Shown: positions 1 through 64,000 of the stretch, piece by piece
Layout: every line of letters begins with the position of its first letter
Position numbering within the stretch: position 1 is the first letter of the stretch
Position numbers and translations under genes: made by a program
Assembly (NCBI GenBank): GCA_043814605.1
Contig: JBDRJV010000035.1
Span: 10,275-74,274 of the forward strand
Origin: Candidatus Omnitrophota bacterium
GTDB lineage: Bacteria; Omnitrophota; Gorgyraeia; B26-G9
DNA length: 64,000 nt
Reading direction: 5' to 3'
Notes under the pieces: generated by a model
Database searches by the model: none
Seen by the model: the letters and a program-made list of their open reading frames with translations, nothing else
Told to the model about the DNA's origin: nothing

Positions 1-237
1 TTTTGTTGATTTAATAACGCGGTTTTGTGCATGCCCCAGAATTAACGGCCCCCAGCTTAACACATAATCCAAATATTTGTTACCATCAACATCATAAATA
101 TATTGTCCTTGTCCTTTTTTTATAAATAAAGGATTCCCGCCTACAGCTTTAAATGCGCGTACCGGACTATTCACTCCGCCGGGGATGATTTTGATTGCTT
201 GTTTATATAGCGCTTTTGACTTGTTTGTTTTTTTCAT
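1..237 (-). CDS. hemL: Glutamate-1-semialdehyde 2,1-aminomutase, N-terminal part (gene runs off the window start)
   Basis: Minus-strand translation from the ATG at 235-237 gives [72 protein letters not shown], the conserved HemL N-terminus (SPVRAF..VGG..F....G....D.DGN.Y.DYV.SWGP.ILGH). It is absent from the ORF track because no stop codon falls inside the window. Confidence 0.85.
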
Positions 238-271
238 TTTTGCCTGCTCGTTTTTCTTAGCCTGCATCCTG

Positions 272-754
272 TTACTTGCAGCCTGAAGCCATAAAATATT
301 TTGTACTTATTTTCTTGAATTCTTTCAGTGTAAAAAGCATTTTATAATTCTTTACTTTAGCTTTATTTGAAATATCACTAATTACGTTAATACATTCCTG
401 TTGCGAGTTGCAATGAATCATTGTGTAAAAATTATAAGGCCAATCGCGATTTTTTCTTCTTAAATAACAATGACTGATTTGTTCTGTGCTTTTAATTATT
501 TTAACGATCTTACCAAGATTAGGCGCTGGCACAGACCAAACACACATACAGTTCGTTCTATAACCTATTTTTTTATGATCCAGGATTGCGCCAAACCTAC
601 GCAAAACTTTTAATTTTTTAAGTTTTTTAATCTCATATATTACCTTATCTTCACTTATCTTAAGTTTGAGGGCAATCTGTGCATAGGGATTGTCTTTTAC
701 GGCTAAATCCCCTTGCACAAAATTTACTATTTCCTTTTGAATTTTTGTTAACAT
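272..754 (-). CDS. AsnC/Lrp-fold protein, siroheme decarboxylase subunit-like (AhbA/AhbB, NirD/L/G/H family)
   Basis: 160 aa with an HTH_AsnC-like N-terminus ([54 protein letters not shown]) followed by a regulator-of-amino-acid-metabolism-like C-domain. It sits between hemL and a haem-type radical SAM gene, as in ahb clusters. Confidence 0.6.
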
Positions 755-1351
755 AAAAACATTTCCCTCTAAGGAACCCCCTTCGACAAAAGCTCAGGGT
801 AAACAGGAAATCTTCTGTGCTTAACTTAGGCTGCCAAAAAAAATACCAAACCTCAGAGAACACAGATATACACTGATAAATTTTGATAAACACAGATGTA
901 AACTATACATTATTTGTTCATCAAATATTATAAAATTATCCCTTAAAAATTTTTACTCTACCATTATCATTGCATTAAAATTATATGCTTGCTGGCGGCA
1001 TCTTTAACCGCCGCCATAGCTATATTAAATGCAAAGATAAAAAGAAAAATTCATTTTTCTTTTTTAGCTTTCATTTAATATATTACAGCTGTATATACAG
1101 CACAAGCATATAATTTTCTGCAAAAAAAACTTTTTTAATCCTTTTTTATTAATCCTGTTAATCTGCGAAAATCTGTGTCCTATTATTTACTTCCAACCTC
1201 GCCACTGTTCTCTTCTTTGAAAGCACTTGGCGGATTTATCTCGCCACTGTAAACTTAAAAAATGCGCTTGGCGGACTCCTGGCTTCTTGCCTTCCTACAC
1301 TCCATGAATATATTTTGAGTTCATGGTTTCCTTATAGAAGCATGGTTTTAA

Positions 1352-1870
1352 CTAAAATTTGAACTCAGTATTAATTTTAAATGTTTTTTCACTCGGTAAA
1401 ACAAGGATTTTTTCTACACCTTTACGCTTTTTAAACTCGAACAAAAATTGATTGATTTGTTTTTTTGTTCTAGCGGAAAATGTAAACCAAACATTATATT
1501 CATCTTTTCTGAGATAATTATGGGTGATATTATTAAAGGAATTAATAAAAGAAATATTTTTATTTAAATTCTGATCATCCAGCTTTGCGGCAATCAGCAC
1601 GCTTTTAAACCCTAAATGCCTGCCGGAAACAACTCCGCCAATACGGCGAATAATTCTTTTTTGTTTTAAATTTTTTATTTTAGTTAATAATCTTTTCTCG
1701 CTGATACTAAGTTTTTCGGCGATCAAGCGATAAGGGTTTTTTGTTAAAGGAAAATTATTTTGCAGTTCTTTGAGTATAATTTTATCCTCTTTCTTCATCT
1801 TTTGATTTTTCTCATCCTTCTTCCTGGCAACGCGGCCCTCACTCGTCTTTCCTGTATGATTAAGGTTCAT
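1352..1870 (-). CDS. Second AsnC/Lrp-fold siroheme decarboxylase subunit-like protein
   Basis: Paralogous fold (KIILKELQNNFPLTKNPYRLIAEKLSISEKRLLTKIKNLKQKRIIRRIGGVV). The start is either 1870, overlapping the upstream stop, or the internal MKKEDKII at 1798. Confidence 0.6.
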   Translation of the reverse strand: MNLNHTGKTSEGRVARKKDEKNQKMKKEDKIILKELQNNFPLTKNPYRLIAEKLSISEKRLLTKIKNLKQKRIIRRIGGVVSGRHLGFKSVLIAAKLDDQNLNKNISFINSFNNITHNYLRKDEYNVWFTFSARTKKQINQFLFEFKKRKGVEKILVLPSEKTFKINTEFKF

Positions 1871-2843
1871 ATGTACAGTTTAAATCACTCGCCAGATAAT
1901 TTCCATCTGATTGATAAAATGCTGCTGCCCGGCACCCGGCACAAATTGTCTTAAATTCACAAATACCGCATTTACCATCGAATTTCCGTTTTCTTAAATC
2001 TTTGACTACTTTGTTTTCCTGCCAAATTTTTTTAAACCCTTCTTTGCGTACATTGCCTAAACTTATCGGTATATACGGACAAGGGTGTACCTCTCCGTCC
2101 GGTAAAATACAGGCATAACTTATACCGGCTAAACAGCCTTTTTGAAAACGCGTTTGAATATTTTTTTGTTTTGCGATTCTCACAAATTGCGGAGCGCAAA
2201 CTGGTTTTAATTCTATTGGTACTGTTTTTTGTTTTGTTAAAATAAGTTCGATTAATTTCTCATATTCATTTGCATCCGGGATAACATCATCTATTTTTTT
2301 CCCCCGGCCAGTCGGTACAAGAAAGAAAATATGATGTGCTTTTGCTCCGAGATTTAGAGCAAAATCCGTAATTTTTAAAATTTCGTTAATATTTTTGGTG
2401 GTAACTGTTGTATGGACTTGAAATTCAAGATTTTGTTTTTTACAGGCCTTCATCCCTGCTACCGCTTTATCCCAAGCTCCAACTGCACAGCGGAATCTAT
2501 CGTGTTTTTCCTGATAAATAGAATCCAGGCTTATGCCCGCTCTTTTCAGTCCTGCTTGCTTTAAGGTTGTAACCACATAATCATCAATTAATGTTCCGTT
2601 TGTTCCTAATACACTAATTAGCCCGTTTTTTGCGGCAAAATTGATTAGTTTATAAACATCCGGCCGGAGCATGGGTTCGCCGCCTGAGAAAATAATCATA
2701 CGGAATCCTAATGATTTTAAATCTAAAAGCAGTTTTTCTCCCTCAAGAAGAGAGAGCTCATTGTTTTGAGCCTGGCCTGCGTCACGGTAGCAGTGTTCAC
2801 ATCTTAAATTACAGGCTTTCGTAATATTCCAGGATACTAACAT
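1860..2843 (-). CDS. Radical SAM/SPASM haem biosynthesis protein (AhbC/AhbD/NirJ family)
   Basis: CNLRCEHCY radical SAM motif near the N-terminus and a C-terminal Cys cluster (CGICEFKTICAGCRAAAF) typical of SPASM/twitch domains. I placed the start at the ATG at 2841-2843 (MLVSWNITKACNLRCEHCY). The track ORF begins at a TTG 192 nt upstream and would read through a GC-rich hairpin leader. Confidence 0.75.
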   Translation of the reverse strand: MLVSWNITKACNLRCEHCYRDAGQAQNNELSLLEGEKLLLDLKSLGFRMIIFSGGEPMLRPDVYKLINFAAKNGLISVLGTNGTLIDDYVVTTLKQAGLKRAGISLDSIYQEKHDRFRCAVGAWDKAVAGMKACKKQNLEFQVHTTVTTKNINEILKITDFALNLGAKAHHIFFLVPTGRGKKIDDVIPDANEYEKLIELILTKQKTVPIELKPVCAPQFVRIAKQKNIQTRFQKGCLAGISYACILPDGEVHPCPYIPISLGNVRKEGFKKIWQENKVVKDLRKRKFDGKCGICEFKTICAGCRAAAFYQSDGNYLASDLNCTYEP

Positions 2844-3038
2844 GTCTTCACTCTGTATATGTAATCTTAATAAAATATGGAACCCCCACGGGCTAAAGCC
2901 CGTGGTTCCTGGGGTGGAATACTCAAGCGGCCTCCTTTTATCCGCGCCATAAATGGACGCGGTTTTCGGCCGCGGATGTATAAAAACGGGCACGGAAACC
3001 GTGCCCCTACAATAGGCAACAATATGAGAAATCAAAAA
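2844..3038 (-). promoter_or_regulatory. Structured GC-rich leader between hemB and the radical SAM gene: hemB terminator plus attenuator-like hairpins
   Basis: Read on the minus strand: the stem gggcacgg/ccgtgccc (2988-3006) is followed by GTTTTTATA, a rho-independent terminator for hemB. Two mutually exclusive stems follow (2940-2946/2971-2977 versus 2958-2962/2970-2974). A perfect AAGGAGG lies at 2931-2937. A third hairpin ccacgggc/gcccgtgg (2886-2905) is followed by ATATTTTATT. The region is GC-rich within an AT-rich genome. Confidence 0.5.
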
Positions 3039-4076
3039 CTACAGCAGAAATTTTCCGCTGATCCAACGCGCAACATCCTTTGCATGATAGGTAATAATTA
3101 GATTTGCTCCGGCTCTCCTCATGCTTAATAAACTTTCGAGAATTATTTCCTTTTCATCCAGCCACCCCAGAGAACCCGCGGCACGGACCATTGCAAATTC
3201 ACCACTTACATTATAAACAGCAATCGGCGTGTTAAATTTATCTTTGGCTCGGGCAACAATATCTAAATAAGCTAATGCCGGCTTTATCATAACAATATCT
3301 GCACCTTCTTGAATATCTAATTCGATCTCACGCAAAGCTTCATTACAATTGGCCGGATTCATCTGATATGTTTTGCGATTACCCGATTCCGGTGATGATT
3401 TAGCTATATCGCGAAACGGGCCATAGAAACTTGAGGCAAATTTAGCACTGTAAGCCATTATCGGAATATGTTTAAAATTATTGGCATCTAAATTTTTGCG
3501 AATCGCACTAACCTGCCCGTCCATCATACTGCTGGGGGCCACCATATCCACACCCGCCTCAGCATGAGAAAGCGCCATCTTGGCTAATAATTCACAGGTT
3601 GCATCATTATAAACAACTAATTCTTGTGCCTGCTTTGTTCCATTTTCATCATCGTCTTTACTTATGGCGATTTTACTCACAATCCCGCAATGTCCGGAAT
3701 CAGTATAAGCGCAAAGGCAAACATCCGTAATCACCAAAAGATTCGGATATTTTTCTTTAATTGCTTTAATTGCAGTTTGAACAATGCCATTTTTCGCATA
3801 AGCAGCTGTTGCCCGCTCATCCTTGCGTTCGGGGATACCAAAAATCATTACTGCTTGAATATGCAGTTCATTAATCTCTTTAATTTCTTTTAGCAAATTA
3901 TCCACGGATAATCTAAAAATTCCGGGCATGGATTCTATTGCTTCTTTTTTGTTTTTACCCTCAATCACAAATACAGGATAAACTAAAGAACGCACATTTA
4001 ATTCTGTTTCTTGAAACATATCCCGTATTGTTTTGTTATTTCTTAACCTGCGTAATCTTGTTACTGGATAATACAT
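3039..4076 (-). CDS. hemB: Porphobilinogen synthase (delta-aminolevulinate dehydratase)
   Basis: 345 aa, MYYPVTRLRRLRNNKTIRDMFQETELNVRSLVYPVFV with the active-site Lys region and metal-binding Cys of HemB. A GGAGG sits 5 nt upstream of the ATG. Confidence 0.9.
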   Translation of the reverse strand: MYYPVTRLRRLRNNKTIRDMFQETELNVRSLVYPVFVIEGKNKKEAIESMPGIFRLSVDNLLKEIKEINELHIQAVMIFGIPERKDERATAAYAKNGIVQTAIKAIKEKYPNLLVITDVCLCAYTDSGHCGIVSKIAISKDDDENGTKQAQELVVYNDATCELLAKMALSHAEAGVDMVAPSSMMDGQVSAIRKNLDANNFKHIPIMAYSAKFASSFYGPFRDIAKSSPESGNRKTYQMNPANCNEALREIELDIQEGADIVMIKPALAYLDIVARAKDKFNTPIAVYNVSGEFAMVRAAGSLGWLDEKEIILESLLSMRRAGANLIITYHAKDVARWISGKFLL

Positions 4077-4138
4077 ATATCCTCCATAATTAAATTACTA
4101 ATTAATTCCAAATGACAAATTTATCTTTTATTAATTAC

Positions 4139-4159
4139 GGGAGGGGACAAGCCCCTCCC
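4139..4159. terminator. GC hairpin gggagggg-acaag-cccctccc in the trkH-hemB spacer
   Basis: 8-bp perfect stem with a 5-nt loop, followed on the plus strand by a T-rich run. On the minus strand it lies about 115 nt past the trkH stop. Its direction of action is ambiguous. Confidence 0.3.
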
Positions 4160-4274
4160 CTACAATTTGTTTGTTTTCTGCCAAACTACTTGGTAGATCC
4201 GCTATGTTTTTTGGCGGAGACATTTATTTGGTATTTGCTTATTTGGCATTTGTCATTCCGATAATATTATCGGG

Positions 4275-6014
4275 TTACCCCACCATCAACTTTTCTTCGG
4301 CATAAGTATAATTTATTTTCCGTTTATACCCGGCAAAGGCTAAAACCGCAGTTAACGGCCCGAGCCGGCCTAAGAACATCAATATTGTAATTAAAAGTTT
4401 GCCCGGCACATGCAAACTGCCCGTAATCCCGCAGGAAAGACCGACGGTGCCAAAAGCCGAAACCACTTCGAAAATTAAATCCCGGAATGAAATTTGTGTT
4501 TCATAGCAAGAAACCAAGTACATAAAAACTATTACTAAAGCTAAAGATAAAACAAATATTGCTATTGATTTTCCGACAATAGAATCCGGTATTTTTCGCT
4601 TAAACACACTAATATTATCTTTATTTTTTAAATTACTAAAAAATGATTCAATAATCACCCAAAAAGTTGTGGTTTTTATTCCGCCGCCTGTAGAGCCCGC
4701 CGATGCGCCGATAAACATTAATATAATGATCACAAATAAGCTGGCATTATTCATCCGGCCGATATCTACAGTATTAAAACCTGCGGTTCTTGCGGATACG
4801 GATTGAAAAAAACTGATGAGTATCTGGTCGCGAAAAGGCATGCCTTTTAAAATTTGGTTATACTCGGCAAAATAAATAAACACTGTCCCGGCAATCAATA
4901 AAATTATGGTCATGACTAAAACTAATTTAGTGTGTAATTTTAACCCAATACTTTTTGGCCGTTCGTCTTTGATATATTTATCACGAATATCTTTAACCAC
5001 AATAAACCCTAAACCGCCAAAAATAATTAAAAATGAAATTGTCAGATTAATTGTCACATCCCGGGAGAACTTCATCAAGCTATCCGGAAAAACCGAAAAT
5101 CCGGCATTACAAAATGCAGATATTGAATGAAACACAGATACATACATCCGCTGCCCCGGATCACTAATGTAAGGTTCAAATCCAAAATACAAAAATATTG
5201 TCCCGAGCAATTCAATGATTATTGTCATTTTCGCAATAAAAATAACTAGCTCTAAAATCCCGGCAATACTATCCTGATCTAATACATCCTGCATGGCCAT
5301 AGCTTCTCTATTCGATATTGATTTGCCGGCAGCTAAAAACAGCGTTACCGAAAAAGTCATAATTCCCAAAGCCCCAACTTGAATCAGCAAAAGAATTACG
5401 CATTGGCCAAACAAACTAAAAAAATTTCCGGTATCCTGAACAATCAATCCGGTAACACAAGTTGCGGAAGTTGCCGTAAATAAAGCGTCAACAAAACTCA
5501 AGCCTTCTCCGTTTTTTGTAGACAAAGGCAGGGTTAATAAAACTGCGCCTAAAAGAATCGTCATCAAAAAACTGACCGCTAATAATTGAGCGGGCTTTAA
5601 TCCCAAAAGGCTGATAATTTTCTCAATAACTTTTTTACGGAAACACTGCCTTAAGAATATTAGAGCCTGATGAATAATTACAAATAAACAGGCTGTATAA
5701 ATACCTTTTAAAAAATACAGGCAGGGAATAATCACAATAAAATCAAGCCAATAATTCTTAAAATATTCTTTTTTAGGTTTAACTGTAAAAAACCGTAATA
5801 AAGCCGTAATTGTAAAGATACATAAAACTGTAAAATCAATTAAATTTTTATGTATAGGGTGAATATCCAGGATAGGAATAGCCGAATGCAACGCCAGGAT
5901 AAGCAAAGAAAAAACTGCCGTAATTGCCAGTATTGTTCTCAGAATAAATTGTAATGCATTGTTTTTTTTACCCATATTATTCCCGGGATTCTCACAGCAG
6001 AGATTCATCAGCAA
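4275..6014 (-). CDS. TrkH/KtrB-family cation (K+) transporter membrane subunit
   Basis: Multi-pass membrane protein carrying the family filter-like motifs SARTAGFNTVDIG and GSTGGGIKTTTF. Confidence 0.6.
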   Translation of the reverse strand: MLMNLCCENPGNNMGKKNNALQFILRTILAITAVFSLLILALHSAIPILDIHPIHKNLIDFTVLCIFTITALLRFFTVKPKKEYFKNYWLDFIVIIPCLYFLKGIYTACLFVIIHQALIFLRQCFRKKVIEKIISLLGLKPAQLLAVSFLMTILLGAVLLTLPLSTKNGEGLSFVDALFTATSATCVTGLIVQDTGNFFSLFGQCVILLLIQVGALGIMTFSVTLFLAAGKSISNREAMAMQDVLDQDSIAGILELVIFIAKMTIIIELLGTIFLYFGFEPYISDPGQRMYVSVFHSISAFCNAGFSVFPDSLMKFSRDVTINLTISFLIIFGGLGFIVVKDIRDKYIKDERPKSIGLKLHTKLVLVMTIILLIAGTVFIYFAEYNQILKGMPFRDQILISFFQSVSARTAGFNTVDIGRMNNASLFVIIILMFIGASAGSTGGGIKTTTFWVIIESFFSNLKNKDNISVFKRKIPDSIVGKSIAIFVLSLALVIVFMYLVSCYETQISFRDLIFEVVSAFGTVGLSCGITGSLHVPGKLLITILMFLGRLGPLTAVLAFAGYKRKINYTYAEEKLMVG

Positions 6015-6017
6015 TAT

Positions 6018-6323
6018 TTACTTTAAGTTATACGATATATGAAATAGCATCCCTACCAATGACTTTTGTAAAAAAACTATAATAAAAAATGCCAAAAGCG
6101 GCGATAAATCTATATGAATTTGCATCGTTAAAGGCATTAACAACTGCCTTAATGGCTCTAAAACCGGATCAGTCATCCGGCGCAAAAACACAACAATCGG
6201 GTTATACGGGTCCGGATTAACCCAGCTAATCAAGGCCCGGATTAAAATCATCCAGTAAAGACAGGTTAGCCCTAAACCCAGTACTGTAGCTAATCCATCT
6301 AATATATAGGCAATAATAAACAT
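6018..6323 (-). CDS. yggT: YggT-family small membrane protein
   Basis: 101 aa, ISWVNPDPYNPIVVFLRRMTDPVLEPLR matches the YggT/Ycf19 signature. Confidence 0.65.
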   Translation of the reverse strand: MFIIAYILDGLATVLGLGLTCLYWMILIRALISWVNPDPYNPIVVFLRRMTDPVLEPLRQLLMPLTMQIHIDLSPLLAFFIIVFLQKSLVGMLFHISYNLK

Positions 6324-6555
6324 AATTATTTGCTTAATTTCTCATCTAATCCAGTCTTAAAAATAAGAAAAAGTCAGTATTTTTAGTATAACGAGTATAC
6401 TAAGAAAAATCAATAAATTTCTCTTATAAGTAATTTAAGGTAAGATTAGTATTTTTATGGGGTTAGTGTAACCAATGTCTGTTATTAATAACTTACTTAT
6501 ATTAAAAACAGTAAAAATTTTAACTAAAGGAGGTTAATGGAGTTACTAAGATTTA

Positions 6556-9500
6556 TTATATTGCCTGTTCAATAATTATATCTGGATAAGATAACTCAGG
6601 GGCAAACCACTTTTGAGGAAGATTCATCTCTGGCAGAAAACGAGGTATTGAGGGAATTCCTTTCCCTGAACGAATACTTTCTGAGAAAATTTCATCTACT
6701 GTTCTATCATCGCTTATAAATGCATTGTCCGCTTCTCTTTGAATCTGATTATTAATTCTATTAACTTCACTTTCCAGAGCTTCTTTTAAATTGTAAAATT
6801 TTTTATCCTTAAAAAACTCATTAAAAATTTTGTTTAAATTTTTTGTATTAATATGCCTTATAAACTCCTTCACATAAGCAACTTCGGCAATTCCTATGCT
6901 GGGAATAATCTCGCCTTTTTGAGCTGCTTTACAATAAGCTGCATAAAGTAAAAATTCAGGGCTTGATGCCAATGTTCCGCAAAGTGTTAACGGATAATTA
7001 TATTTTTTAGAATTTGACAGCAAAATATTTAAAGCATCTATCAAATCTGGGCTCAGCTGATTAAGAATTTCACTCATGCCTACAGTTCCTCTTTCTACCT
7101 TTTCTCCGCGATGTACAGCTAAAAATGTTATTAAATCATTGGTTCCAATACTGCCAAAATCAGAAATTTCCATTAAACTAGAACTAGACAAAACAGAACT
7201 TGTAGTTTCAAACATCAGGCCTATTTGAAAACCTTTTATATCTTCTTCAGATATTTTAATATAACTAGGGTCTTCTTCCTCTCTCTTATTTTCATCTTTT
7301 TCTAATAATTCTGTTTCAGCTTTCTTGACAAGGTCCCTTTCTCTGACCAATTCATCAACAGTTGAAACCATGGGAAAAAATACTTTAATTACTCCATGTT
7401 CTGCATAAACCCGCATAGCTGCTTTAATCAGATTTTTTGTTATTCTTTGTCCCACAGCATCATCAAGTATAAACTCAATCCCCTGGAGTTTATCATCCAC
7501 GCGTTCCTGATCATTAACTTCATCTTCTGTAAGCACTAAATCATAAAAATCCTTTACATCCGCATCCGCAGCCCGGGAAAGCTGGCGGTCCGGCATTCTC
7601 ACGCTTAATGATTTAACTTTAGATTGAATAATAATATCTTTAAATATTTCTATCCATTTATCTTCTGGGATATCGCTTTCAAAACGCTGGAATTCATTTT
7701 CTGTCCGATATAAAGCAATTCCATCCACGCCAATTTTATCAAACTGCGTCGCTCCTTCAAACCCGTCTAAATTAACCATCAAAGACATTTCTGTTCCGTC
7801 TTTTGTCTTGACCGGGTCAAGTATTTTATTTTTACAATATTTTTCTCTAGCCACTGCGTCTTTCTGGATTGCTATTGCTTTTTTCTTATCCATATCATTA
7901 GGGTTAATTATTAAACTATGGTCTTTTGTATTTAAAATAGCTACTTCCCCGCCCTCAATTGCTTCCAGCGTCGAAACTCTGACTCCATTAATTGTTGTTG
8001 ACGCTTCTGCAATAATGGGAAAACCCTCCCCCTTAGCAACCAATGAATAATGTTTTAATCCTTTCCGGGTAACTATTCCTACACAATTCGGATAAAGTTT
8101 TCTTATTCTCCAATATTCAGGGATACTGCCAATATCCTGTGGTAATAAGAGAATAAATGCGGATTCTTTTGGGGCATTATTAATTTTTATAGATACTTTA
8201 TCACTTTCTGAGTAATCTTTTTTACTTTTTTTCAATTTGTACAATCGATACAATTCATTTGCAGCAGTTGCGTTTTCTATAGCTGAATTAATAACTACAC
8301 TATTAGGATTAATACTGTGTACAGCAAGCGGCTGAGTCCCAGAAAAAATTGCTCGTTCTACAGAGTAATTCTTATTACGCATAAGATATAATGTTTTCCA
8401 AGTTAGATTTTGCAAACTTCCTTTAAAACTTTTACATGTAGCAATTATATTACTATTATATTCGTTAAACTCCTTGCTTTTTTCTCCATATTTCTTTTTA
8501 ATTTTATTAAGCTCTAAAGTATATTTTTTAAGTTTTTCAGAATATTCTTTATCAATTTCCAAAAATGTATCAATTAAAAATTTTTCTTCTTCATTTTTTG
8601 GATTTAAATTTTCATCCGCTTCCATTATTTTATATAACACTTTAGAAATATCAATTGCAGCAGAAAAAATTTCATTATTTAAATCAGCATTATCGCTTTC
8701 ATTTTCTGTAAAATTCATTATTTCTGAAAGAAATTTTACTATTGGGGATTTTTTTGTTTCATGCGCATAATCAACGCTTAGACTAAATGCTTTATTAAAT
8801 AATGATTTTACTTCATTTCTATATTGATGATTTTTGTCTTCCAAATTTTTAATGATATTTGATATTGCTTTTCCTAAATCATCAATATCCTGTATTATAT
8901 TTTGGGAAGTATAACCCTTAAGAGGATAAGACAAATATTTAGGATCTTCTTCAGCTTTAACCATTATTCCAGAATAACAGTTGGGAGGAGTTTTGTTAGA
9001 TACTCCGTTTACAGAAAAACCTTTTTTCATTGTTTCTCGCATTTCTTCAGTTATCAACTGGATTTTTCTTCTTTTCTCGTCGCGGTTTTTTGCAATAGTT
9101 CCTAAATTTATTTGTTTTCCTTTCATCTGATCCATACTTATCAAATTTTTTTCCTTACCAAATAAATTGCTTTTTATTGCATCAATATTTAATCCTTTTT
9201 TATCTGCTTTTTCTTCAGTTGAAATTTCATGCATTTCTATAAACATTATTCCCAAATCATCCTCAGCTAAATTTTCATTTGTTTTAAATGTTGCGCTTGT
9301 GTCCTTATAAGTATTACCTTTTAATGTTTTTTCTATAAATTCAGAAATTTTTCCCTTTACTCCCGCTTCATTTTTATAGACAACAAATGATTCTGTAAAT
9401 TCCTGTCCTTCAATACTCACATTTCTTAAAGTAAGTATAAATTTCTGTTCCTGATTTTTGTTATTCAAAATATTTTTAATCATCTCATTAATAGAAATAA

Positions 9501-9933
9501 TCTGATAATACAATGTCTCCAAAGAAGTTCTTTGTTTATATTCAAGAGGCATTTTCGATAGGATAGTATCGGCTAAAAGCAGATTCAAAAAAATAAATTC
9601 TTCTTTTTCTGCAGAATCCAGCCTTTTCTGCCCCAGGAAGTTTTTTTCTGAAATTAATTGGAGCAGTTCAGCTTCTTTGTCGGTTCTTGCTCTAAACGGA
9701 AGTTCAGATAAAGAATCAATGATATATACAGGTTCATACTTTTTTGTTTCTTTCTTGGTTTCGGCAGTCTTTGAAAAAACATTTTGTATTGCTTTATTGC
9801 TAAGCTCTATATCCGGAGCAAGATTATCATGGTCATAAGTAATAAAAGCCAGAGCATTGCTTAATAATAATAATTGTATCAGCAATAAACTTGTAAGATT
9901 TGTGATGAATTTTAATTTCTTATTTATTTTCAT
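6556..9933 (-). CDS. Large exported protein: Sec signal peptide, K/E/N-rich low-complexity N-terminal half, C-terminal PEP-utilising enzyme (Enzyme I-like) phosphohistidine and PEP-binding domains
   Basis: Predicted start MKINKKLKFITNLTSLLLIQLLLLSNALAF (ATG 9931-9933, AGGA 9 nt upstream). The track start at 9993 is a TTG inside a repeat. The C-terminal roughly 560 aa carry a GIVTRKGLKHYSLVAKGEGFPII His region, GVDGIALYRTENEF (G..G..LYRTEF), SIGTNDLITFLAVHRGEK (the FSIGTNDL motif) and LCGTLASSPE (CGE.AGDP-like). Confidence 0.55.
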   Translation of the reverse strand: MKINKKLKFITNLTSLLLIQLLLLSNALAFITYDHDNLAPDIELSNKAIQNVFSKTAETKKETKKYEPVYIIDSLSELPFRARTDKEAELLQLISEKNFLGQKRLDSAEKEEFIFLNLLLADTILSKMPLEYKQRTSLETLYYQIISINEMIKNILNNKNQEQKFILTLRNVSIEGQEFTESFVVYKNEAGVKGKISEFIEKTLKGNTYKDTSATFKTNENLAEDDLGIMFIEMHEISTEEKADKKGLNIDAIKSNLFGKEKNLISMDQMKGKQINLGTIAKNRDEKRRKIQLITEEMRETMKKGFSVNGVSNKTPPNCYSGIMVKAEEDPKYLSYPLKGYTSQNIIQDIDDLGKAISNIIKNLEDKNHQYRNEVKSLFNKAFSLSVDYAHETKKSPIVKFLSEIMNFTENESDNADLNNEIFSAAIDISKVLYKIMEADENLNPKNEEEKFLIDTFLEIDKEYSEKLKKYTLELNKIKKKYGEKSKEFNEYNSNIIATCKSFKGSLQNLTWKTLYLMRNKNYSVERAIFSGTQPLAVHSINPNSVVINSAIENATAANELYRLYKLKKSKKDYSESDKVSIKINNAPKESAFILLLPQDIGSIPEYWRIRKLYPNCVGIVTRKGLKHYSLVAKGEGFPIIAEASTTINGVRVSTLEAIEGGEVAILNTKDHSLIINPNDMDKKKAIAIQKDAVAREKYCKNKILDPVKTKDGTEMSLMVNLDGFEGATQFDKIGVDGIALYRTENEFQRFESDIPEDKWIEIFKDIIIQSKVKSLSVRMPDRQLSRAADADVKDFYDLVLTEDEVNDQERVDDKLQGIEFILDDAVGQRITKNLIKAAMRVYAEHGVIKVFFPMVSTVDELVRERDLVKKAETELLEKDENKREEEDPSYIKISEEDIKGFQIGLMFETTSSVLSSSSLMEISDFGSIGTNDLITFLAVHRGEKVERGTVGMSEILNQLSPDLIDALNILLSNSKKYNYPLTLCGTLASSPEFLLYAAYCKAAQKGEIIPSIGIAEVAYVKEFIRHINTKNLNKIFNEFFKDKKFYNLKEALESEVNRINNQIQREADNAFISDDRTVDEIFSESIRSGKGIPSIPRFLPEMNLPQKWFAPELSYPDIIIEQAI

Positions 9934-9951
9934 TTCAATTGTCCTGCTTTT

Positions 9952-10001
9952 TAAGTAGCGAGTAGTACCCTTACGGGCACAAGCGAGTAGCAAGTAGCGA
10001 G
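9952..10001. repeat. Heptad-repeat intergenic element, copy 1 of the 45-bp variant
   Basis: AGTAGCG/AGTAGTA/AGCGAGT/AGCAAGT 7-bp units flank the near-palindrome gtacccttacgggcac. It is nearly identical to 36533-36582. Confidence 0.7.
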
Positions 10002-10041
10002 AAAAATATTTTTACTTTATGCTAATCGCTAAGCGCTATCT

Positions 10042-11343
10042 TTAAATCGCCTGTTCGATTATCCCTTTATTAATAAATAAATTACTTTCTTGCGCTTCAA
10101 TGGGCAATGCTGGCTTTATTTGTTCGAATAAAACATTGAAATCCAACATGGAGTTTTGCGCTTTTATTGCAAAAATATCAAAATTATCCCAACCTTCAGA
10201 TTCATATGAATTAATTTTTTCAGTGATCAAGTTATATTTTTTAAATAAATCATAAATATAGTCGCTCCCCTTTAACACAACCATGTATAAAACTCCGTTG
10301 GGAGTAAGATACATATTAAATTCAGAAAACAATTTATTAAAAAACTCATAACTATTTTCTATTTCGGATACCCCTCGGCGTTGGTTAAATTTCGGAAAAA
10401 TTGTTTCCCCGGGTGGGAAAAATGCCATTGCACTAAATTTTCGCCCTTTTAAATTAGCAAATAAATTAGAATTTATTACTTCTACTTTATCCTCAACTCC
10501 TAAAGCATTAACTACCATCCGCGTATTTGTTATTGCTGTTTTTTTGTAATCAATGGCAACTGCGTTAGCTCCTGTTTTTTTTGCAATAATTCCGCTAAGA
10601 AAACCTGCGCCTGAGCCAATTTCTAAAATCTTATCCTGAGAATTAACTCTTTCTAAAACACTTTTTATCAGTATTTCTGTAGCTTTATTAATTGGATAAT
10701 ATACAGCAGAAACATATGGCAATTTATCAATACCTATATTCCAGTTTTTTAAAGAAACAGGCTTTATTAAAAAGATAGAAACTCCTTCATCAAAAATAAG
10801 TGAATTATCTAGTTGTTTTTTTAATTTTGGTAATTGTTCCGGGTCTAAATCCATCGCGGTAATTTCAACAAGATTGATTAAAAAAGTTCTTCGGTAATGC
10901 ATTAATTTTATCTTTAGTGCTAAAGGGTAGTTATCAGAATTTCTGATTAAAAATGCTTCAAATTCATTATTTAGACCTGGGATAATTTCTTTAACTAATT
11001 CTGTATTACCAATATTGACCGGAATATTGTTAGCGATTGGATTTTTCTGCTTAATAATTTCAAGTTTCAAATCGTCTAAAAAAACTTCAACCGTAGAATT
11101 AAGCTTAGGAAATTTAATTTTATCAAATAATGGTTTATTCCTATTCTGCCTGGTTAGAGAAATTTGTATATTTTTAAAAATTTCAGAAAAGTTATTAGCA
11201 TTTAATTGCATTGCCGGTGAAAGCAAATCGCTATTTTTATACGCAAAATTTTTCCCTGCTCCAAATGCCCATGTATGGGTTATTAAAATAAGCATTTGAA
11301 TTAAAATAAGTAATAGAATATTAAAAAACAATTTCTTATTCAT
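10042..11343 (-). CDS. Exported protein with a C-terminal class-I SAM-dependent methyltransferase fold (HemK/PrmC-like, degenerate NPPY)
   Basis: Signal peptide MNKKLFFNILLLILIQMLILITHTWAF. Motif I ILEIGSGAGFLSGIIAKK. A motif-IV-like AFFPPGE in place of NPPY. Confidence 0.5.
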   Translation of the reverse strand: MNKKLFFNILLLILIQMLILITHTWAFGAGKNFAYKNSDLLSPAMQLNANNFSEIFKNIQISLTRQNRNKPLFDKIKFPKLNSTVEVFLDDLKLEIIKQKNPIANNIPVNIGNTELVKEIIPGLNNEFEAFLIRNSDNYPLALKIKLMHYRRTFLINLVEITAMDLDPEQLPKLKKQLDNSLIFDEGVSIFLIKPVSLKNWNIGIDKLPYVSAVYYPINKATEILIKSVLERVNSQDKILEIGSGAGFLSGIIAKKTGANAVAIDYKKTAITNTRMVVNALGVEDKVEVINSNLFANLKGRKFSAMAFFPPGETIFPKFNQRRGVSEIENSYEFFNKLFSEFNMYLTPNGVLYMVVLKGSDYIYDLFKKYNLITEKINSYESEGWDNFDIFAIKAQNSMLDFNVLFEQIKPALPIEAQESNLFINKGIIEQAI

Positions 11344-11577
11344 AATTATTAATTTATCGTTAATTTATACTTTTAAAATGGTTTTATTATATTATATAAT
11401 TATATCATATTTAAATTAACTTTGCAAATCATTGAATTTATAACTTTCTTTATATCAATTAGATATGATAACTTATAAGTAAAATTTATCTTTAAACATT
11501 AAATTTAACTAATTAACTAAATAAAATACTCAACTAGTTTAAAATACCATAGTTAAGTGTTTATGAACATTAGGTTT

Positions 11578-14500
11578 TTAAATTGAACGCTCTAAATTCA
11601 TTATGAGTGCTTGCGAAGGAGCAGCGCTTTTTTCTAATATTTTATCTTCTCCTGTGTTTTTGACTGCTTCAGCCTGTTGTTGGGATAATTTTTCACTGAG
11701 TAATTCTAAAGCTTTTTTCATTGTTTGTTTTATTACAGGCAATTTAGTTTTGTCTTTGTAAAATATAACTAATCCCGGAGTCCCGCCAATAGCCATCATT
11801 CTTGCACTGTTACCGAATTCATAAACATTTAAGGCAATATTTAAAGTTAAACCTTTAGAGATTTCCAAAGAACCAAGCTCCCCTTCACCTTCCGGAAAAG
11901 AATGCGTAGGAATAAGAAATGCCAGAATTGACCTTTCAACCTGTGCCTGCATTCCTTCAATCGCAACATGAGAGAAACCCGGAAATACCATGCTAAAATT
12001 ACTAATCCCGAATTTCCCTAAATTTTCATTAATACTTTTTTTAACCTCTCCGATGTTTTCATCCTGAGCATCTGAAATCATATATCCTAAGCCAAAATAT
12101 TCAACAGTATCCAACCTGCCTTGTTGCTGTAACAAGTTAAAATAATAGCTTGCAATTACCTCCGGAGCATCATCGAAAGATTTATCCTTATAATTATTTT
12201 CTTCTTCCTGAGATATATTTTGTTCGCAAGCCACAGACATAACTATTCCGTTGTCTATATCCTTATGCACAACAACTTCATTATCTAAAGGCGGCAACGA
12301 ATAATCACTGCTTAATCTGCCCATATTTTTAAAGGCCTCGAAAGAATCCAAAATCACATCAACCATTTCTGTTTTTTTACCGCCAGATTCTGCATAATCA
12401 CTATAAAATATTGTCTTATTAATCGCTGCCAAAATTATTCCTGCTAAATCTTCAAGATTAACCCCCAAATCATCAGCAACCGGAATCAGCACATTCTCAA
12501 TATAAGCATTAAAAGCTCCTGGCAAACTGATATCATTTACATTCATTTTTGCCTGTTTAATTTTATCTGTAAGCTGTTTACGCCACTCGGATCTTCTTAT
12601 CGCTTTAGCCGCTTGAGCATTTTCTACAACCTCTTTCATCGGGATTATTCTATCTTTAAAACTTAATGCCTCACCAGGCTGTTTAAGCTGGCGCAGCATC
12701 AGAATTCCCTGAGATTCCGCTGTTGTTTCTCGGGTTGTTTTTACCGCAAGATTTGAGGTTGGGTCTTTATCTTCAAAATGGGAAAGCGTGATTACTTCTG
12801 TCTGCATCAGAACGGTAGCCCGGGCTTGAACCGCTAAATTATAGGCTAATTTTCTGTCTACTTCTGCCTGAGAATCACCTTTATTGACCTTTTCTATCCG
12901 CAACTCAATTACCTGCACAGGGATTTGATATAAACTTCTTAACATATTACTTTGAATTCGCATCGCCGCAGCCTCAGGAGAATTAGAGTCAATAAAAAAT
13001 ATAAACTGATAAAGATCAGGCCGGGCTTGTGCCAATTGCATATAATCATTATTGTTATCTCCAAAAGCAGAGAAAGAATGAATAAAATTATTTCTTTGTA
13101 ACCCCGGCGCCAGGCCGGCAATACCTTCATTTGTATTCTGCGCATGTTCCATAATAAAATTTGATAAAGTTTCCGGATAAACCATCCAAAATTTATTACG
13201 ATCTTTTGTATAATTTCGGCGTGCAGAAACAGCTAATTTACTTGCCGCGTTATTCATTGCCTGGTTAAGATTATTATCTTTTATCCGTTTCGGCATTAAT
13301 TCAATATTCGTTTGATAAATCCCCTGAGCATAAACCTTGAGCATTTTTTCCGCCCAATCAAATGTTTTATGTTTATCTTTAAACTGTTTATATCCGATAA
13401 TTGCCAGCCAGGAATATAAAGGCCCATAAACCATATCTGTTAATTCTAACATGTGCCGGCCGCCAATATCACTTCTGGTATTATCAATAAAGTAAACTGT
13501 CCCTTGCTCTGGATCAATGCTCATGGTCAAATTTTTTACTCTTCCTGCATTAGCCCAGGAAATCACATTTAAAATCTGCAGGAAAGCATTCGGATTAATC
13601 AGAATTTCCTGTAAATCAGCGGGTTCCGTTGTATTCCCGCTGCGGCTCATAACCCACATGATTACATTTTTAATTGTCGGGTCTCTAAAATTTTCTAAAA
13701 CCTGAAGGATTTGTGCCGGATTATCAACAATTTGTAAATTAAAGTTTATGCCTAAAGCTTTAACTAATTGATCCAGGATATCTCTTAAACGACGCGCATA
13801 CTGTTCATTTGCGCCAATGCCATTATTCAACACATTATCAATTTCTTCTATGTTCAGGTTATTTTCCATAAAATTTCTTAAGCCATCAATTGATTCTCTT
13901 AAATCCGAAAGCCCTTTTTCTCCATAAATTTCCAGATTAGATTCACTTGTAAACCACTCTGGTTTTTCTTTTCCATAACCAGGAAGCTGTAAAAACCGGC
14001 CGTAAAAATCATCAATCCCGTCAAAATGCGGAAAACTTGTTGTCTGCGCATCAATAAACTTTTGGATTAAAAGATTAGACAAATAATTTGCTGGGCCTGG
14101 ATTTAAAGCCGGGCTTTGCGAAGCAGGATAAACAGTAACTTCTTTATCCGTTACATTAATTTTAAGATAATTGTCACTTAAATCACTTATATTTAATGTT
14201 CCTGCATGTTTTGCTGCGTTAAGTTCATATCTTAGTATTTTAGATTTTAACTTTGGATTTTTCTTTAATATTTCCAAAACCTGCTCTTTAGTCTTACCGG
14301 ATTTTTTTGCTAATTCAATCACCGCCGGAACAAATGCATCTGCATCTAATGCATTAATAATTGTGCCAATAAGCCTTTCATAATTATATATACCGGCAAG
14401 ATCCATAGAAGCTTTAATCTCTTGCATTAAAAATTTTGGGTTTATTGCGGGTATCGCGTACTTTTTTAGAATATCTTCTTTCTTAATGCTAAACATTTGA

Positions 14501-14676
14501 TAGAAATTGATATTTTGCATATTAATAACTGGAGCAAGATTATTTCTTTCTTGAGGATTTGCACTTAATGACTTAATATCCCCGTCAGCAAAAGACATAT
14601 TTGATAATAAAAAACCATGAATAATTAGAAGAGTAAGAACTTTAACCCAAAATTTTCCTGTAAGAAACTTAACCAT
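11578..14676 (-). CDS. Large exported protein (1032 aa) with a central SIS/phosphoglucose-isomerase-like motif
   Basis: Signal peptide MVKFLTGKFWVKVLTLLIIHGFLLSNMSFA. VIMWVMSRSGNTTEP resembles the PGI SIS motif (V.SKSGTT.ET), and GGRHM..SWLAIIG is nearby. Confidence 0.4.
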   Translation of the reverse strand: MVKFLTGKFWVKVLTLLIIHGFLLSNMSFADGDIKSLSANPQERNNLAPVINMQNINFYQMFSIKKEDILKKYAIPAINPKFLMQEIKASMDLAGIYNYERLIGTIINALDADAFVPAVIELAKKSGKTKEQVLEILKKNPKLKSKILRYELNAAKHAGTLNISDLSDNYLKINVTDKEVTVYPASQSPALNPGPANYLSNLLIQKFIDAQTTSFPHFDGIDDFYGRFLQLPGYGKEKPEWFTSESNLEIYGEKGLSDLRESIDGLRNFMENNLNIEEIDNVLNNGIGANEQYARRLRDILDQLVKALGINFNLQIVDNPAQILQVLENFRDPTIKNVIMWVMSRSGNTTEPADLQEILINPNAFLQILNVISWANAGRVKNLTMSIDPEQGTVYFIDNTRSDIGGRHMLELTDMVYGPLYSWLAIIGYKQFKDKHKTFDWAEKMLKVYAQGIYQTNIELMPKRIKDNNLNQAMNNAASKLAVSARRNYTKDRNKFWMVYPETLSNFIMEHAQNTNEGIAGLAPGLQRNNFIHSFSAFGDNNNDYMQLAQARPDLYQFIFFIDSNSPEAAAMRIQSNMLRSLYQIPVQVIELRIEKVNKGDSQAEVDRKLAYNLAVQARATVLMQTEVITLSHFEDKDPTSNLAVKTTRETTAESQGILMLRQLKQPGEALSFKDRIIPMKEVVENAQAAKAIRRSEWRKQLTDKIKQAKMNVNDISLPGAFNAYIENVLIPVADDLGVNLEDLAGIILAAINKTIFYSDYAESGGKKTEMVDVILDSFEAFKNMGRLSSDYSLPPLDNEVVVHKDIDNGIVMSVACEQNISQEEENNYKDKSFDDAPEVIASYYFNLLQQQGRLDTVEYFGLGYMISDAQDENIGEVKKSINENLGKFGISNFSMVFPGFSHVAIEGMQAQVERSILAFLIPTHSFPEGEGELGSLEISKGLTLNIALNVYEFGNSARMMAIGGTPGLVIFYKDKTKLPVIKQTMKKALELLSEKLSQQQAEAVKNTGEDKILEKSAAPSQALIMNLERSI

Positions 14677-14944
14677 GTTTTACTCCTTTATGGGCAAACA
14701 TTAATTAAAATATTTTTACTTGAGAATTAGGAATATTCCTTTTTAATTTACCTTTAAAAAGAAATAAATAAGTTCAAAAGTATACCATATAATATTGTTA
14801 TATACAAGGGCCGGAATAATTTTTCTTTTACTATAACTTGCTGTACATAAAGGTGTTAAGATAAAGATTGAAAATTGTTCAGCATATAATTTTATTAAAC
14901 AATTATTTTAATTTAATGGGGAGGAATTTTTATCCTAAAAACAA

Positions 14945-16348
14945 TTAAAACCGAAAAAGACGTTTAAGGGCAACATAAGAATACCAAAACATATTCAATT
15001 TATAAGGAAATCGGATAATTATCCGCACAATCCTTTTAATATCCAGAAAAAATTTACGATAGGCAAGCTTTTGTAATTGATGTAATCTTTTTGTGGCAAC
15101 TGTACTTAAATTAAAATCATGCAACCAATAATCAACTTCATAATATTGTTCTGCGGGTAATTTTGAGTATTTTTTTGCTAAATCCCATAATCCTGTTCGT
15201 TCAAAGGGAACAACAATAAAAAAATTTGCTAAATGAAGTTGAGATTTAACTGCAAAATCTATAGTCATTTTTACTTCCTCTTCAGTTTCAGTAGGAAATC
15301 CGAGCATAAAAAAAGCTTGGATAAGAATCTTATATTTATTAAGCAAGTTGATACTTTCAACTATTTTTTTTAAATCAAGATTTTTTTTAATTAATTTTTG
15401 AATACGTGCTGATGCTGTTTCAACTGCAACTGTAACTAAGTTTACTCCGGCAGCTTTTAATTTTTTAACATCCTCTTCATTAAGAATATCTCCTCTTAAA
15501 GCGTTAGGGAAAGAAAATGAAATATTTAACTTTTGTTCAACTATAGAATCAAGAATTTCATGCATTCTTTTTCTCTCAAAATTAAACGTATCATCATAAA
15601 TTAAAAATTGGTGAATATTAAAATTTTTCTGCATATATTTTATTTCATCAATTACATTATCCGGGCTTCTCCCTCTAAATTTCTTACCAAAAACATGATG
15701 ACAATACGCACATTGATAAGGACATCCGCGGCTTGTAAAAATCGGCAAATACCTTAATGGTCCTAAGGTAGACATATTTCTTGTTTTAAAATATTTTTTT
15801 AAATCTAACAGATCAAAAGCAGGATAAGGCAAGGAATCTAAGTTTTCCATAAAAGCAGGCGAACCTGTAAAAATAACCTTACCTTCTCGGGCAAAAGCAA
15901 TCCCTTTTATCTGAGACAAATTTCCGTTATTGAGCAATACTTTAACTATATTTTCTATTGTCCCTTCTGTTTCTCCTACAGCAACTAAGTCTATTGATGG
16001 CTCAAGAGCCAGACTATCATAATGAATTGTTGCATGAGCTCCTCCTACGATAAGTTTAACATCAGGTAATGTTTGTTTTATTTTATTAGCAACCTCAAGC
16101 ATCAATCCAGCATTATAAGTCATTGCCGATAAGCCGACAATTGCCGGGTTTTCTTTTTTAATCACCTCGGTAATTTCCTGCGGATTCATTTTTTTTATCT
16201 TCATATCAAGGATATGAACATTTTTAAAACCAGATTTGCGCATTACAGCTGCTAAATAGCAAATTCCCATCGGCGGGGTCATTATCGGATCATTAGATGT
16301 AAATTTTCCGATATTTATAAAAATTATTTTTCCCTGTTTTGACATCAT
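14945..16348 (-). CDS. B12-binding-domain radical SAM protein (paralogue 1)
   Basis: N-terminal cobalamin-binding-like domain (IVGLSAMTYNAGLMLEVANKIK..VGGAHATIH) followed by TSRGCPYQCAYCHH. Confidence 0.75.
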   Translation of the reverse strand: MMSKQGKIIFINIGKFTSNDPIMTPPMGICYLAAVMRKSGFKNVHILDMKIKKMNPQEITEVIKKENPAIVGLSAMTYNAGLMLEVANKIKQTLPDVKLIVGGAHATIHYDSLALEPSIDLVAVGETEGTIENIVKVLLNNGNLSQIKGIAFAREGKVIFTGSPAFMENLDSLPYPAFDLLDLKKYFKTRNMSTLGPLRYLPIFTSRGCPYQCAYCHHVFGKKFRGRSPDNVIDEIKYMQKNFNIHQFLIYDDTFNFERKRMHEILDSIVEQKLNISFSFPNALRGDILNEEDVKKLKAAGVNLVTVAVETASARIQKLIKKNLDLKKIVESINLLNKYKILIQAFFMLGFPTETEEEVKMTIDFAVKSQLHLANFFIVVPFERTGLWDLAKKYSKLPAEQYYEVDYWLHDFNLSTVATKRLHQLQKLAYRKFFLDIKRIVRIIIRFPYKLNMFWYSYVALKRLFRF

Positions 16349-16369
16349 TGAGTCTGTACGCCTTTCTGA

Positions 16370-17860
16370 TTAAAACATAATATTTTTAACCAAACTAAAA
16401 ATTTTAAATTCCCAAGGAAATTTAAAATTTAAATTCTTAAGACGATATCTGGCAATCGGTCTATATACTTTGCATAAAAGTCTAACAAAAACAGATTCGA
16501 TTATATCATTGCTTTTTTCATCAATAAATAAACTTAAGAAAAAAATAAAATTTAACTCTTTTTTTTCTTTGGCATTAAACCAGGGCGTAATTATCGTTGA
16601 ACCGTCTATTTTCGCCCATTCTTTTAAAGAACCAGGCATTTTAAAACCCTGTCCTTGTGCCTGTTCTAATAGTTTTGTCCCTGGCTGAGGAGTTAAACAA
16701 AAAGCCGATAATATCCTTGCTTGGGGATTATCTTCAAGCAGTTTAAACATTAAATCAATACTTTTCTTTAAATCTATACGTGTTTCACCCGGCATGCCAA
16801 TCGTAAAATAATAATAGCAAATCATATTAGTTTTTTTAAGACGATTATTTAATTGAATTATATCTAAAAGAGAGGATTTTTTCTGCATTCCTTCAAGCAT
16901 TTTAACAGAGCCTGATTCTGCTCCCATACGTAAAATAGAACATCCTGCGTGTTCGATCAGCTCCAAATAAGCATCACTGACGCTAATTAATTTATCAATA
17001 TCCACTCCTTGTAAAAACCATTTTATAGCTATATTTCTTTTTATTAATCCCCGGGCTATATCTTCAACTCTTTTTAGATCTGTAAAAAATGCATCATCAA
17101 TAAAATCCAAACAGCTAACATTATATTCTTTTACTAACCGTTCAATCCGCTTTAAAACTTTTTCTGCGGATTGAGCGCGCCATTTTCTTTTATTAAACAC
17201 AGGATTATAGCAAAAAATACAATCCTGCACACAGCCGCGGGAAGTTTCTATATTTAATTTTAGTTTGTCTTTTTCAAACCGGGATCCAGCACTAACATTA
17301 TATTCAGACACATTAATCAGATGATACGGCAAATCCGGTAATTCATTTAAATCAATAAAATCACGTATTCCGGTAAAAATAAACTCTTTGTTCTTTTTAT
17401 AATAAATACCCCTGACCTTTGAGATATCTTCTTTTTTTTCAATTGCCTGAGCAAATTCAAACAGAGTTTCTTCTGCTTCGCCCACACAAACATAATCAAT
17501 GCTGGGTTCTTTTAATACAACTTCCGGGATTAAACTCGGATGCACTCCTCCCCAGATTACAGGGATATTAATTTTTAATTTGAAATTTTTTGAACTTTTT
17601 AGATATTCAGAGATTTCCAGCGCATGCAAAATTTGTGTGCCCCCCATTGTATGCACGCCCGCTAAAATTGTATCTTCATTTACTATTTTTTTTAATTCGA
17701 GTTTCCAATCACAATATAAATTCTGGTCAAAAATTTTTACATCATATTTCTCTGTTAAATAAACCGCAGCACTTAATAACCCCAGCGGCAAGGGCCGTTT
17801 TTTACGCAGATTAACAAATAAACCGCCGGTTTTAGGATAAATGAGAATTATTCTTTTCAT
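16370..17860 (-). CDS. B12-binding-domain radical SAM protein (paralogue 2)
   Basis: Same architecture, with TSRGCVQDCIFCYNP. Confidence 0.75.
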   Translation of the reverse strand: MKRIILIYPKTGGLFVNLRKKRPLPLGLLSAAVYLTEKYDVKIFDQNLYCDWKLELKKIVNEDTILAGVHTMGGTQILHALEISEYLKSSKNFKLKINIPVIWGGVHPSLIPEVVLKEPSIDYVCVGEAEETLFEFAQAIEKKEDISKVRGIYYKKNKEFIFTGIRDFIDLNELPDLPYHLINVSEYNVSAGSRFEKDKLKLNIETSRGCVQDCIFCYNPVFNKRKWRAQSAEKVLKRIERLVKEYNVSCLDFIDDAFFTDLKRVEDIARGLIKRNIAIKWFLQGVDIDKLISVSDAYLELIEHAGCSILRMGAESGSVKMLEGMQKKSSLLDIIQLNNRLKKTNMICYYYFTIGMPGETRIDLKKSIDLMFKLLEDNPQARILSAFCLTPQPGTKLLEQAQGQGFKMPGSLKEWAKIDGSTIITPWFNAKEKKELNFIFFLSLFIDEKSNDIIESVFVRLLCKVYRPIARYRLKNLNFKFPWEFKIFSLVKNIMF

Positions 17861-17952
17861 GTTCAGGTCTCAGGTTACAAGTTACAGGTTTTAAGCCACA
17901 GGCATGTACTAATTCTTCTACTTGCTACTTGCTACTTACTGCCTGATGCTTG
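17861..17952. repeat. Heptad-repeat intergenic element with inverted arms
   Basis: Left arm CAGGTTA CAAGTTA CAGGTTT TAAGCCA CAGGCAT. Right arm CTTGCTA CTTGCTA CTTACTG CCTGATG CTTGTTA CTTATTG CTTGTTA. The arms are imperfect reverse complements of each other. It fills the whole gap between two rSAM genes. Confidence 0.7.
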
Positions 17953-19473
17953 TTACTTATTGCTTGTTACTTTTAAAAGTTTATCAATAAATTTATCCGA
18001 TAAATATTTTTTTACTAAATACTCTTTTTTTGCTTTTACGCTTATTGATTTATTTTTCATGATTAGATATTCTTTAATTTTAGATAAATTTACCTGTAGC
18101 ATTTGATAAAAAAGCAGGATTATACTTTTTTGAAAATACCTGCGGAAATGATATTGAGGATGCAATAAAAATAAATATTTTATCGGGTCAAAGGTAGAAA
18201 ATAAATTAAATAAAAAATGCTCAGTGGAAGATTCATCCGAACAAGTCAACCTTGCATCGTGATAAAATAAATCATCAATTTCAAAATCTTGGGTAATATT
18301 TTTATATCCGTAAGTTGTGGGAAAAGCTTTATAATTTCCCGCGCGGGCATCTGTACAGTATTTACGCGCAACAGAGTATTTAAGTTTTTCTGTTTGCTTT
18401 AATCCCGGAATACCGGAAATAAATAAACCCGTAACAAATATGTTATATTTTTTAAGTACTTTTATGGCTTTGAAATAACCCTGATCACGGGTAGAATTAT
18501 CTAACCCCTTATTGATTCTTGTTAATACCCGGGGATTTGTATGCTCAAACCCAATAATTATTCTCTTCAAACCGCTTCTTGCCGCAAAATCAATAAAACC
18601 CGGATTATTAATAATTGTATCAATTCTTAAAAAAGCGCCCCAGCTAAAATCAAATCTCTCCGACAGCATCATCTCAATTAATTGGCTGTCCCTGTTAATA
18701 TCATTAGCAAATCCATCATCAACAATCGCCAGTTGAGAAACCCCCAGGTTTTTTAAAATTTTCAATTCTTCTTTAACCCTGGGAAGAGATTTATACCTCT
18801 GCTGTTTTTCCCAAAAAGAGTTAACCAAACAAAAATTACAATCATTAATACAACCGCGGGAAGTTTCTATGCTTGCCGAAAACCCTTTCTGGGAAAGCAT
18901 TAAATCATAGAGTTTAAAATCAATAATCCCCCAATTAGGCAGAGGAGAACAATCTAAATCATCCAATAACGGATAATCCCCGGTATCGATAATTTGGCCG
19001 GCTGCCTGATAAATAAGTCCCGGGATATCTGCAAGATTTTGCCAATCATTTTTATGGGTTGAAGCTTTAATCAGCCGGAAAAATGTGCCTTCAGCCTCCC
19101 GCTTTACAATTATATCCACGCCTCTTTCAAGCCACTGCCTTGCATAAACATTAGCATGAATCCCGCCTGCGATAATTGGTTTCTGGGGGCAGATTTTTTT
19201 GATTATTTTTATCGTGATTTCATAATTAAGACTAACCAAAGAATCCATTATACTTAAAACAATAACATCATATTTTTGAACAAGTTTTTTGTATTCGGGG
19301 ATTGTTAAACTATCATAAAAACCGTCAAAATAAAAAACTTCATGCTCCAGCGGGACTAAAGCAGCCAGTAAAGGAAAAGTTACTCCGGGATTAGAAAAAA
19401 GATATCTGGCAAAATCATTACGAACCGGCCAGGCAGTATGAATATCTAAGGGGTTTAAGAACAAGATTTTCAC
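17953..19473 (-). CDS. B12-binding-domain radical SAM protein (paralogue 3)
   Basis: Same architecture, with TSRGCINDCNFCLV. Confidence 0.75.
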   Translation of the reverse strand: MKILFLNPLDIHTAWPVRNDFARYLFSNPGVTFPLLAALVPLEHEVFYFDGFYDSLTIPEYKKLVQKYDVIVLSIMDSLVSLNYEITIKIIKKICPQKPIIAGGIHANVYARQWLERGVDIIVKREAEGTFFRLIKASTHKNDWQNLADIPGLIYQAAGQIIDTGDYPLLDDLDCSPLPNWGIIDFKLYDLMLSQKGFSASIETSRGCINDCNFCLVNSFWEKQQRYKSLPRVKEELKILKNLGVSQLAIVDDGFANDINRDSQLIEMMLSERFDFSWGAFLRIDTIINNPGFIDFAARSGLKRIIIGFEHTNPRVLTRINKGLDNSTRDQGYFKAIKVLKKYNIFVTGLFISGIPGLKQTEKLKYSVARKYCTDARAGNYKAFPTTYGYKNITQDFEIDDLFYHDARLTCSDESSTEHFLFNLFSTFDPIKYLFLLHPQYHFRRYFQKSIILLFYQMLQVNLSKIKEYLIMKNKSISVKAKKEYLVKKYLSDKFIDKLLKVTSNK

Positions 19474-19477
19474 AAAA

Positions 19478-21022
19478 CTAAAACCTCTTTTTTAATATTT
19501 TTGATTTTTTAGTTAAAGATTGTGATAATATCCATCCCGAAAGAATTGCTGTGGTTACTCCGGTTCCGGGGAGGGTCCAGTGCCCGGATAAATAAAGATT
19601 TTTAACCGGAGTTTTTTGCTTTAAACGGTAAATCAAAGCTTGCTCCGGTGTATTCGCCCAGCCGTACATTGACCCCTGAAAACTTAAAGAAAAATTATTT
19701 AAATCCTGAGGAGTAAATATTTTTTTCACCACAATATGTTTAGATAAGTTTTTCACTTTTTTTTCTACGATATTAATCATTTCATCCGCGATTTGTTCTT
19801 TTGCCATGCGCCAGTCCCGTTCTGTTTGCCAGGGGAAAAATGCCGTTAAGATTAATGTGCTGTGCCCGGGAGGCGCTAAGTTAGTTTCAATATGCGTTGG
19901 TGAATAGGCACTTAAACAAGAGAGGATTCCTTTTGTCAGCTTTTCAAAATTTAAGTTAAAATCCAGCGATTCATAAAAAAAATATTCATGTTTATCTAAA
20001 CCATTCTGAGCAATATCAAAATCAAGGCCCAAGAATAATTTAAACGGGCCAACCGCCGGAGATAGTTTAAATAGCTTATTCATATATTTTTTAGGCAAAA
20101 GATCAGGGTTGATTAATTTGGTAAAAGTCTCTATAGCATCGGCATTAGAAATAACTGTGTTGGCGAATATTTTTTCCCCGTTTTCTAAAATTACCCCTTT
20201 TGCTTGATTTTCTTCAATTATTATTGCTTGAACTGCAGATTCAAGTAATACTTTCCCCTGTTTTTGTTCTATCGCCTGGACAAAAACATCGGTAACTTTT
20301 TGTGAACTGCCTTTTGGATAATAGGTATGTTCTCCATAAAGCCCGCTCATACAAGCCGCAAGCATCAACCCGGATATTTTATCTGGCGGTAATCCTAAAT
20401 AAGGCCAGCAAGCCGTAAATAACGCCGCTAAATGTTTATCTTTAGTGATAATTTGAAAAAACTTATCCGCAGTTTTCCGGGAATTAAACAGCCAGAATAA
20501 TCCGGTAAGAGGATATAATATTTTTTTTAATACACCAATCTTATCATAATCACTTCTTTTAACCGCTTGTTTACCCTGAAAAATCCGCGCGGTAATCATT
20601 ACATCCTGACGCCAGGCAATCATTAGTTTAAAAAACCTACGAATATCTTTTTTATTGCCCGGAGAGTACTTGAGCATAATTTTTTCCAGTGCGGCATAAT
20701 TACCCGGTAAAGGAATTTCACAATCCGGTAAAACTAAAACAACAAAGGGATCAATTTTAAAAAATTCAAGTTTATCTTTTATTTGATAATCTTCCAGCAC
20801 CCGGGCACAATTTCCCCTTTCATCAATTCCGGTTAATTGATGCACGGCTAAATCAAAAGTATATCCGCCAAGGTTAAAAGCTGAACAATTTCCTCCCGCA
20901 ACCCGGTTACGTTCGCAAACAACTACTCTTTGCCCGGCTTGCGCTAACCCTAAAGCTGCAGATAACCCTCCCATACCGCTGCCAATAATTACTGCATCTG
21001 CAATCTGTTTATTTTCTGTCAT
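19478..21022 (-). CDS. FAD-dependent oxidoreductase, phytoene desaturase (CrtI)/amine-oxidase family
   Basis: Dinucleotide-binding ADAVIIGSGMGGLSAALGLAQAGQRVVVCERNRVAGG and a CrtI-like length. The start is assigned to the ATG at 21020-21022, which shares its A with the recJ TAA (TAATG). Confidence 0.7.
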   Translation of the reverse strand: MTENKQIADAVIIGSGMGGLSAALGLAQAGQRVVVCERNRVAGGNCSAFNLGGYTFDLAVHQLTGIDERGNCARVLEDYQIKDKLEFFKIDPFVVLVLPDCEIPLPGNYAALEKIMLKYSPGNKKDIRRFFKLMIAWRQDVMITARIFQGKQAVKRSDYDKIGVLKKILYPLTGLFWLFNSRKTADKFFQIITKDKHLAALFTACWPYLGLPPDKISGLMLAACMSGLYGEHTYYPKGSSQKVTDVFVQAIEQKQGKVLLESAVQAIIIEENQAKGVILENGEKIFANTVISNADAIETFTKLINPDLLPKKYMNKLFKLSPAVGPFKLFLGLDFDIAQNGLDKHEYFFYESLDFNLNFEKLTKGILSCLSAYSPTHIETNLAPPGHSTLILTAFFPWQTERDWRMAKEQIADEMINIVEKKVKNLSKHIVVKKIFTPQDLNNFSLSFQGSMYGWANTPEQALIYRLKQKTPVKNLYLSGHWTLPGTGVTTAILSGWILSQSLTKKSKILKKRF

Positions 21023-22707
21023 TAAAAAATCCGGATATCTTTTAATTGTAATTGAATTGTGGATATCCCCTGCCACTCATTCATCGCCGGTGAATAAACA
21101 ATAGAAAAACCTTTATTAATATGTGAAATGTCCAGATCCGTAAACTTACTGCCAAAAGCTTCACAAGTAACTTTTCCGTCTGTAACCCACATCTTAAACC
21201 CGTTACCGCGTAAAGCCTTTGGCCTGCCTTTTAAAGCTAAATCACGTGAAATAAATACAGGCCGCGGGTTGCCCATACCAAACGGAGCGCACTGTTCAAT
21301 TTCGTTAATCAATTTTTCCGAAAGCACGCTTAAATCAATCTCCATATCAATATCAACCGTGGGAATTAAATCATCTTCGGTTAAGGATTTTATCGCCATT
21401 TCATTAAAAAACTCTTTGAAACTTTGCAGGTTTTCTCTCAAAATACTAATCCCCGCGGCTTTTTCATGGCCGCCAAATTCTTGTAATAAATGACCGCATT
21501 TAGTGAGTGTTTCAAATAAATGAAAATTTCTGATTGAACGCCCGGACCCCTTGCCTGTACTATCTTTAGTTGAAATTAAAATTGTCGGCCGGTAAAACCG
21601 TTCGGCAATACGCGAAGCAACAATGCCGATAACTCCAGGATGCCAATCATCATTGTGTAATACAAGAGAGCGGTGCTGTTTAAAATTTATTTGGGTTTCA
21701 ATCATGGCTAAAGCGCCGCGCAGAGTTTTAGCTTCTTCTTTTTGCCGTTCTTTATTTTCTCTATCCAGGTTTTGTGCTAATTTAAGTGCCTGCACATAAT
21801 CACGGGTTAAGAGAAGATCTAGGGCCATTTGGGCTGATCCCATGCGTCCGGTAGCATTAATCCGCGGGCCTAATATAAATCCGACATGGTAGCTTGAGAG
21901 CTTACGTTTAGATATTCCGGTAATTTCGATTAAAGCTTGCAATCCTATCTTTTTTGTCTGTGATAATCTTCCCAGCCCTTCTTTTACTAAAATTCGATTT
22001 TCACCCACTAAAGTTGCAACATCACTGATTGTTCCCAAGGCCACTAAATCCAAATGTTGGTATACATCGCTGTTTTTCCCGGCAATAGTTTGGGCTAATT
22101 TATAAGCAATCCCTACGCCTGCTAATTCTTTAAACGGATACTGACAATCTTTTTGCCAAGGATTAATCACTGCATAGGCTGCAGGTATTTTATGCTCACG
22201 CGGTTGATGGTGATCGGTAATAATAATATCAATACCCTGTGAATTTAGAAAACCTGTTTCTTTAAAACTGGATATTCCACAATCTACGGTAATAATTAAT
22301 CCTGCTCCTTGCGCTTTTAAATATGCACAGGCTTCTTGATTCAAGCCATAGCCTTCTTCTACCCGGTGCGGAATATAACAGTAAACATCCGCCCCCAAAT
22401 CTTTAAGCACAAAAAACAATAATGCACAACTGGTTAATCCATCAACATCATAATCCCCGTAAATAAATATTTTTTCTTTTTGTTTAATTGCTTTTCTAAT
22501 CCGCAATACAGATTTTTCCATATCCTTAAGTAGTAATGGATCAAAACAATTATCAATACAAGCATTTAAATAAAAATCCGCTTCGGCTAATGTATTGACT
22601 TGCCGATTGAGAAGAATTTGGGCAATAATCGGAGAAATACCCAGTTCTTGGGAAAAATTATTTTGTTTTTTTAAATCTATCTTGCTAATGTTCCAGTTTT
22701 TTTGCAT
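21022..22707 (-). CDS. recJ: Single-stranded-DNA-specific exonuclease RecJ
   Basis: DHH motifs IYGDYDVDGLTS, ITVDCGISS and IITDHHQP, and the DHHA1 motif GGHEKAAGISI. Confidence 0.9.
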   Translation of the reverse strand: MQKNWNISKIDLKKQNNFSQELGISPIIAQILLNRQVNTLAEADFYLNACIDNCFDPLLLKDMEKSVLRIRKAIKQKEKIFIYGDYDVDGLTSCALLFFVLKDLGADVYCYIPHRVEEGYGLNQEACAYLKAQGAGLIITVDCGISSFKETGFLNSQGIDIIITDHHQPREHKIPAAYAVINPWQKDCQYPFKELAGVGIAYKLAQTIAGKNSDVYQHLDLVALGTISDVATLVGENRILVKEGLGRLSQTKKIGLQALIEITGISKRKLSSYHVGFILGPRINATGRMGSAQMALDLLLTRDYVQALKLAQNLDRENKERQKEEAKTLRGALAMIETQINFKQHRSLVLHNDDWHPGVIGIVASRIAERFYRPTILISTKDSTGKGSGRSIRNFHLFETLTKCGHLLQEFGGHEKAAGISILRENLQSFKEFFNEMAIKSLTEDDLIPTVDIDMEIDLSVLSEKLINEIEQCAPFGMGNPRPVFISRDLALKGRPKALRGNGFKMWVTDGKVTCEAFGSKFTDLDISHINKGFSIVYSPAMNEWQGISTIQLQLKDIRIF

Positions 22708-22729
22708 TTTTGTTTGTTTTTTATCTTTT

Positions 22730-23416
22730 TTAAGAAAAACCGCTGTTTTTGTTTTCTGCTTGCAGAAATTTCTTGCGATAAGAAATTGCCCAGTTTAACA
22801 ATACTAATTGAATAATAACAATAAAAAAACCATATCCCAAATATCTAATACTTTTAGATCCTTGAAAAAAAGAATAACCAAAATATAAAATAAAAATAAG
22901 AATTCCTGTAATTAATACCCGGATGATTTCTCCGTTATACACCACCTGAGTTAAACTATACCGAAGCGGGTTTTTTTCTTTATATTTTTTGAATCTAGGA
23001 ATAAATGCTGGTACGGAATTTTTATATTCTATATACTCGGCTTTAAATAAATCCGCTAATAAGGCCTCTTCCTTCTTCACTGTCCCTAGGTAAAAAAAGA
23101 AAAATAAAACACAGTAAGCACCCCATAAAATATAATTACGCACAAAAAAACAAAAACCGAGTCCGATTAAAAAATTGCCGACATATAACGGATTACGCAC
23201 AAAAGCATAAGGCCCGGAGGTGGTCAACTGTCTGATTTTTTTTATATACCCGGCTGCCCATAACCTGATCATCACTCCGGCTAAGATATACCCTATCCCA
23301 AACCGAAAATTATTTTCCGTAAAACCCTGCTTATAAGCAAAAAATAAATATACTATTGCCAGCGGATATGCTGCCCACAAACGCATTTTTTTAAATCTAA
23401 ACTTTTCCAACTTCAA
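22730..23416 (-). CDS. Isoprenylcysteine carboxyl methyltransferase (ICMT)/phospholipid methyltransferase-family membrane protein
   Basis: YAFVRNPLYVGNFLIGLG motif in a multi-TM protein. The start is probably the TTG at 23408-23410 or the ATG at 23384-23386, downstream of an AGGAG. Confidence 0.55.
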   Translation of the reverse strand: MKLEKFRFKKMRLWAAYPLAIVYLFFAYKQGFTENNFRFGIGYILAGVMIRLWAAGYIKKIRQLTTSGPYAFVRNPLYVGNFLIGLGFCFFVRNYILWGAYCVLFFFFYLGTVKKEEALLADLFKAEYIEYKNSVPAFIPRFKKYKEKNPLRYSLTQVVYNGEIIRVLITGILIFILYFGYSFFQGSKSIRYLGYGFFIVIIQLVLLNWAISYRKKFLQAENKNSGFS

Positions 23417-23458
23417 CTCCTCATTATTTGTGTAATATTTAATGTATAAAGTGTGATG

Positions 23459-23712
23459 TAAAAATCAAATAAAAAAAGCATACATTGAGAAATCATATGT
23501 GATTTTGTTTAATTTATGGATGGAGATGAAGACCCGCCTAGTCATCTTCAGAGTAGCCTCACTGTGGTGGCGAGGCTGGCACGATGTCGCAACGCCATAA
23601 ACCAAGGATGGTTTTTTGGCAGCGAAGTCTTCAAACATAAATTATTACAAAATAAATATTATTTCTTAGGATGTGTTTTTATTTGATTTCCAAAGATCTA
23701 TCATTATTTTAT
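23459..23712 (+). repeat. Roughly 250-bp structured intergenic repeat, copy 1 (candidate sRNA, cis-regulatory RNA or mini-ORF element)
   Basis: About 88% identical to 26787-27047. It contains the hairpin tgaagatga-agacccgcctag-tcatcttca, the stem gcctc/gaggc and the closing gaagac/gtcttc, plus a conserved small ORF. Confidence 0.8.
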
Positions 23713-23786
23713 TGCGTTATTACTGCTGCAACAAATTTAAATTATAAGTGCAAAAAACTTATTTTTTCTAATCGCTAACCGCTATA

Positions 23787-24488
23787 TTAAAATTTGTATC
23801 CAATTCCAAAATTAATTGCCCATTCGTCAAAAAAGCGTATTTCTGCATTAGCATTTACATCATCTTTAATCTGATAATCAGCCCCCAGGAGAAAACCCCA
23901 GCAATCTTCGCTTTTTAACCGCCGCCTTAAATCACCTTGCTTGTACTTAAGCTGCGTATTGCTATATTGAGGGCCAAAATAAATATCGTTTTCCCTAAAT
24001 TCTTTTATAAACAGCCATGTTCCCTGCCATTCATCCCAAATTACCCGGTGCTCTATATTATTGACCGTATCTTTAAACGGATGACAACTTATATGCTGGA
24101 ATCCAAAGATTGACTTAATTTTTTCTTTCTCATCTGCATAAAATAGATAGCGAATCCCATAACCTCCGGCAAAACCAGTCGGGAAATCAAGATTTAACCC
24201 ATCATTACGCTGAAAAGAAACATTGCCCAACCCAACTTTTCCGTCAATAAATAACCGCTTGGTTAAGCCGTAACTGGCTTTAAGAAAATACTGGGTTGTC
24301 GCTCCCTGGCCCGGGACTTTATTAAAATCACGCTTAAAGATATGATTATACTGAAAACCCCAGATTGTCGTGTGCAAACCAGGCAGAAAATTCCCCTCAG
24401 ACGGAATGGCCAATAAACTCGGGTAAGATAAAAATAAGCTTAAGAAGCTGATTAAGCTTATGCAAACAATAAATTTTATCCGTTCCAT
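23787..24488 (-). CDS. Outer-membrane beta-barrel protein (signal peptide, C-terminal aromatic residue)
   Basis: MERIKFIVCISLISFLSLFLSYPSLLA signal peptide, alternating amphipathic segments, C-terminus IGYKF. Confidence 0.45.
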   Translation of the reverse strand: MERIKFIVCISLISFLSLFLSYPSLLAIPSEGNFLPGLHTTIWGFQYNHIFKRDFNKVPGQGATTQYFLKASYGLTKRLFIDGKVGLGNVSFQRNDGLNLDFPTGFAGGYGIRYLFYADEKEKIKSIFGFQHISCHPFKDTVNNIEHRVIWDEWQGTWLFIKEFRENDIYFGPQYSNTQLKYKQGDLRRRLKSEDCWGFLLGADYQIKDDVNANAEIRFFDEWAINFGIGYKF

Positions 24489-24554
24489 GGAAAAACAAAT
24501 CCTTGTTTTTTTATTATAATATATATAATAGACTGGTTTATTAAATTTAACAAA

Positions 24555-26261
24555 TTATTTTTTAGATTTTTTAGCGTACACTTCTTTTATTACTAACCCG
24601 CTCTCTAAAATCATCCAGATTTCTAACATCAATACGCAGATACTAATAACAAAAAGCCCCCAATTTGAATTTTTATAAAAATTATTTAGATTGATTAGCA
24701 TTGCCCAGCCCGTCATCAGGATCATAAAAACCATGGGGATTGCTGTAGCGAGAGCATTTATTTTTTTACGTGCTAAGGATATTGTTATGACCAGCAATGC
24801 TAATCCGGCTAAAAGCTGATTTAATGCCCCAAACAAAGGCCAAAGCACTAACGCCCCTTTTCCGCTGCCATTAAAAAAAGCTAAGACAAGTGCAGAAAAT
24901 ACCGCAATACAAGTAGCAGAATATTTATTTTTTAATTTTGGCATTCTCCAGGCACAAGCTAATTCTCCCACCACATAGCGCTGGATACGTGTTGCTGTAT
25001 CCAATGTCGTTGCGGCAAAAGAAACCAAAAAAACTCCCATAATTGTAATCGTAATTTTAGCTGGAATCCCTATGGTCCTGATTAAATTAGCAGAACCAGT
25101 TACAAATGCGCTTAATTTTGAGGATAAACCACTGGCCTGGGACCAGCTTGCGTATTGATAATTAAACGCCGCCACCCCTTTTAAAACCTCACCCGTTTGT
25201 GTCTTTAATCCCATACCCAGGCCTGCACTAACGGCAATAATCACAAGAATTGCTAATATTGCTTCAATTAACATGCTTCCGTACCCGATAAACAAAGTAT
25301 CTTGTTCTTTATCACATTGCTTAGAACTTGTACCCGAAGAAACTAAACTATGAAACCCGGAAATCGCCCCGCAGGCAATCACGACAAAAATAGCCGGGAA
25401 TAACGCTGGCGCACCTGGGGGAGCTAAGTTAATTGCGGGTGCCACAATACTAGGATTTGCCAAACAAATGCCCAAAGCTAAAAATACCATGGCAACTAAA
25501 AGCTGGTAAGAATTGATAAAATCTCTGGGCTGTAATAATAACTGTACCGGCAAAGTTGAGGCAAAAAAAACATAGATTAATAAAATTACAATCCAAACTG
25601 CAATTGGCTCAAAACCAAAAAACCCCGGTAAATTTAAAGGTAAAAACGCACCCATGATAATTGTCAAATACATTAAAATAACTGCGATTATCCCCATGAT
25701 ATTGGGATTTTTATTTTTCTGATAAATCATTATCCCTAAAATTACCGCGATAGGTATTTGCAACCACACTGGCAAAACTGATTCCGGATACATGGTAAAT
25801 AAAATTGCAATAATTAATGCAAAAACTGAAATAACAATCCAAAGCCCGAAAAATATAATTAAAAGAAAAAGCGTCCTGACTCTCTTGTTTATAATATCAG
25901 CCGCCAGATCTCCTACGGAACGGCCTTGTGCACGCAGAGAAATAATTAATGCGCCAAAATCATGCACAGCTCCGATAAAAATTGACCCAAACAATATCCA
26001 CAATACTGCCGGCACCCAGCCCCAAATAATTGCAATTGCCGGCCCGACAATCGGCCCCAAACCAGCAATAGATGTAAAATGATGTCCAAAAAGCACTTGT
26101 TTATTAGTAGGAATATAATCCAGATCATCCCGCTGACTATGGCTGGGGCAAATTGTTTGCGGATTAAGGCGAAAGATTTTTTGAGCTAAGAATCTACCGT
26201 AAATTTTATACGCCAGCCAAAAACAAAAACTCATTACAATTAATAAAAATAATGAACTCAT
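24555..26261 (-). CDS. cstA: Carbon starvation protein A (peptide/pyruvate transporter family)
   Basis: LFGHHFTSIAGLGPIVGPAIAIIWGWVPAVLWILFGSIFIGAVHDF matches the CstA N-terminal signature, in a 568-aa multi-TM protein. Confidence 0.9.
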   Translation of the reverse strand: MSSLFLLIVMSFCFWLAYKIYGRFLAQKIFRLNPQTICPSHSQRDDLDYIPTNKQVLFGHHFTSIAGLGPIVGPAIAIIWGWVPAVLWILFGSIFIGAVHDFGALIISLRAQGRSVGDLAADIINKRVRTLFLLIIFFGLWIVISVFALIIAILFTMYPESVLPVWLQIPIAVILGIMIYQKNKNPNIMGIIAVILMYLTIIMGAFLPLNLPGFFGFEPIAVWIVILLIYVFFASTLPVQLLLQPRDFINSYQLLVAMVFLALGICLANPSIVAPAINLAPPGAPALFPAIFVVIACGAISGFHSLVSSGTSSKQCDKEQDTLFIGYGSMLIEAILAILVIIAVSAGLGMGLKTQTGEVLKGVAAFNYQYASWSQASGLSSKLSAFVTGSANLIRTIGIPAKITITIMGVFLVSFAATTLDTATRIQRYVVGELACAWRMPKLKNKYSATCIAVFSALVLAFFNGSGKGALVLWPLFGALNQLLAGLALLVITISLARKKINALATAIPMVFMILMTGWAMLINLNNFYKNSNWGLFVISICVLMLEIWMILESGLVIKEVYAKKSKK

Positions 26262-26307
26262 AATCTTCTCGATAATTTTTAACTACTTTAACAAATTATT
26301 ACAAAAT

Positions 26308-26325
26308 GTACGGGCATGCCCGTAC
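26308..26325. promoter_or_regulatory. Perfect 18-bp palindrome GTACGGGCATGCCCGTAC about 50 bp upstream of the cstA start
   Basis: The sequence is self-complementary. It lies between the small membrane protein gene and cstA and could be an operator or an intercistronic hairpin. Confidence 0.4.
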
Positions 26326-26429
26326 CCTACATGATTATTAATTATAATTTTTTGCGTCCTTCGTCATTGTTCTTTCATCTTTTGCTTTTACTATTATCCG
26401 GAATCAACCTTCAACCCCTAACATTCGCA

Positions 26430-26765
26430 CTATAACCTAACTTCATCATTATCCACAACTTCGGCTTCTACATCAATAACTCCACCGCTTGTATCTGTAT
26501 GACTATGATTATTATTCTGATGATCTCTATTCTCGGAGTTAAAACCTCCTTGCGTTTTCTGAAAAGAATCTTTAAATGTGCCAAATAAAACATTCTTGCC
26601 CACAAGTAAAGCTGCAAAAAAAATAACCAGTAATATCCCGCCTAAAGCCAGCCAGAAGAAAAAACGAAAGAATAATAACCCAAAGAAAAAATTAAATAAT
26701 AGAAGCATGCCTATAAAATGCACCAATTTACCTACTATATATAAAATTCTTGAACTTAACCGCAT
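26430..26765 (-). CDS. Small membrane protein with a His/Asn-rich C-terminal tail (hypothetical)
   Basis: Two hydrophobic helices followed by NSENRDHQNNNHSHTDTSGG. No family was recognised. Confidence 0.35.
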   Translation of the reverse strand: MRLSSRILYIVGKLVHFIGMLLLFNFFFGLLFFRFFFWLALGGILLVIFFAALLVGKNVLFGTFKDSFQKTQGGFNSENRDHQNNNHSHTDTSGGVIDVEAEVVDNDEVRL

Positions 26766-26786
26766 TATTTCCCTTTTAAGCTTGCT

Positions 26787-27047
26787 TAAAAATCAAACAA
26801 AAAAAAGCAGCCATTAAGAAATTATGTGTGATTTTGTTTAATTTATGTATGAAGATGAAGACCCGCCTAGTCATCTTCAGAGTAGCCTCACTGTGTTGGC
26901 GAGGCTGGCACGACGTCGTAACGCCGTAAACCAAGGATGGTTTTTCGGTGGCGAAGTCTTCTATACATAAATTATTACAAAATGAACATTAGTTTCTTAG
27001 AATGCGTTTTTGTTTGATTTTCAAAGATCATTTATCACATTAACATA
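26787..27047 (+). repeat. Roughly 250-bp structured intergenic repeat, copy 2
   Basis: Direct repeat of 23459-23712 in the same orientation. It lies immediately upstream of the minus-strand small membrane protein gene and downstream of the HI0933-family gene. Confidence 0.8.
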
Positions 27048-27052
27048 TATTT

Positions 27053-28288
27053 CTACACATTTTTTCCCGCCGCAAACCCCGTAGAAAAAGCTGCTTGTAG
27101 ATTATACCCACCGGTTAGACCTGCAACATCCAAAATTTCTCCGCAAAAATAAAGCCCAGGAACAATCTTTGATTCCATGGTTTTCGGGTTGATCTCTCTA
27201 GTGTCTACCCCGCCCCGGGTAATCATGGCCTGTTCAAAAGCAAAAAATTGCCGGACTTTTAATTCTAATGATTTTAAATTATTTATCAAGCTAATTTTTT
27301 CTCTTTTACTTAATTCTATCATTTTCTTATCGGTAAGGATACCGGATATTTTTAATATTTCATGAACAAATTTAACCGGCAATATCTGCGTAAGAAAATT
27401 TTTACATTTTATTTGTGATTTTCTTAACGCTTTATCATTGAATTGGTTAAGAATAATATCCTGTGTTAAATCCGGCAAAAAATCAATTTTTAAGATTACA
27501 TCCTGCTTTTTGATTTTATCAATAAAAAGACTAATATCCAGTATCCCTGGGCCGGAAACGCCAAAATGCGTAAAAACCAATTCGCCCTCTATAGTTTTTT
27601 TTCTTTTTCTATTAATATACAGGCTAATCCTGGAATCAGAAAAACTTATACCCTGAAGATTTTTTATCCATTTATTATCAATCACTAAAGATGACAATCC
27701 CGGGCGTAAATTAATAATATTATGCCCAAGTTTTTCTGCCCAATTAAACCCGTCTCCGGTTGAACCTGTAGCAGGATATGTTTTTCCTCCTGTAGCGATA
27801 ACAACTTTCTCTGTATTAATCTGTTCACTACAATCTGTTTTTACAGCCATAATTTTCTGATTCTTTGCAATAATCTTTGCAACATTAGTGTTTAATTTTA
27901 TTTCAACCCCGGATTGTTTTAATGATCTTTCTAAAGCATTAACCACATCCTGCGCATTATCAGAAGCAGGAAAGATTCTTCCTTTATTTTCTGCTTTAAC
28001 TTTAAGCCCTGATTCTTTAAAAAAATTAATTAACTCTGTATTATAAAAAACATTAAAAGCATTATGTAAAAATTTAACTGCGTCAACATAATGTTCCGGA
28101 AAATCCGATAGACTAGAAATATTTGTTAAATTGCATCTGGAATTTCCGGTTAACCGCAGTTTTTTGCCGAGACATTTGTTCTTTTCTAAGAGCAAGACTG
28201 ATTTTCCGCTTTTAGCCGCAGTTGCTGCGGCAATCATCCCCGCCGGACCTGCACCAATAACAATTACATCAAATCTTCTATCGGCCAT
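27053..28288 (-). CDS. HI0933/YhiN-family FAD-binding flavoprotein (BaiN/aminoacetone oxidase-like)
   Basis: MADRRFDVIVIGAGPAGMIAAATAAKSGKSVLLLEKNKCLGKKLRLTGNSRCNLTN. Confidence 0.75.
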   Translation of the reverse strand: MADRRFDVIVIGAGPAGMIAAATAAKSGKSVLLLEKNKCLGKKLRLTGNSRCNLTNISSLSDFPEHYVDAVKFLHNAFNVFYNTELINFFKESGLKVKAENKGRIFPASDNAQDVVNALERSLKQSGVEIKLNTNVAKIIAKNQKIMAVKTDCSEQINTEKVVIATGGKTYPATGSTGDGFNWAEKLGHNIINLRPGLSSLVIDNKWIKNLQGISFSDSRISLYINRKRKKTIEGELVFTHFGVSGPGILDISLFIDKIKKQDVILKIDFLPDLTQDIILNQFNDKALRKSQIKCKNFLTQILPVKFVHEILKISGILTDKKMIELSKREKISLINNLKSLELKVRQFFAFEQAMITRGGVDTREINPKTMESKIVPGLYFCGEILDVAGLTGGYNLQAAFSTGFAAGKNV

Positions 28289-28407
28289 ATTTTAAATATC
28301 CTTAATAAAATCAAAAATAGTAACATAATAATCACTTATTCAAGCCGCCCCGCGGTACTGCTGGCTGAATTTATTTGTTATTTTAAAATTATTTTTCTTC
28401 ACTCTTA

Positions 28408-30099
28408 TTAATTTAATTTTTCATATAAATAATAATATTGCCCTGAGTCTAATAAAATTTTATCCATTAAAACTACATTATCTTTTGAGTACATTAAAAA
28501 TTCATATGGAAGATCTGCCTTTTTTAACATTTCCATGTTTAGCCCTTGCCGCAATTCATTTATCTCAACCCAATCTTGGCTGATATTTACAGGCGATATA
28601 TAATAAAATTGGCTGTGAACATATAAAGCAGATAACTCTCTATCGCTAAACTCCTGCATAAATGCTTCTGGTTTCTTTGATAGTAGATAGCCGATAAAAT
28701 TTTTTTCTAAAACAGATCCTCCTTGAATAAATGCCAGGTAATTATAATATTCTTTTATTTGTTTTGAATAATTCTCTTTTTTATAATTTCCCGTATATTG
28801 TTTTTCAAAAAAACTTAAATACTTTTTCCCTGCCGGATACGCCCATAACGAATACGGCCTCATTTTCCATTTCGCAAATAATAAGTTGTGCATACCTGCA
28901 ATCTTTGTGTCCCTGATCCTAAGATTAAAGGAAAGATAAAAAAATTGATAAAATAACAAAAATATCACTAAAGCAATACTGCATTTTTTAATCAGGCTAG
29001 GCTTAAGCTTTGCAATCGCAATCCCCCAGAGCATGGCTACAGGCGGCATTGCCGGGAGCAAATATCTCAATGCTTGATCGTTATAAAAAATGAGGAGAAA
29101 AAACGGCAAAAGCATCCAGAAAAATAAGAGTTTTTTATATTTTATTTTTATTGTGATTATGGTTGCTATTGACATGCCCGCAGCTGCAATCACCAATAAC
29201 CCATTATCTTTAAAAAAACCAGCAGTATAAAAAATAATGTTTTCTTTGATTTTACTTAATGAACTTAATTGATAGATTTTACCGCCTAATGCTTCTGACC
29301 TAATAGTCGTAATCATCCAACGCATATTTTCCGTTCCATGCCAGTATAAAAAAATTAAAAATGCCGGGATAAAAAATACAGTAAAATTTACAATCCCCTG
29401 CCAAATATTTTTTTTATTTTTATTTTGTTTAATCAACTCAAAAATATTATCTAATATTATAACGATCAAAAAAGAAAAAAAATAAATTATAAATGATGGT
29501 TTCCCTAGAATTCCCAGCCCGCAAATTATTCCCAGCATAAAAGAACTTTTCAGCGTTTTAAACCCCTGAGTTACAAGAAAATAAAAAGATAGTGTCAACA
29601 ATGCTATTAAGGGAATATCCTGGTTATATATGTGCGAATAATTAAATACCAGAGGAATTAACGATATGAATAACATTGCAAAAACACCCGCTTTTTCCCC
29701 TTCAATTATTTTCGTTGTTTTGTAAATAAAAATTAACAGGATCAGAAAGAAAAGAAAAAAAGTCATTTGAATTTTAAAAAAAGAAAAACCAATTGCAAAA
29801 CTACACAATGAACTAACCACATATAAAAGAGGAGTTCTGGGGTACGGCCAAAAAAATTTTTGATGCCGGATATTATTTAGCACGAGTAAAAAATCAGGTA
29901 ACGATTGACTCAGGTTTTTATATATACATAGTACCTTGGGAATATGTTCCATTTCTAGTTCGTGTATTGGAATATGATGATTCATTACCCAAAATAAATG
30001 ACAAAAGAGATGAAACAATATCACAAAAATTAGGATAAGTTTAAATTTTATTTTTTTTACCTTTTGAATCAAGTCGTTCTTTTTGTGTTGTTCATCCAT
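28408..30099 (-). CDS. Multi-pass membrane protein, glycosyltransferase family 39/83 (ArnT/PMT)-like
   Basis: 563 aa with about 12 TM helices and a large C-terminal soluble domain. The topology resembles lipid-linked-sugar glycosyltransferases. The assignment is weak. Confidence 0.35.
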   Translation of the reverse strand: MDEQHKKNDLIQKVKKIKFKLILIFVILFHLFCHLFWVMNHHIPIHELEMEHIPKVLCIYKNLSQSLPDFLLVLNNIRHQKFFWPYPRTPLLYVVSSLCSFAIGFSFFKIQMTFFLFFLILLIFIYKTTKIIEGEKAGVFAMLFISLIPLVFNYSHIYNQDIPLIALLTLSFYFLVTQGFKTLKSSFMLGIICGLGILGKPSFIIYFFSFLIVIILDNIFELIKQNKNKKNIWQGIVNFTVFFIPAFLIFLYWHGTENMRWMITTIRSEALGGKIYQLSSLSKIKENIIFYTAGFFKDNGLLVIAAAGMSIATIITIKIKYKKLLFFWMLLPFFLLIFYNDQALRYLLPAMPPVAMLWGIAIAKLKPSLIKKCSIALVIFLLFYQFFYLSFNLRIRDTKIAGMHNLLFAKWKMRPYSLWAYPAGKKYLSFFEKQYTGNYKKENYSKQIKEYYNYLAFIQGGSVLEKNFIGYLLSKKPEAFMQEFSDRELSALYVHSQFYYISPVNISQDWVEINELRQGLNMEMLKKADLPYEFLMYSKDNVVLMDKILLDSGQYYYLYEKLN

Positions 30100-30165
30100 A
30101 ATTTTTAATTGAATGTAAAAATCAGCTGCGGCTTGAGCCGAATTTTAACCCGGTAAGTAGATTAC

Positions 30166-30651
30166 CTATTCTTTTACCCAGATTTTTTTAAATTCTTCCG
30201 TGATTTCCTTTGCAATAATATTTTCCAGTTCAATTTTTTCTTCCGGCTGGGTATTATCTTGTTTATTTTTTAATTTTCTCGAAGCAGACAAAAACTCTTT
30301 AACTGATTTTACTTGTGCTCCGAGAGCGCGGCAGTAAAATTTGATTTGTTTATCATCGCTGATAATTACAATACATTTAGGGTTTCTCGCTTGTTCGACC
30401 ATGTGTTTTATTTTTTCATCGGCATTCTCGTTTTTACTAAATAAAACCCGCACATAAGTATCCATAGCAGGAGAACAAATCTCCGGCTGGCCGTCAAAAA
30501 CAATACTAACCTGATTGCGGCGGCTGCCTTGCGGCTGATACTGTTCAATAAAACGCACAAGCCCCTGCCGGCCGCCTCGAAGCTTTTGATCTGTAAGAAA
30601 CCCCACCTGCTTTATCACGTTGTAGCCGTCAATTATATAATGCAAGGACAT
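30166..30651 (-). CDS. YacP-like NYN/PIN-domain RNA-binding protein
   Basis: MSLHYIIDGYNVIKQ and VSIVFDGQ, then IVIISDD. Confidence 0.65.
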   Translation of the reverse strand: MSLHYIIDGYNVIKQVGFLTDQKLRGGRQGLVRFIEQYQPQGSRRNQVSIVFDGQPEICSPAMDTYVRVLFSKNENADEKIKHMVEQARNPKCIVIISDDKQIKFYCRALGAQVKSVKEFLSASRKLKNKQDNTQPEEKIELENIIAKEITEEFKKIWVKE

Positions 30652-30677
30652 AATTGTCTCTCTTCCCTTTTAAATCC

Positions 30678-31712
30678 TTATTTTTGTTTAAGTCTTAACT
30701 GCCCGCAGGCACCCTGGATATCTTCCCCGCGTGAACGCCGCAAAGTAAAATTTATCCGGTTTCCCTCTAAAACCCGCTGAAATTCATTAAGCTCATCCGG
30801 ATTAATCCGGGTAAACTCCATGCCTTCAACAGGATTAAACTGAATTAAGTTAACTTTACATTGAAAATTCCGAAGTAATCTCGCTAACTGGTCTGCGTCA
30901 GATTTTTTTGAGTTTAAATTATCAATTAAAATATATTCAAAAGTAATAACCCGATTTGTCATTTGTGTATATTTTTTTGCTACAGCAATTAACTCTTTTA
31001 ATGGATGTTTTTTATTTATCGGCATGATTTTATTACGCAATTCATCGGTGGCAGCGTGTAATGATATGGATAGTTCTACCTGAATACCTTCTTTGGCTAA
31101 ACGGATTATTTCTTGGGGTAAGCCACAAGTAGAAATAGTAATTTTGCGTGCGCCGATTTCTAAACAATCTTTATGATTTAAAATCCTGATTGCCTTTAAA
31201 GTATTATTATAATTTGCTAAAGGCTCACCCATCCCCATAATCACAATATTCGTAATCGGTTTCATAGGATTGTCTTTTTTTATTAATAAAACTTGAGATA
31301 TGATTTCATCGGGAGTTAAATTTCGAATTAAACCGTCTTTACCGCTGGCGCAGAATGCGCAGCCAAAAGCACAGCCAGCTTGTGTGGAAAGGCAAATTGT
31401 CGCTCTTTTTTTAGTAGGGATAAAAACTGATTCTATAGTTTCGTTATCCCCGGTGCGAAAAAGATATTTTGTTGTTTTATCAAGTTTTGAAATAAACTTT
31501 ACTTCTTGATTTAAACTTATAATTGATAAAACTTCATTTAAATCTTGCCTTAAATTTTGGGGAAGATTATACATTTTATCAAAAGTGAGAGTATTTTTTT
31601 TAAATACCCAGTCGAGAATTTGCTTATTGCGAAAAGCCGGCAAATTATGCTCTGAAATTATTTGTTTTAATTCATTAGGGCTAAGCCCGGAAATTATTTG
31701 TTTTCTTTTCAT
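30678..31712 (-). CDS. rlmN: 23S rRNA (adenine2503-C2)/tRNA methyltransferase RlmN (radical SAM)
   Basis: LSPNELKQIISEHNLPAFRNKQILDWVFKK N-terminal domain, the CxxxCxxC cluster CLSTQAGCAFGCAFCASG, and MGMGEPLAN. Confidence 0.85.
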   Translation of the reverse strand: MKRKQIISGLSPNELKQIISEHNLPAFRNKQILDWVFKKNTLTFDKMYNLPQNLRQDLNEVLSIISLNQEVKFISKLDKTTKYLFRTGDNETIESVFIPTKKRATICLSTQAGCAFGCAFCASGKDGLIRNLTPDEIISQVLLIKKDNPMKPITNIVIMGMGEPLANYNNTLKAIRILNHKDCLEIGARKITISTCGLPQEIIRLAKEGIQVELSISLHAATDELRNKIMPINKKHPLKELIAVAKKYTQMTNRVITFEYILIDNLNSKKSDADQLARLLRNFQCKVNLIQFNPVEGMEFTRINPDELNEFQRVLEGNRINFTLRRSRGEDIQGACGQLRLKQK

Positions 31713-31714
31713 AA

Positions 31715-32143
31715 TTAATAAAAGTATCTCTTATCTAATTCAAATGCGTTTTTAATTAAATCAATTTTTTGAATATTTAAATCCTCATTTAATAACACAC
31801 CCACTACATCAAAACGCAAATCGTTATCGTGCCACGGGTGTTTTTGCAGATAACTTAAAGCAACTTGAGATATTTTACGTTGTTTTTTTGTATTTATTGA
31901 TTCCAGCGGCTCACCTGACTGATCATCAACACGTGTTTTTACTTCAATAAAACATAATATGTTGCGGTCCCAGGCAATAATATCGATTTCACCCATTAGC
32001 GTGCGGTAATTTTGTGTAACTATACTGTAACCTTCTTTTTTTAAGAAACTTACCGCAAATTTTTCTCCCAAACAACCTAAATCCTGATTTTGCCTCTTTT
32101 GCATGACAGATAGGATTATCCCAGATAAATGCGTTAATGTCAA
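31715..32143 (-). CDS. yraN: YraN-family (UPF0102) endonuclease
   Basis: GCLGEKFAVSFLKKEGYSIVTQNYRTLMGEIDIIAWDRNILCFIEVKTR. Confidence 0.8.
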   Translation of the reverse strand: MTLTHLSGIILSVMQKRQNQDLGCLGEKFAVSFLKKEGYSIVTQNYRTLMGEIDIIAWDRNILCFIEVKTRVDDQSGEPLESINTKKQRKISQVALSYLQKHPWHDNDLRFDVVGVLLNEDLNIQKIDLIKNAFELDKRYFY

Positions 32144-32234
32144 TTTTTTGAGATTAAGTCTGATAATTTTAATGATTTACTTGAATAACTTAAAACACCT
32201 TTGTTTTTAAATGGTTAGGTGAGATTAATTTTAT

Positions 32235-34193
32235 TTAAAATACTGCACTTACACCGAAAAATAGCCAGCGTCCAGGCATAGGGATATTTCCTTTTTCCGT
32301 AAAACCATGATTAAAAATATTATCAATATTAAAAAATAATGTATATTCATTAATAACCTTAGAAAATTTAATATTCATAATAAAATCGCCTCCGGAATCA
32401 ATTCTCTGCAGATAACTTAATTCTGCATCCAGGATAATACCGGCAATTAGTTTATGCTCTGTCCCTAGAGTAAACTTATGTTTAAGAAAATCAAAAGCAT
32501 ATTTTGAAATAAGATTATTGACTTGTTTATCCTTATCAATATAGGTATAACCAAATTTCAGCTTTTGCCAATTTTCTAAACTGGGATTAATTTTTTCCGG
32601 CTTTATCTTTAAATCAGCTTCCAGGCCTCTGGTTTCTACCTCAGCTACGTTTAAGACTTGATAAACCGTAGAATCCGGCGTTCTCGCCCAATCAATAAGA
32701 TTTTCTCCTTTTCTTTTAAAAGCAGTCAACGAAGAGGAAAAATACGTTTTGGTATAATCTAATCCTAACTCATAATTTTTCGATTTCTCCGGTGCCAGAT
32801 TAACATTACCCATATTAGCCGGGCTCTGATAATAGAGTTCTGTAAAAGTAGGCACGCGGACAGAACGGTTAAAAGAACTGCGAATTTTTAATGCCTCCTG
32901 CAACCTATACCCTAAACTTACATCCGGCAGTATTTGATCTTTAAAATCATCATAAACACATCCGGTTAGGCCAATCGCCAATAAAATTTTATCCAGGCTG
33001 GCTCGGTACTCTGAGTAAACAGTATGGATTATCCGCTGGTGGTATCCTAAACTTGCACTGGCTATTTTTTCTTGAGTTAAATCAACACCGGTAAATAATT
33101 TTCCCTCTTGAATATCGATAATACAATCAACTTTTCCTCCCTGCACATAATTAGTGTGCAGATTTTCATACCATCCCGGCCTTGTCCCGTCTAACCAAAA
33201 ACGATCTTTATGTTCCCGGTAGTAAACTTTAGGGCTAAAATTAATACTGTACTCATTTATTTTAGATTCAAAACCTAAAGTTGTAAAAATTGTTTTAGTG
33301 TGTTCTCTTTGCTCCGGATAGAATTCCGAATAAAACCCGTTTGCGCCAAATTCTTTATCTAAAAAATTAAAAGTAAAATTCAAATCCCCAAAATCATGTC
33401 CGAGCGTAGATATATGCGAAACACCCGTTGTCTGGAAATCAGTATTGTATCGGTATCCGTCACTAGTTGACTTTCCTAAACTTGTCCGGGAATTTAACCG
33501 CACAATTTTATAAGAATAAGAAATGTCTTGATACAAATAACTATTTTCACCCACAATTACCTTGGCTTTTAATTGTTCTTTTCGGGGTTTTTTGGTGATG
33601 ATATGAATAGATCCTCCCTGCCGTGCTGATCCATAAATACTTGCCGCCGGACCGGGTATCATAATAATATTATCGATGTCTTCACTGAATAAGGGAATAT
33701 CTGTATTAAAATGCCCGGTTTGCGGGTCATTAATTTTAACTCCATCAATTAAAACATCGGTTTGTTCAAAACTTGCCCCTCTTATTTGTATATCTGCTTG
33801 AGTCCCGAAAATTCCCCGCCGTTGCACATCGACTGAATTATTTGTGCTCAATACTTCAGAGGAAAATTGCTGTGTATTCATACTGCCTAAATCAATATTT
33901 TCAATATTTCTTAAAGAATCATGATAGCATTCATCTGCTAATTCCGGATGTACCACCACTGGGTCCAGATAGTAAGTCTGCGACATTCCCTTTGTATTTT
34001 CTTGAGCATACACAGTATTCATTAGAACATATGCATTCAGAGCTACTAATAAAATAAAAATTAAGCTCCCTCGAGCTAAAAACCGGGGTTTCTGAGCGGA
34101 ATATCGCAGTGTTATTTTCATCTCCGGCTGGGAAACCAGAGTTTCTAATGCGGGCAGGATAAATCCCTTTAAGTAATTTTGAGCCATAATCAA
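32235..34193 (-). CDS. TonB-dependent outer-membrane receptor
   Basis: Plug-domain motifs (IMIPGPAASIYGSARQGGSIHIITK), a long beta-barrel and a C-terminal aromatic end (FGVSAVF). The likely start is the MKITLRY signal peptide near 34118. Confidence 0.8.
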   Translation of the reverse strand: MIMAQNYLKGFILPALETLVSQPEMKITLRYSAQKPRFLARGSLIFILLVALNAYVLMNTVYAQENTKGMSQTYYLDPVVVHPELADECYHDSLRNIENIDLGSMNTQQFSSEVLSTNNSVDVQRRGIFGTQADIQIRGASFEQTDVLIDGVKINDPQTGHFNTDIPLFSEDIDNIIMIPGPAASIYGSARQGGSIHIITKKPRKEQLKAKVIVGENSYLYQDISYSYKIVRLNSRTSLGKSTSDGYRYNTDFQTTGVSHISTLGHDFGDLNFTFNFLDKEFGANGFYSEFYPEQREHTKTIFTTLGFESKINEYSINFSPKVYYREHKDRFWLDGTRPGWYENLHTNYVQGGKVDCIIDIQEGKLFTGVDLTQEKIASASLGYHQRIIHTVYSEYRASLDKILLAIGLTGCVYDDFKDQILPDVSLGYRLQEALKIRSSFNRSVRVPTFTELYYQSPANMGNVNLAPEKSKNYELGLDYTKTYFSSSLTAFKRKGENLIDWARTPDSTVYQVLNVAEVETRGLEADLKIKPEKINPSLENWQKLKFGYTYIDKDKQVNNLISKYAFDFLKHKFTLGTEHKLIAGIILDAELSYLQRIDSGGDFIMNIKFSKVINEYTLFFNIDNIFNHGFTEKGNIPMPGRWLFFGVSAVF

Positions 34194-34267
34194 TCACTCT
34201 TCTGTATATTGTTAACCATTACTTAATATTTGGTTGACATTATTTTAAAAAATTTTTTATTTGCCGC

Positions 34268-35542
34268 TTATTTTAAAATTTTATGTATTTTTAATAAATC
34301 AATTGCTTTTTGCGCTGCTCCCTGATTCTTCTTAATTAAAGCTTCGGCATTTCTTGATAATATTTTAATTTTATCCGGGTGGTTTAAAAGTTCCATTAAA
34401 ATTTCGTATAAGCCTCCTTCATCTTCTACACAAACCGCAGCTTGATTACTTAAAAACATCTCTGTAATTTTTGAAAAATTAAACATATGCTTGCCAAAAA
34501 TAATGGGTTTGCCAAACATTGCCGGCTCTATCGGATTTTGGCCGCCGTGTTTGGCTAAACTGCCTCCCACAAAAACAATATCCGCTAACTTATATATTTG
34601 GTCTAATCCTCCCATGACATCCAGCACAAAAATAGCATCACTGCCCGGGGGATTATTTAATTGGCTGATTAATTGGCATTTTATTTTTTCTTGCTTGAGC
34701 ATATTTTGGATATTACCCGTCCGGTGCACATGACGCGGGGCGATCAGCAAGCGGATATTAGAATAATGTTTTTTTAATTTCAAAAACACCCGAAGAAGTA
34801 TTTCTTCTTCCGGATAATGTGTACTGCCGGCGACAATTAAACGTTCGTTTAAGTTTAGCCCTAATTTTGGAGGATTACTATTTTGTGATGGTCTTATTTG
34901 ATCAAATTTCAAATTGCCAATAACATTTACTTTTTCTGCCCTGGCGCCTAAATTAATAATCCTCTGCTTATCAATTTCTGTTTGCATACAAAAAAGATTT
35001 ATTTTATTTAAAACTGGCCTAAATAAAAATTTTGCTCTTTTGTAATCAGGATACGCTTTATCCGATATCCTCCCATTAATTATAATTACAGGTGTTTTTC
35101 TTTTTGCTGCAGCCGGGATTATATTTGGCCAAAGTTCAGTTTCCATGACTAATAATGCCTGCGGGTTGATTAACGCTAAGACTTTTTCTACAATAAAACT
35201 TAAATCAAAGGGAAAATAAATTATAATATCTTCTTTTTCTGCTATTTGCCGGCTGACCTGATTCCCGGTAGGAGTAATCGTAGAAATCAGCAATGTATAA
35301 TTTTTAAATTCATTGCGTAATTTGTCAATTAATACCGCAGCGGCTTTAATTTCTCCCACACTAACAGCATGCACCCAAATAATCGGCTTATGTTTGTTAG
35401 CATTTTTTATGGCCTGAATAGTGCCTGGTTTAAAAATTCCCAGGCGTTCTTTAAACCCAACCCGATGCTTGCCCTTTAATATAAAGGAAGGTAAATAAAT
35501 AATAGCCGCCAAAAGATATAGAATATCGAAAAAAATATGCAT
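34268..35542 (-). CDS. waaA: 3-deoxy-D-manno-octulosonic acid (Kdo) transferase
   Basis: N-terminal membrane anchor, then PIIWVHAVSVGEIKAAAVLIDKL, and a GT-B C-terminal half. Confidence 0.85.
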   Translation of the reverse strand: MHIFFDILYLLAAIIYLPSFILKGKHRVGFKERLGIFKPGTIQAIKNANKHKPIIWVHAVSVGEIKAAAVLIDKLRNEFKNYTLLISTITPTGNQVSRQIAEKEDIIIYFPFDLSFIVEKVLALINPQALLVMETELWPNIIPAAAKRKTPVIIINGRISDKAYPDYKRAKFLFRPVLNKINLFCMQTEIDKQRIINLGARAEKVNVIGNLKFDQIRPSQNSNPPKLGLNLNERLIVAGSTHYPEEEILLRVFLKLKKHYSNIRLLIAPRHVHRTGNIQNMLKQEKIKCQLISQLNNPPGSDAIFVLDVMGGLDQIYKLADIVFVGGSLAKHGGQNPIEPAMFGKPIIFGKHMFNFSKITEMFLSNQAAVCVEDEGGLYEILMELLNHPDKIKILSRNAEALIKKNQGAAQKAIDLLKIHKILK

Positions 35543-35546
35543 GCTC

Positions 35547-35600
35547 TAAGTCTCAGGTTACAGGTAACAGGCTACAGGCTGCAAGTTGCAAGCTACAAGC
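35547..35600. repeat. Heptad-repeat intergenic element (single arm)
   Basis: CTCAGG TTACAGG TAACAGG CTACAGG CTGCAAG TTGCAAG CTACAAG, seven consecutive 7-bp units NNNCARG. Confidence 0.65.
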
Positions 35601-35645
35601 TAAAAACTGCATATTACATGATCCCTATGCCACCTGCCACATTTT

Positions 35646-36518
35646 TTATGCTCTGGGATGCGTCTGGTCATAAACATTCTTTAATTTTTCCGTAGATAAA
35701 TGTGTATAAATTGTTGTTGTCGATAAATTTGCATGGCCTAATAATTCTTGAACCGCTCTTAAATCAGCTCCGCGGTTTAATAAATGTGTAGCAAATGAAT
35801 GCCGTAAACTGTGCGGAGAGATATCACTGCGGATGCTCGCAACTTTTATATATTTTTCAATTATGTTACGAATGCTCCGGTCTGTTAATCTATGCTTATC
35901 TTTATTTAAAAATAACGCTTTCACTGTTTGAGGTGTTGCTAAATTCCTTTTTTGTAAATAATTTTTTATTACCCTTAATGCCCGGTCGCCAATTGGCGCT
36001 AAGCGTTCTTTTTTCCCTTTTCCCAGAACTCTCACTACTCCGCCAATAAAATCAACATCCGTAATATTTAATCCCACTAATTCACTCACCCGGATACCCG
36101 TGCTGTATAAAGTTTCTAAAATTGCCTTATCGCGTAACCCCATCAGGTCATTTTCCTGCGGAGAATCCAGTAATTTAGAAACATCATCTTCTCCTAAAAA
36201 TATCGGTAACTTTTTTTCCAGTTTTGGCCCGACCAATCCCACCATGGGATTAAGTTTAATATGCCCTTCCCGGCATAAAAATTTAAAAAATGACCTTAAA
36301 CAGGCCATTTTACGGGCGATAGTTACCTTTTTAAATCCTTTTTTCCTTAACTCAACTAAAAATTTCCGTACCTCCAGGACATCAATATTAGCAATATCTT
36401 TACTTTGCGCAAAACTAGAAAACCCCTTAAGATCTACACTGTAATTTATTAAAGTATGTATAGATGCATCTTTTTCTACTTTTAAATAATTTAAGAACTT
36501 ATCTATATAGCGTTCCAT
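35646..36518 (-). CDS. Tyrosine site-specific recombinase XerC/XerD
   Basis: Catalytic-domain motifs HSLRHSFATHLLNRGADLRAVQELLGHANLSTTTIYTHL. Confidence 0.85.
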   Translation of the reverse strand: MERYIDKFLNYLKVEKDASIHTLINYSVDLKGFSSFAQSKDIANIDVLEVRKFLVELRKKGFKKVTIARKMACLRSFFKFLCREGHIKLNPMVGLVGPKLEKKLPIFLGEDDVSKLLDSPQENDLMGLRDKAILETLYSTGIRVSELVGLNITDVDFIGGVVRVLGKGKKERLAPIGDRALRVIKNYLQKRNLATPQTVKALFLNKDKHRLTDRSIRNIIEKYIKVASIRSDISPHSLRHSFATHLLNRGADLRAVQELLGHANLSTTTIYTHLSTEKLKNVYDQTHPRA

Positions 36519-36532
36519 ATTTAAATTTTTTT

Positions 36533-36582
36533 AGTAACGGGTAGTACCCTTAAGGGCACAAGCGAGTAGTAAGTAGTAAGTA
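36533..36582. repeat. Heptad-repeat intergenic element, copy 2 of the 45-bp variant
   Basis: gtagtacccttaagggcacaagcgagtagtaagtagtaag, with a perfect 10-bp palindrome cccttaaggg. It matches 9961-10001. Confidence 0.7.
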
Positions 36583-36622
36583 AAAACCTTCTGCTTCGCA
36601 TTTAATTTATCCAGTATCAGCA

Positions 36623-38638
36623 TCAAGAATCAGTCTCTTCATCCTGATCTTGGGCTTGTCCTTCCTTATTACTGCCTTCTTCTTTGGGTAAGGTTTTTGA
36701 TACATAGGTACATTTCGGATATTTAGTACAGCCATAAAAACGCATGCCTCTTTTTGAGCAGCGGGCAACTATCTCTCCGTCACATCCAACATTGGGACAT
36801 TTAATCCCTAAAGATATTGACTTTGCAAACCGGCACTGCGGAAAACCCGAACAGCTTAAAAATTTACCCGCACGAGACCATTTAATTACCATGGGCCTGC
36901 CGCATTTCTGGCAAACTTCATCAGTTTCAATTACCTCTTTTTTTAGATTTTCCTGGGCAAATCCTATTTTTTTCTTAAAAGGGGTATAAAAATCTTTCAG
37001 CACAGAAACCCAATTAAGACTGCCTTCTTCAACTTTATCTAATTCTTCTTCCATCGCCGCGGTAAAGGCAATATTAATAATATTCGGGAAATATTCAACC
37101 AAAATATCACAGACTTTCATGCCTAATTCACTGCAAACTAAGTATCCCCTTTCGCGCCGAATATAATTACGGATGATTAAAGTATGAACAATCGGAGCAT
37201 ATGTACTGGGGCGGCCAATGCCTTTTTCTTCTAAAGCTTTAACCAAAGACGATTCTGAATAGCGCGCCGGAGGACGGGTAAAATGCTGGGTGGGAAGCAA
37301 TTTTATTAAATCAAGTTTTTCCCCTTCCTGTAATTGAGGCATTATTTTTTCTTTTTCATCTGTCTGCTCTTCATATACTTTCATAAATCCGTCAAAGACA
37401 AGGATTGATCCGCTGGCGGTAAATAAAAACCTTCCCGCAGTAATTTCAACACTGTTAGTACGATATAATGCCTGAGACATTTGACTCGCTAATGTCCTTT
37501 TCCAGATTAACTCGTATAATTTATACTGATCCTGAGTTAAATATTGTTGTATTCGTTCCGGAGTATGCAGAATAGATGTCGGCCTGATTGCTTCATGCGC
37601 TTCCTGTGCTGATTTTTTTGACTTATAAATATTCGGTTTAGCCGGCAGATAATCCGACCCAAAATTATTAACAATATATTTTCTTATTTGATCGAGTGCG
37701 GAATTAGCAATTTTTACTGAATCTGTACGCATATAGGTAATCAATCCAATCGGACCTTCTTCTCCTAATTCCAGCCCTTCGTATAACTGCTGGGCAATCA
37801 ACATTGTCTTACGCGTAGTAAATTTTAATTTATTAAAAGCATCTTGCTGCAATGTACTGGTAATAAAAGGAGCATAAGGACTGCGCTTTTTCTCTCTTTT
37901 CTTTAAAGCTGAAACAATATATTCTTGTTTCTTTAACTCTTTTATAATATTTTGCGATGATTCTTGATTTGCTAAATTTATTTTTTTTCCTTCAATTTTA
38001 ACAAGTTCCGCTTGAATAATTTCGGCACTTTCAATTTTTCTTTTAAGCTTTGCTTCAATTTTCCAATACTCTTCTGGTTTAAAATCCTGTATTTGCCTTT
38101 CTCTTTGGACAATAAGTTTTAAAGCTACAGACTGGACTCGCCCGGCACTTAATCCTTTGGCGACTTTTTTCCAAAGCAAAGGGCTTAAAAAATACCCCAC
38201 AATCCTATCTAACACTCTTCTTGCCTGCTGTGCATTTACTTTATTTACATCTACTTCTGCAGTATGTTCAAACGCTTCTTTTATTGCTTGCGGCGTAATT
38301 TCATGAAAAACAACACGTAAAAATTCCTTATTTTTCGTCTTATCCTGCAATTGTTCCCTCAAATGCCAGCTAATTGCTTCTCCTTCACGATCGTGGTCAG
38401 TTGCTAAATAAACAATTTCTGAATTCTTCACTTCTTTTTTTAACTGATTTAGAGTTTTTTTCTTACCGGGTATAACAACATAGGTAGGGGTAAAATCCTG
38501 GTCAACATCCACCCCGATTTTTCGGCGCGGCAAATCAATAATATGCCCCATAGAAGAATAAACAACAAAATCATTACCTAATATTCTGCCGATTGTTCTG
38601 GCTTTTGTCGGGGACTCAACAATAACAAGCTTTTTCAT
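36623..38638 (-). CDS. topA: DNA topoisomerase I
   Basis: Toprim N-terminus MKKLVIVESPTKARTIGRILG, an active-site Tyr region, and C-terminal C4 zinc ribbons (CQKCGRPM..C..C and CPNVGCDGE). Confidence 0.9.
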   Translation of the reverse strand: MKKLVIVESPTKARTIGRILGNDFVVYSSMGHIIDLPRRKIGVDVDQDFTPTYVVIPGKKKTLNQLKKEVKNSEIVYLATDHDREGEAISWHLREQLQDKTKNKEFLRVVFHEITPQAIKEAFEHTAEVDVNKVNAQQARRVLDRIVGYFLSPLLWKKVAKGLSAGRVQSVALKLIVQRERQIQDFKPEEYWKIEAKLKRKIESAEIIQAELVKIEGKKINLANQESSQNIIKELKKQEYIVSALKKREKKRSPYAPFITSTLQQDAFNKLKFTTRKTMLIAQQLYEGLELGEEGPIGLITYMRTDSVKIANSALDQIRKYIVNNFGSDYLPAKPNIYKSKKSAQEAHEAIRPTSILHTPERIQQYLTQDQYKLYELIWKRTLASQMSQALYRTNSVEITAGRFLFTASGSILVFDGFMKVYEEQTDEKEKIMPQLQEGEKLDLIKLLPTQHFTRPPARYSESSLVKALEEKGIGRPSTYAPIVHTLIIRNYIRRERGYLVCSELGMKVCDILVEYFPNIINIAFTAAMEEELDKVEEGSLNWVSVLKDFYTPFKKKIGFAQENLKKEVIETDEVCQKCGRPMVIKWSRAGKFLSCSGFPQCRFAKSISLGIKCPNVGCDGEIVARCSKRGMRFYGCTKYPKCTYVSKTLPKEEGSNKEGQAQDQDEETDS

Positions 38639-38882
38639 TAAATTCTATCCTCTTCTGTCTGCAATATTTTTAGTTATTTCTTAATTAAGGGGCATCCTCG
38701 AGCTTAATCTATCTTATTACTTTTTAATTAGTTATAAAATATTTAACAATCCAAATATGAATGCTCTATATTTTTCAGATATAATAACTTATTTAGTAGT
38801 TATAGTCAATAGATTAAAGGACTTTTAAGATTTATAATATTTTGATTATTTTCGTTAATAAGGAGTGTAAAAATCAAAAAAA

Positions 38883-41030
38883 CTATTGCCGTTTTATAAA
38901 ATTAATCTTGACTTCATTGCCTTCGGCTAGTTGAGTTGTAAATCCTCCCGGCTGGCCATTAACTTCAATCCGAATAATTCTTCCTTTTTGTTCGCTAAAA
39001 TTTATCGGCAAATACTCTAAAATTTGAGAAACAGTAGGTAAAATATTTTCTCCCGGGTAAGTATTAATTTCCGCCCGGTCAATAAGAAATTCATTTGGCT
39101 CTACTTTTTTGCCGTTCATAATTATTTTACCCGGGGGCCCGGCAATAGTGTGTTTTTGCCCGTTTAAATAAACGCTCACACAAGCTCCGCTAGAAGGAAT
39201 ATCCACAACATCTTTGACTCGGTAAAATACAGGTTTATCGCTTTTAAAATCAACCACATCTGCATTTACAAGGTTAGTATTTAAACTAGATTTTTGGCCG
39301 TTTACGAATAAAGCAAAATTGCTTTGTGAGAGAACCTTTGGTTCATTATTAACACTAATAACAATTTCTCTTTCTTCCAGATTGCTAGTATCAATACCCG
39401 CTATTGCCAAAACCTCTTTTACTTGAACAAAATTATTATATTTAATATCCGCCCGGTCAAATAATTGAGTATCAAGTTCCACAGGCAACCCATTCATCAA
39501 AATTTGAGGTTCTACTTTTACTTCCACCCCATTAACTAAAATAATTATTGAACTGGCGTCCACAACATCCTTAACTTTACCTTGCGCATCCTCACCGTCA
39601 CAGGCATCCAAAAAAGTAATTCTATCTTTGTTTTTAATTTTTGTTGTTAAATCTACTGCTTGATTATTTAATTCAATCTTAGCGGGTTTACCCATTTTCC
39701 CCTTTATAACTTTAAGTTTACCATTAACATTAACACAGAGCGCTCTGCCGATTTTCCCGTATAATTTCATTTCATCTACACCTGCGGCAACTAAAGCGCT
39801 TAAAACATCAATATTTTGGTGCATATCTAAGATATATACACGTTTATCATTAACATAAAGCTCCATAAACTTTAAGCCTTGGGAATCCGCGCTCATTAAA
39901 GAAATACCTAAAGGCGTCACCATGTCCGGACTATTAATTTTTCCGGTTTGGTCTTCAATCTTTTCAATCATTTGCGGCAGGCGAATACCAATATTTGTAC
40001 GCGGTAAATCAAAAGTACGGGAAAGTTCATCTTCTAAAAGCGGGGTTAAACTCCCGCCGCCGACTAAGACAATTGCATTCGGGGTTTTTTGATTATGTTT
40101 ATAAACACATTCGGCGATCGAATCGGCTAAAAGTCCGACACGTTTACGGATTTTTTCCATAATTTCTGCAGACTGCAATTCGTATTCCCGGCCTAATATA
40201 TCCTTAAATTTAACCTGGGGATGAGAAAGAATATTTTTCTTTACCGTTTCGGCTGTAGAAAAGTTCAAAATAAATTTTTCACAAATATGTTCGGTGATTT
40301 CATCGCCCGCTTCCGGCACCATACCGTAAGCAAAAACTGAACCATCACGGGTTAAAGCAATATCCGAAGTCCCGGCTCCAATATCCAATAATAATATATT
40401 TAAGTACCGGATATCTTCGGGGATAATGACATTTATTGCCGCAATGGGTTCAAGGGTTAAATTAACGATCTCTAGTTCTGCCCGATGTAAGACACTAAGC
40501 ATACTGTTAAAAACAACTCTCGGTAAAAAAGTTGCAATTACTTCTACGGATATTAAATTACCAAAATGTCCGACCAAACTGTTCATCATCGATTGATCAA
40601 GCTTATAGCCAATAACACTGTAGCCAACACAATAATAATCTCCCTGGCCAAAATCACAACGGGCATCTTCTAAAACACTGCTCACTGCCTCAAGCTCAAG
40701 ATTGCGTACTTGATCTTCACTGATTTCATCGTTTAAAGCAATCTTTTTTTCAATTTTAGCTTTTACCGTTTTTAAAGCCCGCCCGGCTACAGCAACTCCG
40801 ACATTTTTTAATTTTATATTCAGGCGCGATTCTAATCTTTGTTTAACTTCAATAACAACTCTTGCCACTTCTTTAATATTATGAATTTGTCCATCCAGCA
40901 TTGTCCGCAATTGATGTTCGATAACCTCTGTATCTAAAATTACCAGCTTATCCTCTGTTTTTTTGGCAACAATCCCCACAACTTTCCGGGTTCCAATATC
41001 TAAAGAAAAAACTATTTTTTTCTCTTCCAT
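38883..41030 (-). CDS. FtsA/PilM-family actin-like ATPase with a C-terminal extension of about 300 aa containing tandem VNG-motif repeats
   Basis: N-terminal FSLDIGTRKVVGIVA and a second phosphate loop LLLDIGAGTSDIAL. The C-terminus carries five roughly 60-aa segments each with (L/V)(V/N)NG and a D-x-I/V tail (ILVNGVEV, LFVNGQKS, VYLNGQKH, IIMNGKKV, IEVNGQPG). It is the last gene of the che operon. Confidence 0.5.
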   Translation of the reverse strand: MEEKKIVFSLDIGTRKVVGIVAKKTEDKLVILDTEVIEHQLRTMLDGQIHNIKEVARVVIEVKQRLESRLNIKLKNVGVAVAGRALKTVKAKIEKKIALNDEISEDQVRNLELEAVSSVLEDARCDFGQGDYYCVGYSVIGYKLDQSMMNSLVGHFGNLISVEVIATFLPRVVFNSMLSVLHRAELEIVNLTLEPIAAINVIIPEDIRYLNILLLDIGAGTSDIALTRDGSVFAYGMVPEAGDEITEHICEKFILNFSTAETVKKNILSHPQVKFKDILGREYELQSAEIMEKIRKRVGLLADSIAECVYKHNQKTPNAIVLVGGGSLTPLLEDELSRTFDLPRTNIGIRLPQMIEKIEDQTGKINSPDMVTPLGISLMSADSQGLKFMELYVNDKRVYILDMHQNIDVLSALVAAGVDEMKLYGKIGRALCVNVNGKLKVIKGKMGKPAKIELNNQAVDLTTKIKNKDRITFLDACDGEDAQGKVKDVVDASSIIILVNGVEVKVEPQILMNGLPVELDTQLFDRADIKYNNFVQVKEVLAIAGIDTSNLEEREIVISVNNEPKVLSQSNFALFVNGQKSSLNTNLVNADVVDFKSDKPVFYRVKDVVDIPSSGACVSVYLNGQKHTIAGPPGKIIMNGKKVEPNEFLIDRAEINTYPGENILPTVSQILEYLPINFSEQKGRIIRIEVNGQPGGFTTQLAEGNEVKINFIKRQ

Positions 41031-41049
41031 GGTTACGATCCTTTATTCT

Positions 41050-41658
41050 TTATACACCTAAAGACGAAAGCACAATTTTTAAAGCTTCTGGTTTTGGTAA
41101 AAACAATTGTGAACATTCTAATTTTGTGTTGGAAATTAAAAGCTCAACATCAATCATAAAAACTTCATCTGCAACTTGGCCGATTTCTGCTAAAATAGCG
41201 TCCAGCATAGCACCCAGCATATCACAAGCTATCGCCGGGACAGTGGCAATTGAATTTATACCCACAAGCTGGCTTAAAGCACTCAAATACGATCCGCAAA
41301 TAATCGACCCTACTTCTTTTAATGCGGAGGATGCGATTTCTGAATGCATATCAAGCTCTTTATTATCTAAAAGCTTGTCTACTAAAAATTCCGCACTTTC
41401 CGGAGCAAAAATTGTTAACATTGTGCCTTCCAACTCACGAATAACTTGTAAAAATACCACATAAACAATCTTATCCGCTCCCCCTAAAAATTCCGGCACT
41501 GCCTCTAATGGCAAGACTTTAACCGCCGGGACAATCATTTCTACAGAATCAGTAATTAATTGAGAAAGCGCTGTTGCTGCATTACCCGCTCCGATACTTC
41601 CCATTTCCCGTAACGCATCCATTTGAGAATCAGTTAAATCTGCCATTTTCCCCTCCAT
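41050..41658 (-). CDS. cheC: CheC-family chemotaxis phosphatase
   Basis: Two E..N..G.A-type repeats (LREMGSIGAGNAATAL, LKEVGSIICGSYLSAL). Confidence 0.8.
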   Translation of the reverse strand: MEGKMADLTDSQMDALREMGSIGAGNAATALSQLITDSVEMIVPAVKVLPLEAVPEFLGGADKIVYVVFLQVIRELEGTMLTIFAPESAEFLVDKLLDNKELDMHSEIASSALKEVGSIICGSYLSALSQLVGINSIATVPAIACDMLGAMLDAILAEIGQVADEVFMIDVELLISNTKLECSQLFLPKPEALKIVLSSLGV

Positions 41659-41731
41659 TTTAAAATACTAAAAATTAGTATTTTAAAACATTTCTCCCGC
41701 ACATAATTCATGTATTTTTCTTGTTGGTCAA

Positions 41732-43735
41732 TTATCCCACTAAAGTTCCTACATCCAGGATTAAAGCAACCTTTCCGTCCCCCAAGATTGTCGCCCCGGC
41801 AAAACCTTTAATACTTTTGAGCAGTTTACCTATTGACTTTATCACCACTTCCTGCTGTCCGATAACTGTATCAATTACCAGCCCAATTTTTTTTGCCGAA
41901 CGTTCGACAACAACAATGGATACTCCTTTATCTTTATTCTGGTCTTTTCCCGCTTCTTCTGAATCCTGCGTTCCTAAAATATGCCTTAAGCGGACTAAAG
42001 GTAATACTTCATTTCTCAAATTAATTACTTCAAGTTTCTCAATAAATTTTATTTTTTGCGTACTCACTTTAACTGTTTCCGCAATATTTGAAATCGGAAT
42101 TGCATATATTTCCTTGCCGACTTTCACCAGCATCGCCCGAATGATTGCGACCGTCAACGGTAATAATAGCTTGAAGCTGCTGCGCTTGCCTACTTCCGAC
42201 TCAAAACTCAGCATGCCGCCTAAAGATTCTACTTTCATTTTTACCACATCCATGCCCACACCGCGTCCAGAGATATCCGTAACCTTTGCCGCGGAACTAA
42301 AACCCGGCAATGTGATAAAATTTAATACTTCATGATCACTTAATTTACTGATTTCTTCCTTAGTAAAAAATTTTTTCTCCAGAGCAATTTTTCTTAAAAT
42401 TTTAGGGTCAATCCCCCGGCCATCATCAGAAACTTTAATTAATGCATATGTCCTTTGCCGGCATGCAGTCAAACTTATTACTCCGATCGGATTTTTACCT
42501 AAACTTTTTCGTTCACTCGGAGTTTCTATCCCGTGATCAATACTATTGCGTAAAAGATGCACTAAAGGGTCGGCAATTTCATCCAGGACAGTACGATCTA
42601 ACTCTATTTCCCCTCCACTAATTTCAAGATCAATTTGTTTATTTCTTTCCCGGGCCAAATCTCGAACCATACGCGGGAACCGGTCAAAAACCTGCGACAT
42701 AGGAATAAGCCGGGCTTGCATTACTTCATCCTGTAAATCACTGGTCAAGCGGTCAATTTGGGTAAGAACCTCATGTAACTCCGGAATTTCTTGTGCCTGG
42801 CCAATCTGCATTAAACGTATTTTGGAAATAACCAATTCTCCGACAAAATTCATCAGTTTATCCAGCCTTTGTGTACTCACACGAATGCTCTGAATTTTTT
42901 TAAACCCGGCAGATTGAATTGCGGTTTTTGAAATTGCTTGCTTTTGTTTTAGTTTTTCTTCTTGCATTTGTGATTGATCATTATCCGCTGCATCAATATT
43001 TTCCGTTTGACTGATCACAATACGTTCAACATCAATAATATTTTTCAAAACTGATTCAATTTTTTTATCAGTTTCAAAGGTAAGAAAGAGCAACGAAAAC
43101 ATCTTATCAAAATTATTTGACTCAAGGGCTTCAATCGTAGGAGCGGATTTAATTACCTCTCCCATCTTGTCCAAGATATTAAAAACCATAAAAACACGCA
43201 CAGACTTCAGCTGGCAATCATCTGTCAAATATATATCAATTGTGTAGACTTTAAATTTATGCTCAATTACAAGCTTATTTATGTTCTTTTTTTCTAATTC
43301 TGTTAAATCAATTATTGTATTTTTTTCGGTAAGCTGAGCATTTTCAGTTTGCCAATCAGAAGAAATGATCTCTTCCAATGCCTCAACCATCTGCTCCACG
43401 TTAACATTTAGATTTTTTTCTGTTTTAACTTCCTCAAGCAGCACTTCTAACATATCTAAACATTTAAATAAAATATCGATTATTTTAACTGTAACAATTT
43501 TTTTTTGCGTTCTAAAAATATCTAAGACATCTTCCATTTTATGGGTTAACTTCGTTAATGCTTCAAACCCCATTGTGGCGGACATCCCTTTCAGCGTATG
43601 GGCACTGCGAAAGATTTCATTTAAAATTTTTAAGTTATCCGGTTTTTTTTCCAGTTCTAAGATTGCATTATTAAGTAACTGTAAATGCTCTTCTGATTCT
43701 GTAATAAATAAATTTTTATATTGCTCTAACCCCAT
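41732..43735 (-). CDS. cheA: Chemotaxis histidine kinase CheA
   Basis: Hpt HTLKGMSATMGF, H-box/HATPase (GRGVGMDVV), and a C-terminal CheW-like domain. Confidence 0.95.
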   Translation of the reverse strand: MGLEQYKNLFITESEEHLQLLNNAILELEKKPDNLKILNEIFRSAHTLKGMSATMGFEALTKLTHKMEDVLDIFRTQKKIVTVKIIDILFKCLDMLEVLLEEVKTEKNLNVNVEQMVEALEEIISSDWQTENAQLTEKNTIIDLTELEKKNINKLVIEHKFKVYTIDIYLTDDCQLKSVRVFMVFNILDKMGEVIKSAPTIEALESNNFDKMFSLLFLTFETDKKIESVLKNIIDVERIVISQTENIDAADNDQSQMQEEKLKQKQAISKTAIQSAGFKKIQSIRVSTQRLDKLMNFVGELVISKIRLMQIGQAQEIPELHEVLTQIDRLTSDLQDEVMQARLIPMSQVFDRFPRMVRDLARERNKQIDLEISGGEIELDRTVLDEIADPLVHLLRNSIDHGIETPSERKSLGKNPIGVISLTACRQRTYALIKVSDDGRGIDPKILRKIALEKKFFTKEEISKLSDHEVLNFITLPGFSSAAKVTDISGRGVGMDVVKMKVESLGGMLSFESEVGKRSSFKLLLPLTVAIIRAMLVKVGKEIYAIPISNIAETVKVSTQKIKFIEKLEVINLRNEVLPLVRLRHILGTQDSEEAGKDQNKDKGVSIVVVERSAKKIGLVIDTVIGQQEVVIKSIGKLLKSIKGFAGATILGDGKVALILDVGTLVG

Positions 43736-43748
43736 AACATAAGTCCTT

Positions 43749-44795
43749 TTATGCTTTAGTACACTTTATTATCTCAAATCCCAGATGAGATAATGGCACT
43801 ATTTTATCAACAATCCCTTCTTTTATCGCTACACGCGGCATACCAAAAACTACGCAAGAATCCTTATCTTGAGCTAAAGTAATTCCGCCGGCATTTTTAA
43901 TGCTCCGCATTCCTTCTACCCCGTCTTGCCCCATTCCGGTAAGCAAAACTCCGATGCTTCTTTCTTTAAAATGCTTTGCCACAGAATCCATTAAAACGGT
44001 CACGGAAGGACGGATATTATTAACCTTAGGATCCTGATTTAAACGAATTATTGCCTGATAATTTTCCACATCCACTCTCATATGGTAATCTCCCGGCGCA
44101 ATATAACCGCATCCTGGTTGAATAATATCACCGTCTTCGGCTTCTTTAACTTTTATCTCCGAAGCCCAATTTATCCGGGAAGCAAATGAGCGTGTAAATT
44201 CAGGCGGCATATGCTGTACAATTAAAATTGCCGCCGGAATATCCCGCGGAAAATAAGAAACTATTTCTTTTATTGCCTTGGGTCCGCCGGTTGATGCGCC
44301 AATTACAACAATTTTTTTTAAATCTAATAATACCTTGTTGCCCGGATTAACTGTTCTTTGCTGTGTAATTTTACCCAGAACAGATTTAACCATTTTAATA
44401 TCAACCCGGCTGGCCAGTTTAATTTTTCTGATTATTTCTTCTGCTCTCTCCTTAAGATCACCAGAAATTTCACCGCCCGGTTTTGCCATCACTTCAATCG
44501 CACCTAATTCTAATGCCTTTATTGCATTTTTATTATTCGGCCCAACATTTGCACTAAGAATTACAACTGGTGTAGGTATTTCGTGCATAATATAAGTCAA
44601 CACGGTCAACCCATCAATATCCGGCATTTCAATATCTAATGTGATAACATCCGGTTTTAATTGAACAATTTTTTTGATTGCCTCAGCCCCGGTTTTTGCA
44701 TAATCAATAACTTCAATCTCTTCATCTGAATTGAGGATGTCGGTCACGGTTCTGCGGATTAATGCAGAATCATCCACAACAAGAACTCGGATCAT
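43749..44795 (-). CDS. cheB: Chemotaxis response regulator protein-glutamate methylesterase CheB
   Basis: REC domain MIRVLVVDDSALIRR and methylesterase GASTGGPKAI. ATGA overlap with cheD. Confidence 0.95.
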   Translation of the reverse strand: MIRVLVVDDSALIRRTVTDILNSDEEIEVIDYAKTGAEAIKKIVQLKPDVITLDIEMPDIDGLTVLTYIMHEIPTPVVILSANVGPNNKNAIKALELGAIEVMAKPGGEISGDLKERAEEIIRKIKLASRVDIKMVKSVLGKITQQRTVNPGNKVLLDLKKIVVIGASTGGPKAIKEIVSYFPRDIPAAILIVQHMPPEFTRSFASRINWASEIKVKEAEDGDIIQPGCGYIAPGDYHMRVDVENYQAIIRLNQDPKVNNIRPSVTVLMDSVAKHFKERSIGVLLTGMGQDGVEGMRSIKNAGGITLAQDKDSCVVFGMPRVAIKEGIVDKIVPLSHLGFEIIKCTKA

Positions 44796-45292
44796 ATAAT
44801 TCTTTCTCCGTGCGCAATAGTTCTAACGGTAACATCTCCTGTTTCGGTATTAAAATACATCGAACGGCCGTGATCACCCCCGGTATCTTCCGCAATCAAA
44901 CGAATATGTAATTGCTGCAATACTTCTTTCACTTTCGCCACATTGCGTTCTCCCACGTTAAAAACTTTATTCGTTGCAGGAAAATTAAACATATGGGCAC
45001 CGCCCATAATTTTAGCTCTTATTAATTTGCGGTTAGCGCCCATTTTCTCCATTTTATCAATCATGTCCGGTATTGCCGTATTGGCAAATTTAGCGCGGTT
45101 AGAATTATTTTGTACCAAATTACTATCCGGCAGCATGATATGGGATAAGCCGCCAATTTTTAATACAGCAAAATATAAAGCAATCCCTACGCAGGAACCG
45201 ATTCCTAAAGAGGAAAGAATCGCCGGTGCTTTGGCAACTTTCAGATCAGCCATTCCTACATGAATTTCTTGTTCAGTCATTTTCCACTCCAA
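44792..45292 (-). CDS. cheD: Chemoreceptor glutamine deamidase CheD
   Basis: LGIGSCVGIALY and GGAHMF motifs. Confidence 0.9.
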   Translation of the reverse strand: MEWKMTEQEIHVGMADLKVAKAPAILSSLGIGSCVGIALYFAVLKIGGLSHIMLPDSNLVQNNSNRAKFANTAIPDMIDKMEKMGANRKLIRAKIMGGAHMFNFPATNKVFNVGERNVAKVKEVLQQLHIRLIAEDTGGDHGRSMYFNTETGDVTVRTIAHGERII

Positions 45293-45893
45293 TTGCTTTT
45301 AAAATTGCTTCTAAACTTCCCGGGTTAGGTAATAAGAAAAAATGCCCTTTTACACTTTTCCCCTCTTCCATAAATTGAGAATCAATTAATAATGCATATT
45401 CTGTAACAGAAGAAAGTTCAATTAAAATATAATCAACTAAAGCTCCGGCCATATCAATCACAATCCCCGGAGCAGAAGGGACAAGTCCTAATTTAGTAAA
45501 TTGGGAAAGAGTATTTAAATAAGCCGCAGTTAGAATACTGCCGGCTTCTTTTATGGCGGATTCATCCAAGGGCGTAAAAATTCCTGTTGTATTTTTTTCC
45601 TGCGTCAGAATAGATGCGAGGATATGAGCATCCTCGCGGGGGAATAATAACATTATAAATCCCGGGGCATTACCAAAAACTTGAAACATAACCCCAACAA
45701 CTGAGACATCTGCACCGCCGACAATTTCCGGAACATTTCTCACTTTATCTAAATGAATTTGCGGAACATTCATTTGAATTTTTTTATTCATAAGCTGTGA
45801 AAGCGCCGTTGCGGCATTGCCCGCACAAATATTGGCGATTTCTTTTAAAATATCTTTTTGCTGGTCATTTAAAGTTTGTAATTTATTTAGCAA
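45273..45893 (-). CDS. CheC/CheX-family chemotaxis phosphatase (second paralogue)
   Basis: ILKEIANICAGNAATALSQL and IKEAGSILTAAYLNTLSQ repeats. Confidence 0.75.
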   Translation of the reverse strand: MLNKLQTLNDQQKDILKEIANICAGNAATALSQLMNKKIQMNVPQIHLDKVRNVPEIVGGADVSVVGVMFQVFGNAPGFIMLLFPREDAHILASILTQEKNTTGIFTPLDESAIKEAGSILTAAYLNTLSQFTKLGLVPSAPGIVIDMAGALVDYILIELSSVTEYALLIDSQFMEEGKSVKGHFFLLPNPGSLEAILKAIGVEND

Positions 45894-45957
45894 ATTCTAA
45901 CTCCCTTTAAAATAAATAAATTTTTAATTTTAAAATTATAAAATTATACATCCCGGA

Positions 45958-46332
45958 TTAGCTTTCTAAAACACGTTTTGCCGCTTCTAATACACGGGAA
46001 GGCTGAAAAGGTTTAGTCACAAAATCTTTTGCTCCTGCCTGAATCGCTTCCACAACTAAAGCATGCTGACCCATCGCACTAACCATAAGAATTTTTGCTC
46101 GGGAATCTTTCCCCATTATTTGCTTAACCGCTCCGATGCCATCAATATCGCCGACTTTGGGCATGACAATATCCATAGTGACCAATTCCGGATTAAGTTC
46201 CGTATATTTATCTACGGCTTCTTTCCCGTTTTCCGCTTCGCCGATAATTTCATATCCTTCTTTTTTCAGGATATCTCCGATCATTTTGCGCATGAACACA
46301 GCATCATCGACTACCAAAACTTTTACTCCCAT
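45958..46332 (-). CDS. cheY: Chemotaxis response regulator CheY
   Basis: 124-aa REC domain, KVLVVDDAVFMRKMIGDIL, with the conserved Asp and Lys positions. Confidence 0.9.
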   Translation of the reverse strand: MGVKVLVVDDAVFMRKMIGDILKKEGYEIIGEAENGKEAVDKYTELNPELVTMDIVMPKVGDIDGIGAVKQIMGKDSRAKILMVSAMGQHALVVEAIQAGAKDFVTKPFQPSRVLEAAKRVLES

Positions 46333-46355
46333 ATCTCCGCCCCTTTCTTTCTAAT

Positions 46356-46868
46356 TTAATTCTCTTTTTGTTCTGTATTTTGACCAATTATCTCAGCTTG
46401 TTTATGAATATGATGCAGCTCTTCTTTACTCAACACAGCATTTAAATCAAGCAGGATTAATAACCTGTCTTTTATTTTACCTACGCCTCTTAAATAACGC
46501 TCCTGCACTTCTGTATTAATCAACGAAGGAGTGTCTTCGATATCATCCGCGGAAAGTCTGATTACTTCAGATACAGAATCAACAATCATTCCCACCGTAC
46601 TATCGCCGACTTCGACGACCATGATCCGGGTTGAATCTGTTTTTCCCATTGAGGGTAAATCTAATCTGCAAGCCAAATCAATTACCGTAATAATCTGACC
46701 TCTTAAATTTACAACTCCCTCGATAAATTTCGGAGCTTTGGGCATGCGGGTAATTGCAATCATCTTTACGATCTCACGCACCTGGTTTATTTCTACGCCA
46801 AATTCTTCTTCGCCAATATTAAAGACAACCAGCTGTTTTTCTTGTGCAAATTTTTCTGCCCCAGCCAT
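46356..46868 (-). CDS. cheW: Chemotaxis coupling protein CheW
   Basis: EEEFGVEINQVREIV..GVVNLRGQIITVIDLACRL. Confidence 0.9.
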   Translation of the reverse strand: MAGAEKFAQEKQLVVFNIGEEEFGVEINQVREIVKMIAITRMPKAPKFIEGVVNLRGQIITVIDLACRLDLPSMGKTDSTRIMVVEVGDSTVGMIVDSVSEVIRLSADDIEDTPSLINTEVQERYLRGVGKIKDRLLILLDLNAVLSKEELHHIHKQAEIIGQNTEQKEN

Positions 46869-46942
46869 TTTATTGCCTCCTTCTAAAAAATGATGAATAT
46901 TAAAATCTTTACTTTCTGAGATTAATCAGTTTTATTCCCCGT

Positions 46943-48649
46943 TTAATCAGAAAGTTTAAACTTGCCGACTAAATCTTTAAGATCCGAAGCTAGTCTTGCT
47001 AATTCTTCTGCTGAGGCGGTTAATTCCTGCATGGAAGCTGTTTGTTCTTCAGATGAACTGGATGCTTCTTGTGCTGCTGTGGCTGATTCTTCCGCCACAA
47101 CCGCAACTTCATCAACCGCTTTAACGATTTCCTGAGAATTAGCTAATTGATTTTGTGTAGCCATTGTAATTTCATTAACCATCGTTGCAGATATTTTTGC
47201 AGCGTTAATAATATCAATAAGTGTATTTGACACCTGTTTAACAATCTCCCGCCCTTCGGTAACTTCTTTTGTGCCGGCTTCCATGGAAGCCACTGCTTTG
47301 GGTGTTTCCACCTGAATCCCTTTAATTAATATGCCGATTCTTCTGGCTGCTTCGGCTGAGCCTTCCGCTAATTTTCTCACCTCTTCGGCAACTACGGCAA
47401 ATCCTCTCCCCGCATCACCAGCCCGGGCAGCTTCAATTGCCGCATTAAGCGCTAAAAGATTAGTTTGATCCGCAATATTCGTAATTGTCTCTGTAATTTG
47501 TCCGATTTGCTGTGTTTTTTCCCCTAAGGTAAGCACTACTGTGGCTGCATTCATAACCGTATCCGTAATTTTATTCATTGTTTCTACTGCCGCAGTTGTT
47601 GATTTTCCGCCGGTTTTAGCTTGCTCTAAAGACCTTTCTGAGGATTTTGTCGCGGCTTGCGCATTTTCCGCAACACTGCGGACTGAATCTGCCATATCCT
47701 CCATAAGACTAGATGTATCTTCGACGCGCTTTGCCTGGGTACTAACTCCGTTAGCAATCTTTTGTATGGTGGATGAAATTTCTTCGGTGGAAGCATTCAT
47801 TTCTTTTGTGGAACTTGAAATTTCTTCGGCAAAACTAGAAACTTTTCCGGATAAATCCTGAATATGTTTGACCATCTTATGCAAATTTTTAATTATAGAA
47901 TTAAAAACACCCGCTAATATCCCAATCTCATCTTGAGATATTATGGGAATCCCTTTTGTTAAATCTCCCTCTGCCGCCGGCATTGCCGTTTTAATTAAAA
48001 TATTAATTGGTTTAATCACCACTTTACGCAGTAAAATTATGAGCAATATCATAATTGCAGTAAAATTAAAAAGCAAAATTAAAACATTTTGAATTTTAAC
48101 CGCACCCAGTGATTTTTCAAAATTATCCCGGGAAAAATCTATCCCCAAAACGCCTAAAATTTTTAAAGTATCTGCGTGGCATTTTTGACAATCTTTACTG
48201 TTCTTAACAGGAACATACGTTCTAAGAATTTTTTTTCCCTTATCCACAATTTTAGTCAGCATTATACCCTGATTTTTTAAATTAATATGTTGTTTCGCTT
48301 CTTCTAGTATTTGATTAATTTCAATTTTTTGATTTAACTTGCTTTTATCTGTAGTTCTTTTTATCAGTCCGGCATGATTAGCGAGAAAAATAGATTGAAT
48401 TTCTGGTTCTTTTGCTAAAAAACTAAAAACTTGTTCTACCTCTTCCTGTTTACCAGAAAGCATGGGAAAATAAATCGCATTTAAACCGCTGGTGGTAAGA
48501 GTACGGGTAAGTTTTATTTCTAAATCAGAAAATATCCTGCTTTGTGAGTTAATATTATAAACAGTAGTCATGCCCATGACCAGAAATAAACCAATCCCCA
48601 TCCAAAGCAGAATTTTAAATTCTAGATTATTTGGTAAAAATTTAAACAC
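46943..48649 (-). CDS. Methyl-accepting chemotaxis protein with a periplasmic domain carrying a CXXCH haem-c-binding motif (DcrA-like)
   Basis: TM1 at residues 13-33. A roughly 150-aa periplasmic domain contains CQKCH. TM2, then a methyl-accepting signalling domain with a conserved hairpin ([41 protein letters not shown]). Confidence 0.85.
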
Positions 48650-49046
48650 TAATGCCCCCTTATTTTAAAAAATTATATTTAGGCACAAAAATACCCTCTC
48701 CAGAATCTTTATTCTGAGATTCTTTGGCAAAAGAAGTAAAATTTTTTTTAGATAATAACACAATTTTTTTACAAAACAAATTGCAATAACTTAAGTTAAG
48801 TCTGTTTTAATCATACTGAAAAAACCAGTTACTGTCAAGCACAAAATCGTCGGTGATATAGAAAAAAATAAGTATTTATTAAATAGAATATTAAAGTTAA
48901 CAATTCTTATATGTTATTTTAAAATATGTTTTACGAATATCCCTGAATAATTTTTCTGGAATAATTTCATCATCTACGATCCCAGAGAATCCTCATGTAT
49001 TTATACTTGAATTTAAACTTGGGGTTTAGGCATTTTTATTAAAATT

Positions 49047-49085
49047 AAAAACCCCTGTTAAATTAATAACAGGGGTTTTTAAAAA
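49047..49085. terminator. Bidirectional rho-independent terminator aaaaacccctgtta-aattaa-taacaggggttttt
   Basis: Stem of about 10 bp with a GC core, flanked by A and T runs on both sides. It lies 19 nt past the stop of the porin-like gene. Confidence 0.8.
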
Positions 49086-49103
49086 TACTCTTTGTGAATC
49101 AGC

Positions 49104-50468
49104 TTAGAACTTTACGCCAATTTCAGCCATGATCTGAGTAGCAGTTTCATCAACCTTTTTGCCGCTATTCGCCCCAGAATCTATTGTTCCATAATAACTT
49201 CCTGGGAAAAACCAGGCTAAACTCAGGCCAAGGTTAACATCTTCTGTATATGCATATTTTGCATATAAATCAAGTTCCTCCCCAGCATCATCATCTTTTT
49301 GTAAACCAGTGGTGTTTGCGCCTACAGCTGGTGCAGTTATTTCTTCGGCTAATTTATACATCCAAAACTCTGCGCCCACCGTAAGTCTGTCCATAGGAAC
49401 TAAACTGCCGGTTAAAGCAATTGCATTAATATTTGTGTTTGGATCATAAATTATACCGTTGGTCTGATCTTCAAAACCAGCTTGCCATCCTTCAAAATCA
49501 CCCGTTGTTTTGGTTGTATCCTGACCAGAACGATATACCCATTTTACACCAACTTTTGGTGAATATTCATTCTCAATTGCATAATCTAGAGCCAGGTCAT
49601 AAGCATAAGCTTCCAGATCTCTGGTTGCTGCTGCTGTTTTCATATAATCACCAAACTGAGTGGCTAAGCCAACTTTTAAGTTCAAATTTTCTTTTGGCTG
49701 TAGTGTAATACATGTTGCTAATACATATTGGTCTAAAGCTTTTGTACTTGTTAGAGTTGGTCCAGTACCTACTCCTGCGCCTGGTGAATTATAATGAGAA
49801 ATTGATAAATAGGTATCAATTACTGTATTCATATCATCTTCTAATTTATAGATTGTATCAATGGTGTATAATTCAACATCATCAAATGCAGTAGAGGCAG
49901 TTTCCAGAGCTTTTGCTGTTCCAATGCCGATAAATAGAGGGTCATAATCTAAAATACCTACGATCCCATCAAATTCTTTATGCATGGAATAATCTGTACC
50001 CAGGACTGCTTCTCCGGTTCTTGAACCATCACCAATAACTAAGCCATCCGCAACCTTAACCGGCATTCTACCCATTTTAACTGTTAAAGGAGAATAAAGC
50101 ATTTCCTTTAAAGTAATGTAAGAAGCAACCATTAGGATATTAGTTCCTGCTGCGCCGTTTCCGCTCCAGTCTCTTTCATTGCCCATTTGTAAAGTTGCTG
50201 ATACATTATCAGTTAAATCTGCGTCTACGCCTAATTTTGCAATTGTGTTGTACCAATCACGAGATCCTGTGTCCAAAAATGGAGTTAAAGCTCCACCATT
50301 GGTTAAATCTGCTCCGCCGCCTGAACCAGTTGTTGCATAATTATCGCGGACAAAACCACGGATTGTAATTTCTCCGCTAACTTTAATATTTTGTACTTCA
50401 GCAAAAGCTGGTAAGCTCAAAACTGCAACCATGCTTAGTGCTAAAATCATAATCAACATTCGCTTCAT
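49104..50468 (-). CDS. Outer-membrane porin-like beta-barrel protein
   Basis: Signal peptide MKRMLIMILALSMVAVLSLPAFA, Gly/Thr/Asp-rich alternating strands, C-terminal IGVKF. It appears somewhat higher in GC than its neighbours, by eye. Confidence 0.5.
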   Translation of the reverse strand: MKRMLIMILALSMVAVLSLPAFAEVQNIKVSGEITIRGFVRDNYATTGSGGGADLTNGGALTPFLDTGSRDWYNTIAKLGVDADLTDNVSATLQMGNERDWSGNGAAGTNILMVASYITLKEMLYSPLTVKMGRMPVKVADGLVIGDGSRTGEAVLGTDYSMHKEFDGIVGILDYDPLFIGIGTAKALETASTAFDDVELYTIDTIYKLEDDMNTVIDTYLSISHYNSPGAGVGTGPTLTSTKALDQYVLATCITLQPKENLNLKVGLATQFGDYMKTAAATRDLEAYAYDLALDYAIENEYSPKVGVKWVYRSGQDTTKTTGDFEGWQAGFEDQTNGIIYDPNTNINAIALTGSLVPMDRLTVGAEFWMYKLAEEITAPAVGANTTGLQKDDDAGEELDLYAKYAYTEDVNLGLSLAWFFPGSYYGTIDSGANSGKKVDETATQIMAEIGVKF

Positions 50469-50771
50469 GATTTTTTTTCCTCCTGTTTAGTTATTTATCA
50501 AACTAGGTCTATAGGTTTAATATTCTCTATAGTTACCCAGATAATTTCTATTATATCCATTATCACCATATTAGTATAACTTCAGGCTTCTCTAATTACC
50601 CACCTCCTTGGCGCCAGATTAAAGTTATTTATGATGATTATAGCCCTTTTGACTCATTCCCCTTTTACTGTTTAACTTGTGAAAACGAGAAACAATTTCT
50701 TATTCACTAAAATAACACAAACCAACTTTTCTGTCAATCTTTTTTTTGTATAACAATAAATAGTTATTTAT

Positions 50772-51254
50772 TTAGGCTGAATATATTATTGCTTTGTGTA
50801 ATTTTATTTCCTTTTTAACAAGTGCGATAATTTCCGTGATCTTTTTCTTTAAACAAGCAGATAATTCTAATCCTAAGCCTGTTTTTTCCGGAACAATACC
50901 AAAAATAATAGTCTGTGGTAATTTTCCTTGTTTTCGGCAAAATTCAACTGCTTCCATAAACCCAATATTATGTAAGGATATTGATATATCTTGTTTAATA
51001 TCAATACTTTGCGGACTAAATTTGTATATTGTGCCTGGTTTGTCCTTTGTTTTTACAGCATCGATCACAATTAATTTATGAGAAGCCTGTATAACCGGTA
51101 AAAGGTCAAACCCAGCAGTTCCGCCATCAATAATTTCTACATTATCTGGTATTTTTTTTTGCTTTAATTTATTAATCACATGAATCCCAATTCCTTCGTC
51201 CTGAAGCAATAAATTACCTATACCTAGAATTGTGATTTTCTTATAATTTTTCAT
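50772..51254 (-). CDS. [NiFe] hydrogenase maturation endopeptidase (HyaD/HybD/HoxM family)
   Basis: ITILGIGNLLLQDEGIGIHV..DGGTAGFDLL. Confidence 0.85.
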   Translation of the reverse strand: MKNYKKITILGIGNLLLQDEGIGIHVINKLKQKKIPDNVEIIDGGTAGFDLLPVIQASHKLIVIDAVKTKDKPGTIYKFSPQSIDIKQDISISLHNIGFMEAVEFCRKQGKLPQTIIFGIVPEKTGLGLELSACLKKKITEIIALVKKEIKLHKAIIYSA

Positions 51255-51317
51255 TTTTTAAATTTTCTTAACATTAATAAATTCAAATTGTTATAATATT
51301 TAGGAAATTTAAAATAG

Positions 51318-52730
51318 TTAGCAGACTCGGAATTGTTTCATTTTTCCGCTAGGATTAATTAAGTGTACTGCACAAGCTAAACAAGGGTCAAACGAACGCA
51401 CAACACGCACTACTTCAATCGGATTATCAGGATCTGCAACTGGCGTATTAATCAATGCCTGTTCCATTGGGCCTAATTGCATTTTATGATCACGCGGTGA
51501 GCAATTCCAGGTTGTAGGAACAATACATTGATAATTACTGATTTTACTGTTTTCAATTTTTATCCAATGTCCTAGTGCACCGCGGGGAGCTTCGGTTAAC
51601 CCAATACCCTGTGATGACTTAGGTATTTTATAACCATTAAATACCGGTTTGCCGGGAATAAGCTCAGATAGCCAATTTTCCATAGCCTCAATTATTTTTT
51701 TTGTTTCCAAAGCCCGGGCAATATGCCGGTCAATTAAAGATACCCCCTGATGATAATCGCCATTAATCCACATCCGGGCCAAAGGCCCGACTTCGTGGCT
51801 AAGACCATCATAACGCGGCGCTTTTACCCAGGAATAAGCCTTATCTTTATTTATATCCGGCGCAGTATCTGCCGCCTGAACGGGTCTGAGTTTTTTAGCG
51901 CTTTTATACCAGGAAAAAGTCACATCTTCAGTAATTTTATCCGGATTAAATCCTTGCTCATTATTATCAACAAACCGGCCGGGTTTAAAAAACAAATTTT
52001 TTCTTTGATCATCTTGAGCAAAAACTCCGTAGCTTAAAAAATTATTATATCCTGAGCCAATGGTTTTATAATCTTTATATACCTTAGCCAATAACATAAC
52101 ATCCGGCAGATAAACTTGATTAATAAATTGTTTTAACTGCCTTATTCTCCATAAACTCGCCGCAATTTTATCTACACTCACACTCTGGGAAACACCGCCT
52201 GGGGTAATTGACTGGGCCATGGGCATTTTCCCTGACCACACTGCAGCCAGTTCATGTGCCTTAGCACGCATATCTAAAGCTTGTAAATAATGCTCCATAA
52301 GCGTGGCATTATCTGCATTATTAAACAAATAATCACCTTTATAACGCGGCACAAAAGGAGCAATTTTATCTCCCTGGACATAATCAAGAATAGCTAAATG
52401 ATAAAAATGTAAAATATGAGATTGAATAAAATTACTGCCTAAGATTAAGTTTCTGATTATTCGGCCATTTGCCGGCGGAATAACTTTAAACGCAGAATCA
52501 AGATTCAGCGCTGCAGCTTGAGCATGGCTCACCGGGCAAACACCGCAAATCCGCTGGGTAATCATCTGCGCATCACGCGGATCACGGCCCTTTAAAATCA
52601 CCTCTATGCCCCGCCATAATGTACCCATCACCCGCGCATCAATCACTTTAGAATTATCAACTTCAACCTCGATTTTTAAATGCCCTTCAATACGTGTAAT
52701 CGGATCAATCACTATTTTTTGTTTAGCCAT
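51318..52730 (-). CDS. [NiFe] hydrogenase large subunit
   Basis: N-terminal RICGVCPVSHAQAAAL (RxCGxCxxxH) and C-terminal DPCLACAVH (DPCxxCxxH) Ni-binding motifs. At 470 aa it is unusually short for a Tat-exported group-1-type enzyme. Confidence 0.9.
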   Translation of the reverse strand: MAKQKIVIDPITRIEGHLKIEVEVDNSKVIDARVMGTLWRGIEVILKGRDPRDAQMITQRICGVCPVSHAQAAALNLDSAFKVIPPANGRIIRNLILGSNFIQSHILHFYHLAILDYVQGDKIAPFVPRYKGDYLFNNADNATLMEHYLQALDMRAKAHELAAVWSGKMPMAQSITPGGVSQSVSVDKIAASLWRIRQLKQFINQVYLPDVMLLAKVYKDYKTIGSGYNNFLSYGVFAQDDQRKNLFFKPGRFVDNNEQGFNPDKITEDVTFSWYKSAKKLRPVQAADTAPDINKDKAYSWVKAPRYDGLSHEVGPLARMWINGDYHQGVSLIDRHIARALETKKIIEAMENWLSELIPGKPVFNGYKIPKSSQGIGLTEAPRGALGHWIKIENSKISNYQCIVPTTWNCSPRDHKMQLGPMEQALINTPVADPDNPIEVVRVVRSFDPCLACAVHLINPSGKMKQFRVC

Positions 52731-52772
52731 AATTTTTAAAGCTCCAAGCTACATGCGGCAAGTTACAGATTT

Positions 52773-53714
52773 TTAGGTTTTAGCTTTAGGAATTTTATGT
52801 TTTGGTAATTTTGCGTATAAAGAAACTCCGTTATCCGGAAACTCTGCTTCACAGCAAGCAATACATCCTGTACCTGAACCAATACACCAATTAACTCCGT
52901 TATTCCAGCGCCGTAAACTACAATCAGCATAAGCTACTGGCCCTTTACAGCCTAATTCCGCTAAACACCCGGGCTGTCCATATTCTGAAGCAAATTCTGC
53001 ATTAGCAAAAAATGAATAATTTGTGCAATTTTCATGAATGTTTTCTTTATAGAACATTGCCGGCCGACCATCCTTTAACAATTCTGGTATACCAAAATTA
53101 AGCACATGCACTATGGTTCCCACAACCCAATCCGGATGCGTCGGACAGCCAGAAATATTAATTACCGGTTTATCTATCTTGCCGCTAACCTCAGCTAAAC
53201 TTTTGACCTGCGTTGGATTAGGTTTTGCTGAGGGAATACCGCCGAATGCAGCGCAAGTGCCTACCGCCATTAGCACTCCTGCATCCGGGACTAAATTCTG
53301 GACTGCTTCAACTAAAGTAATTGGCTGGCCGTTACGTTCGCCAATCGTACAATAAAGACCATTTTCAGCTGTAGGCACTCCGCCTTCAAGAATCAAAATA
53401 AATTTACCTTTAAATTTTTGTGCAGTCTCCTGAATATGGTCAAAAGCAGTCTTTCCTGTACCGGCCATAAGCGTAGGGTGATATTCTAAATTAATAATCT
53501 GAATTAAAACTTCGGCAATCTTAGGGTGAACAGTATTGAGTAAAGAAATAGAACAGCCATTACAACCTGCGCCTTGGAGCCAAATTACCGCAGGTTTATC
53601 AACTCCACTGCCGGTTAATGCTTTGACAATAACCGGATTATAGGAACTGGTTATGGCTGCTGCAGCAGCGGATGAGCTAAAAATTTTTAAAAACTGTCTG
53701 CGGGTAAATTTCAT
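52773..53714 (-). CDS. [NiFe] hydrogenase small subunit, Tat-exported
   Basis: Twin-arginine signal MKFTRRQFLKIFSSSAAAAA and an FeS Cys cluster (GCNGCS, GCP.HP). The start is assigned to the second Met, with GGAG upstream. Confidence 0.9.
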   Translation of the reverse strand: MKFTRRQFLKIFSSSAAAAAITSSYNPVIVKALTGSGVDKPAVIWLQGAGCNGCSISLLNTVHPKIAEVLIQIINLEYHPTLMAGTGKTAFDHIQETAQKFKGKFILILEGGVPTAENGLYCTIGERNGQPITLVEAVQNLVPDAGVLMAVGTCAAFGGIPSAKPNPTQVKSLAEVSGKIDKPVINISGCPTHPDWVVGTIVHVLNFGIPELLKDGRPAMFYKENIHENCTNYSFFANAEFASEYGQPGCLAELGCKGPVAYADCSLRRWNNGVNWCIGSGTGCIACCEAEFPDNGVSLYAKLPKHKIPKAKT

Positions 53715-53782
53715 TTTCCCTTTATTTTCTCCCTGCGTTAAAACAATCAGGCCCTTCAAAAAATATCTTTAAGATGTTTCTT

Positions 53783-53810
53783 ATTTTATTACTTCCCTGC
53801 TTCTAGTCAA
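53783..53810 (-). promoter_or_regulatory. Sigma-70-like promoter of the hydrogenase operon (-35 TTGACT, 16-nt spacer, -10 TAAAAT)
   Basis: Minus-strand TTGACT (53805-53810) and TAAAAT (53783-53788), about 70 nt upstream of the small-subunit ATG. Confidence 0.4.
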
Positions 53811-53852
53811 GATTTTTAATGAGCTCTCTGAAAAACTCCTTAAAACTATATC

Positions 53853-53892
53853 AGAGATTTCTGTATTTTTTTGGACTTTTTCAGAAATCTCT
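53853..53892. terminator. 11-bp inverted repeat agagatttctg..cagaaatctct with a 19-nt loop, between the era stop and the hydrogenase promoter
   Basis: Perfect 11-bp arms. On the minus strand it is followed by GATATAGTTTT. It is a candidate era terminator or an operator. Confidence 0.4.
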
Positions 53893-53906
53893 TAATTGCC
53901 GGAAAT

Positions 53907-54821
53907 TTATTTTATTTCGTATCCTAACCTGCGCAAAAAAGCACTGTCTTTACGCCAATGCGTATGCACTTTTACCCATAATTCCAGAAAAATACTTCTT
54001 TGTAAAAATTCTTCAATTTTTTTTCTGGCTGCTGTACCGATATTTTTAAGCATCTGCCCTTGTTTGCCAATTATAATTTTTTTCTGAGCCTGGCGTTCTA
54101 AAAAAATTGTAGCTTGAATCAATGTTTTCCGGCCGGGATTATTTTTTAAAGCTTGGATTTCCACTGCCACAGAATGCGGAATTTCCTCATGGCATAAATT
54201 AAGCACTTGCTCCCGGATTAATTCCGCCACAATAAAACGCTCATTTTTATCTGTTAACTGATCCTCAGGATAAAATGCCGGCCCCGGCCGCAGGGATTTT
54301 TTGATTTTTTCAAATACAACATCAAGATTTTTACCGCTGAGCCCGGAAACCGGAATAAATTCATCTACCGCTAAATATTGACGCGCCTGGTCTAAAAGCG
54401 GGAAAATTTGATTTTTTTTAATCAGATCAATTTTGTTGATTAAAACACAAGACCAGACATATTTTCCCAACATTTTTTTATTTTTAATCAGTTTGAAAAT
54501 TTCTTGATCCGCAGTTGTTATTCCGCTGGCTGCATCAAGAATAATAACCAGAAGATCCGCATCCTGAGCAGCTTGGGATGCCTGAGACATCATACACTCT
54601 CCCAACTTCGTCTTCGGGACATGCACCCCCGGCGTATCCGTAAAAATAATCTGGCAATTATTTTCACTATAAATACCCATTATGGCATCCCGGGTTGTCT
54701 GAGGTTTGGCGGAAATTATCGAAAGCTTCTGGCCTAAAAAATAATTCAATATTGTGGATTTACCTACATTCGGTTTCCCCAATAAAGTAACATATCCGGA
54801 TTTAAATTTTGTTTTTTTCAC
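53907..54821 (-). CDS. era: GTPase Era
   Basis: G1 GKPNVGKST, G3 DTPG, G4 NKID, and a C-terminal KH domain. Confidence 0.9.
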   Translation of the reverse strand: MKKTKFKSGYVTLLGKPNVGKSTILNYFLGQKLSIISAKPQTTRDAIMGIYSENNCQIIFTDTPGVHVPKTKLGECMMSQASQAAQDADLLVIILDAASGITTADQEIFKLIKNKKMLGKYVWSCVLINKIDLIKKNQIFPLLDQARQYLAVDEFIPVSGLSGKNLDVVFEKIKKSLRPGPAFYPEDQLTDKNERFIVAELIREQVLNLCHEEIPHSVAVEIQALKNNPGRKTLIQATIFLERQAQKKIIIGKQGQMLKNIGTAARKKIEEFLQRSIFLELWVKVHTHWRKDSAFLRRLGYEIK

Positions 54822-54824
54822 GTT

Positions 54825-56087
54825 TTATTTTTTCTGCTTTTTAGTGTTAATTTTCTGGCAATCCTGGGGGCATTTTTCACATTCTGAACCACACGGTTCA
54901 ACGTGAATATTTATTTTATATTTGGGAAAATACTTACGCAATACATTCCTGAGGTCATGCTCAAGTTTATGGGACTGCTCGATATTCATTAATTTTGAAA
55001 TAACAATATGTAAAGTTAAAAAATCACCGCTTTCATTGCTTAAAATTTCTACACCGTGAAAATTTATAATTCTGGGATATCTGGCTATTATTTTCCTTAA
55101 AATTTTAAAAGTAACTGTTTTCTTTTTTCTTTTTGTTTTTTGCAAATCAATATGCACAATGGGACTGGAATTTATCTTCTCGGCGATTCTGGTTTCTACG
55201 GTTGCGGCAATCTGATGCGCGGTAACCGAATCTAATTTGTAGAATACCTCAACGTGCAAAGAAATTGCCTTATGGGTTCCGTAGTCATGGGCCGCGATAT
55301 CATGTACTCCCTGAACGCCTTCTACACTGTAAGCAATAGTTTCAATTTCTTTGCGTAAATTATCATCTAAAGCTTTCCCCAGAAGATGAAAAACAGAGAT
55401 TTTAATTAATTTAATTCCCGTATAAATCACATATGCCGCAACAATTGCCCCAAAAATACTGTCTAAACGAAACATACCAAACATTGAAGCAATCATTGCC
55501 GCAATTACTAAGAGCGTGGAAATTGCATCGGAGCGATGGTGCCAGGCATCAGCATATAAGATTGATGAATCTATTTTTTTTGCTAAATAAAAAGAAAACC
55601 GCGCCAGCCATTCTTTTACCATAACCGAAATAACCAGAATAAAAACAATGCTAAAATTGGTTTTTACTTCCACAGGATTATTAATCCGGCTAAAAGCAGA
55701 TTGCAGAATTTCTACCCCCACCACACACAATAAAACAGCAATAATCAGTGTTGCAATATCCTCTATGCGGCCGTGGCCAAAAGGATGGTCTTTATCCGCC
55801 GGCTTATGCGAAATCGTAAACCCCCAAATCACCACGCCGGAAGTTGCTACATCAGAAACTGTATGCACTGCATCGGCAATAATACTTACACTGCCTGTAT
55901 AAATACCGAGAATAATTTTTACTAAGAATAAAATAACATTAACAATTACGCTAACCCAACCTTCTAAAAAACCAAAACGTATCCGCATTTGATCCGGGTC
56001 AAGTTTGGCCTTTAAATTATTTGAATTAACTGTATTATTGGAACTGTCTATTTTTTTAATTAAAAATTCTGTCAGACTAAATTTCAT
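54825..56087 (-). CDS. Cation diffusion facilitator (CDF) family metal efflux transporter with a C-terminal Cys-rich tail
   Basis: Six TM helices, HxxxD-type motifs (HHRSDAIST), a cytoplasmic C-terminal domain, and a CGSECEKCPQDC tail. Confidence 0.75.
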   Translation of the reverse strand: MKFSLTEFLIKKIDSSNNTVNSNNLKAKLDPDQMRIRFGFLEGWVSVIVNVILFLVKIILGIYTGSVSIIADAVHTVSDVATSGVVIWGFTISHKPADKDHPFGHGRIEDIATLIIAVLLCVVGVEILQSAFSRINNPVEVKTNFSIVFILVISVMVKEWLARFSFYLAKKIDSSILYADAWHHRSDAISTLLVIAAMIASMFGMFRLDSIFGAIVAAYVIYTGIKLIKISVFHLLGKALDDNLRKEIETIAYSVEGVQGVHDIAAHDYGTHKAISLHVEVFYKLDSVTAHQIAATVETRIAEKINSSPIVHIDLQKTKRKKKTVTFKILRKIIARYPRIINFHGVEILSNESGDFLTLHIVISKLMNIEQSHKLEHDLRNVLRKYFPKYKINIHVEPCGSECEKCPQDCQKINTKKQKK

Positions 56088-56120
56088 ATTTTCTTTTTCC
56101 CTTTTTTTCTCTTTTTTTCC

Positions 56121-56573
56121 CTATACACTAAAAAAATCTACTTCGCTAACAACCCTTATCCCCTGATTTTTTAAAAGCGCGGTTAAAATCCCATTGCCGT
56201 TTATTAATCTCTGCTGAAAAGTTCCGTCATATATTTTTCCTACGCCGCAAGCCGCACTCTTAGATTTTAATATTGCCAGGCTGATTTTATTTTCTTGTGC
56301 TAAGTTTTTCGCTTTTTCCGCTCCGTCGAGCAGCTGCGCGGTTACATCCTGGCCTAATTTATTAATCACCTTTGCCTGGTTATTAATAACATCTTCTCCG
56401 CTGCCGCCGATAATCTCACAAGGCGGCCGGGGCACAGGCAATCCGCCCATAACTTCAGGACAGACTAAGATTACTTTGCCTTTTTCTTTTAACTTTACGA
56501 TTAAAGCCAGGGGCTGAGAGAGTCCATCATAACGGCATTTTTCTCCGGCTAAACAAGCACTGGCTAAAATCAT
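56121..56573 (-). CDS. DUF523 (TudS-like) family protein
   Basis: MILASACLAGEKCRYDG N-terminus, characteristic of DUF523. Confidence 0.6.
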   Translation of the reverse strand: MILASACLAGEKCRYDGLSQPLALIVKLKEKGKVILVCPEVMGGLPVPRPPCEIIGGSGEDVINNQAKVINKLGQDVTAQLLDGAEKAKNLAQENKISLAILKSKSAACGVGKIYDGTFQQRLINGNGILTALLKNQGIRVVSEVDFFSV

Positions 56574-57679
56574 TGTTTATTTTTCCTTTTTTCTCTTAAA
56601 AGCATACTTTGCGCATAGTCCTGAGCGATATTAATCCGTTTTTGCGTTGATAAATAAAAATCAAAACCAGAGAGAATAAAATTTTCTTCCGGAATATTTA
56701 AATCTGTTTCCCGAATCAATACTGAAATAAATGCATCCGGAGCATTAGTAATTTGCAAAATAAATAAATCTACTGTTTTTTCGATGTTGTTCTTAATCAC
56801 ACTGCTCAGCAAAAAAAATACCAGAAAAACAAAAAATAATAGTAACAGCAGAACCGAAACAGTAGAAATATAAAATAAAAACTCAAATTTAAAAATACCC
56901 GCAGCCTTTTCAAACATCACGCTGACTAAATAAAATCCGAAAAAAACAGCGATTGCCGGTATCAGGATGAATTTCCAAACATATCCGTAATAATGATACG
57001 CCGCTTCCCGGGTGAAAATAACCCCGATTTCTTCTTTTGCATACTGCACGCTATTTTCATTTATAAAAAGCTTGCGTCCCGGCTCAAACCCCACAAGCAT
57101 TGCTTGCGGTTTTAATTTATAATCACGCAAAAGAACAATATCATTTATACTAAATCCGATTTTTCCCGCTAAACTCCGTAAATACTCTTTCCGGGATTCA
57201 TCCGCCCAATCAATTTTACGGTAAAACATAATCGTCAAATAACGCCAGAAAAACTTATCCGTAAAAATATAAGTAAAAAAACAAATCAAGGCTGTAGGAA
57301 TCCACCAGGTCGTAGTATCTGATTCTAAAAAATAATAAGCAACTTGAGAAAAAAATAAGAAAAAACAAAATATTTTTATTTCTTTTTTTAATACCCTATC
57401 CCGCCATTGTTTAAAACTCTGCTGCGGTTGTGCATACTTTGGCCTGAGAATAAATTCATCGTAAATTTTAAGGCCAAGCGTAAAAATAAAATAGGACAGA
57501 TAAAAAAATAAACAAAATAGGGTAATCACAATAATTGAGTTGCCGGTAATTAACCGGATGAACTCTAATAAGCTTGAGGAAAAACTGTAAGACATTATCA
57601 GCAGAAAAAAAACAGTTAAAAAAAGATGCAGATAAAAAATAATTTTCTTTTTTTCTAAATAAACCTTGTCTGCTTTCAT
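56570..57679 (-). CDS. Multi-pass membrane protein (hypothetical)
   Basis: 369 aa, with 7 or more hydrophobic helices and Phe/Leu-rich stretches. No family was recognised. Confidence 0.3.
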   Translation of the reverse strand: MKADKVYLEKKKIIFYLHLFLTVFFLLIMSYSFSSSLLEFIRLITGNSIIVITLFCLFFYLSYFIFTLGLKIYDEFILRPKYAQPQQSFKQWRDRVLKKEIKIFCFFLFFSQVAYYFLESDTTTWWIPTALICFFTYIFTDKFFWRYLTIMFYRKIDWADESRKEYLRSLAGKIGFSINDIVLLRDYKLKPQAMLVGFEPGRKLFINENSVQYAKEEIGVIFTREAAYHYYGYVWKFILIPAIAVFFGFYLVSVMFEKAAGIFKFEFLFYISTVSVLLLLLFFVFLVFFLLSSVIKNNIEKTVDLFILQITNAPDAFISVLIRETDLNIPEENFILSGFDFYLSTQKRINIAQDYAQSMLLREKRKNKQ

Positions 57680-58201
57680 TTAAAATTCCTTACGTGATAG
57701 ATTATTGCGAATATGGTTAAATATTGCAATATATTCGCCGGTTGCGTAATCCGGGTATGTCCAGTCCCAGGCGGTAAAAGTCTTACCGCGAAAACGCAGC
57801 GTAACTTCTGCAAAGATACCTTTATCCAGGTACAGCCGATGCTGGTGGTCTTTAGTTGTGGCCAGGACCAGTTTAGAAAGAGTTAAATACCCGGGATCAA
57901 TATTGATCCGGCGTTTTTTATTTTTTCCCGCGAAAATATTTTCTAGCTTATTCGAATATAGCTTTATTTTCGCTAGATCCCTAACACAAATCTCACGTTT
58001 AAAGCTTAAAAATTTTCTTTTTAATCCTGTTCCCATTTCCGGCTCATAGTAATCTGTGAAATTAAAATCAATAATTTTGCTTTCAAAATCAAGCTCTCCA
58101 AACTTTTTGATTAATTTTTTAATCACCGGAATGAATAATTTTACCGGCCCAATCAAGCCGATAATTAATTTTACTTTGGGGTGTTTACAAGGAATACCCA
58201 T
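57680..58201 (-). CDS. Hypothetical protein (probable start ATG 58199-58201)
   Basis: Open frame. The track start at 58231 is a TTG inside the heptad repeat. MGIPCKHPKVKLIIGLIG is the first ATG-initiated N-terminus. Confidence 0.4.
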   Translation of the reverse strand: MGIPCKHPKVKLIIGLIGPVKLFIPVIKKLIKKFGELDFESKIIDFNFTDYYEPEMGTGLKRKFLSFKREICVRDLAKIKLYSNKLENIFAGKNKKRRINIDPGYLTLSKLVLATTKDHQHRLYLDKGIFAEVTLRFRGKTFTAWDWTYPDYATGEYIAIFNHIRNNLSRKEF

Positions 58202-58207
58202 ATTTTT

Positions 58208-58527
58208 TAGGTTGCAGGTTGCAAGCCGCAAGTATTATTTCATATGTAGTGTCTCAATGTAAAGTTTACAAATAACGGCTAAGGTTGAACGGTTACGATG
58301 TCCGCCGGAGAAGCAGCGAGACCTCGATATGCATTGTAGCGGGCCCGTATCGTCAATCGGTTACGGTGACGTATTTTTAATGCTTTGCACACGTTGCCGT
58401 TGTAAGTTGCCGAAACAGGCTTCGTTACCTTCACTTTTTACCAAATAATATAAATTTGAAAATACACCCTTGAGATTATACATTTCATGTTCTGTCTGAT
58501 ACCTGTTACCTGAGACCTGACACTTGT
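58208..58527. repeat. Composite intergenic element: inverted heptad-repeat arms (58208-58232, 58495-58525) flanking a roughly 260-bp ORF-free, GC-richer core (candidate MITE-like element or ncRNA)
   Basis: Left arm TAGGTTG CAGGTTG CAAGCCG CAAG. Right arm CTGATAC CTGTTAC CTGAGAC CTGACAC TTG, the reverse complement of a CAGG/CAAG heptad array. The core has no ORF of 60 aa or more on either strand. It contains the palindrome cgggcccg and the direct repeats cggttacg (twice) and gttgccg (twice). Confidence 0.55.
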
Positions 58528-59556
58528 TTATTTTAACGTACGAAAATTTTTTTTGATCATTTGCATATTATCCTGGCCAAATCTTTCCATAAAACAATCC
58601 GCCAGAACAATCGCCGCCATTGCTTCTGCGATAACTCCGGCTGCCTCAACTGCGGAAATATCCGAACGCTGAATTGATGCCTTTACTGTTTTTTTTGTTT
58701 TAAGATCTATTGTGGACAAAGGATTACCTAAAGTGGCAATCGGCTTCATCGCACAGCGGGCAATAATCGCTTCGGAATTACTCATGCCGCCTTCAATGCC
58801 GCCGGCATTATTTGTTTTCCGGTAGAACCCTTTTGTTTTTGAATATAAAATTTCATCATGTACTTGTGAGCCGAATTTATCCGCAACTTTAAATCCCAGC
58901 CCGAATTCAACCCCTTTTATTGCCGGAATAGACATTAACACTGCGGCAAGACGGGCATCCAAGCGCCGGTCATAATGCACATAAGAACCCAATCCCACTG
59001 GTACATTTTCCGCTTTTACTTCAAACACACCGCCTAAACTATCTTTACGTGATCTGGCTAAATCAATTTTTTGCTTTATTTTTTTTGTGTTTTTTTCCGC
59101 GCCCACACTAATAACTCTGCTGGATAAGCTAATTCCAAATTCTCTTAAAAACAATTTGCACAAAGCTCCGGCCGCGACGCGGACAACTGTTTCCCGCGCG
59201 GATGCGCGTTCTAAAACACAGCGCATATCCGAAAATCCATATTTTATCGCCCCGCTTAAATCCGCATGCCCCGGACGCGGTTGGCTGATAGGATCCAGCT
59301 GATTGATTTTAAAATCTTTGTTTTTAATTAGTAACGCCACGGGAGAACCAATTGTTTGAGCCCCTTTTATCCCGGATAAAATTTTTACTTTATCTTTTTC
59401 AATCTGCATTCTCACGCCGCGGCCATAACCCTGCTGGCGGCGGGCCAGCTCACAATTTATAAAATCAATATCTAAACCTAATCCTGCGGGAAGTCCTTCA
59501 ATAATCGCAACCATACATTCCCCGTGTGATTCTCCTGCACTCATAAATTTTAGCAT
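58528..59556 (-). CDS. aroC: Chorismate synthase
   Basis: MSAGESHGECMVAIIEGLPAGL N-terminal signature and the GR.SARETV motif. Confidence 0.9.
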   Translation of the reverse strand: MLKFMSAGESHGECMVAIIEGLPAGLGLDIDFINCELARRQQGYGRGVRMQIEKDKVKILSGIKGAQTIGSPVALLIKNKDFKINQLDPISQPRPGHADLSGAIKYGFSDMRCVLERASARETVVRVAAGALCKLFLREFGISLSSRVISVGAEKNTKKIKQKIDLARSRKDSLGGVFEVKAENVPVGLGSYVHYDRRLDARLAAVLMSIPAIKGVEFGLGFKVADKFGSQVHDEILYSKTKGFYRKTNNAGGIEGGMSNSEAIIARCAMKPIATLGNPLSTIDLKTKKTVKASIQRSDISAVEAAGVIAEAMAAIVLADCFMERFGQDNMQMIKKNFRTLK

Positions 59557-59606
59557 GCTTAACCTCTCTTATTTTTATTATAATTTTTAAAAATTTTTAG
59601 TTTCTT

Positions 59607-60608
59607 TCAGAAGCAGAAAAAATAATTTAAAATATTTTTACCCCAAATAATCGCAATAAATGTTGCAATTGATAAATACGGCCCGTAAGGGATGACTTCT
59701 GCCCCGCGGGTAAGTTTTGCCGTAATTCCCACAATCGCACCAAAAAAAGGCGCGAGAAAAAATATCAATATGGCCATTTCCCAGCCTAAAATCGAACCGA
59801 TCATTGCCAGAAATTTTACATCTCCGCCGCCCATGCTTTCTTTCTTAAAAACAATCTGCCCGAACTTACCAATTAAATAAATACTTCCACCCCCAACTAA
59901 AATTCCCAGTATTGACTGGATCAAAGAATTTATGCTGGAAGAGGCGTTATGCAGCTGCGGAAAAATTATACTGAATAATATCCCTAATACTAACCCGCCC
60001 AAAGTGATTTCATCCGGGATAATCTGAAAATCAAAATCAATAAATGTTGCAGCGATTAAAGCGCAAGTAAGCGCTCCGTAAATAAAAAAATGACTGGTTA
60101 AACCAAAAAAATTATAAAGGATAACCAGAAGTACAGCTGTAATGAATTCTACTAAAAAATAACGGAAAGGAATTGTCTTTTTGCAAAAGCGGCATTTACC
60201 GCCTAAAAAAATATAGCTTACAAAAGGAATATTATCATACCAAAGTATGGGCTTTTGACAATAAGGACAAAAAGACCGCGGGGGATCATTAACAGATATT
60301 TTACAGCTTGCTTTCATTATTTTATAAATTTGTTCTTTTTTATCCTGAGGGCAACCTTCAATTTTAAATTTATCTGATTCTTTAAAATCAGTAAAAATTT
60401 TTCCGATATTCCCGTCTTCATCAATATATTTGTTATCCATTAAGTTTTTCCAAACTTTATTTACTGCCAAATCATCTTTTAAAATCAGTTTTAATTCATC
60501 CGGTATAATTCTTTTCATTTTCGGCATGCGGTAAATACAAACATTTAAAAAACTGCCGATTAATGACCCAAATAAAAATATGATTATTTTAATTAAGCTT
60601 TGCGGCAT
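59607..60608 (-). CDS. Prepilin (type IV leader) peptidase, A24 family
   Basis: N-terminal TM, the Zn-binding cytoplasmic CPYCQKP..CRFCKK pair, and a C-terminal multi-TM peptidase domain. It overlaps aroE by 16 nt. Confidence 0.75.
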   Translation of the reverse strand: MPQSLIKIIIFLFGSLIGSFLNVCIYRMPKMKRIIPDELKLILKDDLAVNKVWKNLMDNKYIDEDGNIGKIFTDFKESDKFKIEGCPQDKKEQIYKIMKASCKISVNDPPRSFCPYCQKPILWYDNIPFVSYIFLGGKCRFCKKTIPFRYFLVEFITAVLLVILYNFFGLTSHFFIYGALTCALIAATFIDFDFQIIPDEITLGGLVLGILFSIIFPQLHNASSSINSLIQSILGILVGGGSIYLIGKFGQIVFKKESMGGGDVKFLAMIGSILGWEMAILIFFLAPFFGAIVGITAKLTRGAEVIPYGPYLSIATFIAIIWGKNILNYFFCF

Positions 60609-61537
60609 TTGGCAAGTTCCTTTTCTAACGCCTTTCTCATAATATCTATTGGCGCTTCCTTTTCTATCCAGATTTCAAAAGCAATAACTCCTTGATATAA
60701 AAGCATGCCTAAGCCACCGGTTGCTTTGAGCCCTTTTTGCTTAGCATCTTTTACAAGTTGAGTTTCGCGGTTATACACAACATCATAAACTGACAAATTT
60801 TTATGCAACAAATTCTTATCAATTAAAAAATCATTTTCTTCTTTCATTCCGACGGGTGAGGCATTGACTAATAGTTGTACTTCTTTAATTTTTTCTGCAA
60901 TCTCTTTTTCTACAATAAACTCAATCTTTTCCTGCATTATTTTTGGCCAGATTCCCGGTAAATTCTTAAAATGATTTTTTGTTTCGGCTAGTTGTTTTTC
61001 ACTTTTATCAAAAACAAAAATCTTATGCACATTATGTTGTTTCCAACTTAACCCGGCAATAACAGCACGACCCGCTCCGCCGCAACCGAACAAAAGAACA
61101 TTTTTGTGTCCAGATCCTAATTTGAACTGTAAATCATTTTCTAATGACTGAATAAATCCTCCCGCGTCAGTATTATAATAATCTAATTTATCCTCTGCTT
61201 TTTTGACTGTATTGACAGCACCCGTTAAAATAGCATCCTGCAAATTTGTTTGAACATTATCATTAATTTCAATCGGATTAATTTTTGTTAAAATTTCTTT
61301 AGTTTTTATTTTATGCGGAATCGTAATATTAAATCCTTCTAAATCTTTTCTGTTTAACAAAAAATCTTCCAGTTTCTCTGGCTTGACTTCAAAAAGCTTG
61401 TATTCTGCATTGATCCCTAAATGAGAAAAAGCGGCATTGTGCATTGCCGCTGAAAAACTGTGCTTGACCGGATAGCCGATTAAGCCGTATAGTTTTTTAT
61501 TTCTCTCTGCCATAATCTTGTATTTCCAATTGATCAA
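60593..61537 (-). CDS. aroE: Shikimate dehydrogenase
   Basis: LYGLIGYPVKHSFSAAMHNAAFSHLGINAEYKLFEV and the NADP-binding motif GCGGAGRAV. Confidence 0.85.
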   Translation of the reverse strand: MINWKYKIMAERNKKLYGLIGYPVKHSFSAAMHNAAFSHLGINAEYKLFEVKPEKLEDFLLNRKDLEGFNITIPHKIKTKEILTKINPIEINDNVQTNLQDAILTGAVNTVKKAEDKLDYYNTDAGGFIQSLENDLQFKLGSGHKNVLLFGCGGAGRAVIAGLSWKQHNVHKIFVFDKSEKQLAETKNHFKNLPGIWPKIMQEKIEFIVEKEIAEKIKEVQLLVNASPVGMKEENDFLIDKNLLHKNLSVYDVVYNRETQLVKDAKQKGLKATGGLGMLLYQGVIAFEIWIEKEAPIDIMRKALEKELAKCRKA

Positions 61538-63069
61538 AGACGGATGTTTTGAGATTTCTTATTCTTGAATAAAATCCGGTTCACCGCATTTAAATATGCC
61601 TTAGCTGAGGCCTCGATAATATCCGTACTCGCCCCGCGTCCGCTGATTTCTTCTTTTTTTATTCCCAGCTTTACATTAACCTCACCCAAAGCATCTTTAC
61701 CACGAGTTACCGCCTGGATCGAATAATCAAGTAAACGCGCTTTAATTCTTGTGATTTTTTCAATTGCTTTATAACACGCATCGACCGGCCCGTCTCCGTA
61801 GGAAGTGGCGGAAAAGTTTTTTTTCTGCTTTTTCAGTTTTACAGTTGCTTGCGGATTAATCGTATTCCCGCCATGAAATTCCAGCCCTTCTAATGCCCAA
61901 ACCTCTGGCAATCCCTGTATTTGTTCCTCAACAATAGAAATTAAATCTTCCTCAAAAACTTCTTTTTTCTTATCTGCTAATTCTTTAAACCGGGTAAATG
62001 CATCTTGTAATTGCTGTTTATTAAGTTTAAACCCAATCTGCCCCAATCTTTGAAAAAGCGCATGCCGGCCGGAATGTTTGCCTAAAACTAAACCTTCGCC
62101 GTAAAATCCCACATCCTCCGGTTTGATAATTTCATAAGTCTGGCGTTTCTTTAAAACCCCATCCTGATGAATGCCTGATTCATGGCGAAAAGCATTACCG
62201 CCAACAATCGCTTTATTCGGCGCAACCACAAATCCGGTCAGCTTACTCACCAGGCGGCTGGTTTTATAAATTTCTTTTGTTTTAATCGAAGTAATTATAC
62301 CTTTAAACTGCTGCGGCCTTGTCCTGAGGCTTAAAACAATTTCCTCAAGTGCGGCATTTCCGGCCCGCTCTCCAATACCATTAATTGTACACTCAACCTG
62401 TCCGGCGCCATTCTTAATTGCAGATAATGAATTCGCCACAGCTAATCCCAGATCATTATGACAATGCACTGCAATGATGGCTTTATTGATATTCGGCACA
62501 TTATTGCAAATAGCTTTGATCAGTGCGCCAAATTCATCCGGCTGCGCAAATCCGACCGTATCCGGGATATTTACCGTTGTTGCGCCAGCTTTAATTACTG
62601 TTTCCACAACTTTAAACAGAAATTCCGGTTCAGTACGCGAAGCATCCTCCGGTGAGAATTGAACATCATTTGTAAATTTACGCGCCTGTTTAACCGCATT
62701 TATGGCAATTTTTAGAATTTCGCTTTCCGCTTTTTTTAATTTATATTTCATGTGAATTTTGGAAGTTGCTAAGAAAACATGTATCCTTTTTCTTCTGGCT
62801 GGTTTTAACGCAGCTGCAGCTGCTTCAATATCTTTATTCAGAGAACGCGCTAAGCCGCAGATTGTTGCTCCTTTTATAATTTTTGCGATATTTTTCACGG
62901 AATTAAAATCTCCGGGTGAAGATATCGGAAATCCAGCTTCAATCACATCTACGCCTAAGCGCACCAGCTGATGTGCAACCTCTAACTTTTCCTGATCCGA
63001 CAAACTTGCCCCGGGAGCTTGTTCTCCGTCTCTTAATGTTGTATCAAAAATTATTATTTTCTTCGCCAT
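61534..63069 (-). CDS. leuA: 2-isopropylmalate synthase (or citramalate synthase) of the LeuA family
   Basis: [14 protein letters not shown], the [17 protein letters not shown] motif, and a C-terminal regulatory domain. Confidence 0.85.
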
Positions 63070-63166
63070 GTTTTCACCATACCTTTTTAAAAACTCTAAA
63101 CATCAAATTCTAAACCCTAAATAAACTACAGAATTTTCTTTAAGAAAATTTTTGGCCTTTGGTCTG

Positions 63167-64000
63167 TTAAACTTCTTTTGAATCTATCCACTTCATCATT
63201 TTTCTTAACTTTCTTCCCACAACCTCTAGGGGATGATTTCGATCGGCTGCTTCCAGAGCTTGAAAGTTTTTCTTGCCCTGTGCGCATTCTTTAATCCATT
63301 CCCGGGCAAAACTGCCATTCTTTACTTCTGCAAGAATTTTCTTCATTTCTAGTTTTGTTTTATCCGTAATAATTCTCTTGCCCCGAGTTAAGTCACCGTA
63401 TTCGGCAGTGTTCGAAACAGAATACCGCATATAACTTAACCCGCCTTGATAAAACAAATCTACAATTAATTTTAATTCGTGTAAACATTCAAAATAAGCA
63501 ATTTCCGGCTGATAGCCAGCTTCAATTAAAGTTTCAAAAGCTTTCTTAACTAACTCAGATACACCGCCGCATAAAACAACCTGTTCGCCAAAAAGGTCTG
63601 TTTCTGTTTCTTCCTGGAAAGTTGTTTCAATAATCCCGGCGCGTGCCCCGCCAATACCTTTGCCATAAGCCAAAGCAATATCCCGGGCCCGGCCGGATGC
63701 ATCCTGAAAAATAGCGATTAAACACGGGACTCCGCCGCCTTTTTCAAATTCGCTGCGGACTAAATGTCCCGGCCCTTTCGGAGCAATCATAAATACATCA
63801 ATATCCGGCTTGGGCACAATCTGTTTAAAGTTAATGTTAAACCCGTGCGAAAACATAATTGCTTTCCCTGCGGTTAAATTCGGCTTAATATCCTTTTCAT
63901 ATAACTTTGCCTGAAATTCATCCGGCACAAGAATCTGAATAATATCTGCTTCTTTTGTTAGTTCCGAAGCCAAAACAGGTTTAAAGCCGTGTGATTTTGC
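63167..64000 (-). CDS. ilvC: Ketol-acid reductoisomerase, C-terminal part (gene continues beyond the window end)
   Basis: [58 protein letters not shown] is the KARI catalytic domain. The frame stays open to position 64000. Confidence 0.85.

Follow-up and report, generated by a model that had tools for sequence, protein, structure and literature searches.

Two direct repeats in spacers of a gene row

In the 64-kb stretch of Candidatus Omnitrophota DNA analysed here (the window), a segment carrying cstA lies between two similar intergenic elements, which raises the question of whether these are recombination targets that make the segment movable, genes for small RNAs or proteins, or repeats of another kind. 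Both ungapped and gapped alignments confirmed, as described in the first-pass annotation, two direct repeats of ~250 bp, copy 1 (~23459-23712) and copy 2 (~26788-27047), which have the same orientation and 87-89% identity. The ungapped match pairs 23449-23632 with 26778-26961 at 87% identity, and the gapped alignment of 23430-23730 with 26759-27060 gives a mean column identity of 89% and places the limits of homology at ~23459/26788 and ~23712/27042. The copies differ by 15 substitutions and 2 indels and have diverged by ~12%; the longest block identical in both is 43 nt, a run that alone is not significant (P = 0.16). A 22-nt core probe (up to 3 mismatches) hit 2 sites in the window, the two copies themselves, against 0 expected. 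Searches of phage, plasmid, genome and metagenome collections returned no homologue, and a search of 185,579 species genomes with the pattern of the arms (described below) returned a single match that we judged to be due to chance.

The copies lie 3.3 kb apart and bracket 3.1 kb containing three minus-strand genes, encoding an OMP (23787-24488), CstA (24555-26261) and a 111-aa membrane protein (26430-26765). Copy 1, listed like copy 2 on the plus strand, occupies the spacer between the stop of the OMP gene (23787) and the start of the ICMT-like gene (23416), and copy 2 fills the spacer from the stop of a flavoprotein gene (27053) to the start of the 111-aa gene (26765). In both cases the start codon of the next minus-strand gene follows ~22-45 nt downstream of the end of the copy. 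Nearly all ORFs of at least 100 aa, including every family-matched one, are on the minus strand, and each of the few plus-strand exceptions overlaps a longer ORF on the minus strand.

The repeats are absent from related loci

Four related Omnitrophota contigs (L001 and L005-L007) conserve the row of flavoprotein, ~102-aa small membrane protein, OMP, ICMT and RecJ genes, with orthology confirmed by blastp, and lack cstA. Their OMP-ICMT spacer measures 9-42 nt, compared with 370 nt in the window, and neither a covariance model nor blastn found the repeat in any of the four loci; since these nearest relatives are distant (48-71% amino-acid identity), such an absence would be equally expected for a fast-evolving sRNA gene. 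Because the row is conserved without cstA or repeats, the copies bracket ancestral genes and are probably separate insertions, each into a spacer that is short in the relatives. The lineage-specific gene is cstA, an insertion that separates the ancestral genes for the 111-aa protein and the OMP and contacts neither repeat, and its bracketing by the two copies is probably incidental.

These observations do not support the earlier suggestion that the copies are recombination targets, attC- or composite-transposon-like, that turn OMP-cstA-111aa into an excisable cassette, a scenario that we regard as very improbable. Direct repeats do bracket the 3.1 kb, and an identical block of 43 nt suffices for occasional RecA-dependent deletion. 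Pairs of MITEs flanking integrons are also known (PMC10969869). However, two of the three bracketed genes, those for the 111-aa protein and the OMP, are syntenic in relatives that lack cstA and the repeats, and the only new one adjoins neither copy. Furthermore, no attC-type core sites (GTTRRRY / RYYYAAC ends) were seen at the repeats, there is no recombinase next to them and no integron integrase in the window, and the only tyrosine recombinase (XerC/D-like, 35646-36518) lies 8.6 kb away and belongs to the conserved row. Inversion of the segment, also proposed earlier, is not supported either, as direct repeats cannot invert a segment.

Each copy is a whole-length imperfect palindrome

Beyond the features annotated in the first pass, each copy proved to be a degenerate palindrome along its entire length, in which AT-rich arms of ~85 nt surround a core of ~115 nt and ~50% GC (the surrounding spacers have 21-31% GC). 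Aligned with its reverse complement, each copy matches itself at 63-67% identity along ~245-250 nt (E 1e-9 to 1e-15), and the symmetry of copy 1 may reach ~23439-23722. For the full elements the predicted folding energy is -85 to -87 kcal/mol (z = -5.5 and -6.6), and the core forms three hairpins in the predicted fold. On the plus strand of copy 1, the left arm (23460-23518) complements the right arm (23636-23689): the outermost AAAAATCAAATAAAAA (23460-23475) pairs with 23676-23689, and 23485-23518 with 23636-23669. Hairpin 1 (23521-23550; 26850-26879 in copy 2) consists of UGGAGAUGA / UCAUCUUCA closing a C-rich loop; previously described as a perfect 9-bp hairpin in both copies, it is perfect in copy 2 but contains one G·U pair in copy 1 (tgGagatga). 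Hairpin 2 (23554-23578; 26883-26907 in copy 2), AGCCUC...GAGGCU, marks the centre of the whole palindrome. Hairpin 3 (23583-23629; 26912-26958 in copy 2) is a long stem with an invariant apex (23599-23614; 26928-26943), AAACC-AAGGAU-GGUUU, that carries GGA in its loop. The gcctc/gaggc and gaagac/gtcttc stems reported earlier were likewise found in both copies, and the structured part of copy 2, arms and core together (26814-27000, plus strand), was modelled by covariance model R1.

Whole-length palindromes inserted into spacers that are short in relatives point to a MITE- or ERIC-like origin. In general, MITEs are described as shorter than 500 bp, with AT-rich arms, intergenic and giving rise to a stable stem-loop transcript, with terminal inverted repeats of typically 4-30 bp and target-site duplications that fade in older elements (PMC10969869). 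Like bacterial MITEs, ERIC, Correia/CREE, QMITE and RUP/BOX/SPRITE elements (PMC10969869, PMC2649163, PMC2229807), the copies are short (~255-290 bp) and non-coding, possess AT-rich inverted arms that pair in the folds of both copies, are inserted in spacers and have a predicted stable stem-loop transcript; their arms may also bear promoter-like motifs, a likeness to Correia elements, which generate promoters and RNase III sites (PMC2649163). In contrast, their arms are far longer than the usual terminal repeats, their GC-rich three-hairpin core evolves under structural constraint, and they show no sequence likeness to elements in the collections. Also counting against a MITE reading, the two copies in 64 kb stand close together in the same orientation, no target-site duplication was found at any plausible boundary of either copy, which is not decisive because such duplications are said to fade in older MITEs, and the 64 kb (48 ORFs of at least 100 aa scanned) contain no transposase, IS or parent element sharing the terminal repeats.

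Differences between the copies preserve the predicted fold

Comparison of the two sequences revealed that, among the 71 pairs of the consensus fold, 0 are broken, 2 are double compensations and 5 are wobble changes, although with n=2 a formal covariation statistic is impossible. When copy 2 was threaded onto the MFE structure of copy 1, 6 changed pairs were kept and 1 was broken. Hairpin 3 accounts for 6 of the 15 substitutions. One is unpaired, and the other five fall in pairs that are all kept, through an A-U>G-C double change and through three wobble changes. A compensated pair in the arms (columns 18/179) is A-U in copy 1 and G-C in copy 2. The ccat>ccgt change noted in the first pass is real, but it is not mere G·U tolerance: its partner changes T>C, giving a full A-U>G-C compensation (columns 118/138). 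In a random-mutation control on the plus strand, the observed consensus energy of -61.65 kcal/mol was reached in 0/300 and 1/300 simulations, compared to -45 and -50 ± 4.7 kcal/mol for the simulated substitutions. The predicted fold is thus far better preserved under the actual differences between the copies than under random mutation.

These results make a plain, functionless neutral duplication quite improbable. Two known copies would suit such an origin, as would the non-significant 43-nt run, but every difference in a paired column of the consensus fold retains pairing and the control was almost never matched. A MITE reading alone is insufficient, since a dead MITE decaying neutrally would not keep its local core hairpins, and selection at the level of RNA or single-stranded DNA has to be assumed in addition. 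The explanation that we favour, and hold with about even confidence, is that both copies represent a non-coding foldback repeat of MITE/ERIC type, specific to this lineage, that acts at the RNA level; we do not think that the element is a gene product or a recombination site. The gene row, old and co-directional, would have received each copy in a separate insertion between two cistrons; once transcribed, an element would fold into a rod of ~190-250 nt with a three-hairpin head. Selection would have maintained this fold since the copies diverged, from which we infer a structural role in RNA, for example as a processing or stability point, as an antisense or punctuation element between cistrons, or as a protein-binding hairpin.

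Both strands fold well (z = -3.6 and -5.4 for the minus strand), but the substitutions are biased towards the plus strand, in line with the plus-strand reading of the first pass. The same helices have 142/142 paired cells on the plus strand versus 129/142 on the minus strand, where 13 are A·C mismatched. All 5 one-sided transitions yield G·U on the plus strand (one-sided binomial 0.03), which favours it, and the mutation control was significant in both directions for the plus strand only; for the minus-strand consensus with copy 2 as reference, 104/300 random simulations were equally good. The functional strand is, with moderate confidence, the plus strand.

Plus-strand RNAs and CsrA

The same bias is an argument for the main alternative, in which the copies would be paralogous sibling sRNA genes, plus-strand and antisense to the gene row, acting by trans pairing, by cis antisense or by CsrA-like titration through the CC-AAGGAU-GG hairpin. 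We consider this possible but rather doubtful. A GC-rich core within AT-rich DNA, and conserved structure with compensatory change (on the two sequences compared), are what a stand-alone sRNA would display. However, consensus scans, which are a weak test, detected neither a sigma-70-type plus-strand promoter upstream of the core (A at -11) nor an intrinsic terminator in either copy, a result that speaks against a classic sRNA gene standing on its own. Nor did these scans lend support to the first-pass proposal that the copies would be the only plus-strand expression in the window. Arms with 85 nt of complementarity would be unusual in an sRNA gene, no stretch of 9 nt or more in the core is complementary to a gene start in the window, and the duplication of 250 bp to a site 3.3 kb away without the intervening genes itself requires a mobile-like mechanism.

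Nothing in the window reaches an Rfam gathering threshold, there is no riboswitch or leader match, and the score of copy 2 against TwoAYGGAY (RF01731, clan CL00106) was 30.3 bits (E = 0.005 in a 286-nt cmscan search), below the threshold of 43; copy 1 gave no match to this family even at E <= 10. TwoAYGGAY, proposed to be a CsrA-binding sRNA (PMC4333381), also has a long external stem that encloses hairpins, one loop in the copies shows GGA, and the weak match of copy 2 spans the whole model. Nevertheless, the copies share one conserved loop GGA, in AAGGAU (23604-23609 / 26933-26938), rather than two AYGGAY loops, the alignment of copy 2 has an unrelated 43-nt insertion where the first AYGGAY hairpin belongs, and the family is known from Clostridiales, Gammaproteobacteria and human gut sequences, whereas the repeat is from Omnitrophota. 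The apex of hairpin 3 is predicted to resemble a CsrA/Rsm-type binding hairpin (PMC4333381).

As with CsrB/C and RsmX/Y/Z, the copies would be paralogous structured RNAs encoded near each other, they have a GGA hairpin matching the CsrA binding core, and cstA is close by. Those RNAs, however, are sponges with many GGA sites in every member, whereas copy 1 contains 4 GGA and copy 2 contains 1, a single one being conserved; moreover, six-frame translation of the window revealed no csrA or CsrA-like motif. A chemotaxis operon in the window suggests motility, and motile bacteria often carry CsrA-FliW; in addition, cstA of E. coli is a known CsrA target. A more specific proposal, which we regard as improbable, is that the copies form an undescribed Omnitrophota class of plus-strand sibling RNAs, antisense to the intercistronic regions flanking the 111aa-cstA-OMP block, that would uncouple expression of this carbon-starvation block from the gene row via the invariant CsrA-type hairpin or by cleavage of sense-antisense duplexes. 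If true, the candidate phylum, which to our knowledge lacks any characterised regulatory RNA, would have an "operon punctuation" system of a Csr-like or antisense kind.

A minus-strand leader or stem-loop

The position of the copies just upstream of minus-strand starts invites the opposite reading, in which the ICMT-like and 111-aa genes would be controlled by a minus-strand element, either a promoter with its leader or a stem-loop between cistrons, that serves as a cis-regulatory leader, attenuator or mRNA stabiliser and is co-transcribed with the genes or driven by a promoter of its own in the arm. An extended -10-like motif, TGTAATAAT, lies on the minus strand of the right arm (23641-23649), oriented towards the core; it matches the consensus only, is conserved in copy 2 (26971-26979) and occurs again upstream of cstA, at a distance of 42 nt. 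Relatives carry canonical promoters in the corresponding spacers, Correia elements with their promoters and RNase III sites provide a precedent (PMC2649163), and the minus-strand folds are themselves stable. On the other hand, TG-N-(A/T)A(A/T)AAT motifs are frequent inside ORFs of this AT-rich DNA. The two downstream genes are functionally unrelated, no riboswitch or leader family was matched, and both the A·C mismatches and the ease with which random changes equal the minus-strand consensus when copy 2 is the reference weigh against this option, which we therefore rate as unlikely.

Mini-ORFs within the core

The short plus-strand ORFs described in the first pass read as quoted in both copies, but their interpretation as a small-protein or toxin gene did not hold. 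Three mutually overlapping frames, two plus and one minus, run open across the GC-rich core, which is what a patch of high GC would give in an AT-rich genome. In every frame, differences that alter an amino acid are more numerous than silent ones (~6:3 and ~3:2 by our reading of the ORF frames); the synonymous differences reported earlier are few. Through a 1-nt indel, one ORF has a different C-terminus and length in the two copies (56 versus 41 aa), there is no conserved Shine-Dalgarno sequence ahead of the ORFs (copy 2 lacks any), and the peptides, charged or arginine-rich, are too little hydrophobic for a membrane span and have no homologues, whether in 5.8 billion clustered proteins or in 1.84 billion representatives. 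Together with the folds, these tests support the original description of the element as non-coding-looking and strongly structured.

Accordingly, we see very little chance that the copies are a small-protein or type I toxin-antitoxin locus in which a plus-strand ORF of 26 or 41-56 codons is translated under the control of RNA structure. It was as intergenic direct repeats that type I loci, Ldr and Ibs/Sib among them, first came to notice. The copies resemble Ldr/Rdl and Ibs/Sib in this respect, in their size of a few hundred bp and in combining a mini-ORF with a strong RNA fold; they differ in lacking a hydrophobic peptide, a conserved ribosome-binding site, frame-specific conservation and homologues. 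The few silent differences and the presence of the ORFs in both copies are nonetheless compatible with such a locus, and the mini-ORF start codons sit in the 5' arm of hairpin 1.

The repeat and its predicted fold

The window holds one long direct-repeat family, at 23449-23632 and 26778-26961 (87% identical without gaps), in agreement with the two-copy repeat of the first-pass annotation. Aligned with gaps, 23430-23730 and 26759-27060 have a mean column identity of 89%, and homology between the upstream copy (copy 1) and the downstream copy (copy 2) starts at about 23459/26788 and ends at about 23712/27042. When a 22-nt probe from the core was scanned with up to three mismatches, the only sites in 64 kb were those in the two copies (0 expected by chance), and blastn and nhmmer searches for partial copies within the window returned only self and reverse-complement matches. 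The core, the central ~115 nt, has a GC content of ~50%, as against 21-31% in the surrounding spacers.

Each copy is a degenerate palindrome along its whole length: set against its reverse complement, it is 63-67% identical across 245-250 nt (E values of 1e-9 to 1e-15). In the predicted folds, an outermost RNA pairing of AAAAAUCAAAUAAAAA with UUUUUAUUUGAUUU and a second arm of ~33 bp (23485-23518 with 23636-23669) surround a core of three predicted hairpins, H1 (23521-23550), H2 (23554-23578) and H3 (23583-23629). The full-length folds have energies of -87 and -85 kcal/mol, with z-scores of -5.5 and -6.6. The apex of H3, AAACC-AAGGAU-GGUUU, is unchanged between the copies and displays a GGA in its predicted loop, as a CsrA-type site does; outside this apex, GGA occurs three more times in copy 1 and not at all in copy 2. 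The 9-bp hairpin described earlier as perfect in both copies is so in copy 2 and carries one G·U pair in copy 1, while the other stems listed were found in both. The ccat to ccgt substitution is likewise present, but it is not tolerated only as a G·U pair, as had been proposed: a T to C change on the partner strand makes it a full compensation, A-U to G-C, at columns 118/138 of the two-copy alignment.

Divergence between the copies largely preserves the predicted pairs

The structured part that we compared spans 187 columns and contains 15 substitutions (12 of them transitions) and two indels. None of the 71 pairs of the plus-strand RNAalifold consensus is broken, and the changes within it include two doubly compensated pairs, in the outer stem and in H3 respectively, as well as five one-sided wobble changes. 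Since this structure is fitted to both sequences, two controls were run. Threading copy 2 onto the fold of copy 1 alone left 58 pairs unchanged, six changed but kept, and one broken. For the second control, either copy received 15 substitutions at random, in the observed mix of transitions and transversions, in 300 simulations each; on the plus strand, the simulated consensus energies were -45.0 ± 4.7 and -49.8 ± 4.7 kcal/mol versus -61.65 observed, a value reached in 0/300 and 1/300 simulations, and on the minus strand the corresponding counts were 0/300 with one reference and 104/300 with the other. In the same helices, all 142 cells are paired on the plus strand and 129 of 142 on the minus strand, and the five one-sided transitions all give G·U pairs on the plus strand and A·C on the minus strand (one-sided binomial, 0.03). 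The 43-nt invariant block taken by itself is not significant (P = 0.16). Because of the pair-keeping changes, the controls and the G·U/A·C asymmetry, the fold looks selected, with the plus strand favoured, which for a comparison of only two sequences is suggestive and not proof.

Relation to known RNA families and transcription signals

At gathering thresholds, Rfam gave no match anywhere in the window. In E-value mode, copy 2 alone resembled TwoAYGGAY (30.3 bits versus a threshold of 43), copy 1 gave no match to this family even at E <= 10, and the remaining matches were at chance level. TwoAYGGAY, which has two GGA loops and an external stem of poor conservation, is a proposed CsrA-binding sRNA (PMC4333381); it is known from human gut sequences, Gammaproteobacteria and Clostridiales (PMC2864571). 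It shares an external stem and a GGA loop with the element, and we treat the resemblance as a lead, not as membership. In the main rival to the interpretation developed below, the copies would be two true sibling sRNAs encoded on the plus strand, which may bind CsrA. The plus-strand asymmetry and the unchanged H3 apex speak for such a pair. Against it, consensus scans of both copies detected no intrinsic terminator and, ahead of the core, no promoter on the plus strand. A second promoter scan agreed: its best candidate on that strand, TTGAGA-17-TTTAAT, has no A at -11. We regard a pair of sibling sRNAs as rather unlikely. RNAduplex target prediction, run on 50 start regions, admitted very large loops and was uninformative, and exact complementarity of at least 9 nt was absent near gene starts. 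Other RNA classes were considered and set aside: 6S RNA and Y RNA have no Rfam match and the wrong architecture, a retron would lack its reverse transcriptase, and a diversity-generating (DGR) template/variable repeat pair is contradicted both by differences that are not adenine-specific and by the lack of a reverse transcriptase. ARAGORN found no tRNA or tmRNA in the window.

Further copies were sought more widely. The invariant H1-H2 block gave no exact-pattern match in species genomes, JGI metagenomes or viral contigs, nor did the H3 apex pattern in metagenomes, and blastn against phages and plasmids was negative. The only match of the arm pattern among genomes, in a Dependentiae MAG, has unrelated sequence around it and reaches 14 bits with the model, as expected of chance. 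R1, the covariance model built from both copies, recovered only the two window copies when searched against 11 fetched loci. The lineage is essentially unsampled, so the absence of the element elsewhere says little.

On the minus strand, the extended -10 motif TGTAATAAT in the right arm is the only promoter-like motif that the two copies share and that is directed into the core, which would fit a minus-strand promoter or leader module. Similar motifs are frequent inside ORFs in this DNA, making it a weak promoter signal; it does conflict with the plus-strand G·U signal, which leaves the plus strand only somewhat the likelier one. A promoter or leader role on the minus strand strikes us as improbable. 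The same 9-mer recurs 42 nt upstream of cstA, inside a 16-nt stretch, AAATTATTACAAAATG (26293-26308), that is identical to part of the right arm of copy 2 (blastn E ~0.05); it may be a piece of an arm, a promoter motif common to both sites, or a coincidence. Adjacent to it, downstream of the gene for a 111-aa membrane protein, is a perfect, terminator-like 18-nt palindrome, GTACGGGCATGCCCGTAC (26308-26325), followed on the minus strand by TGTAATAAT. Within the core, CTGGCACGA (23576-23584; 26905-26913 in copy 2) fits a sigma-54 -24 element. The accompanying -12 GC is displaced by one base in copy 1 and missing from copy 2; a sigma-54 promoter was rejected on these grounds, and the likeness is probably fortuitous. 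In related Omnitrophota contigs, canonical TTGACA-N17-TATAAT-like promoters lie upstream of the OMP gene (L005, 11770-11876; L006, 11595-11706; L007, 11934-12069), and the clade thus appears to use standard sigma-70 signals.

The mini-ORFs are unlikely to be genes

The short ORFs noted earlier in both copies exist, and we reject their reading as a small protein or toxin. Three frames are open across the core, two overlapping on the plus strand and one on the minus strand, as expected of a GC-rich patch in an AT-rich genome, and not all of them can be genes. Replacement changes outnumber silent ones (~6:3 and ~3:2), a 1-nt indel gives the long ORF different lengths in the two copies (56 and 41 aa), and a Shine-Dalgarno sequence is missing from copy 2. 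The peptides lack hydrophobicity and have no homologues among 5.8 billion clustered proteins or 1.84 billion representatives.

Two probable insertions into an ancestral gene row

Four related contigs (L001, L005, L006 and L007) share a long syntenic row of NYN, flavoprotein, ~102-aa membrane protein, OMP, PEMT/ICMT and RecJ genes, with orthology supported by blastp (41-47% identity for the small protein, 62-66% for the OMP, 54-60% for ICMT and 66-71% for RecJ); for the flanking flavoprotein of the window, the nearest other homologue is only 51% identical. Neither cstA nor the repeat occurs at this row in any of the four, and R1 also found no match there. Their OMP-ICMT spacers measure 9-42 nt, compared with 370 nt in the window, and their flavoprotein-to-small-protein spacers measure 28-218 nt and are unrelated in sequence. 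As the row is kept in relatives that lack the repeat, the two copies would therefore be separate insertions into two of its spacers. The genes that they bracket are mostly ancestral, and cstA, which adjoins neither copy, appears to be a third, independent gain; its closest homologues are at most 70% identical and lie in unrelated contexts.

These observations do not support the suggestion that the repeats make cstA an excisable or invertible cassette. In addition to the ancestry of the bracketed genes and the position of cstA, no dedicated recombinase lies nearby (the sole tyrosine recombinase found is a member of the conserved row), and the repeats are direct, which makes inversion of the segment impossible. 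The most that the two copies would allow is an occasional deletion by homologous recombination between them. In practical terms, cstA here is not a repeat-bounded cassette, and a tempting misreading is corrected.

Both cstA (24555-26261) and a PMT_2-type glycosyltransferase gene (28408-30099) are extra in a row otherwise collinear with the four relatives. A 14-nt exact direct repeat, TTTAACAAATTATT, occurs on both sides of cstA, overlapping its stop codon at 24546-24559 and lying 26-39 nt upstream of its start at 26287-26300; the pair may be an insertion scar, although its quality is like that of chance repeats in this AT-rich DNA. Just downstream of RecJ, relatives carry IS66- and IS4-type transposase genes (L001, 15365-16993; L002, 9922-11407), which suggests that this neighbourhood is prone to mobile-element insertion in the clade.

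A proposed foldback repeat that may have kept an RNA structure

Overall, the original observation is borne out and its interpretation only in part, the structured element standing and the mini-ORF/toxin and cassette readings falling. We consider it about an even call that the element arose as a foldback repeat, by mobility or duplication, and now acts as an RNA structural module. By origin, it would be a MITE/ERIC-like repeat (MITE as defined in PMC10969869) inserted twice, independently, between cistrons. This fits an element that is palindromic throughout and has AT-rich arms, and it fits two independent insertions into tight spacers between cistrons; the lack of coding capacity and of plus-strand promoter and terminator signals agrees with it too. 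Such repeats, exemplified by Correia elements, are able to carry promoters and RNase III sites (PMC2649163). Confidence in a MITE-like origin is moderate because hallmarks are missing: the copies show no target-site duplication and the 64 kb contain no transposase. The structure-keeping divergence, above all in H3, misfits a dead MITE and points to selection on a folded RNA, or on folded single-stranded DNA. Other readings are minor.

Judged from its sequence, the element is a modest candidate, an unclassified structured intergenic repeat or putative sRNA of a common kind, with two copies in one MAG. If the fold is truly under selection, it would rank among the earliest candidates for a structured non-coding element in Omnitrophota, a phylum that is uncultured and has been poorly sampled, and would be a clean example of a foldback repeat keeping RNA structure after insertion.

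Other features of the window

In the window (1-64000), the minus strand carries almost every ORF of 100 aa or more, and all of those with a Pfam match, a gene-strand bias that is unusually complete over 64 kb. Between RecJ and a PEP-utilising enzyme gene, 14945-21076 holds an amine-oxidase-type flavoprotein gene and three paralogous radical SAM genes, of which two encode a B12-binding domain; in L005 and L006, these genes are missing between RecJ and the PEP-utilising enzyme gene. A 1032-aa ORF at 11578-14676 has no Pfam domain at E <= 1e-8. Finally, the window encodes a complete chemotaxis operon at 41050-48649 (CheA, CheW, CheY, CheB, CheD, CheC and an MCP) and, at 50772-53759, a NiFe hydrogenase together with the protease for its maturation, from which the organism is probably motile and hydrogen-using.

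Follow-up and report, generated by a model that had tools for sequence, protein, structure and literature searches.

Few signalling pathways have been charted as well as chemotaxis, and the short, well-catalogued list of its accessory proteins comprises CheC, CheD, CheV, CheX, CheZ and ParC/ParP. ParC and PpfA are ParA-type ATPases that are encoded in che operons and position the chemoreceptor arrays in Vibrio and Rhodobacter. PilM, on the other side, is the ATPase-fold protein of the inner-membrane platform of the type IV pilus. Here we describe an FtsA-type ATPase with a beta-grasp-like tail that, as read from its sequence and gene context, is a credible candidate for a new accessory part of chemotaxis.

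The window, i.e., the whole stretch of 64,000 nucleotides of a Candidatus Omnitrophota contig that we have analysed, contains a unit with the order MCP-cheW-cheY-cheC-cheD-cheB-cheA-cheC, in which the FtsA-like gene comes last. From the MCP to this gene everything is on the minus strand, with intergenic gaps of -20 to +74 nt (neighbours confirmed by Pfam). A preliminary description of this DNA had the gene closing a chemotaxis operon, and it was right in this and in the coordinates, the strand being minus. The features of the locus are the following:

38883..41030, minus strand: FtsA-like ATPase with a five-unit repeat tail, 715 aa plus stop (ORF listing and translation)
41050..41658, minus strand: cheC-like gene, directly upstream with a 19-nt gap (Pfam CheC)
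41732-43735, minus strand: cheA (Pfam, ORF coordinates)
43749-44795, minus strand: cheB (Pfam, ORF coordinates)
44792-45292, minus strand: cheD (Pfam, ORF coordinates)
45273-45893, minus strand: cheC, second copy, beside cheD (Pfam, ORF coordinates)
45958-46332, minus strand: cheY (Pfam, ORF coordinates)
46356-46868, minus strand: cheW (Pfam, ORF coordinates)
46943-48649, minus strand: MCP (Pfam, ORF coordinates)
41732..48649, minus strand: che unit, excluding the adjoining cheC at 41050..41658 and the FtsA-like gene (Pfam)
38639..38882, minus strand: 244-nt spacer from the FtsA-like gene to topA

The FtsA-like gene starts with an ATG that has an AAGGA ribosome-binding site 9 nt upstream and lies 19 nt past the stop of the preceding cheC on the same (minus) strand. 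An identical protein exists at NCBI under the name 'cell division FtsA domain-containing protein [Candidatus Omnitrophota bacterium]', and there are hundreds of full-length homologues. A promoter-like site was detected at 48838-48810 (minus strand), and the preceding gene has a terminator-like hairpin at 49082-49045. The 244-nt spacer carries a promoter-like TTGACT-17-TATTAT at 38809-38781, and no terminator-like hairpin was found along it before topA. The annotation of the whole window contained no flagellar or pilus genes that could name the motor. Searches with PADLOC and PHROGs returned nothing meaningful, and a role in defence or in phage biology was therefore dropped.

The protein can be divided into an ATPase head (residues 1-385) and a tail. 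The head comprises:

39876..41030, minus strand: actin fold of the FtsA type, complete and with the FtsA-specific subdomain, residues 1-385 (TIGR01174, Foldseek, AF2 pLDDT >90)
40974..41000, minus strand: phosphate-1 motif DIGTRKVVG, residues 11-19 (G13 and T14 invariant, D11 in at least 90% of 122 members)
40356..40388, minus strand: phosphate-2 motif LDIGAGTSDIA, residues 215-225 (D216, G218, T221, D223 and A225 invariant)
40050..40061, minus strand: adenosine motif GGGS, residues 324-327 (G324 and G325 invariant)

The two phosphate motifs had been picked out before and are indeed there. Residues G13, T14, E194, D216, G218, T221, D223, G324 and G325 are invariant in the 122 family members compared and, judged by the alignment, the nucleotide-binding motifs of the head are all intact. 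The FtsA equivalog model TIGR01174 covers the head nearly end to end (residues 7-376 on model positions 2-368 of 371), with a score of 106.9 bits that is below the cut-off of 175.85. The scores were also below the cut-off for PRK09472 (52.3 vs 409 bits) and for the PilM model TIGR01175 (41.8 vs 133 bits), and the Pfam PilM_2 model matches the protein as well. Sequence matches in Pfam, NCBIfam and the PDB are in line with this architecture. An AF2 model built from the 122-sequence alignment (pLDDT 93.3, pTM 0.75) superseded a useless one obtained from the single sequence (pLDDT 33.7). Its best Foldseek matches were the FtsA structures 7q6i, 7q6g and 7q6d, with a TM of 0.83 (0.82-0.84) over about 397 columns, and below FtsA came PilM as second-best, EutJ and MreB, so that the actin-fold assignment of the preliminary description (FtsA/PilM-like) stands. 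When the whole model was compared with PDB and BFVD, the top 50 matches were of the actin/Hsp70 fold only, all of them to the ATPase.

The tail consists of an orphan hairpin followed by the repeat units:

39828..39869, minus strand: orphan NG hairpin ELYVNDKRVYIL, residues 388-401, at the junction of ATPase and unit 1 (AF2 strands 388-393 and 396-401)
39591..39821, minus strand: repeat unit 1, residues 404-480 (unit HMM 405-474, 53 bits)
39432..39590, minus strand: repeat unit 2, residues 481-533 (unit HMM 481-532, 45 bits; HHalign self-hits)
39237..39431, minus strand: repeat unit 3, residues 534-598 (unit HMM 534-597, 50 bits)
39045..39236, minus strand: repeat unit 4, residues 599-662 (unit HMM 602-659, 64 bits)
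38886..39044, minus strand: repeat unit 5, residues 663-715 (Pfam ThiS 665-709; unit HMM 682-709)

At the level of sequence profiles, residues 386-715 are a true tandem repeat of five units of about 60 aa. The HHalign comparison of the tail profile with itself gave the off-diagonal hits expected of tandem repeats (E 1e-34 to 1e-6), at shifts of about 61 (1e-34), 120 (1e-29), 183 (8.5e-18) and 236 (1.2e-6), and the unit HMM matched five times. BLASTP of the single protein or tail sequence against itself produced no off-diagonal match; since the units are just about 18-25% identical to each other, the repeat is seen at the profile level only. Within the 330-aa tail there are 11 instances of the motif [ILVMFY]x[ILVMFY]N[GND], vs one in the 385-aa head, and this is much more than chance would give, as shuffles contained 0.81 +/- 0.86 (maximum 5 in 5000). 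There are two of these NG hairpins per unit, with the exception of unit 5, which lacks the first, and in the self-alignment by HHalign the orphan hairpin falls on the second of the two NG hairpins of a unit. The five modules of about 60 aa proposed in the preliminary description were therefore correct in number and size but not in register: because each unit has two hairpins, the five segments listed there do not coincide with the five units, unit 1 (VNVNGKLKV / IELNNQAV ... DRITF, residues 404-480) having been missed, while VYLNGQKHT and IIMNGKKVE ... LIDRAEI, which both belong to unit 4, had been split.

The units are not equivalent. Unit 1 is the most conserved, nearly matching the ATPase (mean top-residue frequency 0.51 vs 0.35-0.38 in units 2-4, the least conserved), and unit 5 carries a conserved FTT-x-L motif. 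Across the family the number of copies goes from 3 to 5, with one to three middle units, and in the short variants (U1-U4-U5, U1-U2-U5 or U1-U2-x-U5) units 1 and 5 are kept in all cases. Such constant ends with a middle of variable number suggest a layout of head, stalk and tip. The tail is acidic (median pI 5.3). In the AF2 model every unit has one short helix and five strands (pLDDT about 90), and the C-terminus of the protein is a beta-strand, ...EVKINFIKRQ.

Many weak matches suggest that the units are related in sequence to the ubiquitin-like beta-grasp domains of the ThiS/MoaD type. Pfam ThiS matched unit 5 (residues 665-709) with 26.0 bits, above the gathering score of 22.5, and when 56 units taken from across the family were compared with Pfam, ThiS was found in 16 of them (counted at E <= 0.1; the best 4.4e-6), Ub-Mut7C in 9, TGS in 9 and ThiS-like in 6. 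The unit profile also matched SAMP2, MoaD, ThiS and RnfH chains in the PDB. The shared pattern is a helix followed by 'I-x-V-N-G-x-x-V ... l-x-D-G-D-x-I-x-f', and the weak matches fall mostly on the C-terminal half of the unit. In the AF2 model the helix is ahead of the first hairpin in each unit, vs the canonical beta-grasp order b1-b2-helix-b3-b4-b5, with a mixed sheet of 4-5 strands around a single helix. Of the two likenesses that the preliminary description had offered, that to ThiS/MoaD beta-grasp is the one retained, and SAF/beta-clip was discarded with no supporting match. The tails of S4 and FHA domains matched the unit comparably weakly; a unit of either type was rejected, as these were just weak matches to a common 'NG ... 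GD-x-I' tail and the acidic character of the tail is inconsistent with it.

The family to which the protein belongs is large and of fixed architecture, an FtsA-type actin-fold ATPase plus a tandem repeat tail of about 710 aa in all. A search with the tail alone among 1.84 billion proteins recovered 561 clusters at 50% identity, nearly all of them 700-730 aa long and with the tail beginning at about residue 385. In the databases they appear as 'cell division protein FtsA', 'rod shape-determining protein' or 'pilus assembly protein PilM'. We found no paper on such an FtsA-fold/repeat-tail architecture in the full-text literature searched, nor in a beta-grasp survey and a review of archaeal taxis, in agreement with the view that this is not a described chemotaxis component.

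Two genomic contexts can be distinguished, one clade inside che operons and a Bacillota majority in which the gene stands alone. With the informative loci binned by identity to the window protein, the gene was adjacent to che genes in 5/5 at >=55%, 9/11 at 42-55%, 5/11 at 39-42% and 4/129 below 39%, the latter four all inside the che clade. Linkage persists down to identities of about 38%. In an NJ tree the che-linked genes were one clade of 25, of which 23 are che-linked and the remaining two lie on contigs too short to tell. This tree indicates a monophyletic sub-clade that includes Omnitrophota, allied uncultured bacteria and MAGs, and the archaeon Methanolobus, i.e., several bacterial phyla and one archaeon. 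Its operons are of the CheC/CheD type, with the gene following cheA or cheA-cheC directly. The gene orders number at least three (CheA-CheC-X-TopA, CheA-CheC-X-CheR-CheY-CheD-CheB and CheA-X-CheC-CheC-CheD, where X is the FtsA-like gene), and in many loci the gene is located mid-operon. Most che-linked loci have the order CheA-CheC-[gene], CheC being the most constant neighbour, and in the Methanolobus genome, which is complete, about 5 nt separate the gene from cheC and about 3 nt from cheR. Stand-alone copies, mostly of Bacillota, make up about 85% of the loci sampled; they have neither che neighbours nor a conserved operon, and the family may therefore have had another function than chemotaxis ancestrally. 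Clustering of the Bacillota neighbours recovered order-level synteny only and no informative operon partner (aroA/ccpA/ytx genes, ctsR-clpC, HD-GYP, HtrA, Nth); the copies of Bacilli lie between aroA/ccpA and ytxJ-ytxH-ytxG-murC, and those of Syntrophomonadaceae adjoin ctsR-mcsA-mcsB-clpC. A dcw context (ftsQ/ftsZ neighbours) was recognised in 0 of 163 loci. The co-occurrence with che operons, which the preliminary description had put up for checking, holds then for one clade (23/25) but not for the Bacillota majority.

The reading that we favour, with a probability of roughly 0.4, is that the protein is accessory to chemotaxis and, driven by ATP, serves the signalling complex of CheA and CheC as a scaffold or adaptor. 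The ATPase head would self-associate or switch conformation with ATP, like FtsA and PilM, while the repeat tail would work as a multivalent adaptor between proteins and keep a partner-binding tip at a fixed distance, and the whole protein would tether, organise or position the complex of CheA, CheC and receptors. The fold and the gene order would predict that the protein polymerises, hydrolyses ATP and binds Che proteins. Bacterial and archaeal motors are unrelated. Because one clade serves both bacterial and archaeal che operons, the partner is likelier to be a Che core protein than a motor protein. A more detailed version, which we regard as tentative, is that the che-clade protein forms an actin-fold ATP-dependent filament or scaffold with its beta-grasp rod docked on CheA/CheC, and that it either organises and positions arrays or, together with the CheC-like neighbour, serves as a switch adaptor for a type IV filament motor.

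The stand-alone Bacillota majority, in unrelated neighbourhoods, would also fit a housekeeping protein of the cell envelope, of division or of morphogenesis that takes no part in chemotaxis and was captured once by a che operon and inherited with it since; the che-linked genes being one clade, a single capture event could explain the linkage. We consider this unlikely, because the linkage has outlasted extensive operon rearrangement (at least three gene orders, often mid-operon) as well as a transfer to an archaeon, where the gaps are of 3-5 nt, and spans identities down to about 38%, while passive hitch-hiking is seldom so tight for so long. We give somewhat less credit to an output adaptor, in which the protein and its CheC-like neighbour would couple CheY-P to the cytoplasmic platform of a type IV filament machine in the manner of PilM, this machine being type IV pili in the Omnitrophota-like bacteria and the archaellum in Methanolobus. 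Both host groups plausibly have motility of the type IV filament kind. PilM is the second-best structural match, the PilM_2 match goes in the same direction, CheC is the most constant neighbour, one che operon with the gene (locus L002) lies directly downstream of a pilM/N-pilO-secretin cluster, and no CheF-like gene was seen within 10 kb of the gene in Methanolobus. However, neither in the window nor in most of the loci is the gene flanked by pilus or archaellum genes, the score is below the PilM family cut-off, and the hosts may have flagella.

An ATP-driven regulator or chaperone, whose head, of the actin/Hsp70 fold, would act on CheA, CheD or CheC by clamping or remodelling while the tail binds the substrate as in Hsp70, is improbable: the superfamily is common to Hsp70, the ATPase motifs are intact and the gene adjoins cheA, cheC and cheD, but the nearest fold is FtsA/PilM with the FtsA-type subdomain and not Hsp70, the tail is unlike any Hsp70 substrate-binding domain, and its repetitive nature and variable length fit a spacer or adaptor rather than a substrate clamp. 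That the protein is simply the FtsA (or PilM) of the host with a lineage-specific extension, as the database names and the FtsA fold would have it, is practically refuted. It scores below both cut-offs, lacks the membrane-targeting helix and has no dcw or pil (pilNOPQ) neighbours, L002 has a separate PilM-like gene heading its pil cluster, and the tail is fixed across the 561 clusters. The gene is not a conventional ftsA or pilM. Finally, the ThiS match above the gathering score and the SAMP2 and MoaD matches might suggest that the units are functional sulfur carriers or protein modifiers of the ThiS/MoaD/ubiquitin-like type, a reading with even less left to it and effectively refuted: a C-terminal GG is found in 0/122 family members and at no unit boundary, which argues against such a function, the units are internal and fused to one another, and there are no E1-like, ThiF/MoeB or thiamine/molybdopterin genes within about 10 kb on either side in the window.

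If the more detailed version given above is true, the protein would be a so far unrecognised structural part of chemosensory systems and, as a cytoskeletal element of the actin family dedicated to chemotaxis, the first of its kind, common to bacteria and an archaeon. It would likewise offer a first way into the function of a family that has more than 500 clusters and occurs in many cultivable Bacillota. Chemotaxis would gain a new class of component in this conserved actin/FtsA-family ATPase of che operons, and the question would arise of array building or motor coupling in these uncultured phyla and the methanogen. Members are present in genetically tractable genera such as Brevibacillus, Lysinibacillus, Niallia, Pelosinus and Syntrophomonas, and the family is therefore open to direct testing. 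Apart from chemotaxis, a large family now mislabelled 'FtsA', 'MreB' or 'PilM' in databases has been defined.

Among known systems FtsA (TIGR01174, PF14450; PDB 7q6d, 7q6g, 7q6i, 1e4g, 4a2a) is the closest in structure, sharing with residues 1-385 the fold, the subdomain layout and the phosphate-1, phosphate-2 and adenosine motifs at about 20-22% identity. FtsA, the actin homologue of cell division, binds the C-terminal peptide of FtsZ and polymerises on membranes. However, where FtsA has a C-terminal amphipathic membrane helix behind a flexible linker the window protein has a beta-rich repeat tail of 330 aa, and FtsA is encoded in the dcw cluster whereas the genes of this family are in che operons or alone, never beside ftsQ/ftsZ in the loci examined. 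PilM (TIGR01175, PF11104; PDB 2ych, 5eou), the second-best structural match (TM 0.66-0.79), needs a partner for attachment to the membrane or to a complex, as would be expected of the window protein too, but it has no beta-grasp tail and is encoded with pilN/O/P/Q, none of which are present in the window. With the beta-grasp proteins of the ThiS/MoaD/SAMP type (PF02597, PF14451, PF14453, PF21965; PDB 5lda, 1vjk, 2k5p, 1rws) the units share the sequence pattern, a likeness drawn from sequence alone; those proteins have a GG terminus and an E1 partner, both missing here, while the window protein has five tandem fused copies and an extra NG hairpin between the helix and strand 3. In the doublecortin DCX tandem and in polyubiquitin-like proteins, too, consecutive ubiquitin-like domains act as protein-binding modules, but no specific sequence relationship to them was detectable. 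Tandem adaptors such as doublecortin DCX are covered by a beta-grasp survey (PMC1949818), which mentions neither a fusion to FtsA or another actin-fold ATPase nor a link to chemotaxis. ParC and PpfA have the ParA/MinD P-loop fold vs the actin fold here and no sequence similarity, and their role has been shown experimentally whereas that of the window protein is read from gene order alone. Common to both is a cytoskeletal-class ATPase encoded in a che operon beside the core signalling genes, and it is as an analogy, with no homology implied, that ParC and PpfA would be the closest functional counterparts of this protein.

The FtsA-like gene is an ORF of 715 aa on the minus strand, preceded by a ribosome-binding site (AAGGA, 9 nt ahead of the ATG) and starting 19 nt after the stop of a cheC gene. 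The eight genes upstream of it, every one on the minus strand, were identified by Pfam and are separated by gaps of -20 to +74 nt. A hairpin and a promoter-like site ahead of the MCP gene delimit the che unit at its upstream end. The preliminary description had placed the FtsA-like gene at the end of the chemotaxis operon, and it is indeed the last che-linked gene, followed by a 244-nt spacer (38639-38882) and then topA. No terminator-like hairpin was found in this spacer, which contains a promoter-like site for topA. The operon of the window (41050-48649) has no cheR; in ten relatives cheR is located directly downstream of the FtsA-like gene, where the window has topA.

The che unit of the window and its borders
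49082-49045, strong terminator-like hairpin ahead of the MCP gene
48838-48810, promoter-like site (11/12) ahead of the MCP gene
46943-48649, minus strand, MCP
46356-46868, minus strand, CheW
45958-46332, minus strand, CheY
45273-45893, minus strand, first CheC
44792-45292, minus strand, CheD
43749-44795, minus strand, CheB
41732-43735, minus strand, CheA with P1-P5
41050-41658, minus strand, second CheC
38883-41030, minus strand, FtsA-like gene
38809-38781, promoter-like site for topA (TTGACT-17-TATTAT)
36623-38638, topA

Elsewhere in the window, a NiFe hydrogenase set (50772-53759, minus strand) is found just upstream of a porin-like gene (Alginate_exp, 49104-50468) and the che operon. Its small subunit was confirmed by Pfam (52773-53759), while a putative large-subunit-like ORF (51318-52730) and a putative maturation-protease-like ORF (50772-51254) were read from translation only. 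Two NirDL/AhbAB-like siroheme decarboxylase genes, a radical SAM/SPASM gene and hemB are grouped at 272-4076 (minus strand), in what looks like an alternative haem biosynthesis route. Three tandem paralogous B12-binding radical SAM genes (467, 496 and 506 aa; 14945-19473, minus strand) are followed by a flavin amine-oxidase-like gene (19478-21076). A large, uncharacterised ORF of 1032 aa (11578-14676, minus strand) had no Pfam match at E <= 1e-5, nor was any Pfam match found for a 369-aa ORF adjoining a DUF4416 gene (56570-58231, minus strand).

The N-terminal 385 residues of the protein (the head) matched FtsA, PilM_2 and MreB_Mbl in Pfam. The NCBIfam ftsA equivalog aligned almost end to end (residues 7-376 with model positions 2-368 of 371) at 106.9 bits, below its cut-off of 175.85, and PilM scored 41.8 bits, below 133; with both scores under their cut-offs, a bona fide FtsA or PilM is effectively excluded. 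Among PDB sequences FtsA was matched (E 9e-12), but the full-length query found matches only within the ATPase region, and the tail (residues 386-715) is covered by none of the solved structures. The AF2 model reached pLDDT 93.3 and pTM 0.75 with a 122-member alignment, and pLDDT 33.7 only from the single sequence. In Foldseek searches against the PDB, FtsA structures came at the top (7q6i, 7q6g, 7q6d, 1e4g and 3wqt; TM 0.77-0.84 over about 390-399 columns), followed by PilM, EutJ and MreB. The phosphate-1 (residues 11-19), phosphate-2 (215-225) and adenosine (324-327) motifs are all present, their key residues being invariant across 122 family members. Together with the Foldseek matches, these motifs indicate that the head has an FtsA-type fold in which ATP binding is very probably retained. 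A pTM of 0.75 for a multi-domain chain of 715 residues suggests that its arrangement would be fairly rigid.

The tandem repeat of the tail is real. A hydrophobic-x-hydrophobic-N-(G/N/D) motif is found there 11 times, compared with 0.8 +/- 0.9 copies in shuffles (maximum 5 in 5000). BLASTP of the protein against itself found no internal repeats. HHalign of the family tail profile against itself, with off-diagonal alignments read as shifts, gave shifts of about 61 (E 1e-34, 245 columns aligned), 120 (E 1e-29), 183 (E 8.5e-18) and 236 residues (E 1.2e-6). A unit HMM located five copies, at 405-474, 481-532, 534-597, 602-659 and 682-709, each made up of four parts in the AF2 model.

Parts of the repeat unit
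Part 1, short helix, consensus V-x-D-v-L
Part 2, NG-turn hairpin, i-x-V-x-V-N-G
Part 3, second NG hairpin, I-x-v-N-G-x-x-v-x-l-d
Part 4, last strand, d-G-D-x-I-x-f

Five tandem VNG modules had been proposed from the sequence alone. The count was right, but since each unit carries two NG motifs the register was not, and the list of modules overlooked unit 1 and divided unit 4 in two. There are two irregularities, an orphan hairpin at 388-401 ahead of unit 1 and a unit 5 that lacks the first hairpin, so that hairpins, helices and b3-b4-b5 segments number five each. These totals would be compatible with local packing or with a hairpin-swapped, interdigitated rod.

Unit 5 matched Pfam ThiS (model positions 22-69 of 76) with 26.0 bits, above the gathering score of 22.5. 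When 56 units from diverse family members were scanned, matches were obtained to ubiquitin-like beta-grasp families (ThiS 16, Ub-Mut7C 9, TGS 9, ThiS-like 6, SAMP2 1), and also to S4 (3) and FHA (2). Against the PDB, the profile of these units found SAMP2 (5lda), 1ryj, PF1061 (1rws), MoaD (1vjk), ThiS (2k5p), RnfH and the RelA TGS domain at E 0.003-0.5, and more weakly S4-type matches. The matches fall mainly on the unit's helix and its C-terminal half; a helix placed ahead of the hairpin, as in the AF2 model, departs from the canonical beta-grasp order. We conclude from these profile matches that the units are probably ThiS/MoaD-related adaptor domains. A ThiS-type role as sulfur carriers or modifiers is effectively excluded, a GG terminus being present in 0 of 122 members. 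With a median pI of 5.3, the tail is slightly acidic.

Conservation varies along the chain, with a mean top-residue frequency of 0.56 in the ATPase and 0.51, 0.38, 0.35, 0.35 and 0.42 in units 1 to 5. A G-rich signature characterises unit 1 (G428, N436, G444, G447, N455), and a conserved F-T-T-x-L ... G signature unit 5. Short members (582-673 aa) always retain units 1 and 5, the middle ones being lost or replaced, with layouts U1-U4-U5, U1-U2-U5 and U1-U2-x-U5. Such retention points to specific roles for units 1 and 5, with units 2-4 setting a distance, in what may be a layout of head, stalk and tip. The short proteins, with three or four units, fall at 582-592 aa (P0155, P0176, P0236) and 648-673 aa (P0179-P0263); other forms, such as P0252 (871 aa), are longer and carry an N- or C-terminal extension.

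Full-length homologues number in the hundreds (about 712 aa) and appear in databases as "FtsA", "rod shape-determining protein", "ATPase" or "PilM"; NCBIfam offers no model specific to the family. A tail-only search of 1.84 billion representatives gave 561 clusters at E <= 1e-3, nearly all of 700-730 aa with the tail beginning at about residue 385 and aligning as one stretch of about 325 residues, at identities down to 24%. In none of them was the tail found on another head; the architecture of the family is fixed. Genome scans detected at least 578 loci. Very many are in Bacillota (Brevibacillus, Lysinibacillus, Niallia, Robertmurraya, Terribacillus, Syntrophomonas, Heliobacterium, Desulfosporosinus, Dehalobacter, Pelosinus, Pectinatus, Selenomonadaceae, Halanaerobiales and Ruminiclostridium), and others in Omnitrophota, a PVC-group MAG, MAGs labelled Planctomycetales and Methylomirabilis, Thermotogae and Methanolobus. 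The folds themselves are known. Not described so far are the combination of head and tail, the family and its che association, the literature search having found no account of the architecture or of any member in a library that is incomplete, i.e., an absence of evidence only.

Linkage to chemotaxis genes was scored by tblastn with the window's Che proteins at 163 loci from two scans.

Che-adjacent loci among informative loci, by identity to the window protein
55% or more: 5/5
42-55%: 9/11
39-42%: 5/11
Below 39%: 4/129

Gene orders around the FtsA-like gene (X)
CheW-CheY-(CheC)-CheD-CheB-CheA-CheC-X-TopA: window, L003, L017, L085
CheY-CheC-CheA-CheC-X-CheR-CheY-CheD-CheB-CheC-CheW-MCP: L005, L007, L087, L089
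CheW-CheR-CheY-CheB-CheA-X-CheC-CheC-CheD-CheY: L002, L008
CheY-CheB-CheA-CheC-X-CheR-CheC-CheC-CheD: Methanolobus, complete chromosome

In all these orders X directly follows cheA or cheA-cheC; in Methanolobus the flanking gaps are about 5 and 3 nt. When 156 members were placed in a midpoint-rooted NJ tree, the 23 che-linked genes all grouped into one clade of 25, the remaining two being on contigs too short to judge. Members outside this che clade are solitary genes with unrelated surroundings, and a search for recurring operon partners gave none. The Methanolobus operon (L011, 14775-18573) contains four CheC-like genes and four ORFs without a clear Pfam match (407, 173, 208 and 201 aa); neither CheW nor CheF was detected within 10 kb. 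In Robertmurraya (L083) and 14 other Bacilli loci the gene is inserted as a single cistron between aroA/ccpA and ytxJ-ytxH-ytxG-murC, a position that we take to be empty in Bacillus subtilis.

The analysis establishes the architecture, the repeat, the family and its two genomic contexts. We infer that the che-clade protein serves as an accessory component of chemotaxis. As a single clade serves che operons of both bacterial and archaeal type, with their unrelated motors, its partner is more likely a Che-core protein than a motor protein; the constant neighbours of the che-clade gene are CheA and CheC. In one rival reading it would serve as an output adaptor for type IV filament machines; the locus L002 (1-4583, in an Elusimicrobia-labelled MAG) is suggestive of this, with a 586-aa PilM-like gene, pilO and a secretin gene directly upstream of the X-containing che operon. 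Another gives the protein a housekeeping role to which the che linkage would be incidental. It might also be an Hsp70-like regulator of a Che enzyme.

Given the likelier Che-core partner, the FtsA/PilM fold and the adaptor-like tail, we favour a role in which the protein would scaffold or position the signalling complex. The head, as its fold suggests, may provide ATP-dependent self-association and peptide docking, and the tail would act as a multivalent adaptor of defined length. ParC and PpfA are ParA-type ATPases encoded in che operons, and the che-clade protein would be their functional analogue, without implied homology.

Follow-up and report, generated by a model that had tools for sequence, protein, structure and literature searches.

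A non-coding spacer between inverted CARGTNN heptad arrays in an Omnitrophota genome, tentatively read as a MITE/REPIN-like insertion

What occupies the 326 bp that separate aroC from its neighbouring gene in this Candidatus Omnitrophota genome? The spacer lies in a window of 64 kb (64,000 nucleotides, the whole stretch of DNA analysed) with a G+C content of 35%, in which all 50 of the 50 long ORFs are on the minus strand. The contig carrying aroC is 85,788 bp long and belongs to Omnitrophota, and the closest matches of this aroC in public genomes, at 72–78% identity, are from Candidatus Omnitrophota MAGs. The initial annotation placed the element upstream of aroC and offered it as a candidate MITE or an undescribed RNA. 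Since aroC is on the minus strand, the element instead follows the 3' end of aroC and precedes the 5' end of a DUF4416 gene. The features that define the locus are as follows.

58528..59556, minus strand: aroC, chorismate synthase (Pfam PF01264, E 1.6e-110; identical to NCBI MFH1460355.1)
57680..58201, minus strand: DUF4416 gene, directly downstream of the element (Pfam PF14385, E 2.9e-57; NCBI MFH1460354.1)
58202..58527, no strand: the whole 326-bp spacer, treated here as the element (arms and core), between the aroC stop at 58528 and the DUF4416 ATG at 58201

The spacer is as unusually long as had been stated, ranking fourth among the 49 intergenic gaps of the window, whose median is 64 bp. 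Again as described, none of its ORFs reaches 60 aa (the longest are 51 and 40 aa), and NCBI annotates no gene between aroC and the DUF4416 gene, whose accessions are consecutive. The short motifs that had been named are all present, namely CGGGCCCG at 58340–58347, CGGTTACG at 58290 and 58358, GTTGCCG at 58393 and 58406, and GAAGCAGC at 58310. The proposal that the interior is GC-richer than the flanking genes applies to its centre (58270–58420, 50% G+C) but not to the interior as a whole (58233–58489, 40%); the values for comparison are 43% for aroC, 36% for the DUF4416 gene and 35% for the window.

Both ends of the spacer consist of tandem heptads of the form CARGTNN, which face inward.

58209..58235, plus strand: proximal arm, CARGTNN heptads AGGTTGC AGGTTGC AAGCCGC AAGTAT (TRF, period 7; heptad run finder)
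58496..58526, minus strand: distal arm, CAAGTGT CAGGTCT CAGGTAA CAGGTAT CAG (TRF, period 7; heptad run finder; lag-7 scan)

The proximal arm, at the DUF4416 end, can also be phased on the plus strand as CAGGTTG CAGGTTG CAAGCCG CAAG, and on the minus strand it reads as NNACYUG units (ACUUGCG GCUUGCA ACCUGCA ACCUAAA). The DUF4416 ATG follows the end of this array by only a few nucleotides, and a Shine-Dalgarno (SD) motif is absent. The distal arm begins 2 nt past the aroC stop codon, and its four full heptads run from 58526 to 58499. The two ends had been described as inverted heptad arrays that act as terminal inverted repeats. Both arrays are indeed present and mutually inverted, with a best arm-arm duplex of -20.8 kcal/mol compared to -10.0 ± 2.9 kcal/mol in shuffled arms (z = -3.8). 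They are not specific to the element, however: other gene boundaries, here and in numerous further bacteria, also have heptad arrays, as solitary arrays or as hairpins without a core. Pairing between the arms is confined to the 5-nt heptad cores, with the two variable bases unmatched, and the fold of the whole spacer is ordinary (z = -1.10 on the plus strand and -1.87 on the minus strand); a functional arm stem is therefore a prediction.

Between the arms lies a core of 260 bp, in which the following features were mapped (P0122 is a predicted protein encoded elsewhere in the same genome, described below).

58236..58495, no strand: core, 260 bp, non-coding (six-frame Pfam, BLAST and nhmmer all without match)
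58325..58356 (approximate), no strand: GC-rich hairpin segment with the palindrome CGGGCCCG at 58340–58347, corresponding to the gap and frame shift between the P0122 tblastn segments
58290..58300, plus strand: direct repeat CGGTTACGATG, which reads CAUCGUAACCG on the minus strand; partner of the repeat at 58358–58368
58358..58368, plus strand: direct repeat CGGTTACGGTG, partner of the repeat at 58290–58300
58234..58263, minus strand: sigma-70-like promoter match aimed at the DUF4416 gene (TTTACA, 18 nt, AATAAT, with TG), from a consensus scan

Promoter-like matches are no commoner in the element region than in shuffled sequence. The core displays a weak periodicity (z = 2.4 at lag 7 and 2.9 at lag 14, with lag 13 likewise faint). 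The motif GYAAC occurs eight times on the minus strand of the element and not once on the plus strand, which is the maximum of the window (the next region has four, and the mean is 0.4 per 326 nt). The core, which was encountered in this genome only, gave no Pfam match in six frames at E ≤ 10, and no homologue was found by BLAST or nhmmer in 206 loci from relatives and metagenomes, where only the arms or the element itself were matched.

The reading as a structured non-coding RNA, which had been put forward alongside the MITE, was not borne out: the Rfam check was negative, folding is ordinary, and the orthologous loci show no conservation. No part of the window matched Rfam at the gathering score, and at E ≤ 10 the spacer returned just chance-level matches to snoRNA, SprD and 7SK. 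No tRNA or tmRNA was found by ARAGORN. The fold z-scores of six 150-nt sub-windows on both strands range from -1.41 to +0.75, and the spacer contains no terminator on the gene strand.

A second copy of the core emerged from an exhaustive phmmer search with the 51-aa core ORF as query against 1.84 billion representatives (E ≤ 0.001). One match, P0122 (64 aa, E 3.7e-7), corresponds to NCBI MFH1460306.1, a "hypothetical protein" from the same Omnitrophota MAG, on a contig equal in length to that of aroC; the remaining five are long repetitive proteins that were judged spurious. NCBI accessions climb with the window coordinate, from ...310 for the gene at 272–754 to ...354 for the DUF4416 gene and ...355 for aroC. 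By this order, P0122 is four genes before the window start, approximately 60 kb from the element on the same 85,788-bp contig. Its two halves map to the spacer as follows.

58357..58434, minus strand: segment homologous to P0122 residues 1–26 (phmmer E 3.7e-7; tblastn 88% identity)
58214..58324, minus strand: segment homologous to P0122 residues 24–56 (tblastn; different frame, internal stop)

CGGCAAC (twice) and the first of the CGTAACCG repeats fall within the first segment, and the homology of the second extends into the proximal heptad arm. Since the frame differs between the two halves and a stop codon intervenes, what the copies have in common is non-coding DNA sequence, and the lack of an NCBI gene between aroC and the DUF4416 gene is consistent with DNA rather than protein similarity. 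The second copy keeps both CGTAACCG repeats, both CGGCAAC repeats and the -35 hexamer of the promoter-like site, but has lost the -10; the direct repeats are visible in the peptide as HRNR, twice. As far as the peptide shows, it lacks approximately 58325–58356, the GC-rich hairpin with CGGGCCCG. It runs into heptads (CTTCAACCTGCAGCCTGC), while its flanks and distal arm lie outside what the peptide covers. No further copy was found inside the 64-kb window by blastn or nhmmer. Instead of having arisen by transposition, the two copies could be regulatory regions that are paralogous to each other.

Comparison with relatives suggests that the element is not an ancestral part of this operon junction. 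In six close relatives (loci L001 to L003 and L201 to L204), whose aroC genes are 76–78% identical to that of the window, the aroC-DUF4416 junction is only 3–19 bp long. Loci L004 to L007 carry unrelated inserts of about 100–250 bp at the same junction, and at L205 and L206 it is occupied by a 230-aa gene. These short or unrelated junctions indicate that the 326 bp represent a lineage-specific insertion at an insertion-tolerant junction, and the presence of the element thus varies among orthologous sites, as is characteristic of MITEs.

The heptad arms are not unique to this spacer. The window contains six CARG-heptad runs, all at gene boundaries, compared to none in 30 shuffles. A scan for periodic stretches gave six at lag 7, all intergenic, and none or one at the other lags between 4 and 12, such that period 7 is the sole enriched short period. 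At 17861–17952, the entire 92-bp spacer consists of two inverted heptad arrays back to back; the arrays at 35548–35604 and 52731–52772 stop just short of a start codon, and that at 258–285 straddles a stop codon. Arrays directly precede the starts at 58201, 35542, 17860 and 52730. An SD-like motif is missing in three of these four genes and is present in 25 of the 50 genes overall. In all arrays of the window, the CARGTNN direction leads away from the adjoining gene end; in the gene sense, NNACYUG units come immediately before start codons and CARGUNN units immediately after stop codons. Heptad arrays with other unit sequences occupy further boundaries of the window and are also found in other Omnitrophota loci, and 136 kb of sequence surrounding aroC in relatives contain no CARG array. 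No transposase adjoins any array within the 64-kb window.

Metagenome contigs were scanned with four CARGT units as the query, which returned at least 120 loci; the counts given here cover the matches listed. Among these, the G+C content of contigs with CARGT arrays ranges from 0.33 to 0.71. The arrangement is strongly polar, with an inverted partner on the 3' side of 45 of the 160 arrays listed and on the 5' side of only two, and paired arrays in the matches listed almost always follow the order CARGT array, spacer of 2–593 nt, inverted array. Next to gene ends, arrays are roughly twofold more frequent than in a control of opposite orientation (48 compared to 24–25 among the matches listed), and in the same matches they adjoin stop codons and start codons equally often (48 each). 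The unit tail is common to both arms in 13 of 30 pairs in the matches listed, compared to three expected. The contents of the long inter-arm spacers vary: some have AT-rich DNA, terminator hairpins or additional heptads, and in L182 and L106 the CARGT heptad arms enclose a four-helix-bundle gene of the PF05635/TIGR02436 "23S rRNA intervening sequence" family. PF05635 genes are also next to arrays in L084, L090 and L147, compared to none in the other 86 loci listed. The spacers of L176 and L193 are filled by long pure heptad arrays. No DNA similarity, and thus no shared core, was detected among the inter-arm spacers of the different metagenome loci listed. Such dissimilar spacers agree equally well with arrays that mark intergenic boundaries and with arrays that form the ends of mobile cargo.

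Several possible sources of the core were tried and rejected. A decayed PF05635 gene gave no signal in the window with six-frame Pfam or with tblastn of the L182 and L106 proteins. The 230-aa gene at the L205 and L206 junction gave tblastn noise only, and when the spacer was compared with 80 aroC loci by blastn and tblastx, no remnant of the genes downstream of aroC in relatives was detected. The spacer does not align with a repeat of the window (23417–23786 and 26766–27052) or with the L005 insert, and blastn of the element produced no plasmid or phage match.

Four other explanations of the spacer were weighed. It might be a regulatory region that evolved in place, with the arrays controlling translation as unstructured leaders or as binding sites, a core supplying the DUF4416 operon with a promoter and operator-like repeats (CAYCGTAACCG twice and CGGCAAC twice), and the second copy as a related control region of another operon. 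The proximal array that stops a few nucleotides before an ATG lacking an SD motif, the promoter-like site at 58263–58234, the one-stranded GYAAC excess and the retention of the repeats in the second copy are all in keeping with this explanation, and there are published parallels (PMC4679880; bioRxiv 10.1101/2022.06.06.494920), with translation control having been proposed for the TAACTGA repeats. Against it, the same operon in relatives has a junction of 3–19 bp and no such region, promoter matches are at shuffle level with the -10 missing from the second copy, and the equal numbers of arrays at stops and starts among the matches listed are not predicted by a start-specific role. On balance we regard a regulatory origin as unlikely. 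The spacer could also be non-functional debris, either a decayed long heptad array or some other fossil insertion at a junction that tolerates extra DNA. The faint periodicity of the core at lags 7, 13 and 14 (z = 2.4–2.9), the one-stranded repeats of GYAAC, a motif derived from the heptads, the pure arrays that fill such spacers in two metagenome loci and the variable junction in relatives would agree with decay. The periodicity is marginal, however, and the two copies are approximately 88% alike over approximately 190 nt, which indicates that both derive recently from one specific sequence and did not decay independently. Debris is a distinctly unlikely explanation.

A structured RNA, acting as an sRNA or in cis, with two paralogues in the genome and the arms as its closing stem, would account for the 50% G+C of the centre, for the ability of the 5' and 3' ends of the spacer to pair, and for the segment absent from the second copy, which is a nearly self-contained hairpin like the variable stems of RNA families. 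The spacer has no Rfam match at the gathering score or at E ≤ 10 beyond chance level, its fold z-scores, computed for both strands of the full spacer and of six sub-windows, span only -1.9 to +0.75, a gene-strand terminator is lacking, and there is no homologue in the 206 loci and nothing at orthologous positions; we consider such an RNA very unlikely. A small protein, encoded by the 51-aa or 40-aa ORF here and by the 64-aa MFH1460306.1 in the second copy, is close to refuted. The NCBI annotation of the second copy as a hypothetical protein and the presence of the two ORFs in the core speak for it, but the P0122 halves match in frames that differ and are separated by a stop codon, the window copy has no NCBI gene call, and neither an SD motif nor a Pfam match in any frame is present. 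Besides P0122, the search of 1.84 billion representatives yielded only the repetitive proteins judged spurious.

The reading that we tentatively prefer is that the spacer is a lineage-specific, non-coding, MITE/REPIN-like insertion in an ancestrally tight aroC-DUF4416 junction, and that it is one of two or more diverged copies of a small repeat family. Its ends are best read as inward-facing CARGTNN arrays acting as imperfect terminal inverted repeats, with the fixed polarity that the termini of an element would be predicted to have. The MITE originally proposed is thus partly supported: the element is small and non-coding (326 bp, ORFs of at most 51 aa, no Pfam match, reading frame not kept between the copies), has inverted ends, is absent in relatives and has a second copy, but its arms are generic and target-site duplication is lacking. 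No convincing one was seen at the flanks ...CATATTTTTT| and |TTATTTTAACG, the right flank being the aroC stop region, and no cognate transposase or RAYT gene was seen in the 64-kb window.

The arms are members of a much wider class of intergenic heptamer arrays that abut stop and start codons here and in many unrelated bacteria, mostly paired in the order CARGT array, spacer, inverted array. For Beggiatoaceae, cyanobacteria and Bacteroidetes, MacGregor (2015, PMC4679880) reported heptamer arrays directly before start codons, with few ribosome-binding sites, and Nostoc likewise has heptamer repeats close to its start codons (bioRxiv 10.1101/2022.06.06.494920). The arrays of the window resemble these TAACTGA and Nostoc repeats in being short, slightly degenerate 7-nt tandem arrays that are almost wholly intergenic and of lineage-specific abundance; forward arrays end a few nucleotides before a start, where ribosome-binding sites are often missing, and reverse orientation just past a stop codon is seen occasionally. 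They also share the defining traits of heptamer repeats: each array has at least three 7-nt units in tandem, and such arrays recur at numerous intergenic sites of the genome and before starts. In contrast to TAACTGA or TTTTGAA, the unit is CARGTNN (CAGGTNN or CAAGTNN; NNACYTG in the gene sense). Additionally, CARGT arrays here and in metagenome loci are commonly inward-facing inverted pairs, whereas a single inverted repeat among 170 sets has been reported for the Beggiatoa genome (PMC4679880). Unlike the TAACTGA and Nostoc repeats, the pair in the window encloses a 260-bp core that is repeated in the genome, and its host belongs to Omnitrophota. In the literature surveyed, no paper was found on inverted CARGT heptad pairs or on a link between Omnitrophota and such repeats.

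Cyanobacterial STRRs are reportedly short tandemly repeated repetitive heptanucleotides. They are likewise dispersed intergenic heptanucleotide arrays whose units differ by lineage, but have other unit sequences and belong to another phylum, and we know of no description of STRRs as terminal inverted arrays that bound inserted cores. REPINs are said to be paired inverted REP sequences mobilised by RAYT transposases. The element is similar to MITEs and REPINs in being small, non-coding and intergenic, with two inverted arms, a foldable spacer, more than one copy and variable presence. It differs from them in that each arm is an array of tandem heptads where they have a unique palindromic sequence, that only two copies are known so far, and that target-site duplication and a transposase or RAYT gene were not seen for it in the window. 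In 23S rRNA intervening sequences, a PF05635/TIGR02436 four-helix-bundle ORF lies between stem-forming inverted repeats. The element shares with them an insertion bounded by inverted repeats and a predicted transcript stem (-20.8 kcal/mol), but has no PF05635 remnant in any frame and is located outside the rRNA genes. To our knowledge, intergenic heptamer repeats, which have been noted for decades in cyanobacteria, Beggiatoaceae and Bacteroidetes, have neither a function nor an origin that is generally agreed on. Such repeats are a known kind of sequence, and so are MITE-like elements. The inverted polar architecture of the CARGT arrays, their occasional PF05635 cargo and a heptad-bounded core copied within a genome appear to be undescribed.

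On a read-through aroC mRNA, the arms are predicted to be able to pair, forming 5-bp helices broken by 2×2 loops. With the 260-nt core looped out by such a stem, only a few nucleotides would separate the aroC stop from the DUF4416 start. The SD site of the DUF4416 gene may be replaced by the arm that precedes its start codon, and the element therefore probably influences how the downstream gene is processed or translated; the paired arms could affect transcript processing or SD-independent initiation. A bolder and very improbable proposal is that heptad-armed cassettes constitute an undescribed class of insertions with polar CARGTNN inverted ends. Fuller forms would carry a PF05635 gene (Avd-like, of the rRNA-IVS type) and ORF-less forms, the present element among them, would be non-autonomous; an RNase III-type stem in the transcript would join stop to start, so that insertion would be tolerated at operon junctions and in rRNA.

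The CARGTNN arrays span a wide range of G+C contents, show a strict inward polarity, bracket the interval from stop to start, and in at least one genome enclose a copied core. These points make testable the idea of a cassette, either mobile or processed at the RNA level, that has the arrays as its ends and in some cases contains a gene of the 23S rRNA IVS type. The analysis also flags MFH1460306.1 as a likely spurious ORF. Moreover, an intergenic island of high G+C content in the AT-rich genome of an uncultured organism is not necessarily an RNA gene.

Heptad arrays of the CARGT type (tandem 7-nt CARGTNN units, reading ACYTG on the opposite strand) are also found at other gene boundaries in the window, where 50 of 50 long ORFs are encoded on the minus strand (1-64000):

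window 258-285, CARGT/ACYTG heptad array
window 17861-17952, CARGT/ACYTG heptad array
window 35548-35604, CARGT/ACYTG heptad array
window 52731-52772, CARGT/ACYTG heptad array

The array pair at 17861-17952 accounts for the entire 92-bp spacer between two radical-SAM/B12-binding genes, in the form of two inverted heptad arrays. The array at 35548-35604 stops 5 nt ahead of the start of a Kdo-transferase gene, whose upstream neighbor is a tyrosine recombinase (XerC/D-like) gene. Short heptad-periodic stretches built from units other than CARGT (AGCGNTT, TACTTAC, CAAATNN, GTTTAGA and GAAGGTT across the six stretches) directly follow a stop codon or precede a start codon:

window 4225-4257
window 9994-10041
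window 23760-23786
window 26262-26300
window 36540-36582
window 63070-63166

Among the 120 metagenome loci listed for such arrays, 5 have a gene for a PF05635/TIGR02436 four-helix-bundle ('23S rRNA intervening sequence') protein that is placed between CARGT heptad arrays or directly adjoins them; none is present in the other 86 fetched loci or in the window. These genes are:

L084:4218-4626
L090:1052-1520
L106:97-836
L147:6051-6447
L182:1455-1956

The peptide MFH1460306.1 (locus tag ABIG64_08090), annotated as a 64-aa hypothetical protein on the same contig outside the window, has two halves that match the window copy of the element in different frames and across a stop codon. It is most likely a spurious ORF predicted over a non-coding repeat.

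Another GC-cored repeat occurs as two intergenic copies (window 23417-23786 and 26766-27052; ~240 nt, 90% identical), which precede a PEMT/ICMT-like methyltransferase gene and an ORF of 111 aa. This repeat was considered as kin of the 58202-58527 element and is unrelated to it. A match to the Rfam TwoAYGGAY RNA (RF01731) at 26815-26998 (plus strand), which includes a hairpin loop AAGGAU, falls below threshold (30.3 bits, E 0.006; gathering score 43). The 64-kb window contains no tRNA and no Rfam-recognizable RNA.

Across the opening codons of DUF4416, the plus strand, antisense to the genes, carries a terminator-like hairpin with a T-run behind it (58179-58199). The hairpin is not conserved in the loci of the relatives L004 or L005 and is, therefore, probably a chance feature. 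The aroC-DUF4416 junction occupied by the 326-bp element harbors other sequences in some relatives. One lineage has an inserted ORF at this site, cysteine-rich and 230 aa long, for which no Pfam match is recorded:

L205:3535-4227, 230-aa cysteine-rich ORF
L206:3165-3857, 230-aa cysteine-rich ORF

In L005, the insert between aroC and DUF4416 possesses an inverted repeat of its own, and its GC-rich core contains a hairpin, GACAAGGATGTC, antisense to the genes and is ~79% identical to sequences elsewhere in two other Omnitrophota contigs:

L005:4102-4220, insert
L007:828-946, similar sequence
L201:131-248, similar sequence

An Rfam search with this sequence gave no match at E<=0.01. The L005-type insert seems to represent a family of dispersed elements or ncRNAs.
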